64,000 nt of DNA from an uncultured Actinomycetota bacterium (lineage in GTDB: Bacteria; Actinomycetota; UBA4738; HRBIN12): assembly GCA_963750945.1 (NCBI GenBank), contig CAVVSH010000015.1, positions 357,296 through 421,295 of the forward strand, given 5' to 3'. Positions 1 to 64,000 of the stretch are shown here, piece by piece. The first letter of the stretch is position 1. The number at the start of each line of letters is the position of its first letter. The notes under the pieces are model-generated. The model ran no database searches and was not told where the DNA came from. It saw only the letters and a program-made list of their open reading frames with translations. The translations under genes were made by a program, and so were the position numbers.

Positions 1-1215
1 ATCGACCATGACATCGGTCGGCTCGAGGTGCGGCACGACCTCCGGGTACTTCGCCTTCCACCGCTCCAGTCCCTCCATCGCCTCCCGCTCGCTTGCGGCA
101 CGTGCGATCTCGATCAGCGGCATGCGCGTGCGACGGCGACCGGTCGGTCCGCTCGTCTTGCCGGGCGCCGGCGGCGGCACGGAGCCCTTCTCGGCCGGGT
201 CCCTCTTCACCCGGCGCCTCGAAGGTTGCGCGCGGACGGGCTCGCCTTCGGCCTTCGGGAAGTGCGGCGGGTACGGCGCCTCTCCCTGTCCCTCGCGCGC
301 CTGACGCTCGGAAAGCTCGAGGGCCGGCTCGAGCGTGCCCACGTGGTCGTCGACCTCTGCGCCGGGGTCGCCGAGGCGCCGGAGCCGCTCGGGGACGGTC
401 CGCAGCGTGAAAGTCTCGGGCTCCACGCCCGGCACCTCGTTCCACTCCAGCGGCGTCGACACCCGCGCATCCGGCACCGGACGGACGCTGTACGCGGAGG
501 CGACCGTCCGATCGCGAGCGTTCTGGTTGTAGTCAAGGAAGACACCGTGACGCTCTTCCTTCCACCACTTCGTCGTCGCGATGTCGGGGAGGCGGCGCTC
601 GACCTCGCGAGCGAGCGCGAGCGCCGCCTTCCGGACGTCGGTGAAGTCCCACTCGGGGCGGATCCGCACGTTCACGTGGATCCCCTTCTTGCCGCTCGTC
701 TTGGGGAAGCCCATGAGGCCGTGTTCCTCGAGCACGTCTTTGGCGGCCATCGCCACTTCCCGGACGTGCTCGAACGGCACCCCCGGCATCGGGTCGAGAT
801 CCATGCGGAGCTCGTCCGGATGGTCGACGTCGCCCGATCGCACGGGCCAGGGATTGATCTCGAGGCATCCGAGTGTCGCCGCCCACGCGAGGTGGGCGGT
901 GTCGGCCATCACCGGCATGTTGGCGGTCCGGCCGCTCGGGAAGGTGATGAGGGCCGTCTCGACCCAGGGCGGCGCACCCTTCGGCAACCGCTTCTGATAG
1001 AAGCCCTCCCCGGCCGCCCCGTCGGGGAACCGGTGGAGCGTTGTCGGCCGGTCGCGGCAGCCGACGAGCGCGGCGTCCGCGACCTCGACCCAGTAGCGCA
1101 CGAGGTCGAGCTTCGTGATCGGACCATCGGGAGCGTCGGGGAAGTACGGCTTGTCGGGGTTGGTCACCCGGATGTCCCGGCCCGCTACGTCGAGAGTCTC
1201 GGCCTTCGTCGCCAC
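1..1215 (-). CDS. LigD-type primase-polymerase (Prim-PolC-like) with C-terminal extension; runs off the left edge
   Basis: Not in the ORF track because there is no stop in the window. From GTG at 1215: MATKAETLDVAGRDIRVTNPDKPYF...LHRFPDGAAGEGFYQKR...PDELRMDLDP...PKTSGKKGIHV...WWKEERHGVFLDYNQNARDRTVASAYSVRP. These are LigD Pol-domain motifs. Confidence 0.88.
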   Translation of the reverse strand, partial: MATKAETLDVAGRDIRVTNPDKPYFPDAPDGPITKLDLVRYWVEVADAALVGCRDRPTTLHRFPDGAAGEGFYQKRLPKGAPPWVETALITFPSGRTANMPVMADTAHLAWAATLGCLEINPWPVRSGDVDHPDELRMDLDPMPGVPFEHVREVAMAAKDVLEEHGLMGFPKTSGKKGIHVNVRIRPEWDFTDVRKAALALAREVERRLPDIATTKWWKEERHGVFLDYNQNARDRTVASAYSVRPVPDARVSTPLEWNEVPGVEPETFTLRTVPERLRRLGDPGAEVDDHVGTLEPALELSERQAREGQGEAPYPPHFPKAEGEPVRAQPSRRRVKRDPAEKGSVPPPAPGKTSGPTGRRRTRMPLIEIARAASEREAMEGLERWKAKYPEVVPHLEPTDVMVD

Positions 1216-1238
1216 GCGTCCACCGTACCCTGGTCCCT

Positions 1239-1793
1239 GTGACGGACGTCATCGAGACGGAACGACTGCGCCTGCGCCCGTTCGCGGACGATCTCTCCGA
1301 CCTCGACGCGCTCCACGAGATCCAGTCCGACTCCGCGCACATGCGCTTCTACCCGCACGCGTTCAGCCGCGAGGAGTCCCGCGCGTGGATCGAGAAGTTC
1401 CTCGATCGGCAGGAGCGCAACGGCTACAGCCTGTGGGCGATCGAGGACCGCGAGACGGGGGAGTTCCTCGGCAACTGCGGACCCGTGCCGCAGATGGTCG
1501 ACGGGATCGAAGAGGTCGAGCTCGGGTGGTCGGTCACGCCACGCCGCGCTCGTCAGGGGATCGCGACCGAGGCGGCGGCGGCGTGGCGCGACCGGTGCCT
1601 GGGTCCGCTCGGCATGGATCATGTGATCGCGCTGATCCGCCCGGAGAACGTGCCGTCGCGCGGCGTCGCGGAGCGCATCGGCATGACGGTGTGGAAAGAG
1701 ACACGTCATGGGAGCCTCGGGTGGGTCCACCTCGTCTATCGGATCGACGCAGCAGCACGTGACGCGCCGGATGACGCGGCGAAGAGCTCTTAG
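1239..1793 (+). CDS. GNAT N-acetyltransferase, RimJ/RimL family
   Basis: IETERLRLRPF, FLGNCG, VELGWSV...RQGIATEAA, IRPENVPSRGVAERIGM. Confidence 0.9.
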   Translation: MTDVIETERLRLRPFADDLSDLDALHEIQSDSAHMRFYPHAFSREESRAWIEKFLDRQERNGYSLWAIEDRETGEFLGNCGPVPQMVDGIEEVELGWSVTPRRARQGIATEAAAAWRDRCLGPLGMDHVIALIRPENVPSRGVAERIGMTVWKETRHGSLGWVHLVYRIDAAARDAPDDAAKSS

Positions 1794-2299
1794 TCGCTGA
1801 CCTCGATCCGATCGATCACCACGTCGTCGACGGGACGATCCTGCGGGCCGGTCGCGACACCTGCGATGGCTTCGACCACCTCGTACCCCTCGGTCACCTC
1901 GCCGAAGATGGTGTGACGACCGTCGAGCCACGGCGTCGCCGCGACCGTGACGAAGAACTGCGACCCGTTGGTGCCGGGGCCCGAATTCGCCATGGCAAGG
2001 AGCCCGGGCTTGTCGAACGACGGCCCGCCGGGTGGCACCTCGTCTTCGAACTGGTAGCCGGGCCCGCCCATCCCGGTGCCGGTAGGATCGCCGCCCTGCA
2101 ACATGAAGCCCGGGATCACGCGGTGGAAGATCGTCCCCGGGTACAGGGCCGTGGACTTCTTCTGCCCGTCACGCGGGTCGTCCCATTCCCTGGCTCCTGT
2201 CGCGAGCCCGACGAAGTTCTCCACGGTCTTCGGCGCGTGATCCGGCATCAGCCGGACGGTGAAGGAACCCTTGTTCGTGTGGATCGTCGCGGTGGGCAC
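1790..2299 (-). CDS. ppiA: Cyclophilin-type peptidyl-prolyl cis-trans isomerase
   Basis: HAPKTVENF, FHRVIPGFMLQGGDPTGTGMGGPGY, LAMANSGPGTNGSQFFVT, WLDGRHTIFGEV. Confidence 0.97.
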   Translation of the reverse strand: MPTATIHTNKGSFTVRLMPDHAPKTVENFVGLATGAREWDDPRDGQKKSTALYPGTIFHRVIPGFMLQGGDPTGTGMGGPGYQFEDEVPPGGPSFDKPGLLAMANSGPGTNGSQFFVTVAATPWLDGRHTIFGEVTEGYEVVEAIAGVATGPQDRPVDDVVIDRIEVSD

Positions 2300-2345
2300 A
2301 GGGATATCCTTTCGTCGAGGGCGTCGGTTCGAGAAGCTGCCGAGT

Positions 2346-4370
2346 CTATCGAGCCGCCTGGAGGAGCTGCTCGGCGAGGTCTTCCCTCTGTGTCACCGGA
2401 AGGCGGCATGCGAATCGCTCGCAGACGTAGGCGGTCGGAGATCCGTTCACCTGGGGGCGGTCGCGCAGAAGCGCGACCGCCTCGATCGCCTCTTCGTCAT
2501 CGGGCGCCGCGATGGCGACCACAGTGTTCGGGAGGAACCGAACCGTGAGCACCTCATCCGCCAGGGCCCGAGCGGCGGGATCGTCCATCGATCCGATGAT
2601 CGCCACCTCACGGGTCGGACCCAGCGAGAGATCCAGCGCAGAGAGCGCGTGTCCGAAGCCCGACGGTGCTCTTCCGAGCACGTCTCGGATCAGCCGGATC
2701 CCCGACACACCGATCCGCTCGAGCTCCTGGTCTCCCATCAGGAGCGCGATCCGCTGGATCACGTCGGCGGCCGCCGAGTTCCCCGACGGCACGGCGTTGT
2801 CGTAGAGCTCCTTCGGCCGGATCACGAGTGCGTCGACGTCGGCGCCCGACTGGAAGAACCCCCCACGCTCGTCGTCCGCGAACAACCGGACGAGGTCGTC
2901 GACCAACCGCTTCGCCTCGCGGAACCACCGCAGCTCACCGGTGCGTGAGAACAGCGCGAGCATGGCGGAGGCGAGCAGCGCGTGGTCGTCGGCATACCCC
3001 GGGCCGCCCGGTGTGCCGTCTCGCCAGGAGCGAAGGAGCCTGCCGTCGGGACTTCGCAGGTTCGAAAGGACGAACTCCGCGGCGGTGATCGCGGCGCCGG
3101 TGAAGGCGTCGTTCCCGAACGCCCGGCCCGCCTCCGCGAACGCCTGGATCGCCATCGCGTTCCACGCGGTCAGCACCTTGTCGTCGGTCGCGGGCCGCAC
3201 GCGACGCTCGCGCGCCGCGAACAGGACACGTCGAGCCTCCTCGAGTTCCTCGCTGTGGCTGTCGGCGTCCGGTCGCCGCAGGACGTTCGTCCCTTCTCCA
3301 TGCTCCCCGGCCCAGTTGCCGCCCGGAGAAGCCCCGAAGGCCTTCGCGGCCCCCTCGCCCACCAGGCCGATGAGCTCGTCCCACGACCAGGTGAAGAACT
3401 TGCCCTCGACGCCTTCGGAGTCGGCGTCCTGGCTCGAGAAGAAGCCGCCGTCCGGATGCCGCATCTCGCGAAGCAGGTACTCGAGGGTCTCGGTCGCGAT
3501 CCGCCGATAGCGATCCTCGCGAGTGAGCTGCCAGGCGCGCGTGTACAGCTGGGCCAGCTGGGCGTTGTCGTAGAGCATCTTCTCGAAGTGGGGAACGAGC
3601 CAGGTCGCGTCCGTCGAGTACCTGGCGAAACCGCCTCCCAGCTGGTCGTACATGCCACCCGCCGCCATCCGATCGAGGGTCGTCGTCAGCATCGGGAGGG
3701 CGTCGGGGGCGTCTCTCAGAGCCATCCGCAGAACGAATTCGAGCGTCATCGGTTGAGGGAACTTCGGTGCCGAGCCGAACCCGCCCCAGGTCTCGTCGAA
3801 CGATCGCCGGAGCATCGCCAGCGCCGACGACGTGATCTCGTCGGTGAGCGGTTCGTCGGACGCCGTCAGCGACACGGCACGGGAGATCGCGTCGATGACC
3901 CGGCCGCCCTGTCCTTCGAGCTCGGTGCGCCGCTCGCTCCAAGCCTCGGCGATCCCCCCCAGCACCTGGCGGAACGACGGCAGGCCGTGGGCGGGCTCCT
4001 TCGGGAAGTAGGTCCCGGCGAAGAAGGGCTTGCCCGCGGGGGTGAGGAACGCGGACAGCGGCCATCCGCCCTGGCCCGTCAGCGCCTGGACGGCATCCAT
4101 GTAGATCGCGTCCAGGTCCGGTCGCTCCTCACGGTCGACCTTGATCGGAACGAAGTTCGCGTTCAGGAAGGCGGCCGTTCCCTCGTCTTCGAAGGATTCG
4201 CGCTCCATCACGTGGCACCAGTGACATGCGGCGTACCCGATCGAGAGGAAGATCGGACGGTCCTCGGCAGCCGCCTTCGACAACGCCTCCTCTCCCCATG
4301 GGAACCAGTCCACGGGGTTGTCGGCGTGCTGTAGGAGGTACGGGCTCGTGGCATCGGCCAGACGATTCAC
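2346..4370 (-). CDS. Thioredoxin-domain protein YyaL/SPATA20 family (DUF255 plus alpha/alpha barrel)
   Basis: [63 protein letters not shown]. Start set at GTG 4370. Confidence 0.93.
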
Positions 4371-4441
4371 CCTGACAGTGTCGCGCAAGGGACCGGTCGC
4401 CAGCTCAGTTCTGGGCGGAGAGGTGCCGATGTTCTCGTGAG

Positions 4442-5104
4442 ATGGACGAGTTGCGGGTCCTCATCGTGGACGACAGCCTCGGACTGGCGCAGGGCCTGGT
4501 GCTGGCGCTCCGCCGGCGGCCGGGGCTCGAGGTGCTGGGTCCGGTGGCCGACGAGGCGAGCGCGCTCCGCATGCTCGCCGAGACGCCGGTCGACATCGTC
4601 GTGGTGGGCATCGATCGAGCCGACGAGCAGGGCGTCGCCCTGATCTCCGCTCTCCGCAATGCCTCCGACATCCGCGTCATGGCCGCGACGCGACACGTCG
4701 CCTCACCCTTGGTCGAGCTCGCGCTCGCCGCGGGCGCCTGTGGTGTGCTTCCGATCGAACGGGAGCCCGCACACTTGGTGGCGGCGTTCCGGCGCGCCAT
4801 CGCCGGAGAGCTCGTCCTCCCCGTCGCGGAGCTTCCGACCCTCGTCGATCGCCTGTGGCAGGCACGGGCACGGCACAGCGAGCACACGCTCCTTGGCACG
4901 TTGACCGGACGCGAGCGCGAGATCCTCGCGGCCCTTGCCGACGGCGCCACGACCTCCGAGCTCGCAGTCGAGCTCGGCATCAGTCCGGCCACGGTGCAGA
5001 CCCACGTGAAGAACGTCCTGAGCAAGCTCGGCGTGCACTCCAAGGTCGAGGCGGTCGGGACCGCGTGGCGGGCGGGCCTCACACTCACCTCGCGTTCCGC
5101 CTGA
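4442..5104 (+). CDS. NarL/LuxR-family response regulator, atypical receiver
   Basis: RVLIVDD receiver start. The phospho-Asp position reads DIVVVGI and the conserved Lys position reads [23 protein letters not shown]...[18 protein letters not shown]. Confidence 0.9.
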
Positions 5105-5121
5105 GCGGTAGCCTCGCCGGC

Positions 5122-5775
5122 ATGGACGTGGTCCATGCGGTGGTGGCGGCAGGACATCCGGTCGTGAGGAGCGTCATCGACATCGCCTGCCGGGAGGCAG
5201 GCGTCACGGTCCTCGCGAAGGTGGAGACGGCGTCGGCCGCGATCGATGCCTGTCGTTCCCGAAGACCCGAGCTGCTCGTCCTGGACCTGGAGCTCCCCGA
5301 CGCCGACGGATTCCGAGTGCTCGCCGATCTCGACGACCTCGACCGGCCGGAGGCCGTTCTGGTGTTGTCGGATCACGCGGAAGGAGACCTGGTGCTCCGC
5401 GCCCTCCGACTCGGCGCCCGCGGCTACGTCACGAAGGCGGAGGGACTGAGGGATCTCTCGAGCACGATCACCAGGGTGCTCGCAGGAGAGCGTGTCATCG
5501 CCCCGGGGATGGAGCAGGACGCGGTCCTCGCGCTGGGGCGGTTCGCACGACGCGCCCGGGAGGGTGCGGAGGTGGCGGCCGATCTGACCCCCCGGGAACA
5601 ACAGGTACTCGAGCTCTTGAGCGACGGGCACACGATGCGGCAGATCGCCACGAGGCTCAGCATCTCCCCCCGAACGGTGGAGACCCATGTCGCGAAGGTG
5701 TATCGGAAGCTCGGCGTGCGCACGCGGGTGCAGGCCGTCTCGCGAGCGGCCACGCTCGGGCTCGTGGAGCTGTAG
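5122..5775 (+). CDS. NarL/LuxR-family response regulator (acidic pocket degenerate)
   Basis: MDVVHAVVAAGH (no DD), LLVLDLELPD, GARGYVTK, HTH LTPREQQVLELLSDG...SPRTVETHVAKVYRKLGV. TAGCCT -10 lies 7 nt before ATG 5122. Confidence 0.9.
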   Translation: MDVVHAVVAAGHPVVRSVIDIACREAGVTVLAKVETASAAIDACRSRRPELLVLDLELPDADGFRVLADLDDLDRPEAVLVLSDHAEGDLVLRALRLGARGYVTKAEGLRDLSSTITRVLAGERVIAPGMEQDAVLALGRFARRAREGAEVAADLTPREQQVLELLSDGHTMRQIATRLSISPRTVETHVAKVYRKLGVRTRVQAVSRAATLGLVEL

Positions 5776-5799
5776 CCTCAGCCGCGTCACCGCCGATAG
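5771..5799 (+). promoter_or_regulatory. Candidate sigma28/FliA/WhiG-type promoter of the third regulator
   Basis: GCCGATAG at 5792-5799 (consensus -10 GCCGATAA), with a weak -35 TGTAG 16 nt upstream. Confidence 0.35.
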
Positions 5800-5835
5800 G
5801 GAAGATGGCGGCAGACCTGTCGCTCCGGAGAGCCG

Positions 5836-6543
5836 ATGAGCGCATCGTCCGTGAACGAGACCAAGGCAACCCGCGCCATCCGGCGCCTGGGCGTCGTCGT
5901 CGTCGACCCGTTCCCGGTGGTCCGCGCGGGACTCGCGACCACGATCGAGGCGAGTCCCGGCCTCGAGGTCCTCGCCCAGGCCTCGAGTGCGGAGGAGGCG
6001 ATCGCCGTGGTCGGCGGCGTTCGCCGCACCCGAGTTGTCGTGCTCGTCGCGATGGGTCTCGCGGGGGACAAGGATTCCTACTGGCTGATCCGGACGCTCC
6101 GCGAGCGCTTCCCCGGCCACGCGATCCTCGGCCTGGGAGCCAACGCCGATCCTCACGTGGTCTCGCGGGCGCTGTTCGTCGGCGCCGACGGATTCGTCGA
6201 CAAGAACATCGAGCTCGACGAGTTCCTGGCGGCGATCAAGAGCGCAGGGAACGAGGAGATGGTGATCGCCGGTCCGGCCGCCGCCTCCGTCGGGAAGATC
6301 GCCGAGGGGATCGAACGTCGGAGGAGCGTCGGCCTCAGGCTCACGAGGCGCGAGCGGGAGGTCCTGGCGGTCGCGGCCGAGGGTTTGACCGCTCGCGAGA
6401 TCGCGGAGCGGCTCGGCGTTCGCGAGCGGACGGTCACGACGCATCTGGCCAGGATCTACGGCAAGCTCGGCGTCGGGAACCGGCTGGCCGCACTCCGGAT
6501 GGCGGCGCGCTCCGGTCTCGTCTCGATCGGCCCCGCCGAATAG
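5836..6543 (+). CDS. NarL/LuxR-family response regulator, atypical receiver
   Basis: VVVVDPFPVVRAGL. The phospho-Asp position reads VVLVAMG. GADGFVDK; HTH LTRREREVLAVAAEG...RERTVTTHLARIYGKLGV. Confidence 0.9.
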   Translation: MSASSVNETKATRAIRRLGVVVVDPFPVVRAGLATTIEASPGLEVLAQASSAEEAIAVVGGVRRTRVVVLVAMGLAGDKDSYWLIRTLRERFPGHAILGLGANADPHVVSRALFVGADGFVDKNIELDEFLAAIKSAGNEEMVIAGPAAASVGKIAEGIERRRSVGLRLTRREREVLAVAAEGLTAREIAERLGVRERTVTTHLARIYGKLGVGNRLAALRMAARSGLVSIGPAE

Positions 6544-6544
6544 C

Positions 6545-7996
6545 TCAGCGTCGCACGAACACGGACCCGGCGGGGCCCTCCGTGTCGAGGCGCCACGCGG
6601 GGTCCCCCCGCAGCTCTCCAGCGAGGACGGCGCCCGGCGGAAGGATCACGCCCGAGATCTCGTGGCGATCGAGGATCGCCTGCCACCCGTCCCCGGCGAC
6701 GATCGCGGTGTCGTAGTCCCGCCAGATCCCGGCCGGGAACAGCTCGATGCGGGAGTCCACCATCACGGGGTAGCCGGCGAGCGAGAACTCGAACCACGAA
6801 GCGAACGGCTGGAACACGAGGAGGCGCGACCCGGTGGGCAGCGCCCGCCGGGTCGCGCCCGTCAGCACCTCCGGTGCGTCGGCGGCGAGCCGCTTCGGCG
6901 CGCCGGTCACGGGGTCGGTGCCCGATCGCGAGAGGAAGGCCGCGACGAGCAGCGCGAGCGAAAGGACCGCCGTCGCCACCCTCGTGCCCGGCGTGGAGAG
7001 CGCGGGGGACTCCGCCCGTGGCTCCCGGACCGCCAGCCAGCCGGCCACGACGGGGGGCGCCGCGAGCGCCCACCACACGGTGGATCGGAGTGCCGCCGCG
7101 CCGAGCGCGAAGAACACCAGCAGCCGAGCGACGTCCATCGCCTTGACCGTCGTGCGCCTCGTGAGCGCCACCACGACGACCGCGATCCCGGAGAGCCAGA
7201 AGAGCGACCCGGCGCCCGAGAATGGTGAGGGAGGCCGCCACTCGGCGACGGTGTTCCTGATCGTGTCGTTGGTCGAGACGTCCACGACGTAGGACCACAC
7301 GGTGAGCCCGAACGGGTTGGCAGCGGTCGCCGCGATCGTCGCGACGACGACCAGCGCCGGCCGGAGAGGCGATCGCCGGCTGACCAGGTCGTCCCCGAGC
7401 GCGAAGGCCGCCAGGATCGGCGCGAGTACGAAGCTTCCGTGGATGTTGGCCCACACGACCGTGACGACCGGCACCAGCCAGGTCCAGCCGTCTCGTCGCG
7501 AGAGCAGCAACCAGGTCAGGGTGAACAGGGGTACCGCCAGCGCCTGGGGCCTCGCGCCCAACGAGCTCGCGCCGACCAGAAATCCGAGGATCGTCAGGAT
7601 CGCCGCGGTACGTACGTCGCTCCCGGCACGCCGGCAGTTCCGATACAGAAGGGAGAAACCGGCTCCGATCGCGGCGGCATAGGTCAGTGCGACGCCCGCC
7701 CAACCCCAGATCCGATGCGCCGAAGCGAACACGACCTGGGCGCCCCACTGCTGGTTCAACCAGGGCAACCCCGGCCGCGTGAACGTGAAGGGATCGGTGC
7801 GCACGAGCTCCCCCGTACCGAGGGCGAGCTCCCCCGCTCGCACCTGGTAGGCGAGGTCGATCGCTCTCATCCTGGAGATGAGTGCGGCCGCAGCCGGCAG
7901 AACGCCGGCCGCGGCCGCCCACGCAGCCTCCGTCCGATGGCCCCCCGGAGAACTGTTGCGGCCTATCCGAAAATCGGCCCCTTTAGGGGTTCCCAT
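6545..7996 (-). CDS. Polytopic membrane protein, probable GT-C-type glycosyltransferase (start uncertain)
   Basis: Many hydrophobic segments. First-loop motif IDLAYQVRAG...DPFTFT...WLNQQW, then RPQ, WANIHGSF, NPFG, EWRPP and a C-terminal soluble DSRIELFP domain. Confidence 0.6.
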   Translation of the reverse strand: MGTPKGADFRIGRNSSPGGHRTEAAWAAAAGVLPAAAALISRMRAIDLAYQVRAGELALGTGELVRTDPFTFTRPGLPWLNQQWGAQVVFASAHRIWGWAGVALTYAAAIGAGFSLLYRNCRRAGSDVRTAAILTILGFLVGASSLGARPQALAVPLFTLTWLLLSRRDGWTWLVPVVTVVWANIHGSFVLAPILAAFALGDDLVSRRSPLRPALVVVATIAATAANPFGLTVWSYVVDVSTNDTIRNTVAEWRPPSPFSGAGSLFWLSGIAVVVVALTRRTTVKAMDVARLLVFFALGAAALRSTVWWALAAPPVVAGWLAVREPRAESPALSTPGTRVATAVLSLALLVAAFLSRSGTDPVTGAPKRLAADAPEVLTGATRRALPTGSRLLVFQPFASWFEFSLAGYPVMVDSRIELFPAGIWRDYDTAIVAGDGWQAILDRHEISGVILPPGAVLAGELRGDPAWRLDTEGPAGSVFVRR

Positions 7997-8019
7997 CGGG
8001 GCATCCTACGGGGTACCAT
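7978..8019. promoter_or_regulatory. 12-bp-phased GGGG-NN-CC repeat array, candidate operator between divergent genes
   Basis: GGGG at 7986, 7998 and 8010 (TAGGGGTTCCCA/TCGGGGCATCCT/ACGGGGTACCAT), preceded by the near-palindrome CCCCTTTAGGGG. Confidence 0.45.
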
Positions 8020-8111
8020 CCGGCTCCCTCAGGAACAAGGGGGGTGCGTACGTCGAAGTACGTAGACAACTCCAGTGGAATTCGGGATTCCCTGGGGCCG
8101 TGGGGTTCTTC

Positions 8112-8163
8112 TAACGTGATCACTGGCGGGATAGCATCTCGCCGGTGGGGCGCGAAGCGCCCC
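8112..8163 (+). promoter_or_regulatory. flp promoter -10 (TAACGT) followed by two 5'-UTR hairpins
   Basis: TAACGT 8112-8117; stem GGCGGGA-TAGCA-TCTCGCC 8125-8143; stem GGGGCGC-GAA-GCGCCCC 8147-8163; SD GGAGGAAGGGGG before ATG 8198. Confidence 0.5.
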
Positions 8164-8197
8164 TGAGGACGGGATATCGGAGGAAGGGGGTGTACAG

Positions 8198-8398
8198 ATG
8201 CTTCAGCTCTTCACCGGTTTCCAGACTTGGTGGGCAGAGCTCAAGGAGCGTGCCTCGGAGGAGCGCGGCGCGACCGCGGTGGAGTACGCGCTGATGGTTG
8301 CTTTGATCGCAGTTGTGATCATCGTCGCGGTGACGTTCCTGGGCGAGTCTGCGAGCGACAAGTTCCAGCAGGTCGGGGACGCAGTCGCTAGCACCTAA
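8198..8398 (+). CDS. flp: Flp/Fap type IVc pilin
   Basis: 66 aa; EERG/ATAVEYALMVALIAVVIIVAVTFLG Flp motif with G cleavage site and +5 E-Y. Confidence 0.96.
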   Translation: MLQLFTGFQTWWAELKERASEERGATAVEYALMVALIAVVIIVAVTFLGESASDKFQQVGDAVAST

Positions 8399-8421
8399 GT
8401 CCAACTACAGCTCTACAGCTA

Positions 8422-8471
8422 GAGCGGCCCCGTCGGCCGCTCGCGACGCCGCCCTCGAGGCGGCGGCGCGA
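8422..8471 (+). terminator. Double hairpin after flp (attenuating terminator or mRNA stabiliser)
   Basis: GAGCGGCC-ccgtc-GGCCGCTC 8422-8442 and CGCCGCC-ctcga-GGCGGCG 8447-8465; no U-tract. Confidence 0.55.
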
Positions 8472-8500
8472 GGGGCCGACGGCCCTGCGACGCAGGAGCG

Positions 8501-8929
8501 ATGGGACAAATGAAGATCCGAGCCAAGCTTCGTCGTGAAGAGGGAGCGGCCGCAGTCGAGTTCGCGTTGATCGTGGGACTTCTGGCCATCCTGGTCTTCG
8601 GCCTGCTCGAATACGGGCTGGCCTTCTGGCAGGTGCAGAACCTCCGGGCGGCAGCCCGAGAGGGTGCGCGGGTCGCCGCCGTCCGCGGCGACAGCAACGA
8701 GATCAGCGCGGCCATGGTCGCATCGTCGGCCGGCTCTCTCAGTCCGGGCTTCGCTGGATTCAGCGCATCGACCGTCTGCGACGGCGATCCCCCCGGAGCC
8801 CAGGTCACCGTCACGATCAACAACGGCGCCCTCTCCGGAGCCGTCAGGGAGGCGTTCGACGTGTCGATCCCCTTCTTGCCGCCGATCCAATTGGATCCCA
8901 CGCTGAGCGGGACGTTCCGATGCGAGTGA
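8501..8929 (+). CDS. tadE: TadE-like minor pilin
   Basis: REEG/AAAVEFALIVGLLAILVFGLLEYG...AAAREGARVAAV. Confidence 0.92.
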   Translation: MGQMKIRAKLRREEGAAAVEFALIVGLLAILVFGLLEYGLAFWQVQNLRAAAREGARVAAVRGDSNEISAAMVASSAGSLSPGFAGFSASTVCDGDPPGAQVTVTINNGALSGAVREAFDVSIPFLPPIQLDPTLSGTFRCE

Positions 8930-10302
8930 CGAAGCGGATCTCACGCGAGGGTGGCAACGACGAGCGCGGCGCGACCGCCGTCATCGTGACGCTCAGCCTC
9001 ATCGCACTTCTCGGCATGATCATCTTGACCGTCGACGTGGGCCAGCTGCTCTACAAGCGCCGCGCGATGGTGAACGCATCAGACGCCGCCGCGCTCGCCG
9101 CCGCTCAGTCCTGCGCGGGGCTGGCGGATTCCGACGATCCCAATTCGATGGCGAACACCTTCGCGGTAGAGAACGTGAGCGTCGCCACGGGCGGGATCAC
9201 CGAGATGGTGGGATGCGACGGCCCGCCGTTCGGGCACGTCACCGTCGAGTACGGCATGGAGCAGGGACTCTTCTTCGCGGGGGTGCTCGGTTTCGACGGC
9301 CCGGCGGCCGTGAGAACCGAGGCCACCGCCGGTTGGGGGCCGACCGGTTCCGCCAACCCACTCCCGATCGTGGTCTACACGGGTCAGGAACAAGGCAACT
9401 GCGACATCCAGGAGGGGACCCCACCCGGGACCCCCTGCTACATGTGGTACGACAACGACCTCTTCAACAACTCCTCCTTCGGCTTCTTGAACCTCTGCAC
9501 CGCGACGGATCCGTGCCAGCAGGGGTGGGGCGTCGGCCAGACCGACAGCTGCCCGAACGTCGGGGCGAGTCTCCGCGACGATTGGATCGAGGGGAACTGG
9601 ACCGGCGGCCCGAACGAGGTCGAGCCCCCGTTCTCATACGTCTGTCGGGTGAGCGGTGTCTCGGAGACGAACTGGTCGACGCTCGAGGGTCGTGAGATCC
9701 CGGGTGATCCCACCGGGCACGTCTTCGGCGAGGAGGACAACGCCGACCTGATCTTCCCCGTAAACGACTGCACGCACCAGGTGCTGACGGACGGGACGGT
9801 CGGCTGCAGCACGACGCTGTCACCGGAGAAGTACGCGATCGTGGGGTTCATCGTGCTGCACCTCGAGGACGTGCTCGACAGCGCGGCCGAGTGGGGCGGC
9901 AGCTCGATCAGGTCCTGCGACGTTCGCCGCGACATGGCACATAATCAGGTCGTTCCGCTCTCGAGCCTCGGTCCCTCTGGCCAGTGCCCCACCTCGACGC
10001 CGTCCGGGGTCGAGGACTTCATGCTCAATGGACAGACGTCGAGCCCGAACTGGACGTACGACGACCTGAACAAGTCCTTCACGTGGACCGGTCCTGCCAC
10101 TCCGAGGGTGGACATCGACTTCGACTGGTGGCTCGACGGCGAATGCGGTCAGCCTCCCAACAACTCGAGCGCCGTCTGCCTGAAGGTCACGACGGTCGAG
10201 GTTCGGTTCGGTGGACAGGGCATCTGTCCGGAATGCGCGGACTACGGTCTTCGGGGTGTCCGATTGTGCGACACGGTGATCGGGAGTTGCCCGGAAGAAT
10301 GA
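8920..10302 (+). CDS. tadG: TadG-like minor or tip pilin with Cys-rich extracellular region
   Basis: DERG/ATAVIVTLSLIALLGMIILTVDVG...NASDAAALAAA Tad N-terminus; 18 Cys counted. Confidence 0.85.
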   Translation: MRVTKRISREGGNDERGATAVIVTLSLIALLGMIILTVDVGQLLYKRRAMVNASDAAALAAAQSCAGLADSDDPNSMANTFAVENVSVATGGITEMVGCDGPPFGHVTVEYGMEQGLFFAGVLGFDGPAAVRTEATAGWGPTGSANPLPIVVYTGQEQGNCDIQEGTPPGTPCYMWYDNDLFNNSSFGFLNLCTATDPCQQGWGVGQTDSCPNVGASLRDDWIEGNWTGGPNEVEPPFSYVCRVSGVSETNWSTLEGREIPGDPTGHVFGEEDNADLIFPVNDCTHQVLTDGTVGCSTTLSPEKYAIVGFIVLHLEDVLDSAAEWGGSSIRSCDVRRDMAHNQVVPLSSLGPSGQCPTSTPSGVEDFMLNGQTSSPNWTYDDLNKSFTWTGPATPRVDIDFDWWLDGECGQPPNNSSAVCLKVTTVEVRFGGQGICPECADYGLRGVRLCDTVIGSCPEE

Positions 10303-10316
10303 ACTGAGCCAATGAC

Positions 10317-10344
10317 TGAAGCCGGCGGGGGGCACGGCCGATAG
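10317..10344 (+). promoter_or_regulatory. sigma28/FliA/WhiG-type promoter upstream of cpaB
   Basis: TGAA-N16-GCCGATAG, against consensus TAAA-N15/16-GCCGATAA, in the tadG-cpaB gap. Confidence 0.55.
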
Positions 10345-10379
10345 AAGAACTCTGAGGATGGGCTGAAAGGAGCAAGAGG

Positions 10380-11174
10380 ATGAGGTCACGGGGTCTGGTG
10401 GTTGCGATCGCTGTCGTGCTCGCTGTTGCGGCGGCGGCGGCTGTGATCCTTTACACGCAAGGGGTCAAGACAGAGGCGGAGCAGGGTGGCAGCCTTCAGA
10501 CGGTCATCGTTTCGTCGCAGGAGATCCGGGCCAACGAGCCGCTAAGTCCGCTCGTCGCCCAGGACATCTTCAAACAGGTCCAAGTCCCGCAGGAAGCACT
10601 GGTTTCGGACGCCGTGACGGACATCCGGCAGCTCGAGGATGCGACCACGACCTCGACGATCTACGCGAACGAGCAGATCCCGATCTCTCGCCTCTCGACC
10701 GGCCCTCGGCCGAACGAGCTGGGCATCACCGAGGGTCACATCGGTCTCGCGGTCGAGCTCGATGCTCCACAGGGCGGTACCGGCAACGTGCAGCCCGGGG
10801 ACAACATCTCGGTCTTCGCCACGTACCAGAACGTCCAGGCGCTCGCCGGGCTCACACGGGAGTCGGTCAACAACCCCAACGCGGCCAACACGGGCCGCAA
10901 GGTTGATCTCCCCGACTTCACCGTGACCCTGATCCCGACCGTCAAGGTCCTCCGGATCCAGAACCCCGAGGTCGACACCGAGACCGGTCAGCAGAACGAC
11001 AGCGACCGGATCCGGATCACGCTCGATCTCCTTCCGCAGGACGCGCAGAACCTCGTGTTCGCACAGGAGAACGGACTGGTGTGGCTGGGCCTGCTGCCGC
11101 CCGACGAAGAGGGCACGCAGCCGAACGCCTCCACCGTTCCGCTGGACCTGCTGATCGGAGCGAGATTGGGATGA
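10380..11174 (+). CDS. cpaB: Flp pilus assembly protein CpaB/RcpC (SAF domain)
   Basis: N-terminal TM, VIVSSQEIRAN SAF-like region, GNVQPGDNISV, TLIPTVKVLRI, ITLDLLPQDAQNLVFAQENGLVWLGL. Confidence 0.9.
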   Translation: MRSRGLVVAIAVVLAVAAAAAVILYTQGVKTEAEQGGSLQTVIVSSQEIRANEPLSPLVAQDIFKQVQVPQEALVSDAVTDIRQLEDATTTSTIYANEQIPISRLSTGPRPNELGITEGHIGLAVELDAPQGGTGNVQPGDNISVFATYQNVQALAGLTRESVNNPNAANTGRKVDLPDFTVTLIPTVKVLRIQNPEVDTETGQQNDSDRIRITLDLLPQDAQNLVFAQENGLVWLGLLPPDEEGTQPNASTVPLDLLIGARLG

Positions 11175-12391
11175 CTGACGCGAGCGTCGTCGCCGTCGGG
11201 ACGCCGCAGTCGTTCCGTCAACAGCTCGCCAGGGCCATCGAGATGGGCCCGGACGAGGTGGGTTGGGTGCAGTCTGCCACGGCTGCCGAGGAGTTGTTGA
11301 TCAACGCCTTCCAGCCCATCGACGTCCTGGTCCTCTCGCCCGAGGTCAAGGAGCCCGACGCACTCGGCCTGGCCGAGTTCGTCGGGCGCCAGGCCCCCGG
11401 CACGGCCATGGTGCTGGTCCGCGATCACACGTGGAACGGGCTGTTGCCGGCGGCCATGCGCGCAGGTATCCGCGACGTCGTCGACATGACCCAGGGGACG
11501 GAGGAGCTCCGCGACGCCGTGGAGCGCGCCATCGTCTGGGCATCCAACCTGCGTTCGGTGAACGTCACCCAGACCGACGGTCAGCCTCTTACGAGAGGGC
11601 GGATCCTTTCGGTCTTCTCCTCCAAAGGTGGGACCGGGAAGACGTTCCTGACTTCGAACCTCGCGACCTCGATCTCCGAGGTCACCGGCCAGGACACGGC
11701 GGTCGTCGACCTCGACATCGACATGGGCGACGTGTTCACGTATTTCGGCCGGGAGCCATCGGCCACCATCCAGGACCTGATGGAACTGGGTGAAGGGGCG
11801 GAGCGCTCCCGCATCAAGGCCGTGGGTGTCCAGCTCGCGGAGCACCTGTGGGGGTTCGGCGCGCCGCCGGATCCCGCCGCGGAAGCTCCCGCCGGTGAGG
11901 CCATCGGGAAGTTCCTCCGGGCGCTGCGGAACGAGTTCACCTGGGTCGTCGTGGACGCCTCGGTCGACTACTCGGACTCCGCGCTCGTGTGCTTCGATCT
12001 CTCCGACGCGATCTGCCTCGTCACAGGCCTCGACGTCGTCGGTGTGAAGCACCTGTCCAAGTCACTCGACACGCTGCTCACGATCGGTCTACCGCGCGAG
12101 CGGTTCCGCGTGGTGCTCAACCGCGCGGACTCCAAGGTCGGCCTCGACGCCTCCGACGTGGAGCGCGTCATGAAGATCAACGTCGACGCGATGATCCCCT
12201 CGAGCCGGCTCGTGCCGACGTCGCTGAACAAGGGTCGTCCGGTCGTGCTGGACGAGCCCAACTCCGAGGTCGCGCAGGCGGTTCGGCAACTCGCTATGCG
12301 GTTCGCCGGCCAGGCCGAGATGGTCGCCGCCGGTGAGGCCGGGATCGACACGTCCAACAAGAAGAAGCGGAAGCTGTTCGCCCGAAGCTGA
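11171..12391 (+). CDS. cpaE: CpaE/TadZ (pseudo-receiver plus ParA/MinD ATPase)
   Basis: Deviant Walker A SSKGGTGKT, VVDLDIDMGD, VVLNRADS. Starts at ATG 11171, overlapping the cpaB stop. Confidence 0.92.
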   Translation: MTDASVVAVGTPQSFRQQLARAIEMGPDEVGWVQSATAAEELLINAFQPIDVLVLSPEVKEPDALGLAEFVGRQAPGTAMVLVRDHTWNGLLPAAMRAGIRDVVDMTQGTEELRDAVERAIVWASNLRSVNVTQTDGQPLTRGRILSVFSSKGGTGKTFLTSNLATSISEVTGQDTAVVDLDIDMGDVFTYFGREPSATIQDLMELGEGAERSRIKAVGVQLAEHLWGFGAPPDPAAEAPAGEAIGKFLRALRNEFTWVVVDASVDYSDSALVCFDLSDAICLVTGLDVVGVKHLSKSLDTLLTIGLPRERFRVVLNRADSKVGLDASDVERVMKINVDAMIPSSRLVPTSLNKGRPVVLDEPNSEVAQAVRQLAMRFAGQAEMVAAGEAGIDTSNKKKRKLFARS

Positions 12392-12420
12392 GAATGAGAA
12401 GAAGGTAGAGGAGGCACCCC

Positions 12421-13737
12421 ATGTCCCTGGCAGACAGGCTGCAGAAGGCCCAACAGAAGGACCGGATCGCCGAGGTCCGGACCCGGGTGCAAGAGCGCCT
12501 GGTCGAGAGCCTCGGGCCCCGCCTGTACGACGCGACCCTCTCCGACACCGAGCTCGAGGGCATGGTGCACCAGCGCCTGCGCGAGCTCCTCGACGAGGAA
12601 GAGGGCCCGCTCGCCGCGCAGGAGAAGCTTCTCATCGTTCGCCAGATCGGCGACAGCGTCCTCGGTCTGGGGCCGCTCGAGCCTTACATCCGCGACCCGG
12701 AGGTCACCGAAGTCATGGTGAACAACTGGGACACGATCTACGTGGAGCGTTCGGGCAAGCTGTACTGGACCGGGACGAAGTTCCACGACGAAGGCCAGCT
12801 CCGTCGCACGATCGACAAGATCGTCGCGAAGGTCGGCCGGCGAGTCGACGAGGCGAGTCCGATGGTGGACGCGCGCCTCCCCGATGGATCGCGTGTCAAC
12901 GCGATCATCCCGCCGCTCGCGATCGACGGTCCCACGCTCACGATCCGTAAGTTCGCCGCCGACCCGTACCAGGCGGACGACCTGGTGGAGTTCGGCACGA
13001 TGAGCTCCGCGACGTCGAAGTTCCTCGAAGCCTGCGTGCGCGGCCGCATCAACATCATGGTCGCGGGCGGAACGGGTGCCGGGAAGACGACGACGCTGAA
13101 CGTCATCTCGTCTTTCATCCCCGACGACGAGCGGATCGTCACGATCGAGGACGCCGCGGAGCTGAAGCTCCAGCAGCCTCACGTCGTCCGTCTCGAGTCC
13201 CGGCCACCGAACATCGAAGGGAAGGGCCAGGTCTCGATCCGCGACCTCGTGAGGAACTCGCTGCGTATGCGGCCCGACCGGATCGTGGTCGGAGAGGTCC
13301 GTGGGCCCGAGGCCCTGGACATGCTCCAGGCCATGAACACGGGTCACGACGGCTCGATCTCCACGATCCACTGCAACTCGCCTCGCGACGCGCTCTCGCG
13401 TCTCGAGACGATCACGATGATGGCGGGGATGGACCTCGGCTCTCGTGCGATCCGTGAGCAGATCTCATCCGCGATCCAGCTGATCGTGTACCAACAGCGC
13501 CTGAAGGACGGGACGCGTCGCTTCACGCACGTGACGGAGGTCGCCGGGATGGAGGGTGAAGTCATCACCCTCCAGGACATCTTCCTGTTCGACTTCTCGG
13601 CCGGCATGGACGACGAGGGCCGGTTCCGGGGACGCCTCAAGTCCACGGGGCTTCGGCCGAAGTTCCTCGACAAGCTCCAGGAGCGAGGCATCAGCATCGA
13701 CGCGGACCTCTTCGCGATGGAACAGAAGGGTCGGTAG
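12421..13737 (+). CDS. cpaF: CpaF/TadA pilus assembly ATPase
   Basis: [62 protein letters not shown]. Confidence 0.97.
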
Positions 13738-14745
13738 ATGCTGGCGGCAGAGAACTTCTTCTCGAGCCAGGCGATGCTGGCCGTCGTCGTCGCCCTCGTG
13801 GCGCTGGCGGCCTTCGCGCTGGGGTGGCTCTTGCTCGGGACCGCCGCGCGGGTGAAGGCGGATCGCGACATGGCCGCTCGGATGGCGGCGATCGGACGCC
13901 CGGTCCCGCAGTCCACTGCGTCGCCGGTCGGCAAGGCCGGCAGCGGGTGGATCCCCGAGAGTGTGTCGGCGTTCGGCGAGCGCTTCGCCCAGTCCCAGGG
14001 CTTCAGCGAGAAGCTGGATGCTCGGCTCGAGGCCGCGGGTGTGAGCCTACGGTCGGGCGAGTTCGTGGTCGCCACGGTGGGCGCCGGGCTCCTCGGCGGC
14101 GTGCTGGGTGCGGCCGTCTTCGTGAAGCCGATCCTCGCCGGTGTGTTCGGTCTCTTGGGTCTGGCGCTTCCCACGCTCGTCCTGCGGATGTCGCTCAATC
14201 GCAGGGGCGACAAGCTTCGGGAGCAGTTGCCGGACGTGCTCACGATCATGGCGTCCTCGCTGCGCGCAGGGCACTCGTTCCTCCAGGCGCTCGACACCAC
14301 GGCGCGTGAGATCTCTGCGCCCGCCAACGTGGAGTTCCAGCGGCTCGTCTCGGAGATCCGGCTCGGCCGTCCGGCCGAGGAGGCCCTCGAGGCGCTCGCC
14401 GACCGGGTCGGGAGCCCCGACTTCCGATGGGCGGTCCTCGCGGTGAACATCCAGCGTGAGGTCGGCGGGAACCTCGCCGAGATCCTCGACAACGTGTCCG
14501 ACACGCTCCGTGAGCGCGCGACGATGCGCCGTCAGATCCAGGTCCTTACCGCTGAGGGTCGGTTGTCCGCGTGGGTCCTCGCGCTCTTGCCGTTCGCGAT
14601 CGGGATCTACATGTTCGCGGTGAACCCGGAGTACATCTCCTTGCTCGTCACGACGCAGATCGGTCTGTTCATGCTGGGTGTGGCTGGGGTCCTGATGGTG
14701 CTTGGGATCCTCTGGATGAGGAAGATCGTGGATATCGATGTCTGA
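13738..14745 (+). CDS. tadB: TadB (T2SS-F family) platform protein
   Basis: EQLPDVLTIMASSLRAGHSF, IQREVGGNLAEILD, LTAEGRLSAWVL. Confidence 0.95.
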   Translation: MLAAENFFSSQAMLAVVVALVALAAFALGWLLLGTAARVKADRDMAARMAAIGRPVPQSTASPVGKAGSGWIPESVSAFGERFAQSQGFSEKLDARLEAAGVSLRSGEFVVATVGAGLLGGVLGAAVFVKPILAGVFGLLGLALPTLVLRMSLNRRGDKLREQLPDVLTIMASSLRAGHSFLQALDTTAREISAPANVEFQRLVSEIRLGRPAEEALEALADRVGSPDFRWAVLAVNIQREVGGNLAEILDNVSDTLRERATMRRQIQVLTAEGRLSAWVLALLPFAIGIYMFAVNPEYISLLVTTQIGLFMLGVAGVLMVLGILWMRKIVDIDV

Positions 14746-15682
14746 CATCTGGTTGGTCCTTGCCATCGGATGCGTCTTCGGCGCCATCCTCCTGCTCGGG
14801 ATCTTCATCGACCTGAGTCAGTCGGAGCGTCGTCGCGCGGTCCGACTGCTCGAGTCCCAGGTCGCCGGCACGACGAGCGAGAACGTGAACCTGCGGGAGC
14901 AGCACCTCTCGGAGAGCTTCGGACGACGGATCGTCGTGCCCGTCGTCGCCGGAGCGGCGAAGGTCGCTCGACGGGTCACGCCGATCGATGCTCGCGACCG
15001 CGTCGCCCACAAGCTCCTGCTCGCTGGGAGCCCGAGTGGATGGGACGCCGAGCGCTTGCTCGCGTTCAAGATCATCGGGCTGGGCGGCGGCATCGTGCTC
15101 GGCTTCTTCGTGACGACCCTCGTCGGTGACATCGCTCCGTTCATCCGGATCGTGATGATCGGTCTCCTGGCGTTCGTGGGCTTCATGGTTCCCGACTCGA
15201 TGCTGAACCGCCGTGTCGAAGAGCGTCAGAAGGAGATCCTCAGGACGCTCTCGGACACCCTCGACCTCCTGACGATCAGCGTGGAAGCGGGCCTGTCGCT
15301 GAACGCCGCGATCGCGCAGGTCGTGCAGAACGTGCCGGGTGTCCTGTCCTCCGAGTTCGCTCGCATGCTGCAGGAGATCCAGCTGGGCGTGCCGCGCGCC
15401 GACGCCTTCCGGAACCTCGCCGAGCGAACCGACGTGGACGAGCTCAATGCCTTCGCCCTCGCGATGATCCAGGCCGACGTCTTCGGTGTCTCGATCGCCA
15501 GCGTGCTCCGAACCCAGGCGCAGCAGCTGCGGATCAAGCGCCGGCAGCGCGCCGAGGGGAAGGCGCAGCAGACCCCCGTCAAGATCGTGTTCCCGCTGAT
15601 CCTGTGCATCCTGCCGGCCCTGTTCGTGGTCATCGTCGGGCCCGGCGCGATCCGGATCTTCGAGTCCTTCGTCACGACGTGA
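14738..15682 (+). CDS. tadC: TadC (T2SS-F family) platform protein
   Basis: LDLLTISVEAGLSL, ADVFGVSIASVLR, KAQQTPVKIVFPLILCILPALFVVIVGP. Confidence 0.95.
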   Translation: MSDIWLVLAIGCVFGAILLLGIFIDLSQSERRRAVRLLESQVAGTTSENVNLREQHLSESFGRRIVVPVVAGAAKVARRVTPIDARDRVAHKLLLAGSPSGWDAERLLAFKIIGLGGGIVLGFFVTTLVGDIAPFIRIVMIGLLAFVGFMVPDSMLNRRVEERQKEILRTLSDTLDLLTISVEAGLSLNAAIAQVVQNVPGVLSSEFARMLQEIQLGVPRADAFRNLAERTDVDELNAFALAMIQADVFGVSIASVLRTQAQQLRIKRRQRAEGKAQQTPVKIVFPLILCILPALFVVIVGPGAIRIFESFVTT

Positions 15683-15718
15683 TCGGGTCGCGCCCGCCGA
15701 AGGCGGGCGCGACCCGAT
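15682..15718 (+). terminator. Perfect 17-bp hairpin ending the tad operon
   Basis: ATCGGGTCGCGCCCGCC-GAA-GGCGGGCGCGACCCGAT. Confidence 0.8.
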
Positions 15719-15731
15719 AGCCTCCCGCGCC

Positions 15732-16553
15732 ATGAAGGTCGCGTATCAGGGTGAGCCGGGCGCCTACAGCGAGCGCGCCGTCCGATCGCTCTTCACCGAC
15801 GCCCAGCCACTTCCCTGCGACACCGTCCGGCATGCGTTCTCCCGCGTGACGAGCGGCGAGGCCACCTTCGGCGTCGTGCCGCTGGAGAACTCGCAGGCGG
15901 GGTCCGTGAACGAGACGTACGAGCTGCTGTCCAACACCAGCCTGCTCCGCATCGTCGGCGAGTCGATCGTGCGCGTCGACCACGCCTTGCTCGGCGTGCC
16001 CGGCGCGCGCTTGGAAGACGTCCGCAGGGCCCACTCGCACTGGCAGGCCCTCGCGCAATGCGAGGACTTCCTCTCCTCCATGCACATCGAGCCGGTGCCC
16101 GAGCACGACACGGCCGGCGCGGCTCGGAAGGTCGCCGAGGTGGGGGATCCGGCGGACGGCGCGATCGCGAGCGTCGACGCGGCGGGACTCGCTGGACTCA
16201 TCGTGCTCGCGGAGCGGATCCAGACCGAGAAGGAGAACTTCACGAAGTTCGCGGTCGTCGGTTCGACCGACCCCGGATTCGGTGCCGCGGACAAGACGTC
16301 GATCGTGATGGCCGTGCTGGATGAGCCCGGCTCCCTCCTGGGGGCGCTTGAGCCGTTCGCCACCCGGGGCATCAACCTCCACAAGATCGAGTCCCGGCCG
16401 CGGCGCGGCGCCGCGTTCGAGTACCTGATGTACGTGGACTTCATGGCGCCGGCGGAGGCCCCGGGGGTCGAGGACGCCCTCGAGGAGGTCCGGAAGCACA
16501 CCTCGTTGTTGAAGGTCCTGGGCTCGTACCGCTCCGCGGGCGACCCGGTCTGA
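15732..16553 (+). CDS. pheA: Prephenate dehydratase
   Basis: VAYQGEPGAYSE, GVVPLENSQAGSV, SHWQALAQC, ENFTKF, ACT domain INLHKIESRP. Confidence 0.95.
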   Translation: MKVAYQGEPGAYSERAVRSLFTDAQPLPCDTVRHAFSRVTSGEATFGVVPLENSQAGSVNETYELLSNTSLLRIVGESIVRVDHALLGVPGARLEDVRRAHSHWQALAQCEDFLSSMHIEPVPEHDTAGAARKVAEVGDPADGAIASVDAAGLAGLIVLAERIQTEKENFTKFAVVGSTDPGFGAADKTSIVMAVLDEPGSLLGALEPFATRGINLHKIESRPRRGAAFEYLMYVDFMAPAEAPGVEDALEEVRKHTSLLKVLGSYRSAGDPV

Positions 16554-16570
16554 CGGCTTAGCATGGCTCG

Positions 16571-18100
16571 ATGGCCGGTGCGAGACGTGTCACACCCTCG
16601 GCATCCGTAGCGCGGCGCTTCCCGGTCCTCCCCGTGATCTCGGGCGCGCTCGTGATCGGCGTGGCCGTCCTCGTGATCGCGTTCATCCTTTCCCGGGTCG
16701 AGGACGAGCAACACCGCGGGGGCCCGCTCCGGAACCCGAATCCACCCGAAGGGGCCGAACCGATCAACACGGCGTTGGAGGGTCTCACCACCTTCCGCGG
16801 CAACGCCGCTCGGACCTACTACGGGGAAGGTCCGGTGCCGCTGGATCCGGTGATCGGATGGCGCGCGCCGACCGAGCGCATGTGCTCCGTGTCCTACGTG
16901 GGGATCGATGCGGACGAGTGGTGCGGCACCGGGTGGACCGGACAGCCCAACGTGGTGGTGGGAGAGGAGGGGACGATCGAGGTCCGTGAGGGCGCGTACG
17001 ACGGCATGTACCACTTCCTCGACGGCACCACGGGACTGCCGGTCCGGCCTCCGCTCCCGACACGCGACCTGGCGAAGGGCTCCGCGACATCCGATCCCGA
17101 CGGGTTCCCGCTCTACTACGCCGGCTCGCGGGACGGCAGGTTCCGGATCGTCGCGACGGACCGACAGGAGCCGCTCGTGTTGTGGTCGATCCAGGGTGCG
17201 ACGAGCGTCGAGCGGCCGCTCCGCAACGACGACTGGGACGCGGCCGCTCTCGTGGTCGACGACGTCTTGTTCCAGGGTGGGGAGAACGGATGGTTGTACG
17301 TGGTCAGGCTGCACCGGAGATACGACCCGCTCGGATTGGTCAAGGTCAAGCCGAGGATCGTCGCAACCGTCCCCGGGTTCGACGACGAGCTGCTCCGGGT
17401 CCTCGGCGACGACGAGGTCTCGATCGAGAACTCGGTCGCCCTCCACGACGGGATCCTCTACTTCGCCAACTCCGGCGGCCTCGTTCAGGGATGGGATGTC
17501 TCCGACGTGCTCGAAGGGGGCACTCGCCTGGAACGCGTGTTCCGGTTCTGGACGGGCGACGACACCGACGCCACGGTCGTGATCGACGGTGCCGGCGACC
17601 TCTACGTGGCCAGCGAGTACCAGCGCTTCGGCGATCGGAGCGACGAGGTGGGCCAGCTCATGAAACTCGACCCTTCGCGGCCGGACGACCCTCTGGTCTG
17701 GTCGATCGACGCTCGGGAGATCGGGTTCGAGGGCGCGGGCGGCAGCTGGTCGACGCCGGCGCTGTACGGCGATCTCGTGTTCTTCACGACCGCCGCGGGC
17801 CGTGTGCTGGCGGTCGAACGGGAGACCGGCGACATCCGCTGGGAGCGGCAGGTGGGGGCGCCCGCGATCGGGTCGCCCGTGGTGGTGGACGGGGTCTTGA
17901 TCCAGGGCGACTGCGCGGGCGACCTCTGGGCTTGGGATGTGTCGGACCCCGATGCCGATCCACTGCTGCTCTGGAAGCTGCACTTCAACGACTGCATCGA
18001 GTCGACGCCGGCGGTCTGGCGTGGGTGGATCTACCTCGGGACCCGCCAGGGGTACCTCTACGGGCTGACGGAACGCCGGAAGCCCGGCCCCGCTTCGTAG
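16571..18100 (+). CDS. Membrane-anchored PQQ-like beta-propeller protein
   Basis: N-terminal TM; TFRGNAART; repeated W-x...S(T/S)PA-V-x-D-G blades (SWSTPALYGDLVF, IGSPVVVDG, IESTPAVWRG). Confidence 0.8.
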   Translation: MAGARRVTPSASVARRFPVLPVISGALVIGVAVLVIAFILSRVEDEQHRGGPLRNPNPPEGAEPINTALEGLTTFRGNAARTYYGEGPVPLDPVIGWRAPTERMCSVSYVGIDADEWCGTGWTGQPNVVVGEEGTIEVREGAYDGMYHFLDGTTGLPVRPPLPTRDLAKGSATSDPDGFPLYYAGSRDGRFRIVATDRQEPLVLWSIQGATSVERPLRNDDWDAAALVVDDVLFQGGENGWLYVVRLHRRYDPLGLVKVKPRIVATVPGFDDELLRVLGDDEVSIENSVALHDGILYFANSGGLVQGWDVSDVLEGGTRLERVFRFWTGDDTDATVVIDGAGDLYVASEYQRFGDRSDEVGQLMKLDPSRPDDPLVWSIDAREIGFEGAGGSWSTPALYGDLVFFTTAAGRVLAVERETGDIRWERQVGAPAIGSPVVVDGVLIQGDCAGDLWAWDVSDPDADPLLLWKLHFNDCIESTPAVWRGWIYLGTRQGYLYGLTERRKPGPAS

Positions 18101-18104
18101 CGGA

Positions 18105-19055
18105 TCACCGCAACAGCGCCGCCGGGTCCTGTTCGATCTGGGCCGTTCGGAAGGCGACCAGCGCGATCGCCACCACGAGGAGTCCCACGAGCCCGACGAC
18201 GGCGAACGCGCGCCGGGACGCCACAGGCCTCGAGGGGTCGACGGCGAAGCCCGCGACCAGCCCCGCGACGAGACCGCCGACGTGCGCCCGCCAGTCGATC
18301 CCGGGGATCGAGAAGCCGATGATCAGGTTGATCACCAGCATGCTCAACGCGCCACGAAGTCGTGCTTGCGCCATCATGTGCTCGCGCCGACGGTAGTTGA
18401 ACGCGATGAAGGCGCCGACGAGACCGAAGATCGCGCCGGAGGCTCCGACCGCGACGATGAAGCCGGGTGCGAACGCGAAGGAGGTCGCGCCCGCGAACAC
18501 GCCAGTGACGAGGAACACCGCGAGGGTCTCGACTCGGCCGATCTGACGCTCGATCTCGTTCCCGAAGATCCACAGGACGTAGGCGTTCAGCGCCAGATGG
18601 ATCAGCCCGGCGTGCAGGAACATCGAACTGAGCAAACGCCACCACTCGCCGCCCACGATCCCCCCGGTCAGGTGTTGCTCGGTACCTCCCGTGAAGGGGA
18701 CGAGGGCGCCCGCGTCGATGAGGTCCTGGTAGCCCGGGCCGTCGAAGAGCGAGCCTGGGCCGCCAGCCACGATGAGCTCCCACACGTACCCGATGCCCAT
18801 CGCGATGAGCAGGACCTTGGTCACGGGGGTGGCTTTCAGGTTGGCCGCCGCGACCTGCCGTCCGGGTCCCTTCCGATACTCCCGCCGGGCCTCCGCCACG
18901 CACTCCGGGCACTGATGGCCGACGGGCGCCGGGATCATGCAATCCGGGCAGATGGGCCGGCCACAGCGCGTGCAATGGACGCCTGTCTCCACATCGGGAT
19001 GGCGATAGCACCGTTCCTGCGTCGGAGGTGGGGGCATCGTGGGCGTCGGGTCCAC
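18105..19055 (-). CDS. Rhomboid intramembrane serine protease with N-terminal B-box-like zinc finger
   Basis: CYRHPDVETGVHCTRCGRPICPDC; WWRLLSSMFLH; HLALN; VGASGAIFG; AHVGG. Confidence 0.95.
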   Translation of the reverse strand: MDPTPTMPPPPTQERCYRHPDVETGVHCTRCGRPICPDCMIPAPVGHQCPECVAEARREYRKGPGRQVAAANLKATPVTKVLLIAMGIGYVWELIVAGGPGSLFDGPGYQDLIDAGALVPFTGGTEQHLTGGIVGGEWWRLLSSMFLHAGLIHLALNAYVLWIFGNEIERQIGRVETLAVFLVTGVFAGATSFAFAPGFIVAVGASGAIFGLVGAFIAFNYRRREHMMAQARLRGALSMLVINLIIGFSIPGIDWRAHVGGLVAGLVAGFAVDPSRPVASRRAFAVVGLVGLLVVAIALVAFRTAQIEQDPAALLR

Positions 19056-19157
19056 GGAGCCAATCGTACGCGTGGGCGGACGGAACGACGCTCAGGTCGG
19101 CACGGGCGTTGGGTGTTCGTGCGGATCGACGGGTGGGCGGTGGACCTCTTCGGAGAC

Positions 19158-20150
19158 CTACGACTCCATCGGAGAGAGCGCCTCGAGGGCGGCGGCGACG
19201 TCCGCCGTGTCGAACAGAGGCCCCCATCGGTCCGCGATGACGCCGTCGGAGCCGATCAGGTACAGCCAGGGCTCGGTCATCTCGGGAGTGCCGTCCGAAG
19301 TCTCGCGAAGCAGCCAGTCCGCCGCACCTTGATTGATGACCTGGGTCTCCGGGGGGTCGTAGTGCTTCCAGATCTCGATGTGGATGTAGATCGCGCGGTC
19401 CGGGTACTCCGCGCCGATCCGCTGCAGCTCGGTGACCTCCGGGCCGCAGAACCGGCTGGTGCAGTACGCCGGCGTCCCGAAGAGGACGAGGGCGGGCCGG
19501 CCTTCTGCGATCGCGTCCGCGATCGTCCACTCGTGGAGCTCGGGGTCGGGGATCTCGCCACCGCCGTCGGCCATCGAATCGATCGCCCCGGGCCGGACGT
19601 TCGAGTCCATCGTGAGGTTCTCGGTGGCGAGCGCGGGCATGCCGGGTGCGGGGATCCCCGACTCCTGCCGCACCGGGAAGTCGGTCGTGAGCTGGCGGGG
19701 GACGCTGTCGATCTCGATCGAGATCGTCGCCCGCCAGATGCCCGCCTCGTCGAACATCACGTCGGTCGCCTCGTACACCCCGTTCGCTCCCGTGACGATC
19801 GCCGGCGCGTCGCCCGAAACGTCGGTCCCTGGGACCGGGACGTAGGTCGCGGTGGCAGTGGGGCCGGCCGACGGCTCCCCGTTGCCATCCGTGCCGAGGG
19901 AGGAGAACGCGAGGTCGACCGAGCCCTGCGTGACGACCCGGAGACCGTTCGCGTCGCTCGCGAGGACGCCTACCTGGATGCGCTGCGGCGCCCCCACGTA
20001 GTGCCACGTGCTGGCCATCTGGGCGGAATAGGAGGTGTCGAGTCCTCCCTCGGAGCCGTTCTCGCCGGTCGCGCACGAGGCGCCGACGGTTGCCAGAGCG
20101 AGCATCCAGAGCAGGAGGGGTCGCCGGATCATCCGAACCCACCTTCTCAT
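19158..20150 (-). CDS. Uncharacterised lipoprotein with C-terminal thioredoxin-like domain (CxxxxC)
   Basis: Lipobox-like LALATVGASC; PALVLFGTPAYCTSRFCGP; TEPWLYLIGSDGVIADRW. ATG overlaps the ogt stop (ATGA). Confidence 0.7.
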   Translation of the reverse strand: MRRWVRMIRRPLLLWMLALATVGASCATGENGSEGGLDTSYSAQMASTWHYVGAPQRIQVGVLASDANGLRVVTQGSVDLAFSSLGTDGNGEPSAGPTATATYVPVPGTDVSGDAPAIVTGANGVYEATDVMFDEAGIWRATISIEIDSVPRQLTTDFPVRQESGIPAPGMPALATENLTMDSNVRPGAIDSMADGGGEIPDPELHEWTIADAIAEGRPALVLFGTPAYCTSRFCGPEVTELQRIGAEYPDRAIYIHIEIWKHYDPPETQVINQGAADWLLRETSDGTPEMTEPWLYLIGSDGVIADRWGPLFDTADVAAALEALSPMES

Positions 20151-20644
20151 GAGCTCGAGGAAGCGTCGGCGAGCGCTCCCTCCAGGCGCAGGAGGAACCG
20201 GCGCCGGTCGTCGTGACGCCCGTAGCTTCCGAGACGGGGACCGGCTCGGACGACGCGGTGGCAGGGGACGAACAGCTCGATCGGGCAGCGCGCGAGCGCG
20301 CTGCCCGCCGCGCGGCCGCCGCGGGCCGCGCCCGCGGCGGCCGCCACGTCCCCGTAGGTCCACATCTGCCCGTAGGGGATCGTTCTCACGGTCTCGAGGA
20401 CCCGTCGCGCGAATCCTTCGCCGAGACCCGAGAGGTCGGCCGGTGTCTCGAACGCCTGCAGCGTGCCACGGAAGTACGCATCGACCTCGCGGCGGATCGA
20501 CGCGGTTCTTCGGCGATCCTCCGAGGCGTCGGGATCGGTCTCGACTGGGTCCTCCTCGCCGAAGATCGTTCGCACCACGCCCGCATCCCCGGCGAAGATC
20601 GTGAAGGGACCGAGCGGGGTGTCGATCGTCGTGCGGACGAGCAT
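20147..20644 (-). CDS. ogt: Methylated-DNA-protein-cysteine methyltransferase
   Basis: IPYGQMWTYGDVA, RAAGSAL, FVPCHRVV active site. Confidence 0.95.
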   Translation of the reverse strand: MLVRTTIDTPLGPFTIFAGDAGVVRTIFGEEDPVETDPDASEDRRRTASIRREVDAYFRGTLQAFETPADLSGLGEGFARRVLETVRTIPYGQMWTYGDVAAAAGAARGGRAAGSALARCPIELFVPCHRVVRAGPRLGSYGRHDDRRRFLLRLEGALADASSSS

Positions 20645-21390
20645 CAGATCGGCGGCCAGGGGAACGGGCGGTGGTCCTCCTCCGGCTCGGGGAACCGCTC
20701 CAGCGAGGCCACCTCCGAGGCGCGCGATTCGAGGGCCGCAAGCTCCGGCGCGGCGAGCAGGTTGGCGAGCTCCTCGCGCACCGGGCCCTCTCGGAGATCG
20801 ACGGCCAGCCGGCGGATGTCAGTCCGCACCTGGTCCTCCAGCGTGTCCCCGATGAAGTCCCAGATCACGGTGCGGAGCTTCGGCTCCTCGCTGAAGCACA
20901 CCCCGTGATCCACGACGTAGATCCGTCCGTCCTCCCCGAGCAGACAATGCCCGCTCTTCCGATCGGCGTTGTTGATGACCAGATCGAAGGCCGCGATCCG
21001 TCGGAACTCGTCGGGGAAGCGCTCTCCGAGGGTGAAGTAGTGCTCCTCGGGGTCGGCCGTCACGAACCGCTGGACCGAGCCGATGCCGTACGGACCGTCG
21101 CGCAGGACGGTGGCGGGCACGTGGGGCCAACCGAGGGTTCGGGCGACGACGTAGGTCGCGACCTCGCGCGCGCACAGGGTGCCCTCGGGGAAGTCCCACA
21201 GCGGCGTCTCACCTCGGCGGGGCTTGTACACCGCGAGGCTCTCCTCGTCCTCGCCGCGAGCGCGGGCGAGGAAGGTGTGGTTCGAGGCGTTCGGGAGCAG
21301 ACCGAGGACCTCGAGCTCGCCGGTGGCGAGGACCCGGGGGATCGCGGGGTCCGTCAGGCCCGCTTCGAGTGCCCGTTCATCGCGGGACAC
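20644..21390 (-). CDS. SCO1664-family protein (PI3/PI4-kinase-like)
   Basis: ASNHTFL, AVYKPRRGETPLWDFPEGTLCAREVA, LRDGPYGIGSVQ, DLVINNADRKSGH, VDHGVCF. Confidence 0.9.
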   Translation of the reverse strand: MSRDERALEAGLTDPAIPRVLATGELEVLGLLPNASNHTFLARARGEDEESLAVYKPRRGETPLWDFPEGTLCAREVATYVVARTLGWPHVPATVLRDGPYGIGSVQRFVTADPEEHYFTLGERFPDEFRRIAAFDLVINNADRKSGHCLLGEDGRIYVVDHGVCFSEEPKLRTVIWDFIGDTLEDQVRTDIRRLAVDLREGPVREELANLLAAPELAALESRASEVASLERFPEPEEDHRPFPWPPI

Positions 21391-21884
21391 GCGTGGCCCT
21401 CCGCGTCGATCGGATTCCCGCAGAACTGGCACGTCGGGCGGCCTCGGGCGGCCACTGCCGCCCCGTGCCGAGAAAGCGCCAGCATCTGCGCCGGTGACGC
21501 CCAGATCCGGATCGATTCGGGCTCCGTGCCGGGGACCACCGGTCGCGGATCCTCGATGTCGAGGTCCTCGAGGTCGGGTTGGAACTCCTCGACCTCGAGC
21601 AGGAACAGGTCACGATCCTCGTCGAAGCCGATCGAGAGGCGACCCGCTCGCCACCTCGGGTCCAGGGGCTCCTGGAGCGCCATCGTGGTGTCGTCCGCCA
21701 CCGGTTCGGTCGTCGGCGCGTCCTCGAGCAGCTCCATCACGGATGCGGCGAGCAGCTGCACCTGCTGCTTCTCCACGATCACCGTCACGATCTCCTTACC
21801 GGCGCGCGCCTGGATGTAGAACGTCCGGTCGCCCGGCTCGCCCACGGCGTCGGCGGTGATGTGATCGACGGGTCCGAGGTCCAT
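21354..21884 (-). CDS. DUF3090-family protein
   Basis: TADAVGEPGDRTFYIQAR, VEKQQV, RPTCQFCGNPIDAEGHACPAMNGH. Confidence 0.9.
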   Translation of the reverse strand: MDLGPVDHITADAVGEPGDRTFYIQARAGKEIVTVIVEKQQVQLLAASVMELLEDAPTTEPVADDTTMALQEPLDPRWRAGRLSIGFDEDRDLFLLEVEEFQPDLEDLDIEDPRPVVPGTEPESIRIWASPAQMLALSRHGAAVAARGRPTCQFCGNPIDAEGHACPAMNGHSKRA

Positions 21885-21888
21885 CGAC

Positions 21889-22575
21889 CTATCCTCGCAG
21901 CTTCCCCTTGCGGTCAGCCTTGGAGGGCGGACCACCACCCTTCCCCGGCCCGCCGCTCTCTTTCGTCGGGGCGAAGCGGCGAAGGCTTCCCGTGTCATTC
22001 ACCAGGAGGATCCGCGGCACGCCCTCACCCAGATGCACGACCGAGACCGATGCGGGTTCTGCCGTGACGCGCTGGAACTGATCGAGATGGGCCCCCGTGT
22101 AGTGGGAGATCAGGACGCGGACGAGGTCGCCGTGCGTGCCCACGGCGATCCGACCGCGTGGGTGTCGGGCCACGATCCGCTCGACCTCGTCCAACACCCG
22201 GGCCTCCGCGTCGACGAAGCTCTCGCCGCCCGGGAAGGAGAATCGGGAGGGGTTGCGCTGCACCATCTCCCAGAGCTTCAGGCGCCGGAGGGAACGGAGC
22301 GTCCGTCCCGTCCATGTGCCGGCGTCCATCTCGATCAGCGCCTCCGAGGTCCTGATCGCCAGCCTGTGAGCCTCCGCCAGCGGCTCCATCGTCTCGACGC
22401 AGCGCTCGAGAGGGCTCGAGTACAGGGCGGTGAGGCGAACGCCCTCGAAGCGCTCGACGAGCGCGGCCGCCTGACGGCGGCCGCGCTCGTCGAGATGGAT
22501 CCCCGGCGTCCGGCCGTACAGCCGCGACCCCGTCACGGCGGTGACGCCGTGACGGATCAGGAACAGGGTCGTCAT
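21889..22575 (-). CDS. Histidine phosphatase, MSMEG_4193 family
   Basis: LIRHGVT, LYGRTPGIHL, YSSPLERCVET, GTHGDLVR, DQFQRV. Confidence 0.9.
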   Translation of the reverse strand: MTTLFLIRHGVTAVTGSRLYGRTPGIHLDERGRRQAAALVERFEGVRLTALYSSPLERCVETMEPLAEAHRLAIRTSEALIEMDAGTWTGRTLRSLRRLKLWEMVQRNPSRFSFPGGESFVDAEARVLDEVERIVARHPRGRIAVGTHGDLVRVLISHYTGAHLDQFQRVTAEPASVSVVHLGEGVPRILLVNDTGSLRRFAPTKESGGPGKGGGPPSKADRKGKLRG

Positions 22576-22668
22576 CGCGCTGGAGCATACGAGGGTCGTT
22601 CGCCGGCTCCGAGCGCGCGACCGACCTCTCGATCTTCGGATCCTCGCTCCGTATGGGAGCATCGATCC

Positions 22669-24213
22669 GTGGAAGTGAGTCGGCGGGCTCGACACGACGA
22701 CCGGCCGTTCGCGGTGGTGGACGTCGGGTCGAACTCGGCGCGGATGATCGTCTTCCGTCTGCGCCCGGGTGAGCACCTGGACGTGCTCGAGGATGCGCGT
22801 GCACCGCTCCGCCTCGGACGAGAGCTGCGCGACGACGACCGCCTCGGGTCGGAGGCGATCGACCGGACCCTCGAGACGCTCCGGGATTTCAAGGCGATCG
22901 CCGACGGCGCGGGAGCGGGCAGGATGATCGCCGTCGCGACCTCCGCCGTTCGCGAGTCTCGCGACGGGGGACGGCTCGTCAAGGAAGCGCACGCGTTGGG
23001 GGTGCCGCTGGAGATCATCGACGGCGATCTCGAGGCGAGGTTCGGTTTCCTGGGCGCCGTGCACGACCTGCCGGTCGTGCACGGCGCCGCGATGGACGTG
23101 GGCGGCGGAAGCATGGAGCTCACGAGCTTCCACGATCGGCGGTTCGATCGATCCTGGACGTTCCCGTTCGGGTCCCTCCGCGTGAGCGATCGGTTCCTCG
23201 CTTCGGACCCGCCGTCGGATCGCGAGATGAAGGACCTGCGCAAGGCGGTGGCCGCGGCGTTCGAGGGCTCGGGTGTGCCCGAGCTGGGTGAGCATGGCGA
23301 TCTGGTGGGGATCGGGGGCACCGTGCGGAACCTCGCCAAGATGGATCTCCGCCGGACCGATCACCCGTTACCGCTCCTCCACGGATACGAGCTCCGGGAG
23401 GAGAACCTCGAGTGGATCATCGATGATCTCGCGGCGCGCACGATGAAGCGCCGCGCGCGGCTCCGCGGGCTCAACCCCGACCGTGCCGACTCGATCGTGG
23501 GGGGCGCGCTCGTCGTGCTCGCCGCGATGCGACACCTCGGCGCGGGGCGACTGGTGGTCTCGAGCCGAGGGCTTCGCGAGGGCCTCGCGCTGGGAGACCT
23601 CTCGTCCGTCCCCTCACCTCGAGAGGTGCGGACGATCTCCGCGGCGACGCTCGCCGCGCGGTTCGCGACGTGGAACGTGACCGTCGCGGAGCGCCGGTCC
23701 TCGCTCGCTGTCCAGCTGATCGACGCGCTCGATCCCGACGCGACGCCGTTCGTCGTGGAGATGCTCGAGCACGCGGCCGCGTTGCTGGACGTGGGGAAGG
23801 CGATCGATCACTACGAGCGGTTCGAGCACACCGCGATGATCGTGACCACGGCGGACCTCGCCGGATTCACCCACGAGGCTCTCGGCATCCTGTCCGCGAT
23901 CCTCCGACACGCGGGAGGGGCGGCGAGCCTCGGCCCGTACGCGCGGCTGATCCCGGCCGGCGAGCGCCCCGCGGTTCGTCGGACGGCCGTCGCGCTCGCC
24001 CTCGCCGAAGAGCTCCACCGGCGCATCCCCCCCGGTGAACCGGCCTCGATCACGTGCAGGTGGCGAGGGCGGTTCGAGGTCGAGGCCCCGGTCCCGGCAC
24101 CGTGGCACCCCAGGGGGGTGGCCGACCGGTTCCGAACGGTCTTCGGTGCGAGGCTCTCGATCGTGCCCGCGCCGGACGCTCGGCAGCTCAACCCGGTGAT
24201 GGCACCCGACTAG
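22669..24213 (+). CDS. ppx: Ppx/GppA exopolyphosphatase with degenerate HD domain
   Basis: VDVGSNSARM, DGDLEARFGFLG, DVGGGSMEL, GIGGTVRNL, GLREG. The HD motif reads LLDVG. Confidence 0.9.
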   Translation: MEVSRRARHDDRPFAVVDVGSNSARMIVFRLRPGEHLDVLEDARAPLRLGRELRDDDRLGSEAIDRTLETLRDFKAIADGAGAGRMIAVATSAVRESRDGGRLVKEAHALGVPLEIIDGDLEARFGFLGAVHDLPVVHGAAMDVGGGSMELTSFHDRRFDRSWTFPFGSLRVSDRFLASDPPSDREMKDLRKAVAAAFEGSGVPELGEHGDLVGIGGTVRNLAKMDLRRTDHPLPLLHGYELREENLEWIIDDLAARTMKRRARLRGLNPDRADSIVGGALVVLAAMRHLGAGRLVVSSRGLREGLALGDLSSVPSPREVRTISAATLAARFATWNVTVAERRSSLAVQLIDALDPDATPFVVEMLEHAAALLDVGKAIDHYERFEHTAMIVTTADLAGFTHEALGILSAILRHAGGAASLGPYARLIPAGERPAVRRTAVALALAEELHRRIPPGEPASITCRWRGRFEVEAPVPAPWHPRGVADRFRTVFGARLSIVPAPDARQLNPVMAPD

Positions 24214-24226
24214 TGCGAGAGAGAGC

Positions 24227-25381
24227 TCAGCGACGAGGTGTCGCGGGAAGCGTGACCCGAAACGTCGTCCCGCGGCCGAGCTCGCTCTCGACCTCGAGGC
24301 TTCCCCCGTGGTTGTCGACCACATGTTTCACGATCGCGAGCCCGAGTCCCGTTCCACCCGTCTCACGGGATCGGGCCCGGTCGACGCGATAGAAACGCTC
24401 GAAGATCCGCGAGATGTCTCGGGAGGGGATCCCGATCCCCGTGTCGGTGACACGCAGGGTCACCTCGTCCCCGTCGGAATCGACCTGGACCTGCACCTTG
24501 TCCCCTTCATGGCTGTAGCGGACCGCGTTGTCGATGAGGTTGCGCACCAGCAGCGTGAGATCCCTCTGCGATCCGCGGACCGGCTGCTCGCTCTCGGTCA
24601 GGATCTCCAAGGTCACCCCCGCCCGCTCGGCCGATTCCTCCAATCGCTGCCCTTCCTCGCGGGCGGCGGCCCCCAACGACACGATCTCGTCGAGCGCGCT
24701 CCCGGATTCCAGTCTCGAGAGATCGAGCAGGTCGGCGACGATGCGCGAGAGACGAACGGCCTCACGCTCGAGCTGCGCCGCGAACCGAGGGACCGCCGCG
24801 GGATCGTCCACCGCGGCCTGGCCGAGGGTCTCGGCGACCGCCTGGATGGTGGCCGCGGGCGTCTTGAGCTCGTGGGAGGCGTTCGCCACGAAGTCGCGTC
24901 GCACGTCCTCGAGCTGGCGTTGCTGGGTGACGTCACGCACGACGACCAGCGTCGCACCGTCGGCGGCCGGGGTGATCGTCCCCCGCAGCCATCGAGTCGG
25001 CACCCCGGTTTCCACCAGCACGGATGTGGGCTCAGCACGCTGACGACTCTCGTGGATCGCCGTTCGAAGGGCGAGCGGCAACACGGTATCGAGGGAATCG
25101 GGGGTCGAGGGAAGGTGGTGTCGGGCGATCGCATCGTTCGCGAACGCCACCCCGGCGTCTCGCCCGATGAGCATGACCCCATCCTGCATCGTGGACAGGA
25201 CCAGATCCCGGGTTCGGCGCTCCTCCTCTGCCTCGATGCGCTGCTCACGGCCCGCCGTCTCTGCTGCGACGGCCCGTTCCTCCCAGGCGCGGCCGGACCT
25301 GACGGCGCGCGGCAGAGCCCAGGAAGCGGCAACGACGACTGCGAGCACCACCACGAGGAGCACCACCGTGACCGGGTCCAC
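24227..25381 (-). CDS. Sensor histidine kinase, PhoR/SenX3-like
   Basis: One N-terminal TM and a PAS-like segment; DFVANASHELKTP H-box; NLIDNAVRY; DTGIGI; FERFYRVDRARSRETGGTGLGL. TAGACT -10 lies 7 nt before the GTG. Confidence 0.92.
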   Translation of the reverse strand: MDPVTVVLLVVVLAVVVAASWALPRAVRSGRAWEERAVAAETAGREQRIEAEEERRTRDLVLSTMQDGVMLIGRDAGVAFANDAIARHHLPSTPDSLDTVLPLALRTAIHESRQRAEPTSVLVETGVPTRWLRGTITPAADGATLVVVRDVTQQRQLEDVRRDFVANASHELKTPAATIQAVAETLGQAAVDDPAAVPRFAAQLEREAVRLSRIVADLLDLSRLESGSALDEIVSLGAAAREEGQRLEESAERAGVTLEILTESEQPVRGSQRDLTLLVRNLIDNAVRYSHEGDKVQVQVDSDGDEVTLRVTDTGIGIPSRDISRIFERFYRVDRARSRETGGTGLGLAIVKHVVDNHGGSLEVESELGRGTTFRVTLPATPRR

Positions 25382-25410
25382 GCGCGGGAGTCTAGGCGCG
25401 CGGTGCCCTC

Positions 25411-25454
25411 GTTCATGAGTCGTTCCGCCTTCGTTCTCCTCCGGTTCGCCACGA
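25411..25454 (+). promoter_or_regulatory. Four 11-bp PHO-box direct-repeat units upstream of the kinase
   Basis: GTTCATG 25411, GTTCCGC 25422, GTTCTCC 25433, GTTCGCC 25444, at exact 11-bp spacing. Confidence 0.75.
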
Positions 25455-25495
25455 CCGAGAGGTGGGCTCCGGCGTCCTGACCAGCGAAGACTCGG

Positions 25496-25517
25496 GTTCA
25501 CCTCGCGTTCACCTCGC
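25496..25517 (+). promoter_or_regulatory. PHO box (perfect 11-bp direct repeat) of the pstS promoter
   Basis: GTTCACCTCGC GTTCACCTCGC, followed by -10 TAGCAT at 25545-25550. Confidence 0.85.
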
Positions 25518-25599
25518 TGCCACGGGACCGCCATCCACCCCACCTAGCATCGCGCCGGTGTCCGGAAACCGGTACCCGGAGAAACAGGGGAGGGCAAGC

Positions 25600-26619
25600 A
25601 TGGTGAAGGGCAAGCGGTGGTTGTCGTGGGCGGCCAGCGCCACGGCGCTGATGATCGTGGCGACGGCATGTGGAGGGGACGACGATCCGGCGAACACGCC
25701 TGAGGGACTCACCGGATCGATCACGATCTCGGGCTCGTCCACGGTGGAGCCTGTTTCCTCGCTCGTGGCCCAGCTGTTCAACGAGACGAACCCCGAAGTC
25801 GAGATCTCGGTCGACGGGCCGGGGACCGGGGACGGCTTCGAGCTGTTCTGCCAGGGGGAGATCGACATCGCGGACGCCTCGCGCGCGATCGAGGAGGAGG
25901 AGGTCACCGCCTGCGAGGATGGCGGGATCGAGTACGCGGAGCTCGAGGTTGCCTTCGACGGGATCACCGTCGTGGTGAACGCAGAGAGCGCGCTCGAGTG
26001 CCTCACGACGCAGGATCTCTACGCGATCTTCGGTCCGAACTCAGCAGACGTCGAGTCGACCGGCCAGGCCAACGCGATCTCGGAGCGGGTCGGCGGGGCC
26101 GGCACCATGCCGGACCAACCGCTGGAGATCACGGCTCCTGGCGAGGAATCGGGCACCTACGACGCGTTCATCGAGCTCTCAGGGATCCCCGACTTCGCGG
26201 TCGAGGACGGCGTTGCAGAGGACGACTCCGAGGCGCTCCGGGGCGACTACACAGCGTCGAGCAACGACAACGTGATCATCCAGGCGATGGAGGGCAGCCC
26301 GAACGCGATCGGCTTCGTCGGGTTCGCGTTCGCCGAAGAAGCGGGCGACGCGATCAAGGAGGTCGGGATCGATGCCGGCGATGGATGCATCACGCCGTCG
26401 GTGGAGACGATTTCGGACGGTAGCTACCCACTCTCCCGGTCGTTGTTCATCTACCCCAACACGGCCACGGCCGGGGAGGAAGACGCCGTTCAAGCCTTCG
26501 TCGACTTCTATCTGACCGATGATGGTATGACCCTGGCGGTCGAGGAGGCGGGCTACATCCCGCTTCCTGAGGACCGCAAGCAGGCCACCCGCGATGCGTG
26601 GGAGTCTGCAGGCGCATAG
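25600..26619 (+). CDS. pstS: Phosphate ABC transporter substrate-binding lipoprotein
   Basis: Lipobox VATAC; ISGSSTV, GTGDGF, DASRAI, PGEESGT, YPLSRSLFIY. Confidence 0.95.
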   Translation: MVKGKRWLSWAASATALMIVATACGGDDDPANTPEGLTGSITISGSSTVEPVSSLVAQLFNETNPEVEISVDGPGTGDGFELFCQGEIDIADASRAIEEEEVTACEDGGIEYAELEVAFDGITVVVNAESALECLTTQDLYAIFGPNSADVESTGQANAISERVGGAGTMPDQPLEITAPGEESGTYDAFIELSGIPDFAVEDGVAEDDSEALRGDYTASSNDNVIIQAMEGSPNAIGFVGFAFAEEAGDAIKEVGIDAGDGCITPSVETISDGSYPLSRSLFIYPNTATAGEEDAVQAFVDFYLTDDGMTLAVEEAGYIPLPEDRKQATRDAWESAGA

Positions 26620-26636
26620 AGCGGAAGGCTGGCTCG

Positions 26637-26667
26637 GGCTCGGGCGTCGCCGAGCGGCGCCCGAGCC
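26637..26667 (+). terminator. Intercistronic hairpin pstS-pstC (likely mRNA stabiliser)
   Basis: GGCTCGGGCGTCGC-CGA-GCGGCGCCCGAGCC. Confidence 0.55.
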
Positions 26668-26697
26668 GGACCGGCCTGCGAAGGGGGTAGGGATCGG

Positions 26698-27648
26698 ATG
26701 GCGTCCATCGCGGCGGAGGCACCCGACCGGATGCTCGCGACGCTCCGGGGAAGCTCCCGGCGTCGGCGGAAGGAGCGCCTGGTCCAGACGTTGCTGGCCG
26801 CTGCCGCCGGGCTCTCGGTGGTGATCAGCATCAGCATCGTGCTCGCGTTGATCTTCCGAACGATCAATTTCGTCTCCAACGTGGAGCTCTCGTCGCTTTG
26901 GTCGGGTATCTGGCGACCGAGGCAGGGCGAATTCGACCTGATTTCGTTGTTCTACGGATCCCTGGTCGTCACGGGCATCGCGATGGCCGTCGCCACGCCG
27001 CTCGGCCTGGGCGCGGCCGCCTACCTCTCCGAGTACGCGAAGCCTGGCGCGCGCCGGAAGCTGAAGCCGATCCTCGAAACGCTCGCAGGGGTCCCCAGCG
27101 TCGTGATCGGGTTCTTCGCGCTCACGGTGATCAACCCGGTTATCGTGCAGGACCTCTTCGGCGCGACGAACACCTTCACGATGATGGCCGCCGGGATCGG
27201 GGTCGGGATCCTCACGATCCCCCTCGTGGCGTCGGTGGCCGAGGACGCGATGTTCGCCGTGCCGCGCGCGTTGCGCGAAGCGGCGTACGGGATCGGCGCG
27301 CGGCGACGGACCGTGACGCTCCGCATCGTGTTCCCGGCGGCGATCTCGGGGATCGTGGCCGCCTTGATCCTGGGCATCTCCCGAGCGCTCGGCGAGACGA
27401 TGGTTGTGGCGATCGCCGCCGGTGGGTCCGGCAACGCGTCGCGTACGTTGAACCCCTTCGAGCCGAATCAGACGCTCACCGCGGCGATCGCCTCGCTCGC
27501 GATCGGGTCCGATCAGGTGCAGACGAGAGGATCGGGGCTCAATGCCTTCGAGGCCCTCTACCTCGTGGGTTTCGTCCTGTTCGTGTTCACGCTCCTGCTG
27601 AACATCGTGAGCGAGCGCTTCGTGCGGAAGTACCGGAGGTCCTACTGA
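26698..27648 (+). CDS. pstC: Phosphate ABC permease PstC
   Basis: AAYLSEYA, LETLAGVPSVVIG, EDAMFAVPRALREAAYGIGA, SRALGETMVV. Confidence 0.96.
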   Translation: MASIAAEAPDRMLATLRGSSRRRRKERLVQTLLAAAAGLSVVISISIVLALIFRTINFVSNVELSSLWSGIWRPRQGEFDLISLFYGSLVVTGIAMAVATPLGLGAAAYLSEYAKPGARRKLKPILETLAGVPSVVIGFFALTVINPVIVQDLFGATNTFTMMAAGIGVGILTIPLVASVAEDAMFAVPRALREAAYGIGARRRTVTLRIVFPAAISGIVAALILGISRALGETMVVAIAAGGSGNASRTLNPFEPNQTLTAAIASLAIGSDQVQTRGSGLNAFEALYLVGFVLFVFTLLLNIVSERFVRKYRRSY

Positions 27649-28592
27649 TGGCGGTCGCCACGCCGGCCGCCACCCGGAGCACCGTGGAGCTCGCACTCGC
27701 GGGGAAGAGGAGCGACGTCTCCGGCCGGATCTTCTCCGCGCTGTTGCTGCTGTGCCTGCTCGTTTCGCTCGGCGTGCTGCTGGTCCTGCTGGGATCCGTG
27801 CTCATCGATGCGTGGCCGGTCCTCTCTGAGCGCGGCTTCGGTTTCGTGACCGGGAACCTGTCGGATTTCGAGAGCCGAGCGGGAGTGTGGCAAGGCTTGG
27901 TCGGCTCCTTGATCCTGATCGCATTCGTCGGGGTGATCGCGGTCCCTCTCGGGGTCGCCGCCGCGATCTACCTGCAGGAGTACGCCCGCGACACGAGGGC
28001 TACCCGGTCGCTGATCGCGAACATCCGGAACCTTGCCGGAGTGCCGTCCATCGTCTGGGGGATCCTCGGGGTGGTCGTCTTCGCGCAGCTCCTCCGGGGC
28101 CTCACGGGACCGGAGGTAAACGGGCTGAGCTACATCTCGGGAGGGCTGACGCTCGCCGTGCTCGTGATGCCGTTCCTGATCATCATCACGATGGAGGCGC
28201 TCCGTGCCGTTCCTCGAGGGATCCGCGAGGCCGCCTACGGCGTCGGCGCCACACGGTGGGAGGTGGTCCGGAGCCACGTCCTGCCCTATGCGGCCCCGGG
28301 TGTGTTCACTGGGACGATCCTCGCGCTCGCCCGCGCGTTCGGAGAGGCCGCGCCGATCCTCCTTGTCGGGGCCGTGTCCGGCTATCTCACCCCCGGCGGT
28401 GGTGATGGCCTGATCGACACGCTCCAGGGCAAATACACGGCGCTCCCGACGATCATCTACAACTGGTCCAGGAAGCCGGGGGATGAGTGGCCCGCCCTCA
28501 CGGCGGCCGCGATCGTGGTGTTGCTGGTCGTGATCCTCGTGGTGAATCTGGCCGCGATCCTCCTGAGGAACCGGTATGAACGGAAGTGGTGA
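27648..28592 (+). CDS. pstA: Phosphate ABC permease PstA
   Basis: [27 protein letters not shown]...[17 protein letters not shown]. Confidence 0.96.
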
Positions 28593-29472
28593 TGATGTGG
28601 ATACTGACGTCGTGACGCCGGATCCCGCAGGGACGGACGAGGAGGCGGTCGTGAGCGTCGACACGAGCGCCGGATCGACCGCCGCGAACGATGCGAACCC
28701 GCTGATCTTCGACATCAGCGGCTTAGCCGTGTATTACGGCGACTTCAAGGCCGTGCGGGACATCACTTTGCCGATCCGCGAGCGGGAGATCACCGCCCTG
28801 ATCGGGCCATCGGGTTGCGGGAAATCCACGGTGCTGCGTTCGTTCAATCGGATGAACGATCTGATCGAGAATGCTCGGGTCGAAGGCACGATCCTCTACC
28901 ACGGCGTGGACCTCTACGACGAGCGCGTGGACCCGGTCGAGGTGCGTCGACGGATCGGGATGGTGTTCCAGAAACCCAATCCGTTCCCGAAGTCGATCTA
29001 CGACAACGTCGCCTTCGGTCCGAGGATTGCCGGTTTCAAGGGAAACATGGACGACCTCGTCGAGGAGTCGCTCAATCGTGCGGCCCTGTGGGACGAGGTG
29101 AGGAGGAAGGTCAAGGACTCGGCCATGGCGCTCTCGGGCGGCCAGCAGCAGCGCCTGTGCATCGCGCGGGCGATCGCCACGAAGCCCGACGTGATCCTGA
29201 TGGACGAGCCGTGCTCGTCGCTGGACCCCATCGCCACCGCCAAGATCGAGGACCTGATGAGAGACCTCGTTTCCGAGTACACGATCGTGATCGTCACGCA
29301 CAACATGCAGCAGGCGGCGCGTGTCTCCGACCGGACCGCGTTCTTCACCGTCGACGTCGCCGACGACGGGCATCGCACGGGCAACATCGTGGAGTTCGAC
29401 CGGACGGAGACGATCTTCACCAACCCATCCGATCAACGCACGGAGGACTACGTCACGGGGAGGTTCGGATGA
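28576..29472 (+). CDS. pstB: Phosphate ABC ATPase PstB
   Basis: [55 protein letters not shown]. Confidence 0.97.
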
Positions 29473-30161
29473 CCCGAGAGCACTTCCACGAGCAGCTCGA
29501 GCGCTTGGAGCTGCAATTCCTGTCGATGGGGGAGCTCGCGTCGGCGGCCGTGCAGCGCTCCGTCGAAGCGCTCGTACAACACGACGATGCCAAAGCGCAG
29601 GGCGTGATCGACGACGATGACGCCATCGACGACCTCTACCTCCAGATCGACCACGACCTTTTGGAGATGCTCGCGCTGCAATCGCCGGTCGCGACACAGC
29701 TGCGGCTCGTCTCGGCGATCCTCCACAGCTGTCTCCACCTGGAGCGGATCGGCGATCAGGCCGTGAACATCGCGAAGCTCTATCTCGCGGCCGGCGACCT
29801 GCCTCCCAGCCACAGCTTGGTTCAGCAGCTCGACGAGATGGGTGCGCACGTCGTCGCGATGATCCGTACCGCCTTGGAGGCTTTCCGCACGCGAGACCTG
29901 GAACTCTGTCTGAAGCTGCCGGCGATGGACGACCCGGTGGATCGGCTCAATCGCGGCACGCACCTCGAGGCGCTGAAGCTGGCCGACGATCCCCGCGCAT
30001 TGGACTGGGGTCTGCACATGAACCTCGCGGCTCGCGCACTGGAGCGCGTCGGCGACAACGCGGTGGATATCGCCGAGCAGGTGGGTTTCTTGATCACGGG
30101 AGAGTTCCGCGAGTTCACCGATGCTTCTCACGAAGTGCCGGCCGCGGAGGCGGATGCGTGA
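29469..30161 (+). CDS. phoU: Phosphate signalling protein PhoU
   Basis: [48 protein letters not shown]. Confidence 0.95.
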
Positions 30162-30859
30162 CGGAGGACGCCCCGGCCGCCCGGATCCTCGTGGTGGAGG
30201 ATGAGGAGTCGCTGGCGGATACCGTGCGCTACAACCTCGAGCGCGAGGGCTACGTCGTGGCCGTCGCCGCCGACGGCAGGAAGGCGTTGGAGCGCTTCCG
30301 CAGCGAGGGTCCGTCCCTCGTGATCCTCGATCTCATGTTGCCCGAGATGTCCGGGCTCGACGTCTGCAGGCAGATCCGACAGATCTCCAACGTCCCCATC
30401 ATCATGGTCACCGCGAAGGACTCGGAGGCCGACAAGGTCTCCGGCCTCGAGCTCGGCGCCGATGACTACGTGACGAAGCCGTTCTCGGTCCGCGAGCTCG
30501 TGTCTCGCGTGCGGGCCCATCTGCGCAGGGCGGGGATGCGTGCAACCGAACCCGAGGAGGACGTCCTCAGCGGAGGTCCGGTGTCCCTCGACGTCGCGAA
30601 GCACGAGGTCCTCGTCCGGGGCGAGACGGTCGGGTTCCCTCCCAAGGAGTTCGAGCTGCTCGAGGCGTTCCTCCGACGGCAGGGTCGGCTCCTCACGCGC
30701 GACTTCCTCATCGAGGAGGTATGGGGCGCAGGCTATTTCGGTGATACGAAGACACTCGACGTCCACGTGAAGAGGATCCGGAAGAAGGTGGAGCAGGATC
30801 CGCACCTCCCCAAACACCTCGTCACCGTGAGGGGCCTCGGCTACAAGTTCATCGGCTGA
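30158..30859 (+). CDS. regX3: OmpR-family response regulator, RegX3/PhoP-like
   Basis: LVVEDE, LDLMLP, VTAK, GADDYVTKPF, wHTH VWG...DTKTLDVHVKRIRKK. Confidence 0.9.
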   Translation: MTEDAPAARILVVEDEESLADTVRYNLEREGYVVAVAADGRKALERFRSEGPSLVILDLMLPEMSGLDVCRQIRQISNVPIIMVTAKDSEADKVSGLELGADDYVTKPFSVRELVSRVRAHLRRAGMRATEPEEDVLSGGPVSLDVAKHEVLVRGETVGFPPKEFELLEAFLRRQGRLLTRDFLIEEVWGAGYFGDTKTLDVHVKRIRKKVEQDPHLPKHLVTVRGLGYKFIG

Positions 30860-30953
30860 GCGGCCGTCACCGGATGCCCTTTCCCAGGAGGCTCCCCACC
30901 CCTATCGACCGACTAGCGACACGCCCGGCGAACCCGCTACCATCGTCGCTCCG

Positions 30954-33002
30954 ATGCAGGATGCCTTCCCCCGCACCGATCGTTTCCTCAACCGCGAGCT
31001 CTCGTGGCTGGAGTTCAACGACCGTGTGCTCGCCTTGGCCGAGGACCCATCGAATCGGCTTCTCGAGCGGGTGAAGTTCTTCGCGATCGTCGGTTCCAAC
31101 CTGGACGAGTTCTTCCAGGTGCGGGTCGCGGGCCTCCAGGAACAGCGGGAGGCGGGTGTCGGCCCCGCTTCGCCCGAGGGATCGACGCCCGAGGAGCAGC
31201 TCGCCGGCATCACGGCACGCGTGACCGAGCTCTACGACCGCACAGACTCGCTCTGGGTGGAGGAACTCCGTCCCGCGCTCGAGAAGGAGGGCGTGAGGCT
31301 CGTCGATTGGGCCGAGCTCGACGCCCCCGATCGCGAGCACCTCGGCGAACTCTTCCGCGAGCGCGTCTTCCCGGTCCTCACACCGCTCTCCGTCGATCCG
31401 GCGCACCCGTTCCCGTACATCTCCTCCCTCTCGCTCAACCTCGCGGCTCTCGTTCGCGACCCATCCAGCGGAGAACGGCGCTTCGCGCGCGTGAAGGTGC
31501 CGCCGCTGCTTCCCCGTTTCATCGAGATGCCGGACGGCGAGCGGTTCGTCCCGATCGAGCAGGTCATCGCGGCGCACTTGGAGGTCCTGTTCCCGGGGAT
31601 GGAGATCGTCGGTCATTCGGCCTTCCGACTCACCCGAGACGCGGACTTCGAGCTGGAGGAGGAGGAGGGTGGGGATCTGCTCGAGGCGATCGAATCCGTC
31701 CTTCGACGCCGGCTCCGAGGTGCCACCCCGGTTCGGCTCGAGCTCGATGCGGCTTCGACCGAGGAGGTCCGAACACTCTTGGCGCGAGAGCTCGCGCTCC
31801 TTCCCGACGAGGTCTTCGTCGTGGAGGGGCTGCTCGACCCCTCGGCGCTGTGGTCCCTCTACGAGCTCGATCGTCCAGAGCTGAAGGACGACCCCTGGAC
31901 CCCCGTGACCCAGCCGCGCCTGGAGGGCATCGAAGACTACTTCGAGGTCATCTCGAAAGGCGATCTCCTCGTCCACCATCCGTACGATTCGTTCGAGACA
32001 TCCGTCGAGGCCTTCATCGAACAGGCGGCGCAGGATCCGACCGTTCTCGCGATCAAGCTCGCGCTCTACCGCACGTCCGAGGAGAGCCCGATCGTCCGCG
32101 CGTTGGTCCGTGCCGCCGAGACCGGGAAGCAGGTCGTGGCACTCGTCGAGCTCCAGGCGCGCTTCGACGAGCGAGCCAACATCACGCAGGCTCGGACGCT
32201 GGAGCAGGCGGGCGTGCACGTCGTATACGGCATCGTGGGACTGAAGACGCACGCCAAGGTGTGCCTGATCGTCCGGCGCGAGGTCTCCGGCCTCCGTCGC
32301 TACGCACATGTCGGCACCGGCAACTACAACCCGAGCACCGCCCGCCTCTACGAAGACGTCGGCCTGCTGACCGCCGACCCCGAGCTCGGTGCGGACCTGA
32401 GCGACCTCTTCAATCTGCTCACCGGCTACAGTCGTCAGCAGACCTATCGTCGCCTCTTGGTCGCGCCCAGCGACCTCAAACAGAGGCTGATCGAGCTGAT
32501 CCGCGCGGAGGCGGCGGCGGGAGACGGGTCCATCGTTCTGAAGATGAACAGCCTGGTGGATGCGGAGATGATCGACGCGCTCTACGAGGCCTCGCGCGCG
32601 GGGGTCGCGATCGACCTGATCGTCCGAGGGATCTGCTGCCTCCGGCCGGGTGTGCCCGGTCTGTCCGACACCATCCGAGTGAAGTCGATCGTGGGCCGGT
32701 ACCTCGAGCATTCGCGGATCTTCCGATTCGGGAGCCGCGAGCGCGGCTACCAGCACTTCATCGGTTCCGCGGATCTCATGCCACGGAACCTCGAGCGACG
32801 CGTCGAGGTCACGGTTCCGGTGCTCGATCCGACCTTGTGTGAGCGCCTCGACCAGATCCTCCGCGCCGGGTTGGAGGACGATGTGCTCGCGTGGGACCTC
32901 GGATCCGACGGTGTGTGGACGAAGGTGGAGACGGAGCGTGGGGTGAGCACGCAACAGCGGCTCATGCAGGTCGCCGTCGAGCGTGGGGAGAGCCGTCGAT
33001 GA
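30954..33002 (+). CDS. ppk1: Polyphosphate kinase 1
   Basis: NRELSWLEFNDRV, HPFPYIS, HHPYDSF, LYRTS, ARFDE, LKTHAK, HVGTGNYN, GRYLEHSRI, GSADLMPRNLERRVE. Confidence 0.98.
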   Translation: MQDAFPRTDRFLNRELSWLEFNDRVLALAEDPSNRLLERVKFFAIVGSNLDEFFQVRVAGLQEQREAGVGPASPEGSTPEEQLAGITARVTELYDRTDSLWVEELRPALEKEGVRLVDWAELDAPDREHLGELFRERVFPVLTPLSVDPAHPFPYISSLSLNLAALVRDPSSGERRFARVKVPPLLPRFIEMPDGERFVPIEQVIAAHLEVLFPGMEIVGHSAFRLTRDADFELEEEEGGDLLEAIESVLRRRLRGATPVRLELDAASTEEVRTLLARELALLPDEVFVVEGLLDPSALWSLYELDRPELKDDPWTPVTQPRLEGIEDYFEVISKGDLLVHHPYDSFETSVEAFIEQAAQDPTVLAIKLALYRTSEESPIVRALVRAAETGKQVVALVELQARFDERANITQARTLEQAGVHVVYGIVGLKTHAKVCLIVRREVSGLRRYAHVGTGNYNPSTARLYEDVGLLTADPELGADLSDLFNLLTGYSRQQTYRRLLVAPSDLKQRLIELIRAEAAAGDGSIVLKMNSLVDAEMIDALYEASRAGVAIDLIVRGICCLRPGVPGLSDTIRVKSIVGRYLEHSRIFRFGSRERGYQHFIGSADLMPRNLERRVEVTVPVLDPTLCERLDQILRAGLEDDVLAWDLGSDGVWTKVETERGVSTQQRLMQVAVERGESRR

Positions 33003-33940
33003 CCGACCGAGATGCGATGACGCTGGCGCTCGCGGCACAGGTGGAGCTCGAGCTGGACCACCTCACGCGACTCGCCGAAGAAGCGACCGCGCTCGACGTC
33101 ATCCGGTCCGCGATCGCCGGTTCCACGATCAAGCTCGTATCGAACGACGCGGTCGTCCGACTCGGTGAGGACCCTGAAGGTGTCCACAAGGCACGGGTCG
33201 CAGCTCGGCGGCTGCGCTCGGACCTCCGAACGTTCCGACCGCTCCTCGACCGAGAGTGGGCAGAGCCCCTGCGAGCCGAGCTCAGTTGGCTAGGTCGACT
33301 CCTGGGGCCGGTTCGTGATGCGGAGGTGCTCGGAGCCAGGCTCCGGCGACGGGTCGCGGGGATGGCGGGCCTCGAGGTGGCGTCGGCGAAGGTCCTCCTC
33401 GACGGCCTCGAGAGCGATCGTCTCGCGGGCCGGCGCCGGCTTCTGGAGGGCCTTCGTTCGCGAAGGTACCAGGAGCTCGTCGTGCGGCTCGTCCGCGCCG
33501 CCCGCGAGCCGGGGGCGAGCAGCGAGCGGGTGGGATGGCCTGCCGCGACCACGGGAACGCTCATGAAGCGACCGTGGGCGAAGCTGTCCGGGAGCGCCAC
33601 GACGCTGGGCGCCGGCTCGAGCGACGCGGCACTGCACGCCACCCGGATCGATACGAAGCGGGTGCGCTACGGGGCTGAGGCCCTCGTCCCCGTGTTCGGG
33701 AAGGGGGCGGCTCGCTTCGCCTCTGTGGCGGAGGCCCTGCAGGAGGTGCTCGGCGAGCATCAGGACGGCGTCGTGGCGATGGCCTGGCTCGCGGACCGGG
33801 GGATGGAGGCCGACGACCAGGCGGTGGCGTTCACCGCCGGACGCCTCGCGGAGCTGGAAACCGCCTCGCGCGACCGGGCGAGAGAGGCATGGCCGAAGGC
33901 ATGGAAGCGCCTCGAGCGAAGGAAGCGCTTCTGGACGTGA
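32999..33940 (+). CDS. CHAD domain protein (polyP-binding)
   Basis: VHKARVAARRLRS, LGPVRDAEV, LHATRIDTKRVRY, LQEVLGEHQD. Confidence 0.9.
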   Translation: MTDRDAMTLALAAQVELELDHLTRLAEEATALDVIRSAIAGSTIKLVSNDAVVRLGEDPEGVHKARVAARRLRSDLRTFRPLLDREWAEPLRAELSWLGRLLGPVRDAEVLGARLRRRVAGMAGLEVASAKVLLDGLESDRLAGRRRLLEGLRSRRYQELVVRLVRAAREPGASSERVGWPAATTGTLMKRPWAKLSGSATTLGAGSSDAALHATRIDTKRVRYGAEALVPVFGKGAARFASVAEALQEVLGEHQDGVVAMAWLADRGMEADDQAVAFTAGRLAELETASRDRAREAWPKAWKRLERRKRFWT

Positions 33941-34884
33941 GCGAGGTTCGTGCGGCGGGCGGGGTCGTACGTCGCCGTGAAGACGGACGTGTGCACACCG
34001 TGCTCGTGCATCGCCCTCGCTACGACGACTGGACGTTGCCGAAGGGCAAGCTGCTCGACGGCGAGTCCTTCGAAGAGGCGGCGACACGCGAAGTGCGGGA
34101 GGAGACCGGACTCGAATGCCGGATGGACGGCGAGCTGCCGGCCTCCCGATACACGGACCAGCATGGCGCGTCGAAGGTGGTCCGCTACTGGCTGATGGAA
34201 GCGCTCGACGGCCATGACCTCCACCCGACGGACGAGGTGGATGAAGCGAAGTGGTTCACGATCTCAGAGGCACGGGACGTCCTCACCTACGACCGTGACC
34301 GAGCGGTGCTCGACGCAGCGACCACGGCCGATGCTCCCGCGTTCCTCCTCCGGCATGCGAAGGCGGGCGATCGGAGCACGTGGTCGGGAGACGATCTCTC
34401 GAGACCGCTCTCTAAGACCGGGCGCCGCCAGGCCAAGGCGCTCGTGCACGTGCTGTCGAGCAGCGTGATCGAGAGGATCTTGAGCAGTCCGGCGGTTCGG
34501 TGCGTGGAGTCGGTGGAACCGCTCGCAGAGCAGCGGGGGCTCCCGATCGAGCCCCGCGACGAGCTGCGGGAAGGAGCACCGCTCGACGGCCTGCTCGAGC
34601 TGCTCGACGAGCTTCGGTCGACACCGTCGGTTCTGTGCGGCCATGGAGACATGATCCCGGTGGTCATCGAGCATCTCGAGGCGAAGGGCACGGTCGTCGG
34701 AACGGAGCGTGGCTGGAAGAAGGGGTCGATCTGGGTGTTGGAGCGCGAGGCCGGCCTCGTCGTGCGTGCGACGTACGTCCCGCCGCCACCCGTCGACCGC
34801 AAGCCTCGTGCTCGCGATCGGGAGTCCTCGGTCAAGCGCCGGGGGTCATCAGTCACCGCCGAGCCCCCTAGGCGAAACCCCTAG
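33937..34884 (+). CDS. mutT1: Nudix hydrolase fused to histidine-phosphatase domain (MutT1-like)
   Basis: RPRYDDWTLPKGK, Nudix box GESFEEAATREVREETG, then LLRHAKA...SSPAVRCVES...CGHG. Confidence 0.88.
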   Translation: MSEVRAAGGVVRRREDGRVHTVLVHRPRYDDWTLPKGKLLDGESFEEAATREVREETGLECRMDGELPASRYTDQHGASKVVRYWLMEALDGHDLHPTDEVDEAKWFTISEARDVLTYDRDRAVLDAATTADAPAFLLRHAKAGDRSTWSGDDLSRPLSKTGRRQAKALVHVLSSSVIERILSSPAVRCVESVEPLAEQRGLPIEPRDELREGAPLDGLLELLDELRSTPSVLCGHGDMIPVVIEHLEAKGTVVGTERGWKKGSIWVLEREAGLVVRATYVPPPPVDRKPRARDRESSVKRRGSSVTAEPPRRNP

Positions 34885-35300
34885 GAGGGAGCTGCTTTCG
34901 AGCCCTTCGTCAGCGCGTGGATCTCTTTCGTGAGCTCCAGGATCTGACGAGAGATGGTGATGAGCTCCTCGTTCTGGTGCTCCTCCACCTGGACCGTCTG
35001 CCATTGATGTTCCGCGAGCTCGGCGCGCTTCTCGTCGGCGCGGTTCTGACTGATCATCACGAACGTCGAGAGGAAGATGGCCTCCAGGGACACGATCATC
35101 GTCAGCAGCCCGTAGGGGTAGCTCTCCACGCCGAAGCCGATCCACGCGGCGAACCAGGCGATGTGCAGGTAGACGAACGGCATCGAGCCGGCGAACTCGG
35201 TGATCGCATCGGCGATCCGGTTCTGCAGGCTCCGACTCCGCTCCTCCGCCGACCTCGCCAAGACTGGATGGGTCCAAGCGGTCCTGGGTCGCCGCGCCAT
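34881..35300 (-). CDS. DUF1003 membrane protein
   Basis: ADAITEFAGSMPFV, YPYGLLTMIVSLEAIFLSTFVMISQNR. Confidence 0.9.
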   Translation of the reverse strand: MARRPRTAWTHPVLARSAEERSRSLQNRIADAITEFAGSMPFVYLHIAWFAAWIGFGVESYPYGLLTMIVSLEAIFLSTFVMISQNRADEKRAELAEHQWQTVQVEEHQNEELITISRQILELTKEIHALTKGSKAAPS

Positions 35301-35413
35301 CTGGCTCCTCTCCTCTCTGGCCTCCGCCGGTCGCGCGCTCAAGGCTAGGCCCCCGACGTCGCCGGCCGGGGATATCGCCTCGGCTCGAGGCCGCGCCGGT
35401 TACGCTCCCGGCG

Positions 35414-36391
35414 ATGGAGGCACACGTGATCCGCGATGGGGTCATCGAGGCCGACGCGGTACCCGTGAGTGATCTCCGGAGCACGGTGGAGGGGCTCGAC
35501 GGGGCGTCCTGGGTTTGGATCGACGCAGTCGATCCGAACCAGGAGGACGTCGGGGAGATCCAGCGGCAGCTGGATCTGCACGATCTCGCCGTGGAAGACG
35601 TCGGCCAGCGGAACCAGCGCCCCAAGCTGGACCTCTACCCCGGGCACGTCTTCGTGGTGTTCCGTCCACTCACCCTCGGAGCGGACGGCGTCGCCGGATC
35701 CGAGCTCTTCGTGTTCGCCTCGCCTCGGTTCCTGGTGACGCTCCGGTTCGCTCCCGCCTTCGACCTCGCGAAGGCGAAGAAGAGGTGGCCGATCGTGTGC
35801 TCCCTTGCCCCCGGCACCGGAGCGGCCTTGTACGCGATCGCGGATGAGATCGTCGATGAGTACCTCGAGGTGATCGAGGAGCTGGAGGAGCGCGCGGACG
35901 AGCTCGAGAGCGTGGTCTTCCGGTCCGACCCGGAGCAGCCCTCGACGGGACCTTCGCTGCAGATCGAGATCCTCCGACTCCGGCGAGACGCGGTGCAGCT
36001 CCGTCGCCATGCAGTGCCGACGCGTCAGTTGATCGATCGGCTCTCCGACGACTCCGATCTCGTGACGCCGCCGCTCGTCCCGTACTTACGGGACATCACG
36101 GACCATCTGCTTCGTACGATCGAGCTCACCGACGGCGTGCGCGAGATCCTCACCACGGTCGTGGACATCCGGATGGCCCAGACGGCCCATCAGCTGAACG
36201 AGGTGATGAAGAAGCTCACGGCCTGGGCCGCGATCATTCTTGTCCCGACCCTGATCGCGGGCATCTACGGGATGAACTTCCGGCACATGCCCGAGGTCCG
36301 CTGGGTATCCGGATATCCGCTCGCCCTCGGGCTGATGGTGGTGTCCTCGATCTGGCTCTACGTCGGCTTCCGGAAGCGAGGCTGGCTCTAG
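35414..36391 (+). CDS. corA: CorA Mg2+/Co2+ transporter
   Basis: HDLAVED...QRPKLD, PYLRDITDH, NEVMKKLT, PTLIAGIYGMNF. Confidence 0.96.
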   Translation: MEAHVIRDGVIEADAVPVSDLRSTVEGLDGASWVWIDAVDPNQEDVGEIQRQLDLHDLAVEDVGQRNQRPKLDLYPGHVFVVFRPLTLGADGVAGSELFVFASPRFLVTLRFAPAFDLAKAKKRWPIVCSLAPGTGAALYAIADEIVDEYLEVIEELEERADELESVVFRSDPEQPSTGPSLQIEILRLRRDAVQLRRHAVPTRQLIDRLSDDSDLVTPPLVPYLRDITDHLLRTIELTDGVREILTTVVDIRMAQTAHQLNEVMKKLTAWAAIILVPTLIAGIYGMNFRHMPEVRWVSGYPLALGLMVVSSIWLYVGFRKRGWL

Positions 36392-36393
36392 CG

Positions 36394-36762
36394 GTGTGCC
36401 GGGCGGTCAAGGTGCTCTGTGTCGCGACGGACGACGAGGCGCTCCGGGCGCTCCGACACGCGACGACGGCCGTCGAATGGGAGCTCACGTCGGGCGCGAC
36501 CAACGAGACCGATGCGCTCGGAGTGATCGACGCCGAGCGACCGCATGCGGTGGTGGTGTTCGGGAGCTTCGAGGCGTTGGTCGCGCTCGTCAGGGATCGG
36601 TTCCCCGCGATGCGGATCGTGACCGACCGGGACGCGCCCGGGACGAGCGCGGTGGCCTCCTCACGTGATGACGTGCGGGAGGTCCTCCGCTCGCTCGCTC
36701 GCCCGGGCGGTCCGATCGTGGAAGGTTCCGGCGCTCAGCCTCCCCAGGGGGACCAGCCGTAG
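36394..36762 (+). CDS. Small hypothetical protein, stand-alone receiver-like fold lacking the phospho-Asp
   Basis: KVLCVATD...DALGVIDAERPHAVVVFG...RDRFPAMRIV resembles a receiver beta/alpha pattern; starts 2 nt after corA. Confidence 0.55.
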   Translation: MCRAVKVLCVATDDEALRALRHATTAVEWELTSGATNETDALGVIDAERPHAVVVFGSFEALVALVRDRFPAMRIVTDRDAPGTSAVASSRDDVREVLRSLARPGGPIVEGSGAQPPQGDQP

Positions 36763-37175
36763 CGCCTCACCATGCGCATCGCCACGAAGATGTTGGCCCG
36801 AGCGTTGAACGCGGACCAATTCTCGAAGCCGAACTCCTCTGCACGGCCATCCCAGTACTTCAGGAGGTGCTGGTAGATCCCAGCGGCTCTCCCATATGCG
36901 TTGTAGGCGCTCGGCCGATATCGGGACTCTCGCCAGGCGATGTAGAGAGCCTTCCGTTGGCTCACTCCGTGATACGAAGCGGCGCAGCGGATCAGCTGTT
37001 TGACGTGCCATGTGCTCTGTCGCCAGTCGATCGGGCAGATCCTCGACGAGATGGTGCGTACGTCGTCTCGCTGGATCATCGCCTGCGATGTCGTGGCGGC
37101 GGGGAAGCTCATGATGACGGCGGTCAGGATCGATGCCGCGACGAGGGCGCGGCTCTTCCGGATCATCGTGGTCAT
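36735..37175 (-). CDS. Secreted lysozyme-like / SLT (Rpf-like) lytic transglycosylase
   Basis: Signal peptide, then IAWRESRY (catalytic Glu), AAGIYQ, NARANIFVA, GWSPWG. Confidence 0.8.
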   Translation of the reverse strand: MTTMIRKSRALVAASILTAVIMSFPAATTSQAMIQRDDVRTISSRICPIDWRQSTWHVKQLIRCAASYHGVSQRKALYIAWRESRYRPSAYNAYGRAAGIYQHLLKYWDGRAEEFGFENWSAFNARANIFVAMRMVRRYGWSPWGG

Positions 37176-37542
37176 GGGCTGGATCACCCTCGCGGCGGAC
37201 GCGGCTGGTGGCCTCGTCCTGGACCGAACCGACGCGGATCGCTCCGCTGGGTCCTGCCCACCGCGCTAGGTCGTGGGTGTACGCATCACCTCCTGGTCTC
37301 GTCTTCTCTGTGCGACCTTCGTCGACCTCGATCCGAGCTCCCCTTCTCCCACGCATGAACGCACGCCAAACCACACCCTGGGAAGGTGGGAAGCGCGCGT
37401 CGTGCGCAGGAGGACCGGGCCACTCGGTCCGAAGCCGACAGCGACCACCCTAGCCCGACCTACCGACATCCGGCAACCGGGGCCTCCGGGCCCCGAGCGC
37501 CGGCCCCCCGGCCCGAAGGCCCCTCATAGGTACGATGGGTCC

Positions 37543-38481
37543 ATGGGAACGGTCCTGCTCGCGGCTCCTCGGGGATACTGCGCAGGGGTCGAACGAGCCG
37601 TGGATGCGGTCGAGCGAGCCCTCGAGATGCATGGAGGCCCCGTCTACGTTCGCAAGCAGATCGTGCATAACCTCCACGTGGTGCGCGACCTGGAGCGCAA
37701 AGGGGCCGTCTTCGTCGAGGAGCTCGATGAGGTGCCCGCGGCTGCGGTCGTGGTCCTGTCCGCTCACGGCTCGTCGCCGACGGTCCACGCCGATGCAGCG
37801 TCTCGCGGGCTCGAGCTCATCGACGCGACGTGTCCGCTGGTCACCAAGGTCCACCTCGAGGCGCGACGATTCGCCGAGGACGACCAGACCATCCTCCTGA
37901 TCGGCCACGCCGGCCACGAAGAGGTCGAAGGCACGAGCGGGCAGGCGCCCGACAGGACCATCCTGGTCCAGTCGATCGAGGAGGCGGAGCGTGTCGAGGT
38001 GCCCGATCCCTCCCGGCTCTCCTACCTCACCCAGACCACCCTGTCGGTCGACGAGACGAACGAGATCGTGGGTGTCCTCCGCGGCCGCTTTCCCGAGATC
38101 CAAGGCCCCCCTCGTGAGGACATCTGCTACGCAACGCAGAATCGCCAGGACGCCGTGAAAGAGGTCGTCCGCCGGGCCGACGTCGTGCTCGTGATCGGAT
38201 CCCGGAACTCCTCCAACTCGAATCGGCTGGCAGAGGTCAGCCGAGAGAGAGGAACGCCGGCCTATCTGGTGGACGACGAGACCGAGGTGGATCCGTCCTG
38301 GCTCGACGGCGCCGAGGTCGTCGGGCTGACGTCGGGCGCATCGGCGCCGGAGGTGCTGGTGACCCGGATGCTCGAGTGGCTGGCGGCGCGAGGCTTCGAT
38401 CGGGTGGAACAGGCGCTGATCACCGAGGAGAGCGTCCGGTTCGCGCTGCCCGCCGGCGTCCGAGCTACGACCGTTCGCTGA
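37543..38481 (+). CDS. ispH: 4-hydroxy-3-methylbut-2-enyl diphosphate reductase
   Basis: APRGYCAGV, QIVHN, SAHG, IDATCPLVTKVH, GHEEV, TQTTLS, DICYATQNRQ, GSRNSSNS, SGASAPE. Confidence 0.98.
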   Translation: MGTVLLAAPRGYCAGVERAVDAVERALEMHGGPVYVRKQIVHNLHVVRDLERKGAVFVEELDEVPAAAVVVLSAHGSSPTVHADAASRGLELIDATCPLVTKVHLEARRFAEDDQTILLIGHAGHEEVEGTSGQAPDRTILVQSIEEAERVEVPDPSRLSYLTQTTLSVDETNEIVGVLRGRFPEIQGPPREDICYATQNRQDAVKEVVRRADVVLVIGSRNSSNSNRLAEVSRERGTPAYLVDDETEVDPSWLDGAEVVGLTSGASAPEVLVTRMLEWLAARGFDRVEQALITEESVRFALPAGVRATTVR

Positions 38482-38512
38482 GGTCTACGACCGTTCGCTG
38501 TGGTCTACGACC
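38465..38512. repeat. 20-bp tandem repeat (2.4 copies) at the convergent ispH/Lrp junction
   Basis: CTACGACCGTTCGCTGAGGT CTACGACCGTTCGCTGTGGT CTACGACC. Confidence 0.85.
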
Positions 38513-39056
38513 AGGAGCTGAACTGGTCCCGGTCCTCCTCGGGCTCCTCGTAGTCGACCGAGACGAGCGTGCTGGTCGAGCGAACCCCGGGAAGCGCGTG
38601 GATCTTGTCGAGCACGATGGCGGAGGCGACCTCCCAGGGCTCCGGGATGCAGGCCATCAGATCCCAGCGACCGCCCAACACCGCGGCGCCAGAGATCCCG
38701 CCGATCTCGGAGAGGCGCTCGTACAGACCGGCCGCCGCTCCGGCGTCGGCCTCGATGTGGACGTAGCACGCTCCCCGGATGATCTGTGGGGTCGGCAGGC
38801 CTCCGAAACCCACCACGCCGAGACGATCCGGCGGCACGACGGGCGCGGTGAGCGTTCGCTCTACACCCTCGATCGTCTGGAGCTCCGACAGCACGCCGGT
38901 CGCGACCGTCGCGAGGTCGGGTCCGTCGATCAGGCAGAGGACGTCCCAGTCCCCGATCACCACGACGGATCGGCGCGCCGTCGCGGTGGAGGTGAGCCGG
39001 TTCCGGACGGGTCCGATGCTGCCGGGGCGAACCCGCAGGTAGACGAATGCTTCCAT
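38505..39056 (-). CDS. Protein of two tandem Lrp/AsnC ligand-binding (RAM) domains, no HTH
   Basis: AFVYLRV...GDWDVL...TIEGVERTLT and CYVHIEA...GRWDLM...ALPGVRSTST. Confidence 0.8.
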   Translation of the reverse strand: MEAFVYLRVRPGSIGPVRNRLTSTATARRSVVVIGDWDVLCLIDGPDLATVATGVLSELQTIEGVERTLTAPVVPPDRLGVVGFGGLPTPQIIRGACYVHIEADAGAAAGLYERLSEIGGISGAAVLGGRWDLMACIPEPWEVASAIVLDKIHALPGVRSTSTLVSVDYEEPEEDRDQFSSWS

Positions 39057-39114
39057 GTGAGGAGGCTAGGCCAGCCCCCCAAACCGAACAAGCACCGAAC
39101 GAGGACCGGTCGCG

Positions 39115-40305
39115 TTACCCCTGTGCGGGGACGGGCGCCCGCGTGAGGGCGGCGAGCTCTTCTTCACCTTCCTCCGGGCCGACGGAGATCACGCGGTCGC
39201 CCTCTTGGAACGAGAATCCGGAGCGGGGACGATAGATCCAGCGCGAACCACGCTGGACCGCGAGCACGAACATGCCGGTCTCCGTCTCCACGCGGAGCTC
39301 CTTGAGCGAATGTCCCGCGGCCTGCGAGCCTCGCTCCACCACCACCTCCGAGCTCGTCTCCTCCGTCTCCTCGAGGGCGAGCTGGACGACGGGGTGGAGG
39401 GGCTCGCCTTGCTCCACGTACCAGGTCATGTCGCGGGCGGCGTCGCAGACGTACTCGGATGCCGCGCCCAGGCGAAGGAGGCCGCGCAAGGCGTCGGGAT
39501 CGCGAGCCTCGGGCGCCGCGCGAAGGACCCAGGATTCGAGCTCATCGTGCAGGATGTCGGAGCGTGCCTCGAGGGTGCCGACCTCGGCCGCCAGCGAGCG
39601 GTTGTTGAACAAGAGTGCGGAGTACGCTAGCCCCACGGCGGCCTCGGCGAGGTCCTTCAGCTCCACGAGGATGTCCACCGCCCGGTCCAGCTCCGAGAGG
39701 GGAGGCGACTCCTCGCCGGATGCCTCCGGGAGCGGCGGGGCACCCGCCAGCTCGCGGACGTGGTTCACGCCTTCTTCGGGTCCCCGGATCAGCAGCACAT
39801 CACCGGCGGAGAGCACGTCCTCGGCACCGGGATCGAACCGCCAGTCCATGCCGCTTCGGATCGCGACCACCCACATGCCCGATTCCGTCGGCAGCGACAG
39901 ATCGCGGAGCGTGCGGCCGGCAGCGGGCGCGTCGTCGCGGATCTTGATCCTCGCCGTCATCTCGTCCGCGTGGCGGAGGTCCTGGCGGAGCGCGTCCGGG
40001 ATCCCGAGTCGGGCTGCGACGACGCGGGCGATGTCGGAGGCCGCGTCACCCACGCGCTCGATCGCATGCGCGATCCACAGCACGCCGGCCATCCCTTCCG
40101 CGTCCTCGGGACTGCGGGCGGCGAGCATCGCCGTGATCCGGAGGCGATGGAGGTGCTCGCTCATCCGCTGCTCGAGCCGCTCGACCTCCTGCGCGAGCTT
40201 CTCTTCGTTGAAGAAGACGGCCGCATACGCTAGGTCGACCATGAGCTCCGAGGCGTCTTTCAGCTCGACGAGGAGGTCCTTGACGTTGCGAGGTTGGTCA
40301 TCCAT
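39115..40305 (-). CDS. Duplicated PhoU-like plus TrkA-C (RCK_C) protein
   Basis: LVELKDASELMVDLAYAAV...ERVGDAA, GMWVVAIRSG...GDVLLIRG. The unit repeats as LVELKDLAEAAVGLAYSAL...GMFVLAVQRG...GDRVISVG. Confidence 0.85.
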   Translation of the reverse strand: MDDQPRNVKDLLVELKDASELMVDLAYAAVFFNEEKLAQEVERLEQRMSEHLHRLRITAMLAARSPEDAEGMAGVLWIAHAIERVGDAASDIARVVAARLGIPDALRQDLRHADEMTARIKIRDDAPAAGRTLRDLSLPTESGMWVVAIRSGMDWRFDPGAEDVLSAGDVLLIRGPEEGVNHVRELAGAPPLPEASGEESPPLSELDRAVDILVELKDLAEAAVGLAYSALLFNNRSLAAEVGTLEARSDILHDELESWVLRAAPEARDPDALRGLLRLGAASEYVCDAARDMTWYVEQGEPLHPVVQLALEETEETSSEVVVERGSQAAGHSLKELRVETETGMFVLAVQRGSRWIYRPRSGFSFQEGDRVISVGPEEGEEELAALTRAPVPAQG

Positions 40306-41561
40306 CACGGAAGTACCCCAGATGTTCTCATGACGAGCAGGATGGCCGCTACGCCCGCGAGGTCCAGGAGCGACGTGATGAAGGGAACGCCCTGGTTGTC
40401 GGGGTCGATCCCGAACCGTGCGGTGAGCACGGCGACGTAATAGCCCACGACGAGCGTGATCGGAAGGACGAGCGCGCCCGCGAGCAGCGTGGCGCCGATC
40501 AGCGGGAGGGGAGCGGGATCCGGGCCCCCGGTGAGCGCCGACAACGCCCATGACACGGCGCCGATCGCCGTGAACACCACCGCTCCGAGGACGACCACGA
40601 TGCCCCCGTCGACGACAGCGGGGATCTCCGGACGACCCGACGGTGTGATCACGCCGAGCTGCAACTTCGACGACAGGCGGGAGGAGAGGATCCCTCCTAG
40701 CGCGCCCGCCTGCGACACGAACGGGGGGATCAGGATCAAGACGGCGGGCACGGCCTGGAGCTCGCCGCTATGGGCCTGCAGCAAGGCTCCCGCGAAGATG
40801 TCAAGCAGCGGCGAGAGCGCGACCACCGCGACCATCTCGAGGAGGATCCGCCGGACCTGCGCTTCCACCCGGAACGCCACCAGCAGCGCGGCCAACGTCG
40901 CGCCGGTGCACAGCGCGGCCACGATCGCATTGAGGGTGTCGTTCCCGACGAGGAGGGTCGCCAGGAACAGGGTCGGGAGCGTCACCATGTCCCCGATGGC
41001 GGTCACCATCGGCGTCGAAACCGCGTCGAGGTCCCAACCCTTGCTGAACCCGATCACCGCGATGCTGACCGTGAACCCAAGCGCGATCATCGACGCGAGC
41101 ACCCCACCCACGACCGAGATCGTGACGAGGTCCCAGAAGGAGATCACCGCCTCGCTCGCGAAGGCGGACGCGACCAGTTTGGCGACGGCGGCGAGGTAGA
41201 ACGAGGAGAGCAACGTCGAGAGGATCCCCACCGCGACGTTCCGGGACAGGAGGCTGCCGCGCCGAAGGGTGGGCTCGAAGATACCGGCGGCGACGCCGGT
41301 ACCGAAGCGGGCGCCCATCGCCCCGAAGATCGTGCCTCGCATGCCCACCGACGCGGGGATCAGCACGAGGAGCCCGGGGAGCTTCTCGAGGGTGCCGGTG
41401 ATCGAACCGAGGACAAGCCCGGCCACGAAGCCGGCGCAGGTGCTCAGGACGAGGGCGACGGCTCCCTGCCGGAGGGTGCGGCGTTCGGAACGCCAGTAGC
41501 CGAACAGTCGACGGGCGCGGCGCGCGAGGCGGGCGGGCGCGGCGCTGAGGCGCTCAGCCAT
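40305..41561 (-). CDS. Duplicated MgtE/SLC41 membrane-domain cation transporter
   Basis: Two homologous halves ending GWDLDAVSTPMVTAIGD and GIDPDNQGVPFITSLLD; its stop overlaps the partner start (TGATG). Confidence 0.85.
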   Translation of the reverse strand: MAERLSAAPARLARRARRLFGYWRSERRTLRQGAVALVLSTCAGFVAGLVLGSITGTLEKLPGLLVLIPASVGMRGTIFGAMGARFGTGVAAGIFEPTLRRGSLLSRNVAVGILSTLLSSFYLAAVAKLVASAFASEAVISFWDLVTISVVGGVLASMIALGFTVSIAVIGFSKGWDLDAVSTPMVTAIGDMVTLPTLFLATLLVGNDTLNAIVAALCTGATLAALLVAFRVEAQVRRILLEMVAVVALSPLLDIFAGALLQAHSGELQAVPAVLILIPPFVSQAGALGGILSSRLSSKLQLGVITPSGRPEIPAVVDGGIVVVLGAVVFTAIGAVSWALSALTGGPDPAPLPLIGATLLAGALVLPITLVVGYYVAVLTARFGIDPDNQGVPFITSLLDLAGVAAILLVMRTSGVLP

Positions 41562-41760
41562 CGCAGCTCACCCCGGAGGGTTCGGTCAGGCGCCCGCCCG
41601 CCTCGCGCGCACACGAAGGTCGCCCGGCGCACCGGGTTCGGAGGAGCTCGTCGGTCGCACGGCTCCGCGGGGACATAAGGGCACCGTCATCGTCGTGTCG
41701 CTGCTGGAGAAGTTCCGTCGCCGGGACGCGTCGGCGCCCCGCGCAGTATAGGCCCGAGGT

Positions 41761-42744
41761 TCAGGGGGTCTCGTCAGCGACCCAGTCGCGCGTCACGTAC
41801 AACCAGAACGCGAGGCCGGCGTACTCACCGTAGGGACGGAATCGGCGCTCGATCTGCCGATCGGGCACCGGCCGTGTCCTTCCCACCGATCGCGTGTACT
41901 TCGGCCTGGTCCAGGAATCGAGGATCAACCGGGAGTACCGTCCGAGCATCATCATGATGTGGGCCGCCGCGTACGGCCCAACGCCGGGAAGGGCGAGGAG
42001 CGCGGCCTCGAGCTCGGCATCGGGGAGCGCCGCGGGTGTCGCCGTCGCGAACGCCTCGAGATCGAGCTCGCCGTCGGCGACGGTCCTCGCGAGCCGTCTG
42101 AGGTAGGCCCCGCGATACCCGGCCCTGACCACATCTCGATAGAAGGACTCGGGAGCGGTGGCCATAGCCGCGGGCGTCGGGAACGCGTTCGAGAGCGGCC
42201 CGTCGCCCCCGAGCGCCGGGTCGCCGAGATGCGTCACGAGGGCGTCCACCATCCGAACCGTCGCGCTCCACGCGCAATTCGTCGTGCACACCGTCTTCAC
42301 GACGTCCTCGAACACCGTGGGGGAGCGGAGCATCCGGCCGGCGCCGCGAGCCGCCCAGGCCAGATCGGGGTCCTTCGCCGCTCGGATGTAGAACAGCGAC
42401 AGATCCTGATCGAGCCGCAAGACGTGCGCCGTGCCCTCGAGAACGGCGCGGAGCACCTTCGGACCGGGTCGCGGGCCGAGCACGTCGACGCGGGCGTGAG
42501 GTATCCGGGCCCGGCTTCCCCGCGCTCGTGCGTGCGCGCCCTCGGACACACGCACCCGTCGCGGTCGGCCACCGGGAACGCGAACGGTGAAGCCGAGCGA
42601 TCGCTTCTCCTCGTCCAGGACGGTGGGCGAGAGCCCGGCGAAACCATGGGAGATCAGTGTTCGCCACAGATCGACCTGTTCGCCGCCGGGAGCGCGCAGC
42701 TCCAGCGCGAGCGTCGTCGCTGTTCTCGTTGGCTGGCTCGTCAT
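41761..42744 (-). CDS. HhH-GPD DNA glycosylase (AlkA/Ogg-like)
   Basis: RMLRSPTVFEDVVKTVCTTN, FPTPAA, GYRGAYL, LLALPGVGPYAA. Confidence 0.85.
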   Translation of the reverse strand: MTSQPTRTATTLALELRAPGGEQVDLWRTLISHGFAGLSPTVLDEEKRSLGFTVRVPGGRPRRVRVSEGAHARARGSRARIPHARVDVLGPRPGPKVLRAVLEGTAHVLRLDQDLSLFYIRAAKDPDLAWAARGAGRMLRSPTVFEDVVKTVCTTNCAWSATVRMVDALVTHLGDPALGGDGPLSNAFPTPAAMATAPESFYRDVVRAGYRGAYLRRLARTVADGELDLEAFATATPAALPDAELEAALLALPGVGPYAAAHIMMMLGRYSRLILDSWTRPKYTRSVGRTRPVPDRQIERRFRPYGEYAGLAFWLYVTRDWVADETP

Positions 42745-43337
42745 CTGGCCGCCTGCCGTTCGCGGAACGCCCGCACCTTGGCTCTGTTCCCGCACGAAGC
42801 CATCGAGCACCACTTGCCGCTCTGATTCTTCGACTGGTCGAAGAACACCGAGGTGCATCCCGGGTCGTGGCAGATCCGGAACCGTTCCCAACGCCCGTCG
42901 AGCTCGGCGAGGAACGCCGCTCCCAGGATGCGGCCGATCGCACCGCGGACACCGGTGGCATCGACGTGGATCGGGCTGTCGTCGCTGCAGCCGAAACAGA
43001 CCCGCAGGCCGATCTGCTCGCCGGCGCGGTTGAGGAACTCGATCGCGGCCGGGTCGGTCGGCTCGCCCATGTTCTCGCGCACCTTGGAGGTGAGGGCGTC
43101 TCGGACCCGTAGCGCCCACGCCAGGTCCTGATCCTTGATCGTGTCCTTCTCCTCGACCAGGGCTCTGGAGGTCAGCCACCATCGCAAGCTCTCGTGGGTC
43201 GGAGGCAGTCCGTCGGGGTTCCCCCTCTCATGGTCGTGCAAGGACAGGAATGCCCGCACGATCTCGAGATCACCGGGAGCCGGAGGCGTGCCGTCCTCCG
43301 CGTGGACCGGCTGCGGAACGAGCCGTTCGCTCACCAT
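42741..43337 (-). CDS. ABATE/CGNR zinc-finger protein
   Basis: RFRICHDPGCTSVFFDQSKNQSGKWCSMASCGNRAKVRAFRER. Confidence 0.93.
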   Translation of the reverse strand: MVSERLVPQPVHAEDGTPPAPGDLEIVRAFLSLHDHERGNPDGLPPTHESLRWWLTSRALVEEKDTIKDQDLAWALRVRDALTSKVRENMGEPTDPAAIEFLNRAGEQIGLRVCFGCSDDSPIHVDATGVRGAIGRILGAAFLAELDGRWERFRICHDPGCTSVFFDQSKNQSGKWCSMASCGNRAKVRAFRERQAAR

Positions 43338-43468
43338 CGGGCATGCCACCTTTCGGAAACCAGCGAATGAAGGTTGCAGGTTACCGCGAAACCACCCTTC
43401 GTGTCATAGCCGGTTACGCGCGCGGGCCCTCGCCCGGAGGCTCGGGTCCGCGCGCCTAGACTCGGCGC

Positions 43469-43759
43469 GTGCTGGCGTTCACCGAATGGGCGATCGAGAT
43501 CTTGTCCCGGGCCGACGCAGCCGCCCGTCGTTTCAACCCCGACGTGCGTGTGCGGATCGTCCGTGAGGCCGGCGGGGGCGTTCGCTTCGAGCTCACGGAC
43601 GAAGCGGATCCCACCGATCGCGTCGTGGAGCACGAGTCCGGCTTCACCTTGTTCGTGCCGGAGGGACTGGAAGGCACCGTGGACGTCGTCGAGCCCCACG
43701 ACCAGTTGATCCTCAGGCTGCCGGGAGACCCGGAACGGAGTTCGCGCACGACGCCCTGA
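43469..43759 (+). CDS. HesB/IscA-like small protein lacking cysteines
   Basis: MLAFTEWA...VRVRIV...GGGVRFEL...DRVVEHESGFTLFV; no Cys; TAGACT -10 lies 6 nt before the GTG. Confidence 0.55.
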   Translation: MLAFTEWAIEILSRADAAARRFNPDVRVRIVREAGGGVRFELTDEADPTDRVVEHESGFTLFVPEGLEGTVDVVEPHDQLILRLPGDPERSSRTTP

Positions 43760-43799
43760 CCTGCGAGGGAGTCAACGTGCGGCCGATACACTTGCCTCC

Positions 43800-44660
43800 A
43801 TGACGGACGCGGGTGCCCTTCGGGCCGTGGGTGGAGCGGGGCCCGTGATGGTGATCGGAGGGGCGGAGGACCGCTTCCGCGACAAGGTGATCCTCGGGAC
43901 GTTCGCGGAGCTGGCGGGCGGGAAGGACGGCCACGTCGTCGTGATCTCCACCGCTTCCTCGCTGGGAGAAGCCGCGATCGATGCCTACCGGGAGCTGTTC
44001 CTCGGCCTCGGGATCGGACGCGTGAGCGGTATCCGTCCCGAGGAGCGAGCAGAAGCCGACGACCCCGCGGCCGTCCAGCTCCTCTCCGAGTCAACGGGCG
44101 TGTTCCTCACCGGCGGGAACCAGTCCAGGTTGACGCAGGTGGTGGCGGGGACGCGCCTGGGCGACGCGATCTCGAACGCGCACGATCGCGGGGTCGCCCT
44201 CGCCGGGACGAGTGCCGGGGCGTCCGCCCTCGCATCGCACATGGTTGCCTTCGGCCGCGAGGGTCCCACCCCGAAGCATCGGATGGTGCATCTGGCCGCG
44301 GGGCTGGGGATCGTCCAGGGAGTCGTGATCGACCAGCACTTCGAGCAGCGAGGTCGGATCGGCCGGCTGCTCGCCCTCGTCGCGCAATCGCCGTCGCTCC
44401 TCGGCATCGGGATCGACGAGGACACCTGCGCGGTGGTGAACGGCGCACGAGAGCTGTACGTGATCGGCCGCGGCGCGGTCACCCTCGTCGACGGCTCGCA
44501 CGTGAAGACCGACGCCTATCGCGGCAAGGGCTATCGTCCGGTCATGGTGAGCGGCGCCATCCTGCACTCCCTGCCCTCGGGGTACCGGTTCGACCTGCGC
44601 GGTCGCGCGCTCATCACGGGTCCGGACGCCGCCCTCGAGGACGGGGAGGCGTCCACGTGA
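43800..44660 (+). CDS. cphB: Cyanophycinase (intracellular)
   Basis: IGGAEDR, FLTGGNQSRL, GTSAGA (Ser), IDQHF (His), GIDEDT (Glu); no signal peptide. Confidence 0.95.
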   Translation: MTDAGALRAVGGAGPVMVIGGAEDRFRDKVILGTFAELAGGKDGHVVVISTASSLGEAAIDAYRELFLGLGIGRVSGIRPEERAEADDPAAVQLLSESTGVFLTGGNQSRLTQVVAGTRLGDAISNAHDRGVALAGTSAGASALASHMVAFGREGPTPKHRMVHLAAGLGIVQGVVIDQHFEQRGRIGRLLALVAQSPSLLGIGIDEDTCAVVNGARELYVIGRGAVTLVDGSHVKTDAYRGKGYRPVMVSGAILHSLPSGYRFDLRGRALITGPDAALEDGEAST

Positions 44661-47542
44661 CGAAGGCGGCCCCGAAGCAGCAACGCAGCTCCACGACGGG
44701 AACCCGCGCCACCCGCCAGGCGGTGAAGCGCCGACCGGCGTCCGCGAAGGCGGGCAAGCCCAAACCGGACCTGGCGATCGTGCAGACGCAGGTCTTCCGA
44801 GGACCCAACTACTGGTCGTACGAGCCGTGCATCCGGATGCTGGTCGACCTCGGGTCGCTCGAGGAATGGCCCTCCAACCAGATCCCGGGCTTCAACGAAG
44901 GTCTCCTCGCGCTGCTTCCCGGCGTCGCCGAGCACTCCTGTTCGCTCGGTCGCCGCGGGGGCTTCGGGGAGCGCCTCGTCGACGGAACCTGGCTGGGGCA
45001 CGTCGCCGAGCACGTGGCGCTCGAACTCCAACGGGAAACCGGCGCGCACATCTCGCGGGGCAAGACGCGGAGCGCAGGAGAGACCGGCCAGTACAACGTG
45101 ATCTACGGGTACTGGGAGGAGACCGTCGGCGTCGAGGCAGGCAAGCTGGCCGTCCGCCTGGTCAACCACCTGATCAAGCCGGGGAAGGAGTTCGACTTCC
45201 TCGAGGAGCTCGAACGTCTGATCAAGCTCGCCGAGCGCCGGGCGTTCGGTCCGTCGACGCAGGCGATCATCGACGAGGCGGCGTCGCGCGACATCCCCTG
45301 GATGCGCCTCAACGAGGCCTCGCTGATCCAGCTCGGCCAGGGCAAGTATCAGGAACGGATCCGCGCGACGATGACCTCGATGACATCGGCCCTCGCGGTC
45401 GACATCGCGTCGGACAAGAAGATGACGAACCGGCTGCTCGCCGCCGCGGGGTTGCCGGTGCCGCGGAGCGAGGTCGTGCGGACCGCCGACGAAGCGGTCG
45501 CGGCGGCGGAACGGATCGGCTACCCGGTCGTCATCAAGCCCCTGGACGGCAACCACGGGCGCGGGGTCGGCCTGAACCTGACGAAGGGCAGGGCCGTCCG
45601 GGTCGCGTTCGAGCGAGCGCTGAAGGAGTCCCGGGACGGGCGCGTCGTCGTGGAGACGTTCGTGAAGGGGAACGACTACCGGGTGCTCGTGATCGGCGGA
45701 CGGATGGCGGCGATCGCCGAGCGCCAGCCCGCGCACGTGATCGGCGACGGCGAACACACCGTGCGCGAGCTCGTCGAGATCACGAACCTGGACCCTCGCC
45801 GGGGGATCGGTCACGAGAAGGTGCTCACGAGGATCACGATCGACGCGAACGCGGGGCAACTGGTGCGTGCGCAGGGGTTCGGTTTCGACGACGTGCTGCC
45901 GGAGGGCGAGCGGATCCTGCTGGTATCGACCGGGAACATGTCCACCGGTGGCATCTCCATCGATCGCACGTGGGAGGCTCACGAGGACAACGTCGAGATC
46001 GCCGAGGAGGCCGCGAGGGTCGTCGGGCTCGACGTCGCGGGGATCGACTTCCTGGCGCCGGACATCACCCTGCCCGTCCGCGAAACGGGCGGCGCGATCG
46101 TGGAGGTGAACGCCGCACCGGGTTTCCGGATGCACACGCATCCCACCGAGGGGGAGCCGCAGTACGTCGCGAAACCCGTGATCGATTCCCTGTTCCCGCA
46201 GGGCACGCCGTCGCGGATCCCGATCGTCGCCGTCACCGGCTCCAACGGCAAGACCACGACCACCCGCATGATCGCCCACATCTTCCGAGGGCTCGGCAAG
46301 AAGATCGGCATGACCTCGACGGACGGGGTGTACATCGATGAGCGGCTCGTGAAGCGCGTCGATGCCTCCGGTCCGAAATCGGCCCAGATGGTGCTCCAGA
46401 ACCCCAGGGTCGATATGGCCATCTTCGAGGTCGCGCGTGGCGGCATCCTCCGAGAGGGCCTCGGGTACGGCCGCAACGACGTGGGCGTCGTGCTGAACGT
46501 GACGGGCGATCACCTCGGACTCCGAGAGGTGGACACCTTGGAGCAACTCGCCGCCGTGAAGCAGGTGGTCGTGGAAGCCGTCCCGAAGACGGGATGGGCG
46601 GTCCTGAACGCCGACGACCCGCTGGTGCTGGAGATGCGCCGGCACACCGGCGGCCAGGTGATCTTGTTCTCGATGAAGGAGAAGCACGAGTTCGTGGACC
46701 GATGGATCCGTCGGGGTCGGAAGGCCATCGTGCTGGAGCACGGTCCGCTCGGCGAGCTGATGGTGCTCAAGGAGGGAAGGCGATCCTCGCCTATCGCCTA
46801 CGTGCACATGTTGCCGGCGACCTTCGACGGCAGGGCGCGGATGATGGTGCAGAATGCGATGGCGGCGGCCGCAGCCGCGCACGCCGCGGGTGCTCATCTG
46901 CACGACATCCGGCAGGGCCTGCGTTCGTTCACGACCTCGATCTACCAGGCACCCGGTCGTCTGAACGTGTTCGAGATGGACGGCGTCAAGGTGATCCTCG
47001 ACTACGCCCACAACGCGGCCGGGCTCGAGACGCTGGGGGACTTCGTCGATCGCCTTGCGTCCGACAGCGCGCGCTCCGAGCGGCCGGGGGAGGCGTCGCG
47101 CGATGCCAACCTCGTCGTCGGCGTCGTCGCGACCGCGGGGGACCGGCGTGACGAGGACATGCGGCAGCTGGGCAGGGTCGCCGCTCGCCACTTCGACATC
47201 GTGATCGTCAGAGAGGACCGCAACCCACGCGGACGCAAGCCGGGAGAGACGGCGGAGCTCGTCGTGGAAGGGGTACGGGAAGCGATCAACGAGGGGAACG
47301 CACGAGCCGGCACCGTGGAGATCGTGCTCGACGAGATGGACGCCGCCCGCAAGGCACTCGACCGTGCGCGGCCTGGCGACGTGGTCGTCCTGTGCGTCGA
47401 CTACGCCACGGAGGTCTACAAGGAGCTCGAGAAGCGACGGGGAAGCGCCACGCCGTCGGCGATGGGTGCCGCCGAGAGCGGCATGATCGAAGCCCAGGGC
47501 GGCGACACCGACCTGATCGATCTCTCAGGCATCACGCGTTAG
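44657..47542 (+). CDS. cphA: Cyanophycin synthetase CphA1 (N, ATP-grasp and Mur domains)
   Basis: RGPNYW, EHSCSLGRRGGF, GHVAEHVALELQ, FGPSTQAI, VIKPLDGNHGRGV, EVNAAPGFRMH, VTGSNGKTTT, EVARGGILREG, DYAHN. Confidence 0.96.
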   Translation: MTKAAPKQQRSSTTGTRATRQAVKRRPASAKAGKPKPDLAIVQTQVFRGPNYWSYEPCIRMLVDLGSLEEWPSNQIPGFNEGLLALLPGVAEHSCSLGRRGGFGERLVDGTWLGHVAEHVALELQRETGAHISRGKTRSAGETGQYNVIYGYWEETVGVEAGKLAVRLVNHLIKPGKEFDFLEELERLIKLAERRAFGPSTQAIIDEAASRDIPWMRLNEASLIQLGQGKYQERIRATMTSMTSALAVDIASDKKMTNRLLAAAGLPVPRSEVVRTADEAVAAAERIGYPVVIKPLDGNHGRGVGLNLTKGRAVRVAFERALKESRDGRVVVETFVKGNDYRVLVIGGRMAAIAERQPAHVIGDGEHTVRELVEITNLDPRRGIGHEKVLTRITIDANAGQLVRAQGFGFDDVLPEGERILLVSTGNMSTGGISIDRTWEAHEDNVEIAEEAARVVGLDVAGIDFLAPDITLPVRETGGAIVEVNAAPGFRMHTHPTEGEPQYVAKPVIDSLFPQGTPSRIPIVAVTGSNGKTTTTRMIAHIFRGLGKKIGMTSTDGVYIDERLVKRVDASGPKSAQMVLQNPRVDMAIFEVARGGILREGLGYGRNDVGVVLNVTGDHLGLREVDTLEQLAAVKQVVVEAVPKTGWAVLNADDPLVLEMRRHTGGQVILFSMKEKHEFVDRWIRRGRKAIVLEHGPLGELMVLKEGRRSSPIAYVHMLPATFDGRARMMVQNAMAAAAAAHAAGAHLHDIRQGLRSFTTSIYQAPGRLNVFEMDGVKVILDYAHNAAGLETLGDFVDRLASDSARSERPGEASRDANLVVGVVATAGDRRDEDMRQLGRVAARHFDIVIVREDRNPRGRKPGETAELVVEGVREAINEGNARAGTVEIVLDEMDAARKALDRARPGDVVVLCVDYATEVYKELEKRRGSATPSAMGAAESGMIEAQGGDTDLIDLSGITR

Positions 47543-47545
47543 CTC

Positions 47546-47884
47546 GTGGACACCCGCGCGGTCGCCGAGGAGCTCCGTGTTCGCCGTGATCAGTTGATGG
47601 CCGAGTTGGATGTCGTCACGGTCGTGGAGCGTGACCCCGATGCGTCGGTGTCGTTCGGGAAGCGCGTCGGCGACGGGACCACCGCGGCCGTCGAACGCCT
47701 GAACCTCGTCGGGACCGCGCGGGAGCTCGAAGCCATGCTCCACGACGTCGATCGCGCGCTCCAGAAGCTCGAGGATGGGACGTACGGGATCTGCGACCGC
47801 TGCGGGAAGCTCATCTCGGAGGCTCGCCTCGAGGCGCGGCCGTGGTCGGTCCTGTGCATCGACTGCGCGGCGCTCCCGCGCTGA
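47546..47884 (+). CDS. TraR/DksA C4-type zinc-finger protein
   Basis: ALQKLEDGTYGICDRCGKLISEARLEARPWSVLCIDC; no clear DxxDxA tip. Confidence 0.88.
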   Translation: MDTRAVAEELRVRRDQLMAELDVVTVVERDPDASVSFGKRVGDGTTAAVERLNLVGTARELEAMLHDVDRALQKLEDGTYGICDRCGKLISEARLEARPWSVLCIDCAALPR

Positions 47885-47908
47885 GCCGGCGTTCGTAGGA
47901 TGGTTCCC

Positions 47909-48673
47909 GTGGCGATCGACCCCGTCCTGAAGGAGCTGGCCGCGCGCGCGCCACGCGTCGGCGTCTTCCTCGACCTCGACGGGACTCTCGCGCCGATCGT
48001 CGCTCGGCCGGAGCTGACGCGGATCCTCCCGGAGATCCTGCCGATGTTGTCGAGGCTCGCGAAGAGGCTCGACGTGGTCGCGGTGGTCTCGGGACGGCCG
48101 TCCTCGCAGGTTCGCGAGCTGCTCGATGTGCACGATGTGGTCGTCGTGGGGACCCATGGGTTGGAGGGCGAACCGGCGATGCCGACCGAGGTGCTCGCAG
48201 AGATCGAGGCGGCGGCGGCGGCCGTCGGGGCGTGGGTGGAGCCGAAGGGCGCCGCCGCCGCCGTCCACTTCCGAGGGCTGGAGGACCCGGAAGCTGCGGA
48301 GGCGGCGTCCGCAGCAGCGCTCGCGGCCATCGCCGCCGCTCACGGTCTGGAGATCCTGCCCGGCAAGCGCATCCTCGAGCTGACGCCCGCGGGTCGTCCG
48401 CGCAAGGGTGGCGCGCTCGAGCGGATCGCGCGTGAGCGGGCTCTGCAGGGGATCGTGTTCGCCGGCGACGACGTGGGCGACCTGGACGCGTTCGCGGCGC
48501 TCGGCCGGCTCCGGGCGAGCGGGCTGTGGACCTGCGGCGTGGTCGCGCGAGGCCGAGAGACGCCGCCCGAGGTAGAGGCCGCCGCAGATCTGGTCGTCGA
48601 CGGGCCTCTCGGCGTCGCGGCGCTGCTCGGCTCGATCGCCGACGAGCTCGACCGCGAAGCGCCTCGACCCTAA
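47909..48673 (+). CDS. otsB: Trehalose-6-phosphate phosphatase
   Basis: VFLDLDGTLAPI, VVSGR, VGTHGLE, EPKG...HFR, PGKRILE, KGGAL, AGDDVGD. Start GTG 47909 lies 7 nt after TAGGAT. Confidence 0.92.
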   Translation: MAIDPVLKELAARAPRVGVFLDLDGTLAPIVARPELTRILPEILPMLSRLAKRLDVVAVVSGRPSSQVRELLDVHDVVVVGTHGLEGEPAMPTEVLAEIEAAAAAVGAWVEPKGAAAAVHFRGLEDPEAAEAASAAALAAIAAAHGLEILPGKRILELTPAGRPRKGGALERIARERALQGIVFAGDDVGDLDAFAALGRLRASGLWTCGVVARGRETPPEVEAAADLVVDGPLGVAALLGSIADELDREAPRP

Positions 48674-50130
48674 GGAGCCGGCGCTCGTACCTCGTCGATC
48701 GCTCTGAGCTGTCCGGCGAGCCACGTGGCCGGCGTGTGGGCCAGCGCCGAACGCTGGAGCCCTCGAGCCCGGCGGGTGCGCTCCTCCTCCGGCATCACCA
48801 GCGACTCGTGGATCGCCTCGGCCGTCTCCGAGAGGTCGAAGGGATTGATCGCGAGGGCGTGGCGTCCCAGGCGACCGAAGGCGCCGGCGTTGCGAGACAA
48901 GATCAACGAGCCGCCGCGCGAGTTCAGCACCGGTCCCTCCATCGCCACCAGGTTCATGCCGTCGTGGACCGGGTTCACCAGCATCGCGTCGTACTGGTCG
49001 TACGCGGCGACGGCGTAGGTGAAGTTCTCCTGCACCTTCACGACGATCGGGTTCCAGTCCTCCTTCCCGAACGCCGCGTTGATCCGATCCGCCGTGGCCC
49101 GGCAGTCGGCCCCGTAGTCGCGGTACGCGGGCACCTCCTCGCGGGAAGGGCTCAGCAGTGCCAGGAAGACGACACGGCCTCGCCATTCCGGGTGCTTCTG
49201 CAAGAGCAGCTCGAACGCGAGGAACCCGCGCAGGATGTTCTTGGACGGCTCGAGCCGATCGACGCGAAGGAGGAGCTTCCGGTCGCCGCGGATCTTCTCG
49301 ACCTGTGTGCGGGCTCGTTTCGCACGGTCGCTCGCCGCGGCTTCTCGGATCTCCTGCGAGCCGACGGCGACCGGGAACGACCTGACCTGGACCTCGCGAC
49401 CGTCGACCTCTGCGCGATGCGCCCGGATGTCGACGTGCACGTCCTCGAGTTCCCGGACGGAGAGCAGGAAGTTCTCACCCCACTGCCGTCCCTGGAAGCC
49501 GACGACATCGGCGCCGAGCATGCCGCGAAGGATGGACCGGCGCATGTCGTCGGGCAGGGTCCGGAGGTAGGTGCGTCCTGCGAACGGCGTGTGGGAGAAG
49601 TGGAGGATCCGCGCCTCGGGAACGAGCTCTCGCAGCATTCGGGGGACGAGGGTGAGGTGGTAGTCCTGGATCAGGAAGACGGGGTCGTGCTTCGCCTCCA
49701 CCGCAAGCGCCCGGGCGAACGCGCGGTTCGCCTCGACGTAGTCGGCCCACTCGTGCTCGGTTTGCTCTCCGAAGGTGGGGGTACGCGCGATGTCCCAGAG
49801 GTAGTGGTGCACGAACCACAGGACGCCGTTGGCGATGCCGTTGTAGTAGCCGTCGTACACCTGCTCGGGGATGTCGACGTAGCGAACGCGCTGGGCCGCT
49901 CCCTCGACCCTGCGACCCCGCGGCGCGATCTCACGGTCACCTTCCGTGACGGCCGCGGCCACCCACGTCGCGTCGTCCCGTTCCAGCACCCCACCGAGCA
50001 CCGTGACGAGACCGCCCGATCCTCGATGCGGAACGAGCTTGCCGTCCTCGTCACGCTCGAAGCTCACGGGCCCTCGGTTCGAGGCCACGACCAGCGAGGA
50101 TTCCATCGCAGAGTGCGGTGTGGACGCCAT
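48670..50130 (-). CDS. otsA: Trehalose-6-phosphate synthase
   Basis: VASNRGP, GSGGLV, IQDYHL, HFSHTPF, RVDRLEPSKNILRG, DGMNLVAMEG, LSRNAGA, INPFD. Confidence 0.95.
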   Translation of the reverse strand: MASTPHSAMESSLVVASNRGPVSFERDEDGKLVPHRGSGGLVTVLGGVLERDDATWVAAAVTEGDREIAPRGRRVEGAAQRVRYVDIPEQVYDGYYNGIANGVLWFVHHYLWDIARTPTFGEQTEHEWADYVEANRAFARALAVEAKHDPVFLIQDYHLTLVPRMLRELVPEARILHFSHTPFAGRTYLRTLPDDMRRSILRGMLGADVVGFQGRQWGENFLLSVRELEDVHVDIRAHRAEVDGREVQVRSFPVAVGSQEIREAAASDRAKRARTQVEKIRGDRKLLLRVDRLEPSKNILRGFLAFELLLQKHPEWRGRVVFLALLSPSREEVPAYRDYGADCRATADRINAAFGKEDWNPIVVKVQENFTYAVAAYDQYDAMLVNPVHDGMNLVAMEGPVLNSRGGSLILSRNAGAFGRLGRHALAINPFDLSETAEAIHESLVMPEEERTRRARGLQRSALAHTPATWLAGQLRAIDEVRAPAP

Positions 50131-50192
50131 GCAGCTCGATTCTCCCAGGCCGGGGCGATGGGTCGCGCCGAAGGTCAACGTCGCCCGGACAA

Positions 50193-50233
50193 GAGAGGCC
50201 TGGGCGGGGGGTGCGACCCAGCCCAGGCCTCTC
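50193..50233 (-). promoter_or_regulatory. Strong hairpin in the long region upstream of otsA
   Basis: 13-bp perfect stem GAGAGGCCTGGGC/GCCCAGGCCTCTC with an inner GGG/CCC extension. Confidence 0.45.
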
Positions 50234-50426
50234 GGGCTGCTTGGTATGTGAGGTCCGCGCGGTGGCGCGCCGACCTGTTCCTCGGCGGATCGGGGGACCT
50301 CCACCTCGGGAGCCGGGATCCCGGCACCTCTCCGAAGATCACTGCCAACCCTCCGATCGAAGTTCTACGCGAGCCGGATGACGAGGGAGAGGCCGTCGAA
50401 CGAACGTTTGGGGGGTCTTGCGAGGA

Positions 50427-52127
50427 TCAGCCGTGCCCGGCCGCCTTCGCGCGTCTGACGAGTTTCCGCACGTCGGAGGGCCCCAGGAGCCGAGCCCCTT
50501 TCGTGCGCAGCCATCGGAAGGCCTGCTCCCGCTGGGCGAGCGCCGTGATCCCCACGACGTCGCCGGGAGCGGATGCCTTGAGCATCCCTCTCAGTGCTCG
50601 CATCTCGTCCGGATACACCTCCACGTCGTGCTTGCCCGCGCGGGCCGCTCCTCGGCGGAGCTGCGCGATCACGTCCTCCCTCGGACGACCGCGCAGGTAC
50701 TTCAGCAGCTCCGCGATCACGAGATGGTCGGCGCCGAGCGCCGCGCGCACCGCGAAGCCCTGCAGGATGTCGTCGGTCCGGTCCCCGGCCGTCCCGATCG
50801 CCAACCAGATCTCCCGGCCCGACGGTCTGAGCCCCTGGAGGATCTCCACCAGACCGTCCATGCCGGCCTCGTTGTGGGCGTAGTCGAGCACCAGAAGCCG
50901 GTCGTCGAGGGAGAAGAGGTTGGTCCGCCCCGGGTTCTTCTTCGGATCGAGGACGAAGCTCCGCAGACCCTTCGCCACGGTCCTCGACGAGAATCCCACC
51001 GCGAGCGCGGCGGCGGCCGCCGCGAGCGCGTTCTGTGTGTACATGCGAGAGAGGCCCGCGAGCGTGACCGGCACCTGGTCGAGGTCGATGAGCGGGTGCA
51101 CCGCGGGCCCGTCCATCCACGCGATCGTCCCGTCCAGGACGGTGATCGCACGACCGCCGTCGGCGAGGGCTTCGCGGAGCGCGGGGTGGCGGGGATCCAG
51201 CGAGAAGAGCCAGATCCGAGCCGAGGCAGCGCGGCGCATCGCAAGCACGCGAGGATCGTCCGCGTTCAGCACCACCCAGCCGTCCGGACGCGTGATGCGG
51301 GTCACCGTGGCCTTGACCTCTGCCAGCTGATCGACCGTCGAGATCCCTTGGAGATCGAGATGATCGGCGGACACGTTCGTGACGACCGCGACGTCGTTGT
51401 GCATCACGCCGATCCCTCGGAGGAGGATCCCGCCTCGAGCGGTTTCCAACACGGCGACGTCGGGATGCTGATCGAGGGCGATACCGGCTCCCGCGAAGCC
51501 CGAGTAGTCCCCCTCCTGAACGAGCCGGTCGTTGCGGTAGACGCCGTCGGTGGAAGAGAACGCGACCCGCTTGCCGGCCGTCATCACGATGTGGGCGAGG
51601 AGCCGCGTCGTGGTGGTCTTCCCGTTCGTGCCGCTGACCTGGATCACGGGGACGTCGGGATCCGGCACGGTGGGTTCGGGTCCGGGGTCGGCGGCAGCCA
51701 CCTCGCGAGCGAGCTCCGCGATCACCCGCTCGGGCGAGCGCCGGAGGACGAGCGCCATCGCGCTCGCGACCGCACCGGCCAGCGCCTCCGCCGATCCCCG
51801 CCGGCGCCACGGGAAGACGACGATCACGTGTCCGAACTCGGGCCCCGTCCGTCCGCGGACCCCGAGCCATCCGGTGCCGGCGGCGGCGGCGATCCGCCTC
51901 GTGAGCTGGACCGCGACGCGCGCGGTGGCTCGCACGCGCTGTTCGCTTCCGCGGGCGCCCGGTTCGATCGTGCGGATCCCCGCGGCCTGCGCGATCGCGA
52001 CCACCTTCTCGTCGCCGACGCGGAGCCAACCGGCGACGTCCAGCGTGAGCTTGACGGCCGGTCGAGGGAAATACAGGTTCGGGCCTTCGAGCACGCGCAG
52101 CTCGATGGTCCGAACGGGCTCCGACAC
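50427..52127 (-). CDS. CphA paralogue: degenerate N domain fused directly to Mur-ligase domain, no ATP-grasp
   Basis: ELRVLEGPNLY (compare CphA RGPNYW), then VSGTNGKTTTTRLLAHI, STDGVY, ETARGGILLRG, NVSADHL, LNADDP, PGRTN, DYAHN, GDR; 566 aa. Confidence 0.88.
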   Translation of the reverse strand: MSEPVRTIELRVLEGPNLYFPRPAVKLTLDVAGWLRVGDEKVVAIAQAAGIRTIEPGARGSEQRVRATARVAVQLTRRIAAAAGTGWLGVRGRTGPEFGHVIVVFPWRRRGSAEALAGAVASAMALVLRRSPERVIAELAREVAAADPGPEPTVPDPDVPVIQVSGTNGKTTTTRLLAHIVMTAGKRVAFSSTDGVYRNDRLVQEGDYSGFAGAGIALDQHPDVAVLETARGGILLRGIGVMHNDVAVVTNVSADHLDLQGISTVDQLAEVKATVTRITRPDGWVVLNADDPRVLAMRRAASARIWLFSLDPRHPALREALADGGRAITVLDGTIAWMDGPAVHPLIDLDQVPVTLAGLSRMYTQNALAAAAAALAVGFSSRTVAKGLRSFVLDPKKNPGRTNLFSLDDRLLVLDYAHNEAGMDGLVEILQGLRPSGREIWLAIGTAGDRTDDILQGFAVRAALGADHLVIAELLKYLRGRPREDVIAQLRRGAARAGKHDVEVYPDEMRALRGMLKASAPGDVVGITALAQREQAFRWLRTKGARLLGPSDVRKLVRRAKAAGHG

Positions 52128-52131
52128 GCGT

Positions 52132-52425
52132 CTACCCGCCGTCGGGACCGGAGGCGGCGTCGATCTCTGCGGCAGCCGCGACGTCCTTGTCGGTCACACC
52201 GCCGGCGTCGTGCGTCGAGAGCGAGATCCGGACGTGGTTGTAGCGGATCTCGATGTCCGGATGGTGACGGGCCGCATCGGCCTTCTCCGCCACTCGGTTC
52301 ACGAACGCGATCGCCGCGCGGAAGCCGGGGAACGCGAAGTCCTTGACGATCGCGTCCCCCTGCGAGGTCCATCCCTCCGAGTTCGAGAGGAAGCCCTCGA
52401 GCTCCTCATCCGTGAGCTTCGCCAC
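52132..52425 (-). CDS. phhB: Pterin-4-alpha-carbinolamine dehydratase
   Basis: FVNRVAEKADAARHHPDIEIRYNHVRISLSTHDAGGVTDKD. Confidence 0.95.
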   Translation of the reverse strand: MAKLTDEELEGFLSNSEGWTSQGDAIVKDFAFPGFRAAIAFVNRVAEKADAARHHPDIEIRYNHVRISLSTHDAGGVTDKDVAAAAEIDAASGPDGG

Positions 52426-52440
52426 GCGGCGCAGCGTACG

Positions 52441-53715
52441 TCAGGTGGGTTGGGCGGCGCGAGCCCGGCGGAGCTCCGGGTAGGCGAGGGCCACGAGTCC
52501 CGCGCCGATCACACAGGCGATCCCGCCGGAGACCACGCTGAACGTGGGCGAGACGAGGCGAGCGACCACGCCGGCCTCGACATCACCGAGTCGTGGTCCG
52601 CCCGTCACGACCAGGATGTGGATCCCGAAAAGCCGCCCCCGGAGGCGATCGGGTGCCGAGGTCTGCATGATCGTCACCCGGAAGATGGCGCTGATGACGT
52701 CGGCCCAACCCGCGACGGCGAGCATCGCGAGGCCGAACCACAGCGTTCCGGCCCACCCGAACGCCGCGATCGCCACGCCCCAACCCGCGACGGAGAGGAG
52801 GACCGCGAGCCCTTGCCGGCGGACCCGACCCGTCCAGCCGCTCGTGAGTGCCCCCAGAAGCGCGCCCACCGCCGGGGCTGCGAACAGGAGGCCGATAGCC
52901 TCCCGCGTCCGGTCGAACTGCTCCACGATGAGGAAGGGGAAGAGCGCCCGGGGAAGCCCGAAGACCATGGCGATCAGGTCGATGACGAAGGTCGACATGA
53001 TGAGGCGATTCCTTCGTGCGAACGAGAACCCCTCGCGGATCGCCGACATCCCGGTGTCGCGGTGATCGCCCGCCAGCGGCGGCATCGGATGCAACAGGGC
53101 GGCCGCCACGAACATGCACCCGACTGACGCCAGGTCGACCGCGTAGGCGACCGTGACTCCCCATCGGGCGACGACCAGCCCCGCCGCCGCAGGTCCTAAC
53201 ATCGCCGAGGTGTTCCAGACCACCTGATTCAGTGCCTGCGCGGCCGGCATCAGAGGCGCGCCGAGGAGTCGCGCGGTCATCGCGGACCGGGTGGGTCCAT
53301 CGATCGCGCTGGCCGCGGCGAGGACCGCGAGTCCCGTGTAGATCGACCAGAGGGGCGGCTCGCCCGCGAGAGCGCCCCCGAGCAAGATCATCGAGCCGGC
53401 GGCGAGACCCACCTGCGCGACCATCAAGAGCTGTCGACGATCCCAGGCATCCAGGACCGCGCCGCCGGCGAGGGTGCCGACCACCAACCCGACGACGTAC
53501 GCGAGCCCCGTCGCCCCCACCGCCGCCGCCGAGCCGGTCAGCTCCTTGACCTGCACGAACACGGCGACCAACGTGAACTGGCTTCCCGCGGACGTGATCA
53601 GGAGCCCGAACCAGACCAGACGGAAGTCTCGGGACACCCGCAGGGGCGTGAGGTCGATCGTGAGGCGGCGGCGCGCCTTCGCCTTTCGCTCCGGCTGGTC
53701 CGACCCCTCGCTCAC
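52441..53715 (-). CDS. MFS transporter (EntS/H+ antiporter-like)
   Basis: IDLTPLRVSRDFR, DAWDRRQ, about 12 TM segments, PDRLRGR, VTGGPRLGD. Confidence 0.9.
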   Translation of the reverse strand: MSEGSDQPERKAKARRRLTIDLTPLRVSRDFRLVWFGLLITSAGSQFTLVAVFVQVKELTGSAAAVGATGLAYVVGLVVGTLAGGAVLDAWDRRQLLMVAQVGLAAGSMILLGGALAGEPPLWSIYTGLAVLAAASAIDGPTRSAMTARLLGAPLMPAAQALNQVVWNTSAMLGPAAAGLVVARWGVTVAYAVDLASVGCMFVAAALLHPMPPLAGDHRDTGMSAIREGFSFARRNRLIMSTFVIDLIAMVFGLPRALFPFLIVEQFDRTREAIGLLFAAPAVGALLGALTSGWTGRVRRQGLAVLLSVAGWGVAIAAFGWAGTLWFGLAMLAVAGWADVISAIFRVTIMQTSAPDRLRGRLFGIHILVVTGGPRLGDVEAGVVARLVSPTFSVVSGGIACVIGAGLVALAYPELRRARAAQPT

Positions 53716-53816
53716 GGCCACGAAGGTAGCAACCGCATGCCGCGCCGTGCGTCGCCGCCCCGCTTCTAGCCAGCCCGAGGACGAGGGGATATCCTCAGCG
53801 CAGGGAGGTGATCCCG

Positions 53817-54101
53817 GTGCCCAAGTACCTCATCGATCGGAACTTCTCCAAGATCACAGAAGACGAGCTCGGAGAGTTCGCGAAGAACTCGAAGCGCATG
53901 GCGATCGAACGTTTCCACGACGTCGTGTGGCATCACAGTCATGTCGTGATCGACCCCGACGGCGTCGTGCACACGTTCTGCATCTACAGCGCTCCGGACG
54001 AGGCCCGCCTCCGCGCACACGCGGCGGCGTTCGGTGGGCACCAGATCGACAGCATCGCGATCATCGCCGGCGACGTGGATCCCGACGAGATCGCCGTCTA
54101 G
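53817..54101 (+). CDS. DUF4242 / SCO4226-like small putative metal-binding protein
   Basis: MPKYLIDR...WHHSHV...HTFCIYSAPDEARLRAHA; SD GGAGGTG. Confidence 0.8.
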   Translation: MPKYLIDRNFSKITEDELGEFAKNSKRMAIERFHDVVWHHSHVVIDPDGVVHTFCIYSAPDEARLRAHAAAFGGHQIDSIAIIAGDVDPDEIAV

Positions 54102-56191
54102 GGCTGCTCGGCGTCTCGCTCCCAGCGGAGGCGTCCCACATCGACGACCGCGTGCGACAGCCTCGTGTACGAGATCAGCCGTCGCACGGTGACGTCTTGC
54201 CGACGCGGGTCGTCCTCGGCCAACAGCCCGAGCGCGGCGCTGTAGAGCTCGACCGCGTGGTGGAAGGCGAGTTGCTCGTCCGCGAGCTCGGCGGCCGTGA
54301 TCAGATATGGGAGGGATCGCTCCGACTCTCCCGCCTCCCGCCAGTGATGGGCGAGGACCCAGGCGAGGTTCCGGGATCGATCGCCGGCCACGTCCTCGAT
54401 GTACCGGGCGACGGCGGCGTGTCGCTGTTTGCGATCCGCGCGCGCGAGGGTCGCGTAGGCCACCTCTCGGATCAAGATGTGCTTGAAGGAGAACTCCGCG
54501 TCGCCCTGCACCTGGCTCGACGGTTCTCGTCTGATGAGGTCTCTCGACTCGAGGGCGTCGATCGCCTCGTCGACGCCCTCGAGATCCTCGAACGAGCGAA
54601 GCACGCCACGCCAGAAGTGCTTGCCGACGACGGACGCCGCCAGGATGGCGGCACGGGGCTCCGCGGGAAGGGCGTCGATGCGTGAGGCGATCGCGGCTCG
54701 GACGGTCGTCGGCAGCTCGTCGGACGGGCCTCGATCCATAAGGGACGCCGCCAGCTCCTCGATGAACAGCGGGTTCCCCTCGGCGATCTCCACCATCCGC
54801 TCGACCGACGACAGATCTCCCTGTCCCGACAGGAGGTAGCTGGCGATCGACGCCGAGTCGACGGGGGACAGCGCTTCGAGCGGGATCGTCGTGTGACCGA
54901 GGACACCGCTTCCCCATCCGGGCCGCACCTCGAGCAACTCGGAGCGCGCTAGCGCCAGGAACACCGCGGGCGCATCCCGGACGTGAGATGCGAGGTACTC
55001 GAGCAGGTCGAGCTGGGCGGGGTCGGCCCAGTGGATGTCTTCGAAGACGAAGACGGTGGGCTGTTGGCGGGCGACCTGCTCGGCGAATCGGCGAGCCGCG
55101 AAGTGCAGCTGGACGGGTTCTTCGGCCACGTCCTGCCCGGAGCCCGATCCGATCAGCGCCGCGAGGAGCCGCGCCGTCTCGTCCGCCTCCTCCTCCGACC
55201 CCATCAGCTCGTGAACCGTGGCCTTCAGCTTCTGCGAGGCATCCGATGCGGCGTCCGTCTCGAAGATGCCGGCCACCTGGCGTACCTGCTCGGAGAACGC
55301 TCGGTAGCCGGTCTGGCCGTATGGAAGACAGCGTCCCTTGACCGCTCGCGCCCCGGTTGCCTCCGCCCGCGAAAGGATCTCGGACGCGATCCGGGACTTG
55401 CCGATCCCGGTCGGCCCCACCACCGTGATGAGGTGGGGCCGGAGCTCCGCGGCCGCGCGCTCCCAGATGGAGTCGACCAGGCTGAGCTCCCGCGATCGGC
55501 CGACGAGCGGGGCGGTCGTCGCCGGCCGCTCGGCCGGCGCTCCGATCGGTGCCAGCGCGAGCCATGCCTCGACCCGATCGCGCTTTCCCTTGGCGTCGAT
55601 CGGCTCCAGCTCCTGATAGCGGATCATGTTGCGCGTGGCGCGATAGGTCTCCTCACCGACCACGAGACCTCCCACGGGGGCCGAGGTCTGGAGTCGTGAA
55701 GCGGTGTTCACCACGTCGCCCAATGCGAGCGCCTCGCCCGACTCGGGGCGAGATCCCATCGCGACGACCGCCTCGCCGGTGTTCACCGCCGCCCTGACCT
55801 GGAGCGGGCTCCCCTGCCGTCCCCGATTCAGGTCCTCCATCGCGTGCACGACCCGCAGGCCGGCCCGAACCGCGCGCTCCGCATCGTCCCCGTGGGCCAC
55901 CGGCGCGCCGAAGACCGCCATGACGGCGTCGCCGATGAACTTCTCGACGGTTCCCCCGAACCTCTCGATCTCCTGTTTCGCGCGAGCATGGAAGCCCTGC
56001 AAGGTATCCCGAACGTCCTCAGGATCGGCTTTGTCCGAACGCGACGTGAAGCCCACCATGTCCACGAAGAGCACCGAGATGAGCTTCCGTTCCTCCCTGA
56101 CGCGTTCCGGCGCGAGAAGCTGCGCCCCGCAGGTCGGGCAGAACGCGGCGTCGGGGGGCGGCTCTCGCCCGCAATTCGGGCACGCTGGCAT
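54098..56191 (-). CDS. Class III adenylate/guanylate cyclase with double zinc ribbon and AAA/STAND ATPase
   Basis: CPNCG...FCPTCG; EERKLISVLFVDMVGFT; EKFIGDAVMAVFG; GDVVNTASRLQ; Walker A GPTGIGKS; EGNPLFIEE. Confidence 0.92.
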   Translation of the reverse strand: MPACPNCGREPPPDAAFCPTCGAQLLAPERVREERKLISVLFVDMVGFTSRSDKADPEDVRDTLQGFHARAKQEIERFGGTVEKFIGDAVMAVFGAPVAHGDDAERAVRAGLRVVHAMEDLNRGRQGSPLQVRAAVNTGEAVVAMGSRPESGEALALGDVVNTASRLQTSAPVGGLVVGEETYRATRNMIRYQELEPIDAKGKRDRVEAWLALAPIGAPAERPATTAPLVGRSRELSLVDSIWERAAAELRPHLITVVGPTGIGKSRIASEILSRAEATGARAVKGRCLPYGQTGYRAFSEQVRQVAGIFETDAASDASQKLKATVHELMGSEEEADETARLLAALIGSGSGQDVAEEPVQLHFAARRFAEQVARQQPTVFVFEDIHWADPAQLDLLEYLASHVRDAPAVFLALARSELLEVRPGWGSGVLGHTTIPLEALSPVDSASIASYLLSGQGDLSSVERMVEIAEGNPLFIEELAASLMDRGPSDELPTTVRAAIASRIDALPAEPRAAILAASVVGKHFWRGVLRSFEDLEGVDEAIDALESRDLIRREPSSQVQGDAEFSFKHILIREVAYATLARADRKQRHAAVARYIEDVAGDRSRNLAWVLAHHWREAGESERSLPYLITAAELADEQLAFHHAVELYSAALGLLAEDDPRRQDVTVRRLISYTRLSHAVVDVGRLRWERDAEQP

Positions 56192-56248
56192 GGAGCGAAT
56201 CTTAGGTCCGGCGGAGCCGGAGGCGGGAGAAGCAGCTTCGGACCGGTC

Positions 56249-57596
56249 TCAGCCGGTCGTGGCGGCGAAGGCTTCCTCGAGCAGGTCGAGGCCTTCATCG
56301 AGGAGACCGTCGTCGATCGTGATGGGCGGAAGGAGCCGGACGACGTTCCCGTAGGTGCCCGCCGTCAGCACGATCACACCTCGCTCCAGGGCGGACCGGG
56401 CCAGCGCGCTCATCGTCGCCGCGTCGAGCGGCTCCTTGGTGTCGCGGTCGGCGACGAGCTCCATCGCGCGCATCGCCCCGCGACCCCGCACGTCGCCGAC
56501 CGCGCCGAACCGCTTCTCGAAGGAGTCCAGTCGCGCTCCGATCGTTTCGCCGACGGCTCGTGAGCGCTCGAGGAGTCCCTCCGTCTCGATCTTGTCGAGC
56601 ACGGCGAGCGCCGCAGCCGCCGCGACCGGGTTCCCACCGTAGGTGCCGCCGAGCCCGCCGACATGGACGCTGTCCATGAGCTCGGCACGGCCGGTGATCG
56701 CGGAGATCGGCAGGCCGCCCCCCAACGACTTCGCGCTGAGGACGATGTCCGGGACGACGTCCTCGTCCTCGATCGCGAACCACCGGCCGGCGCGGCCCAT
56801 CCCCGACTGGATCTCGTCGGCGATGAAGACGATGCCGTTCGCGGCCGCGAACTCGGCGAGACCGGCGATGAAACCGGGCGCCGGCACGATGAACCCGCCC
56901 TCACCCTGGATCGGCTCGATCAAGATCGCGGCGATGTTCTCCTCGCCGATGTGCTTGTGCATCTCGTCGAGCGCGTAGGCGAGGCAGGACTCGGCGCACG
57001 TCTCTTCGGTCCCGCCGGTCGGACAGCGATACGGATACGCGAGCGGCAGGCGGTAGATCTCGGGAGCGAACGGCCCCATGCCCTGCTTGTAGGGCATCAC
57101 CTTGGCCGTGAGCGACATCGCCATCAGTGTCCGTCCGTGGAACGCGTGATCGAACACGACGATCCCCGATCGACCCGTGTGCTTCCGCGCGATCTTCACC
57201 GCGTTCTCGACGGCCTCCGCGCCTGAGTTCGCGAACATCGTCTTCTTCTCGTGATCACCGGGCGTGAGCCGGTTCAAGCGCTCGGCGAGCTCGATGTAGG
57301 GCTCGTTCGCGGTCACGTGGAAGCACGTGTGGGTGTCGAGCTCGAGCTGCCGTTGCGCCGCGGCCACGACCTCCGGCGCGGAGTGCCCGATGTTCAGGAC
57401 CGAGATGCCGGTGGCGAAGTCGATCAGCCGGTTCCCGTCGACGTCCTCGACGATCGCGCCCGCCGCGCGGGCGGTCACGATCGGGTGGAGGTTCGCGACG
57501 CCGCGGGGGACCGCGGCGTCGCGCCGCTGCGAACCACTCGCGTGACCGTGGCCCCGGGATCTCGGTGACGAGCTTCCGCTCCTGCGGGATGTCCAT
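56249..57596 (-). CDS. gabT: 4-aminobutyrate aminotransferase, with an apparent +1 frameshift near 57528
   Basis: The N-terminus MDIPQERKLVTEIPGPRSREWF (ATG 57596, SD GGAGG) is in a different frame from RRDAAVPRGV...NSGAEAVENA...FHGRT...EPIQGEGG...DEIQSG...AKSLGGG. Confidence 0.88.
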
Positions 57597-57756
57597 GACC
57601 AGGTCCTCCGTTCGCCGGCCTCGATCGGGTGCGTCGGCCGCGTTGCCCCGGAGTATCGTGCGGATCCGTCCGGCTTGTCAGCCGGCGGAAGTCCCGAAAC
57701 ACGGCAAGGACCCGGAAGCGCCTTCGTCGGCGCTGCAGGCCCGACACTTGAGCCGG

Positions 57757-58188
57757 ATGCCATCACGACGCCACCTGAGGCCCTCGACTTCTGGCTCGGC
57801 GAGTGGTCCTGCACATGGGAAGGCGGCCGGGGCCGGAACGGGATCACGAAAGAGATGGACGGCCATGTGGTCGTCGAGCGCTTCGAGTCCCTCGAGCCCG
57901 AGCTTTGGTCGGGGCTGAGCGTCAGCGTGTTCGACAGCAACGCAGGGATGGCGTCAGACATGGGTCGACTCGACGGGCAACTACTGGGCACTCCACGGGT
58001 CGCCCCACGCCGAGGGATTCTCCTTCTCCGTGGTCGAGATCGAGGACGGCCGCGAGATCGAGAAACGGATGGTCTTCTCGGAGATCGAGGCGGACACGTT
58101 CGACTGGCGATGGGAGCGGTCGACGGACGGCGGCGTCACGTGGGAATCACTGTGGACCATCGACTATCGCCGCGCCGATGGTGCGTGA
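57757..58188 (+). CDS. DUF1579-like beta-barrel protein with two compensating frameshifts
   Basis: One frame gives DFWLGEWSCTW...VVERF...SVSVFD. Another gives GWRQTWVDSTGNY...RMVFSEI...DWRWERSTDGGVTWESLWTIDYRR. ATG 57757 is in the second frame. Confidence 0.6.
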
Positions 58189-58211
58189 TCGCTACCGATG
58201 GAGGAAGGCAA

Positions 58212-58246
58212 GGAACCCGTAGGAACGGCAGGGAACCGCCACCGTT
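58212..58246 (+). promoter_or_regulatory. 10-bp-phased GGAAC repeats; includes ECF-type GGAAC-N17-GTT promoter
   Basis: GGAAC at 58212, 58222 and 58232; GTT at 58244 lies 17 nt after the 58222 copy. Confidence 0.4.
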
Positions 58247-58296
58247 CGGCAAGAACTCGCTAGCTCCCCATGCCCGCGGTTCCTAGCGTTGTTCCC

Positions 58297-59265
58297 GTGC
58301 TCCGGTACCTTGCTCGCCGGCTGCTCTACTCCGTCCTCGTCCTGATCGTCATCTCGATCCTCACGTTCCTCATCTTCGTCAAGCTGCCTTCGGGCGACCC
58401 CGCCAGACGAGCGGCGGGTCGGAGGACGGATCCCGCGCAGATCGCGAACGCGCGGGAGGCGTTCGGGCTGGACGAGCCGCTGATCGTCCAGTACGGGAGG
58501 TTCGCGAAGGGTCTCATCCCCCTTCCGAACACCTTCCTGGCGGAGGACGTCTACTACTCCTTCTCGAACTACCTGCCGGTGCGAGAGGAGATCTGGCGGA
58601 GGCTTCCCGTCTCGGCGATCCTCGCCACGGGGGCGGCGATCCTGTGGCTCGTGGTCGGGATCCCGCTCGGCATCGCATCGGGGGTTCAGCCGCGCTCGCG
58701 TTTCGCACGGTGGACGATGATCTTGGCGATCGTCGGGGTGTCGCTGCCCGTGTTCTGGCTCGGCCAACTGCTCCTCTACTTCGTGTGGTTCAGGCTCGGC
58801 CTCGCGCCCTCGAGCGGCCTCGAGATCGACGCGAGCGTATGGAGCAGTGCGCTCCAGGGGAAGTTCATCCTCCCTTGGATCACGGTCGCGGTCGGGTATG
58901 CGGCGATCTACGCCCGGATGCTCCGGAGCAACATGATCGAGACCACGCAGGAGGACTACATCCGGACGGCTCGCGCGAAGGGGCTCTCGGAGAATCGAGT
59001 CGTCTACAAGCACGCGCTCCGCGGGGCCCTTACGCCGATCGTCACGATGCTGGGGATCGACTTCGCCACGATCCTGGCAGGACTGGTCATCACCGAGACC
59101 CTGTTTGGGCTCCCCGGACTGGGGCAGCTCGCCGTCAACTCGATCTTCAGCAACGACTTCCCCATGGTGATGGGCGTGACCATCGTCGGTTCGATCTTCA
59201 TCCTCACAGCCAACATCGTGGTGGACGTCGCGTACGCGTTCCTCGATCCACGGGTCCGGTTCTGA
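58297..59265 (+). CDS. Peptide/nickel ABC permease (OppB/DppB), orphan
   Basis: YLARRLL, FGLDEPLIVQYG, SLPVFWLG, RMLRSNMIE...DYIRTARAKGL, KHALRGAL, ETLFGLPGLG, ANIVVDVAYAFLDPRVR. Confidence 0.92.
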   Translation: MLRYLARRLLYSVLVLIVISILTFLIFVKLPSGDPARRAAGRRTDPAQIANAREAFGLDEPLIVQYGRFAKGLIPLPNTFLAEDVYYSFSNYLPVREEIWRRLPVSAILATGAAILWLVVGIPLGIASGVQPRSRFARWTMILAIVGVSLPVFWLGQLLLYFVWFRLGLAPSSGLEIDASVWSSALQGKFILPWITVAVGYAAIYARMLRSNMIETTQEDYIRTARAKGLSENRVVYKHALRGALTPIVTMLGIDFATILAGLVITETLFGLPGLGQLAVNSIFSNDFPMVMGVTIVGSIFILTANIVVDVAYAFLDPRVRF

Positions 59266-59411
59266 GGCACGTCGCCGGGGAGGCCTTCCACCGGAGGCGT
59301 TCCCGTCGGCCCATGTCCGGGTCGCCCCTATCCGGTGGATGTCGCATACTGGCGAGTTGAACGTTGGTGCAGGAGCCGTCGCCCACGCGGACGGCCGAGC
59401 GAGGAGGGGAC

Positions 59412-60849
59412 ATGGCGGACGCCTATCAGATGTTCATCGATGGCGAATGGGTGAACTCGTCGGACGGACAGACCCGCGACGTGATCAACCCGGCGACCGG
59501 CGAGGTGCTCGCCACCGTCCAGGAGGGCACCAAGGAAGACGCCGACAAGGCCGTGGCCGCCGCCAGGCGCGCGTTCGAAGGCGATTGGTTCGACTCCACG
59601 CCGAAGGACCGGCAGCTCGCGCTCCTCAAGTTCGCCGACGCGATCGAAGAGAACGCCGACGAGATCGTGAAGCTCGAGGCGCAGAACGTGGGCAAGCCGG
59701 CCGCCGTGACGCTCTCGGAGGAGATCCCGCCGATCGTCGACAACCTCCGGTTCTTCGCCGGCGCCTCCAGGACGATGGAGGGCCGGGCGGCGGGGGAGTA
59801 CATGGCCGGGTTCACCAGCTATGTCCGGCGAGAGCCGATCGGCGTCGCCGGCCTGATCGCGCCGTGGAACTACCCGCTGATGATGGCGATCTGGAAGATC
59901 GGTCCCGCGCTCGCCACCGGGAACACGATCGTGCTGAAGCCCTCGGAGATGACGCCGCTCACGGCCCTCAAGCTGGCTGAGCTCACCGCCGACATCCTTC
60001 CGCCCGGTGTCTTCAACGTCGTGACCGGCGACGGTCTCCCCGTCGGCGACGCGATCGTGCGGCACCCCGACGTCGGGATCGTCTCTCTCACCGGCGACAC
60101 GGCGACGGGCAAGCTGATCGCGGCCAACTCCGCCGAGACACTGAAGCGCGTGCACCTCGAGCTCGGCGGCAAGGCGCCGCTTTATCGTGTTCGACGACGC
60201 CGACATGGAGCAGGTCATCGAGTTCATCAAGATCGGCGGCTACTTCAACTCCGGTCAGGACTGCACGGCGTCGGCCCGGATCCTCGTCGGTTCCGGCGCC
60301 TACGAGAACGTCCTTGCGGAGCTCGTCCCGGCGGTCGAGTCGATCAAGGTCGGCGACCCGTTCTCGGACGACACCGAGATGGGCTCGATGGTCTCCAAGG
60401 AGCAACTCGAGCGCGTCACCGGCTTCGTGCAGCGGGCCGAAGAGGCCGGCGGCAAGGTCCTGACCGGTGGGAAGGCCATCGACCAGCAGGGCTACTGGTA
60501 CACCCCCACGGTCGTGAGCGAGGTCGGCCAGGACTCCGAGATCATCCAGAAGGAGGTCTTCGGTCCGGTCGTCACCGTGCAACGGTTCGACGACGAGGCG
60601 CAGGCCCTCGAATGGGCGAACGGCGTGCCCTACGGACTGTCGAGCTCCGTCTGGACGCGGGACGTGGGACGTGCCCACCGGATGGCGCGAAAGCTCCAGT
60701 TCGGCTGCGTGTGGATCAACACCCACATCCCGCTCACGCCGGAGATGCCGCACGGCGGGTACAAGCAGTCCGGTCACGGCAAGGACATGTCGGTGTACTC
60801 GCTCGAGGACTACACGAACATCAAGCACGTGATGGTGTCGCTCGACTGA
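59412..60849 (+). CDS. patD: Gamma-aminobutyraldehyde dehydrogenase-like ALDH, with an apparent +1 frameshift near 60180
   Basis: PWNYP, LKPSE, TGDTATG, LELGGKAP, then a frame change to IVFDDAD...NSGQDC...EVFGPV...HGGYKQSG. Confidence 0.85.
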
Positions 60850-60881
60850 ACGCACCCCGGAAAAACGAAGGCGGTGAGGAC

Positions 60882-62309
60882 ATGGCCGTGAGGCCCTATC
60901 TGGTGAACGGCGAGTGGCGGACGGGCGAGGGCACGCTCGAGGTCCACAGCCCCTACGACGACAGCGTCGTCGCCGAGATCGGCGTGCCGACCGAGGCCGA
61001 TGTCGAGGAAGCGGCGACCACGGCGCACGAGACCTTCAAGGAGTCGGCGAAGCTCCCGATCCACGCCCGTTCGGAGGCGCTCGACCACATCTCGAAGCGC
61101 CTCGGCGAGACGATCGAGGAGAACGCGAAGCTGATCGCGCAGGAAGGCGGCAAGCCGCTCAAGTGGGCCACGGTCGAGGCGACGCGTGCCGTCTCGACCT
61201 TCCGCTGGGCCTCGGAGGTGATCCGCCACGGGGACGACGAGCTCATGCGTCTCGATACGGAGGCGGCGCTCGGCTCCCGGGTGGGCCTCATCCGGCGGTT
61301 CCCGGTCGGGCCGGTGCTGGGCATCACCCCGTTCAACTTCCCGCTGAACCTCGTGGCGCACAAGGTCGCGCCCTCGCTCGCCGTCGGTGCTCCGATCGTC
61401 GTCAAGCCCGCGAGCGCCACCCCGATCGGCTCGCTCAGACTCGCGGAGTTCTTCGCCGAGACCGATCTGCCGAAGGGGATGTACCAGGTCCTCCCGGTCT
61501 CCTCGAAGGTCGCCGACGGCATGGCCCGCGACGACCGGTACCGCAAGATCTCGTTCACCGGCTCCGCGGAGATCGGTTGGTACCTGAAGGGTCTCGACCC
61601 GAAGAAGCGCGTGACGCTCGAGCTCGGTGGGAACGCAGGCGTGATCGTCCACGCCGACGCCGACCTGGACTTCGCCGCCCAGCGGGTCGCGTACGGCGGC
61701 TACTACCAGGCCGGGCAGAGCTGCATCAGCGTGCAGCGGGTGCTCGTGTCCTCCGAGGTCTACGAGGACTTCTCGGCGCGTCTCGTGAAGCAGATCGAGA
61801 GCCTGAAGGTCGGCGACCCGATGGACCCGACCGTCGACGTCGGCCCCGTGATCCAGCGGAAAGAGGTGGACCGGCTATCCGACTGGGTTAAGGAAGCCGT
61901 CTCGCAGGGCGCCGAGGTGCTCACCGGCGGTCAGGGCGACGGGCCGTTCTTCCAGCCCACGCTGCTGTCTCACGTCACCCCCGAGATGAAGGTCTGCCGC
62001 GAAGAGGTGTTCGGGCCGGTCGTGACGATCAGCCCGTACCAGACCTTCGAGGACGCGCTCAAGATCGTGAACGATTCCAAGTACGGCCTGCAGGCCGGCG
62101 TGTTCACCAACGACATCAACCGCGCGTTCGCGGCGCATCAGGCACTCGAGGTCGGCGGCATCATCATCAACGACGTCTCGGCCTTCCGAGCCGACCAGAT
62201 GCCGTACGGCGGCTCCAAGGAGTCGGGCTTCGGCCGTGAAGGGCTGAAGTACGCGATGGAGGAGATGACCGAGCCCCGGATCATGGTGCTCTCCCACATC
62301 CCCCTCTAG
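60882..62309 (+). CDS. Aldehyde dehydrogenase
   Basis: Own SD and ATG; PFNFP, VKPAS, FTGS, LELGGNA, AGQSCIS, EEVFGPV, MPYGGSKESGFGREG. Confidence 0.93.
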   Translation: MAVRPYLVNGEWRTGEGTLEVHSPYDDSVVAEIGVPTEADVEEAATTAHETFKESAKLPIHARSEALDHISKRLGETIEENAKLIAQEGGKPLKWATVEATRAVSTFRWASEVIRHGDDELMRLDTEAALGSRVGLIRRFPVGPVLGITPFNFPLNLVAHKVAPSLAVGAPIVVKPASATPIGSLRLAEFFAETDLPKGMYQVLPVSSKVADGMARDDRYRKISFTGSAEIGWYLKGLDPKKRVTLELGGNAGVIVHADADLDFAAQRVAYGGYYQAGQSCISVQRVLVSSEVYEDFSARLVKQIESLKVGDPMDPTVDVGPVIQRKEVDRLSDWVKEAVSQGAEVLTGGQGDGPFFQPTLLSHVTPEMKVCREEVFGPVVTISPYQTFEDALKIVNDSKYGLQAGVFTNDINRAFAAHQALEVGGIIINDVSAFRADQMPYGGSKESGFGREGLKYAMEEMTEPRIMVLSHIPL

Positions 62310-62318
62310 GGAGAGAGC

Positions 62319-62702
62319 GTGGAGCTCCGCGAGTTGATCCTCGTCACGTTGCCGTTCATCGTCGCGATCACGCTCGGCGTGGGGTTCCTGTTGGTCTTCC
62401 GCGAGCGCGCGGCGGCGCATGAGGTGCTACGCCGACGCGCTCAGCTCGCGGAGCCGGATCTCGCCACGCCGCTCCGCGACCCCAAGCCGCCGGAACGCCC
62501 GTGGTGGGGCAATCCCTGGCTATGGCTTGCCGTCAGCTTTGGGTTCGTCCTGCTCGGGATCTTCGTATGGCCTGGGTTGTTCGGCGGCACGTTCTTCTTC
62601 CTGCCCCTCATCTGGGTCTGGCGCCCGCGGCGCGGCCACGACGTCGACCCCCGGACCAACGGCCACGAGAAGCGGGAGAACCCCAGTTCCCTCGGCGGCT
62701 AA
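62319..62702 (+). CDS. Hypothetical Trp-rich membrane protein
   Basis: N-terminal TM plus RPWWGNPWLWLAVSFG...FFFLPLIWVWRPRR; SD GGGAGAG. Confidence 0.7.
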   Translation: MELRELILVTLPFIVAITLGVGFLLVFRERAAAHEVLRRRAQLAEPDLATPLRDPKPPERPWWGNPWLWLAVSFGFVLLGIFVWPGLFGGTFFFLPLIWVWRPRRGHDVDPRTNGHEKRENPSSLGG

Positions 62703-62710
62703 GGACGCGG

Positions 62711-63187
62711 ATGAGTGATTTCGCAGACTTCGCGGGATTCCTGTACGACGTCCTCGATGCCGCAAGTGAGATCCAGCGACGAAGGGGATCCGAGCGCGCG
62801 GAAGACGCTCTGGAGCGCTTCATCGAAGAGCTTATCGCCGCGGATCCTGATCGCGAGATCCAGCGAACGGGTCCAGATTCCATCCGTCGAGGAGACACCG
62901 ACCTTGTCTACCTGGAAACGCGAATCGACCCTGACCGCGAGCGCCTTCTCGAGGAGATCAGACGCGATCTTGAGGCATGGGGTGGAGGATCGATCCAGGT
63001 GATCGACACGCCGGGTGAAAGAACGATCCGTTTCCAAGGGGAAGCCGCAACGTCTTCCATCCGAGCATGGCTAGTCCCTCATCGTGGCTGGGTCTTCTTG
63101 GTCAGCGCACCTGAGAAGACAGACACGGCCGGACTCGCAGCGACGCTCGACGCTCGACTTGCTGCCCTAGAGAACTCACCCTCATAG
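62711..63187 (+). CDS. Hypothetical protein, lower GC than flanks
   Basis: ATG after AAGGACG; protein-like 158-aa frame. Confidence 0.6.
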   Translation: MSDFADFAGFLYDVLDAASEIQRRRGSERAEDALERFIEELIAADPDREIQRTGPDSIRRGDTDLVYLETRIDPDRERLLEEIRRDLEAWGGGSIQVIDTPGERTIRFQGEAATSSIRAWLVPHRGWVFLVSAPEKTDTAGLAATLDARLAALENSPS

Positions 63188-63847
63188 GCGGAGCACCCGA
63201 TCGGCGAAGTCGCCGACGATGGTCGCGGCTTCGCGTTCCCTCCGCCACAGATAGTGGTCGGTGCCGTCCAGGATCACGACCTCGGCGACGCCTTCCCCGT
63301 AGGCGCGGAGCTCGTCAGCGGGGCAGTACTCGTCGTTCGCCCCGGCGAGGAACAGCAACGGACGCTTGAGAAGCCGCATCTGCGCCGGTGTCGGGAGTGA
63401 CGGGAGTGCGAGGTCGTTCGGGCGGAGCGGGATTCCGAACAGCGCGAGCGCGCCGACCCGTTCGTCCTCGAACGCCTCCCTGAGCGCGACGCTCGCTCCG
63501 AAGGACCACCCGAACACGAGCGTGGGACCCTCGACCCGTTCTCGCACGAAGCCCACCGCGGCCCGGACGTCACGCAGCTCATCGCGGCCGCCACCGAATG
63601 TGCCGCTGGAGCCCATCGTGCCGCGGAAGTTGAAGACGAGCGCCGCGAGGCCGCGCTTGCCCGCCAGCTCGTTCCGGACTGACCACAGGACGGGGTGGTC
63701 CTTGCTGCCGCCGTGTCGCGGATGGGCGTGGCAGATCACGGCCGACCCGCGAGGCGGTTCGTCGGGAGGGCGGAGCTCGCCCTCGAGGCGAACGGCGTCC
63801 TCGGTGAGGAACGAAACGGTCTCCACGTCTGCGACGATGCCAGTCAT
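63182..63847 (-). CDS. Alpha/beta-fold hydrolase
   Basis: CHAHPRHGGSKDHPV, FNFRG, GWSFGA nucleophile elbow, GANDEY, GTDH. Confidence 0.88.
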   Translation of the reverse strand: MTGIVADVETVSFLTEDAVRLEGELRPPDEPPRGSAVICHAHPRHGGSKDHPVLWSVRNELAGKRGLAALVFNFRGTMGSSGTFGGGRDELRDVRAAVGFVRERVEGPTLVFGWSFGASVALREAFEDERVGALALFGIPLRPNDLALPSLPTPAQMRLLKRPLLFLAGANDEYCPADELRAYGEGVAEVVILDGTDHYLWRREREAATIVGDFADRVLRL

Positions 63848-64000
63848 GGGGGAGATACGCCAACCGCGTGGAACGGCCTTCACGATCCGCGACCCGCTTC
63901 CGTGGCCGGACGTGGCCGCGATCGCGCGCGAGGGCGAGGAGCTCGGCTACGCGGCTGTCTTCCTTCCGGAGACAGGCGCCAGGGACACGCTCGCTACGTT
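63846..64000 (+). CDS. LLM (luciferase-like) flavin-dependent oxidoreductase, 5' part only
   Basis: ...AAIAREGEELGYAAVFLPETGARDTLAT runs off the right edge. Confidence 0.65.
   Translation, partial: MGEIRQPRGTAFTIRDPLPWPDVAAIAREGEELGYAAVFLPETGARDTLAT

Follow-up and report, generated by a model that had tools for sequence, protein, structure and literature searches.

The window analyzed here, a 64,000-nt (64-kb) stretch of DNA from an uncultured Actinomycetota bacterium, carries three tandem genes for NarL/LuxR-type response regulators (RR1, RR2, and RR3) near a flp–tad pilus locus. The interval 4442–6543 is bounded exactly by the start of RR1 and the stop of RR3. The features of the region are as follows:

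4404–4432, plus strand: candidate sigma-28/FliA/WhiG-type promoter of the regulator operon (CTCA at 4404–4407, 17-nt spacer, GCCGATGT at 4425–4432)
4442–5104, plus strand: RR1, 220 aa, REC + LuxR/GerE; DD acidic pair and Thr retained, phospho-site Gly, without Lys
5122–5775, plus strand: RR2, 217 aa, REC + LuxR/GerE; Ala-Gly for the acidic pair, with Asp55, Ser83, and Lys105 kept
5792–5799, plus strand: GCCGATAG, putative remnant of an RR3-specific sigma-28-type -10 element, from sequence comparison with relatives
5836–6543, plus strand: RR3, 235 aa, Asp-less REC + LuxR/GerE; D-P for the acidic pair, phospho-site Ala, Thr replaced by Gly, Lys retained
6545–7870, minus strand: polytopic membrane protein with a predicted GT-C glycosyltransferase fold (AF2 and Foldseek), convergent with RR3
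8035–8197, plus strand: structured 5' leader of flp (160 nt or longer), from RNA contigs of ice and soil metatranscriptomes
8049–8064, no strand: TACGTCGAAGTACGTA, TACGT-N6-ACGTA palindrome, a candidate operator by its conservation upstream of flp
8072–8095, no strand: CCAGTGGAATTCGGGATTCCCTGG, second conserved inverted repeat (conservation and fold), core GGAAT-N5-ATTCC at 8077–8091
8198–8398, plus strand: flp pilin gene (Pfam Flp_Fap, E 3.5e-14), expressed in situ
8501–15682, plus strand: tadE, tadG-like, cpaB/rcpC, tadZ/cpaE, tadA/cpaF, tadB, and tadC (Pfam and NCBIfam)

Each regulator joins a receiver (REC) domain to a LuxR/GerE helix–turn–helix (HTH). Response_reg scores of 42.5, 60.9, and 38.8 bits for RR1, RR2, and RR3, respectively, all exceed the Pfam cut-off of 30.2 bits, and GerE is recovered in all three at 64–69 bits (E 6e-18 to 3e-19). 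RR2 starts at the ATG at 5122, which leaves a gap of 17 nt after RR1. Aligned with the references NarL (1A04), DevR (3C3W), and DesR (4LDZ), the five catalytic positions read DDGTI in RR1, AGDSK in RR2, and DPAGK in RR3, and the set is complete in none. RR1 keeps D10–D11, with G56 at the position of NarL D59 and I105 at that of K109; RR2 has A10–G11 in place of the acidic pair (VVAAGHP) and keeps D55, S83, and K105 by alignment with both DesR and NarL; and RR3 has D24–P25, A72 at the phospho-site (V71 in the DevR register), and G101 for the Thr, with K123 kept. These alignments and the Pfam results agree with the first-pass annotation, which had described three tandem NarL/LuxR regulators with differently broken phosphorylation sites: an RR1 with the DD pair, Gly at the phospho-Asp, and no Lys (the conserved Thr is also kept), an RR2 deprived of the acidic pair but retaining Asp, Ser, and Lys, and a canonical LuxR HTH in each, the recognition helices being conserved. 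Its account of RR3, Ala at the phospho-Asp, was correct but incomplete, since three of the five residues have been replaced (Ala, Pro, and Gly), not one.

The AF2 model of RR1 (pLDDT 82.6) has the (beta-alpha)5 receiver fold, in which beta3 ends at G56 on its C-terminal side, beta4 ends at T83, and I105 comes just past beta5. Because G56 takes up that end of beta3, the invariant D58 would lie in a loop and not at the acceptor position. The best Foldseek matches of RR1 are VraR/LiaR/RcsB/NarL, and VpsT is also among the structural matches. NCBIfam holds no equivalog for the trio; the best match is the MadR family, at 84–108 bits against a cut-off of 300, and CsgD is among the weak matches.

Forty-three species-level MAGs of uncultured Actinomycetota share the trio. 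Its paralogs are 31–36% identical to one another and, judged from their sequences, are the products of an ancient triplication. More than 120 RR1 orthologs were recovered at 62–98% identity. The complete D-D-D-T/S-K set occurs in none of 128 orthologs of the trio, and the substitutions are characteristic of each paralog. RR1 orthologs lack the Lys in 44 of 44 cases and have Asp at the phospho-site in 27 of 44, this position otherwise drifting (G, Q, E, N, A). RR2 orthologs keep the Asp (41 of 42), the Thr/Ser (36 of 42), and the Lys (42 of 42); none of the 42 has both acids, and most have neither. RR3 orthologs are without the phospho-site Asp throughout (42 of 42, with A, G, or S there). Because each paralog's substitution set recurs across 42–44 orthologs, these patterns are not a matter of chance. 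HTH domains are better conserved than REC domains, and the recognition helices are near-invariant within each paralog and different between paralogs. In the receiver domains of the trio, the fold is retained and catalytic residues are stably missing as a trait of the lineage.

The site is likewise Asp-less in about 45 further 50%-identity clusters of the RR3 family, all from uncultured Actinomycetota. This family, a NarL-type lineage of its own, is linked to tad genes in most cases, and within it RR3 never possessed the acceptor Asp. In the outgroup locus L087, the RR1- and RR2-like proteins are fully canonical and only RR3 is without Asp; the RR2 orthologs read EDDTK in L087 and DDDSK in L089. 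Since the partners in L087 are canonical, kinase independence would be derived in the clade of the window, not shared by the module as a whole. In other lineages, a canonical gene and an Asp-less one repeatedly form a close pair, an indirect hint of dimerization between such proteins. Public runs contain next to no RNA of the regulator operon; in one metatranscriptome, RR1 and RR2 of a relative are transcribed at a low level.

The candidate RR1 promoter ends 10 nt before the RR1 ATG. A [C/T]TCA-N16-17-GCCGA motif, its spacer variable in sequence, is found in 42 of 44 loci, 9–20 nt ahead of the RR1 start, and fits the published WhiG consensus (WhiG1, CTCA-N16-17-GCCGAACT; WhiG2, T(A/C)AA-N16-GCCGATAA; PMC12871210; PMC8325347); we infer that it would function as a promoter. 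Some 20 more distant genomes have a full CTCA/TTCA-N16-17-GCCGATAG ending 6–8 nt before the RR3 start, and a sigma-28-type motif precedes RR3 in outgroup L087 too. In the clade of the window, the nearest CTCA (5777–5780) is just 11 nt upstream of GCCGATAG, which is the wrong spacing, and the GCCGATAG at 5792–5799 is probably what remains of an RR3-specific -10 element. A low-depth RNA contig from a relative begins 8 nt inside RR1, with nothing upstream of the contig start. A further sigma-28-like match, between flp and tadE in three loci (L001, L012, and L016), falls within a hairpin and was discounted as spurious.

The gene that separates RR3 from flp has no sequence match in Pfam, NCBIfam, or PDB. 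Its longest ORF extends to 7996; a start near 7870 is favored by codon statistics and by roughly half of the annotated homologs. An AF2 model from 30 homologs (pLDDT 76.8) predicts that the product has a GT-C membrane fold: the top 19 Foldseek matches are all GT-C enzymes (best E 7e-7; TM 0.5–0.62), with STT3/AglB, DPY19, ArnT, AftD, Pmt4, and AftB represented, and the GT-C label of the first-pass annotation was thus right at the level of fold. The gene is present in 26 of 37 loci and absent from 11; where it has been lost, the trio lies immediately upstream of flp on the same strand. Because the gene is dispensable, the conserved cis-elements between it and flp belong to flp, not to a shared divergent promoter. 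A shared divergent flp/GT-C promoter region, as had been envisaged for this interval, is therefore not upheld, the elements lying within the transcribed leader of flp.

In situ, flp transcripts carry a leader of 160 nt or more, and the TACGT palindrome lies within it. RNA contigs start at 8035, 8048 (adapter-bounded, depth 217), 8066, 8070, 8089 (three runs), and 8125, and depth over the GT-C gene end of the stretch is zero in 7 of 11 RNA-labelled runs. The lone start at 8125 coincides with strain-variable positions. The leader holds both inverted repeats, covarying hairpins (~8124–8143 and ~8147–8163), and the Shine–Dalgarno region GGAGGAAGGGGG. Of 38 loci, 27 have a flawless TACGT-N6-ACGTA palindrome and 33 have one that departs from it by no more than a single base; it invariably lies 123–165 nt before flp. 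The window has a single copy, and elsewhere in the loci the box is almost absent. Where flp is duplicated, each copy has a box of its own, and outgroups L087 and L089 carry the palindrome too. Its 16-bp TAC-N10-GTA geometry is that of NarL 7-2-7 sites. The palindrome is the best candidate for the operator of a NarL-type dimer, and it can fold as an RNA hairpin too. In the second repeat, GG.ATTCCC is nearly invariant across 39 loci; CCAGTGGAATTCGGGATTCCCTGG occurs once in the window and is a hairpin in the group-A consensus fold. Some flank changes at the two repeats look compensatory.

A sigma-70 pattern scan returned no promoter match and only two weak terminator-like sites. A class-II-activated flp promoter, with a palindrome near -40 and TAACGT (8112–8117) as its -10, was considered and rejected because the RNA contigs of several runs start upstream of it, at 8035–8089. 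TTCCCA (7990–7995)-N17-TACCAT (8013–8018), adjoined by the inverted repeat GGCCCCTTTAGGGG (7977–7990), is put forward tentatively as the flp promoter; this arrangement fits group A and is untraceable in other groups.

We consider it somewhat probable that the locus holds an operon of three anciently diverged NarL/LuxR regulators that are no longer phosphorylation switches and that act, without a kinase, on the adjacent flp–tad genes. The operon would be transcribed from the sigma-28/FliA/WhiG-type promoter directly before RR1—with a second before RR3 in many relatives—and activity would be set by the amount of each protein and the partners present rather than by a kinase. The trio proteins would then act on the pilus operon, most likely at TACGT-N6-ACGTA and possibly also at GGAAT-N5-ATTCC, about 150 nt upstream of flp. 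Because these candidate sites lie inside the transcribed leader, the sign of regulation could go either way: repression, a roadblock, or activation of a downstream start. Four steps of this scheme are ones that we infer, namely the use of a sigma-28-type sigma factor, binding to the palindrome, non-phosphorylation of RR2, and pairing among the trio.

It is possible, if less probable, that the conserved blocks upstream of flp are instead RNA elements of the leader, with a role in stability, translation, or ligand sensing, and that the regulators act elsewhere, such as at the promoter region near 7977–8018 or at other genes. The contig starts at 8035–8089 place both blocks within the transcript, and a hairpin fold is obtained for each; the bases flanking the TACGT box pair consistently, though in different ways by lineage (for example, GTGCGTAC/GTACGCAC and GGATGCGT/ACGCATCC), and the RNAalifold consensus for group A reaches -41.5 kcal/mol, a possible anti-Shine–Dalgarno pairing included. 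However, RNAalifold finds no leader structure common to all lineages, and Rfam gives no family match in 4300–8500. It is the primary sequence (TACGT, GGAATTCCC), not the pairing, that is conserved, and the register of the helix differs from group to group. Two further loci point to DNA: L045 has two TACGT boxes upstream of RR3, outside any flp leader, and L089 has a perfect 8-2-8 palindrome, whose 2-nt center is too short for an RNA loop.

As for kinase-independent action by the trio, neither the 64-kb window nor any conserved flank yielded a HisKA_3 kinase. A regular expression for the HisKA_3 H-box matched once, in a non-coding frame, and was set aside. The sole histidine kinase in the 64 kb is of HisKA type and PhoR-like (24227–25381, minus strand), its gene adjoining pstSCAB–phoU and an OmpR-type regulator at 30158–30859. 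This accords with the earlier remark that no NarQ-type kinase lies nearby. The acidic pair of CheY-type receivers holds the Mg2+ needed for phosphotransfer. With the RR3 Asp present in 0 of 42 orthologs, the RR1 Lys in 0 of 44, and both RR2 acids in 0 of 42, canonical control of the trio by phosphorylation is implausible, and the phosphorylation independence proposed in the first-pass annotation is sustained to that extent. The Asp, Thr/Ser, and Lys of RR2 are under strong constraint, and residual phosphotransfer could be meant.

An unlikely alternative is that RR2 is an ordinary phospho-accepting orphan whose kinase is encoded elsewhere—as might be RR1 where its Asp is kept, in 27 of 44 orthologs—and that RR1 and RR3 merely modulate RR2. 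Orphan regulators served by distant kinases are common, and the three residues that RR2 so regularly keeps, together with its canonical outgroup orthologs in L087 and L089, would suit such a role. This account is difficult to reconcile with an acidic pair that is intact in no RR2 ortholog and wholly missing from most, given the need for Mg2+, with an RR1 phospho-site that drifts and an RR1 Lys that is always absent, or with the lack of a HisKA_3 kinase in the 64 kb and conserved flanks.

The remaining element of the kinase-independent reading is the pilus target itself. The tad genes are identified by Pfam TadE, Tad, RcpC, CbiA/ParA, T2SSE, and T2SSF (twice) and by NCBIfam TadA. The first-pass annotation had placed the trio beside a tad locus and had counted a lack of conserved adjacency against its own reading; the trio was found upstream of flp–tad in all 37 loci on contigs that reach far enough, from 43 species-level genomes, and the linkage recurs in distant lineages. 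In outgroups L087, L089, and L092, a tad locus adjoins the RR3-family gene among otherwise different neighbors, and in L091 a prepilin peptidase gene does so. In the 43-genome clade the flanking DsbH and pheA genes are syntenic too, and the adjacency may be partly inherited gene order. Were it wholly so, the trio might control other targets, for instance the divergently oriented DsbH-like gene or a scattered regulon; we regard this as quite doubtful. Within the clade, DsbH–RR1 adjacency is indeed as constant as that of RR3 and flp, with tadC–pheA also syntenic, and two of six outgroup contexts have no pilus genes near the RR3-family gene within the DNA available. But in L087 a cyclase/AAA gene parts the DsbH-like gene from the trio and flp still directly follows RR3, the linkage to tad or prepilin-peptidase genes reappears in the different contexts of L089, L092, and L091, and loss of the GT-C gene leaves the trio directly upstream of flp on the same strand. 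That the trio represents decaying, functionless remnants of two-component regulators, for which the loss of catalytic residues in all three might speak, is scarcely credible given reading frames that are all intact in 42–44 genomes, the 59–99% identity among orthologs of RR3 (the most conserved of the trio), near-invariant recognition helices, and the low-level RR1 and RR2 transcripts of a relative.

To our knowledge, the regulation of Tad/Flp pili is poorly understood in Gram-positives, and nothing is known of it for the abundant uncultured Actinomycetota of soil. The locus offers a defined candidate circuit, comprising a promoter motif, three regulators, a unique palindrome, and a pilin expressed in situ, as well as a large uncharacterized family of aspartate-less NarL-type regulators. 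Related genomes grade from canonical to degenerate receivers, a series that can show two-component regulators escaping kinase control. WhiG/FliA-type sigma factors are already tied to type IV pili in Rubrobacter, and their possible reach would here be widened to Tad pili via intermediate regulators. More speculatively, the locus may exemplify a new Tad-pilus module, in which sigma-28/WhiG switches on an array of NarL-type regulators acting as obligate pairs or trios around the ancient, Asp-less RR3 family, the formerly canonical partners having lost their phospho-sites in the clade of the window, perhaps with c-di-GMP/RsiG control as in Rubrobacter. We hold this broader proposal only tentatively. 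If true, it would be a natural case of a two-component pathway rewired into a sigma-factor cascade, one that runs on protein abundance and partner choice and not on kinases.

Comparison with known systems begins with BldM and WhiI of Streptomyces, to which, together with sigma-WhiG, the first-pass annotation had likened the trio. The BldM query was an exact match to Q7AKI8_STRCO (S. coelicolor), which we take to be BldM. It is 33%, 32%, and 30% identical to RR2, RR1, and RR3, respectively (BLASTP), in the same range as E. coli NarL, and orthology with BldM was rejected because the trio is no closer to it than to NarL; the BldM box TCACcCgnncGgGTGA is absent. A point on the WhiG side of the analogy that had not been expected is the candidate WhiG-type motif, conserved before RR1 and often before RR3. 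BldM–WhiI (PMC4125116) is a precedent in that both are atypical orphan NarL/FixJ regulators, with whiI transcribed by sigma-WhiG, and WhiG is predicted to target BldM homologs in other families of actinobacteria (PMC12871210). In both systems NarL-type REC + HTH proteins occur without an adjacent kinase, and WhiI is without the conserved Lys and one of two Asp (PMC4125116), the pattern of RR1 in most relatives. Here, however, three adjacent paralogs form one operon, beside pilus genes and not sporulation genes.

A NarL-type regulator encoded at a tad locus is also known from the flp–tad–rcp locus of P. aeruginosa, where PprB, a NarL/LuxR regulator of the PprAB system, directly and positively controls flp and tad genes (PMC3510237). 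Unlike the trio, PprB is a classical regulator of a proteobacterium with its kinase, PprA, in the same locus; the actinobacterial locus has three degenerate regulators and no kinase. VpsT of Vibrio cholerae and CsgD of E. coli likewise combine a degenerate REC with a LuxR HTH and control adhesion or biofilm genes without phosphorylation, but they are single genes and not a trio. The c-di-GMP motif of VpsT, W[F/L/M][T/S]R, occurs in 0 of 128 trio orthologs, and the WLIR at residues 83–86 of RR3 lies in a different helix.

RcsB, among the best sequence or structure matches of RR3 and RR1, changes specificity by heterodimerizing with the LuxR-type partners RcsA, BglJ, and GadE (summarized in PMC4125116). 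The recurrent pairs of canonical and Asp-less genes would suit such pairing, which is hypothetical for the trio; RcsB differs in being phosphorylated via RcsCD and in having partners without receiver domains. Finally, FrzS and HP1043 are aspartate-less or pseudo-receiver regulators (cited in PMC4125116) that share with the trio a receiver fold without a functional acceptor site, of which RR3 is a clear case. The RR3 family differs from them as a distinct NarL-type lineage, so far seen solely in uncultured Actinomycetota and mostly linked to tad genes.

The three tandem regulator genes RR1, RR2 and RR3 and the flp-tad pilus genes form a module that is conserved across a clade of uncultured actinobacteria and is not confined to one genome. 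When each GTDB species was represented by one genome, full-length relatives of RR1 were recovered in 43 genomes at 42-97% identity; each is an uncultured MAG from soil or sediment, and the MFD soil MAG series contributes many of them. More than 120 RR1 orthologs (62-98% identity, all of approximately 220 aa) likewise derive exclusively from metagenomes or MAGs labeled 'Actinomycetota bacterium'. The gene order, consisting of a DsbH-like gene (-), RR1 RR2 RR3 (+), an optional membrane protein gene (-), and then flp tadE tadG cpaB tadZ tadA tadB tadC, is held in 37/37 loci of sufficient extent, so that the pairing of the trio with a Tad locus, first noticed in a single sequence, proves to be a consistent one. 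The window is of actinobacterial type, with a G+C content of 68-70%. The features of the locus are as follows:

4404-4432, plus strand: candidate sigma-28-type promoter of RR1, pattern [C/T]TCA-N16-17-GCCGA
4442-5104, plus strand: RR1, 220 aa, receiver and GerE/LuxR HTH domains (Pfam)
5122-5775, plus strand: RR2, 217 aa, receiver and GerE/LuxR HTH domains (Pfam); the true start is the ATG at 5122
5836-6543, plus strand: RR3, 235 aa, receiver and GerE/LuxR HTH domains (Pfam)
6545-7870 (longest form to 7996), minus strand: predicted GT-C-fold membrane protein (AlphaFold model and PDB structure matches)
8049-8064: TACGT-N6-ACGTA palindrome (39-locus alignment)
8077-8091, inside 8072-8095: GGAAT-N5-ATTCC repeat (39-locus alignment)
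8198-8398, plus strand: flp pilin gene
8501-15682, plus strand: tad assembly genes

Both domains exceed Pfam thresholds in all three regulators, whose genes are separated by 17 nt (RR1-RR2) and 60 nt (RR2-RR3). The five catalytic positions (two acids, the phospho-acceptor Asp, Thr/Ser and Lys) were fixed by HMMER alignment to the solved structures of NarL, DevR and DesR, and read D-D-G-T-I in RR1, A-G-D-S-K in RR2 and D-P-A-G-K in RR3. The residue calls of the first-pass annotation were all right, including Ala at the acceptor position of RR3; its account nevertheless understated the degeneracy of RR3, which is further decayed. In an AlphaFold model of RR1 (pLDDT 82.6; closest structural matches VraR, LiaR, RcsB and NarL), G56 ends beta3, T83 ends beta4 and I105 follows beta5; because G56 ends beta3, the model predicts that Gly really does occupy the acceptor position, with the invariant D58 in the next loop.

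These departures are shared across the orthologs, none of which (0/128 for RR1, RR2 and RR3 together) retains a complete catalytic set. Lys is found in 0/44 RR1 orthologs, and the RR1 acceptor position is Asp in 27/44 and G, Q, E, N or A in the rest. RR2 orthologs keep Asp (41/42), Thr/Ser (36/42) and Lys (42/42), and both acidic residues occur together in 0/42. In 42/42 RR3 orthologs the acceptor residue is A, G or S, Thr is replaced by Gly and Lys is present; the second acid is Pro in 41/42. Identity between the paralogs is only 31-36%, and each forms its own ortholog set (identity 42-97% for RR1, 44-97% for RR2 and 59-99% for RR3); the triplication is therefore old, with purifying selection on all three genes. 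Conservation is higher in the HTH domains than in the receiver domains, and the recognition helix, nearly invariant within a paralog, differs from one paralog to the next: SPATVQ[S/T]HVKN in RR1, SPRTVETHVAK in RR2 and RERTVTTHLARIYGKL in RR3.

Searched against 1.8 billion cluster representatives, RR3 falls into a wider aspartate-less family of approximately 45 clusters at 50% identity, with canonical regulators recovered only at far weaker scores; the named members all carry generic 'response regulator' annotations and come from uncultured Actinomycetota. The contexts of six distant members (L087, L089, L090, L091, L092 and L093) were compared. In L087, where RR3 is 57% identical, the same trio is followed by flp-tad; its RR1-like (DDDTK) and RR2-like (EDDTK) proteins are canonical, and the RR3-like protein alone lacks the Asp. 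In L089 a canonical RR2-like gene and an RR3-like one are followed by a GT-C-like gene and flp-tad, and in L092 the tad locus directly follows the RR3-like gene. L091 contains five REC-GerE genes in 6.4 kb, arranged as canonical and Asp-less pairs and adjoining a prepilin peptidase and a GT87 glycosyltransferase; no pilus genes were found in the DNA available for L090 and L093. From these contexts, the ancestral unit was likely one or more canonical regulators with an Asp-less partner at a tad locus, and the phospho-sites of the two other regulators may have been lost secondarily in the window's clade.

The DsbH/DUF255 thioredoxin-like gene (2346-4388, minus strand) is divergent from RR1 and 53 nt away in every clade genome, and the C-terminal region of its product has a weak, sub-threshold Pfam match to N-acylglucosamine 2-epimerase. 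In L087 another gene stands between the DsbH-like gene and the trio; there the gene immediately 5' of the trio (5116-8400) encodes a large adenylate/guanylate cyclase and AAA_16 (STAND-like) protein, and the same domain pair occurs in the window at 54098-56191 (minus strand), 48 kb from the trio.

No NarQ-type kinase lies near the trio, as had been noted from the sequence: a Pfam sweep of predicted genes recovered no HisKA_3 (NarX/NarQ/DesK-type) kinase in the 64 kb, and no related locus has a kinase within 10 kb. The one histidine kinase in the window by the same sweep (HisKA and HATPase_c, 24227-25381, minus strand) sits in a pstSCAB-phoU-ppk-ppx phosphate cluster that has an OmpR-type regulator of its own (30158-30859). 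This phosphate/polyphosphate cluster (21889-33940) holds a histidine phosphatase, Ppx/GppA, a PhoR-like kinase, pstSCAB, PhoU, a PhoP-like regulator, polyphosphate kinase and a CHAD protein.

Alignment of the DsbH-RR1 spacer across 44 loci reveals an invariant TGCCGATG with [C/T]TCA 17 nt upstream, and the sequence between them varies freely. The pattern [C/T]TCA-N16-17-GCCGA ends 9-20 nt 5' of the RR1 start in 42/44 loci, compared with a chance frequency of approximately one per 14 kb, both strands counted. In sequence, this motif agrees with the promoter consensus published for FliA/WhiG-family sigma factors of actinobacteria, which is CTCA-N16-17-GCCGAACT for WhiG1 and T(A/C)AA-N16-GCCGATAA for WhiG2 (PMC12871210; PMC8325347). 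CTCA-N17-GCCGATAG ends 6-8 nt before the RR3 start in approximately 20 more distant genomes; in the window's clade GCCGATAG alone is kept there (5792-5799), with CTCA present at the wrong spacing. In L087, CTCA-N17-GCCGAAAC precedes the RR1-like gene and TTCA-N16-GCCGATAG the RR3-like gene. The trio may therefore be linked to a sigma factor of this kind; no sigma factor gene was detected among the predicted genes of the 64-kb window (Pfam sweep). Type IV pili of Rubrobacter are reported to be under WhiG-RsiG-c-di-GMP control (PMC12871210; PMC8325347). In Streptomyces, WhiG reportedly targets whiI in almost every genome searched, and in other families homologs of BldM are predicted to be among its targets (preprint PMC12871210).

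Upstream of flp, conservation across 39 aligned loci begins abruptly approximately 150 nt 5' of the gene, with blocks in the order TACGT-N6-ACGTA, GGAAT-N5-ATTCC, CTAnCGT, two covarying hairpins and a strong Shine-Dalgarno sequence. In 27/38 loci the TACGT palindrome is perfect, and in 33/38 it has at most one mismatch; the 64-kb window contains a single copy, elsewhere in the related loci it is almost absent, and the outgroups L087 and L089 have it too. Its 16-bp TAC-N10-GTA layout is that of NarL 7-2-7 sites. In three loci (L020, L044 and L048) the palindrome is duplicated along with a second flp copy, the tandem pair of flp genes lying approximately 650 nt apart with the box at about -147 of each. 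L045 has two such boxes just 5' of RR3 (approximately 11359-11412), and one of them has GCCGAT, the central part of a sigma-28-type -10 element, as its spacer, which suggests autoregulation in that genome.

Transcript data speak against reading the palindrome simply as an operator. In ice and soil metatranscriptomes flp is clearly expressed, with an RNA depth of 20-217, and over the GT-C gene end of the region depth is zero in 7/11 RNA-labeled runs. RNA contigs begin at 8035, 8048 (this one delimited by sequencing adapters), 8066, 8070, 8089 (in each of three runs) and 8125; the conserved blocks therefore belong to a transcribed flp leader of at least 160 nt. An flp promoter with its -10 at 8112-8117 was rejected, since these contigs put the blocks inside the leader. 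A hairpin fold is possible for each block; however, no structure shared by all lineages was predicted for the region, and the leader matches no Rfam family. The palindrome may act in DNA, as an operator lying 3' of the start site, in RNA, as part of a leader element, or in both. The leader (8035-8197) is long and conserved; it has four or five hairpins, and UCUUCU (approximately 8108-8113) may pair with GGGGG (approximately 8187-8191) in an anti-Shine-Dalgarno interaction. RNA depth falls 3' of flp at hairpins in 8399-8500. RNA from the regulator genes is rare: one relative's contig covers 4450-4676 and another 5154-5384, both at depth 2.4.

The ORF between RR3 and flp encodes a conserved, polytopic membrane protein; it has no sequence match in Pfam, NCBIfam or PDB and is 'hypothetical' everywhere. 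The top 19 PDB matches of its AlphaFold model (30 homologs, pLDDT 76.8) are exclusively GT-C glycosyltransferases (STT3/AglB, DPY19, ArnT, AftD, Pmt4 and AftB), and the initial 'GT-C' label thus holds at the level of fold; one might speculate that it glycosylates pilin or envelope. The divergent flp/GT-C promoter region proposed with that label does not survive: the gene is present between regulators and flp in 26/37 loci and missing from 11/37, where RR3 lies directly 5' of flp on the same strand, and the flp control region is therefore independent of it. The GT87 gene accompanying the similar regulator array in L091 is also GT-C. Flp needs a prepilin peptidase; no Peptidase_A24/TadV was found among the scanned window proteins, and L091 has an A24 peptidase inside its array. 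TadZ/CpaE (11171-12391) has approximately 140 N-terminal residues ahead of its ParA/MinD ATPase domain, the stretch that in other TadZ proteins holds the atypical receiver domain; no receiver domain was matched there by Pfam. Elsewhere the window encodes a cyanophycinase-like peptidase S51 and cyanophycin synthetase (43845-47542) and an OtsB/OtsA trehalose-phosphate phosphatase/synthase pair (47900-50106); soil actinobacteria typically have such functions for storage and stress.

Literature searches turned up no account of regulator arrays of this kind at the tad loci of actinobacteria. The closest functional analogies to the trio would be BldM/WhiI, PprB, VpsT/CsgD, and RcsB with its partners. 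BldM and WhiI are orphan, atypical NarL regulators that form a heterodimer, WhiI being without Lys and one Asp and expressed from a WhiG promoter (PMC4125116); PprB is a NarL-type regulator at the Pseudomonas aeruginosa tad locus (PMC3510237), but it has its own kinase, whereas the trio locus has none. Because BldM is only 30-33% identical to the trio proteins, none of these reaches an NCBIfam equivalog, the c-di-GMP motif of VpsT is missing from them and a kinase is lacking at the locus, no family is assigned. By analogy, the trio would represent atypical orphan NarL regulators controlling surface structures, a known kind in a varied form. The module is a plausible regulatory circuit, amenable to experiment, in which the three proteins may bind DNA and act combinatorially as heterodimers.
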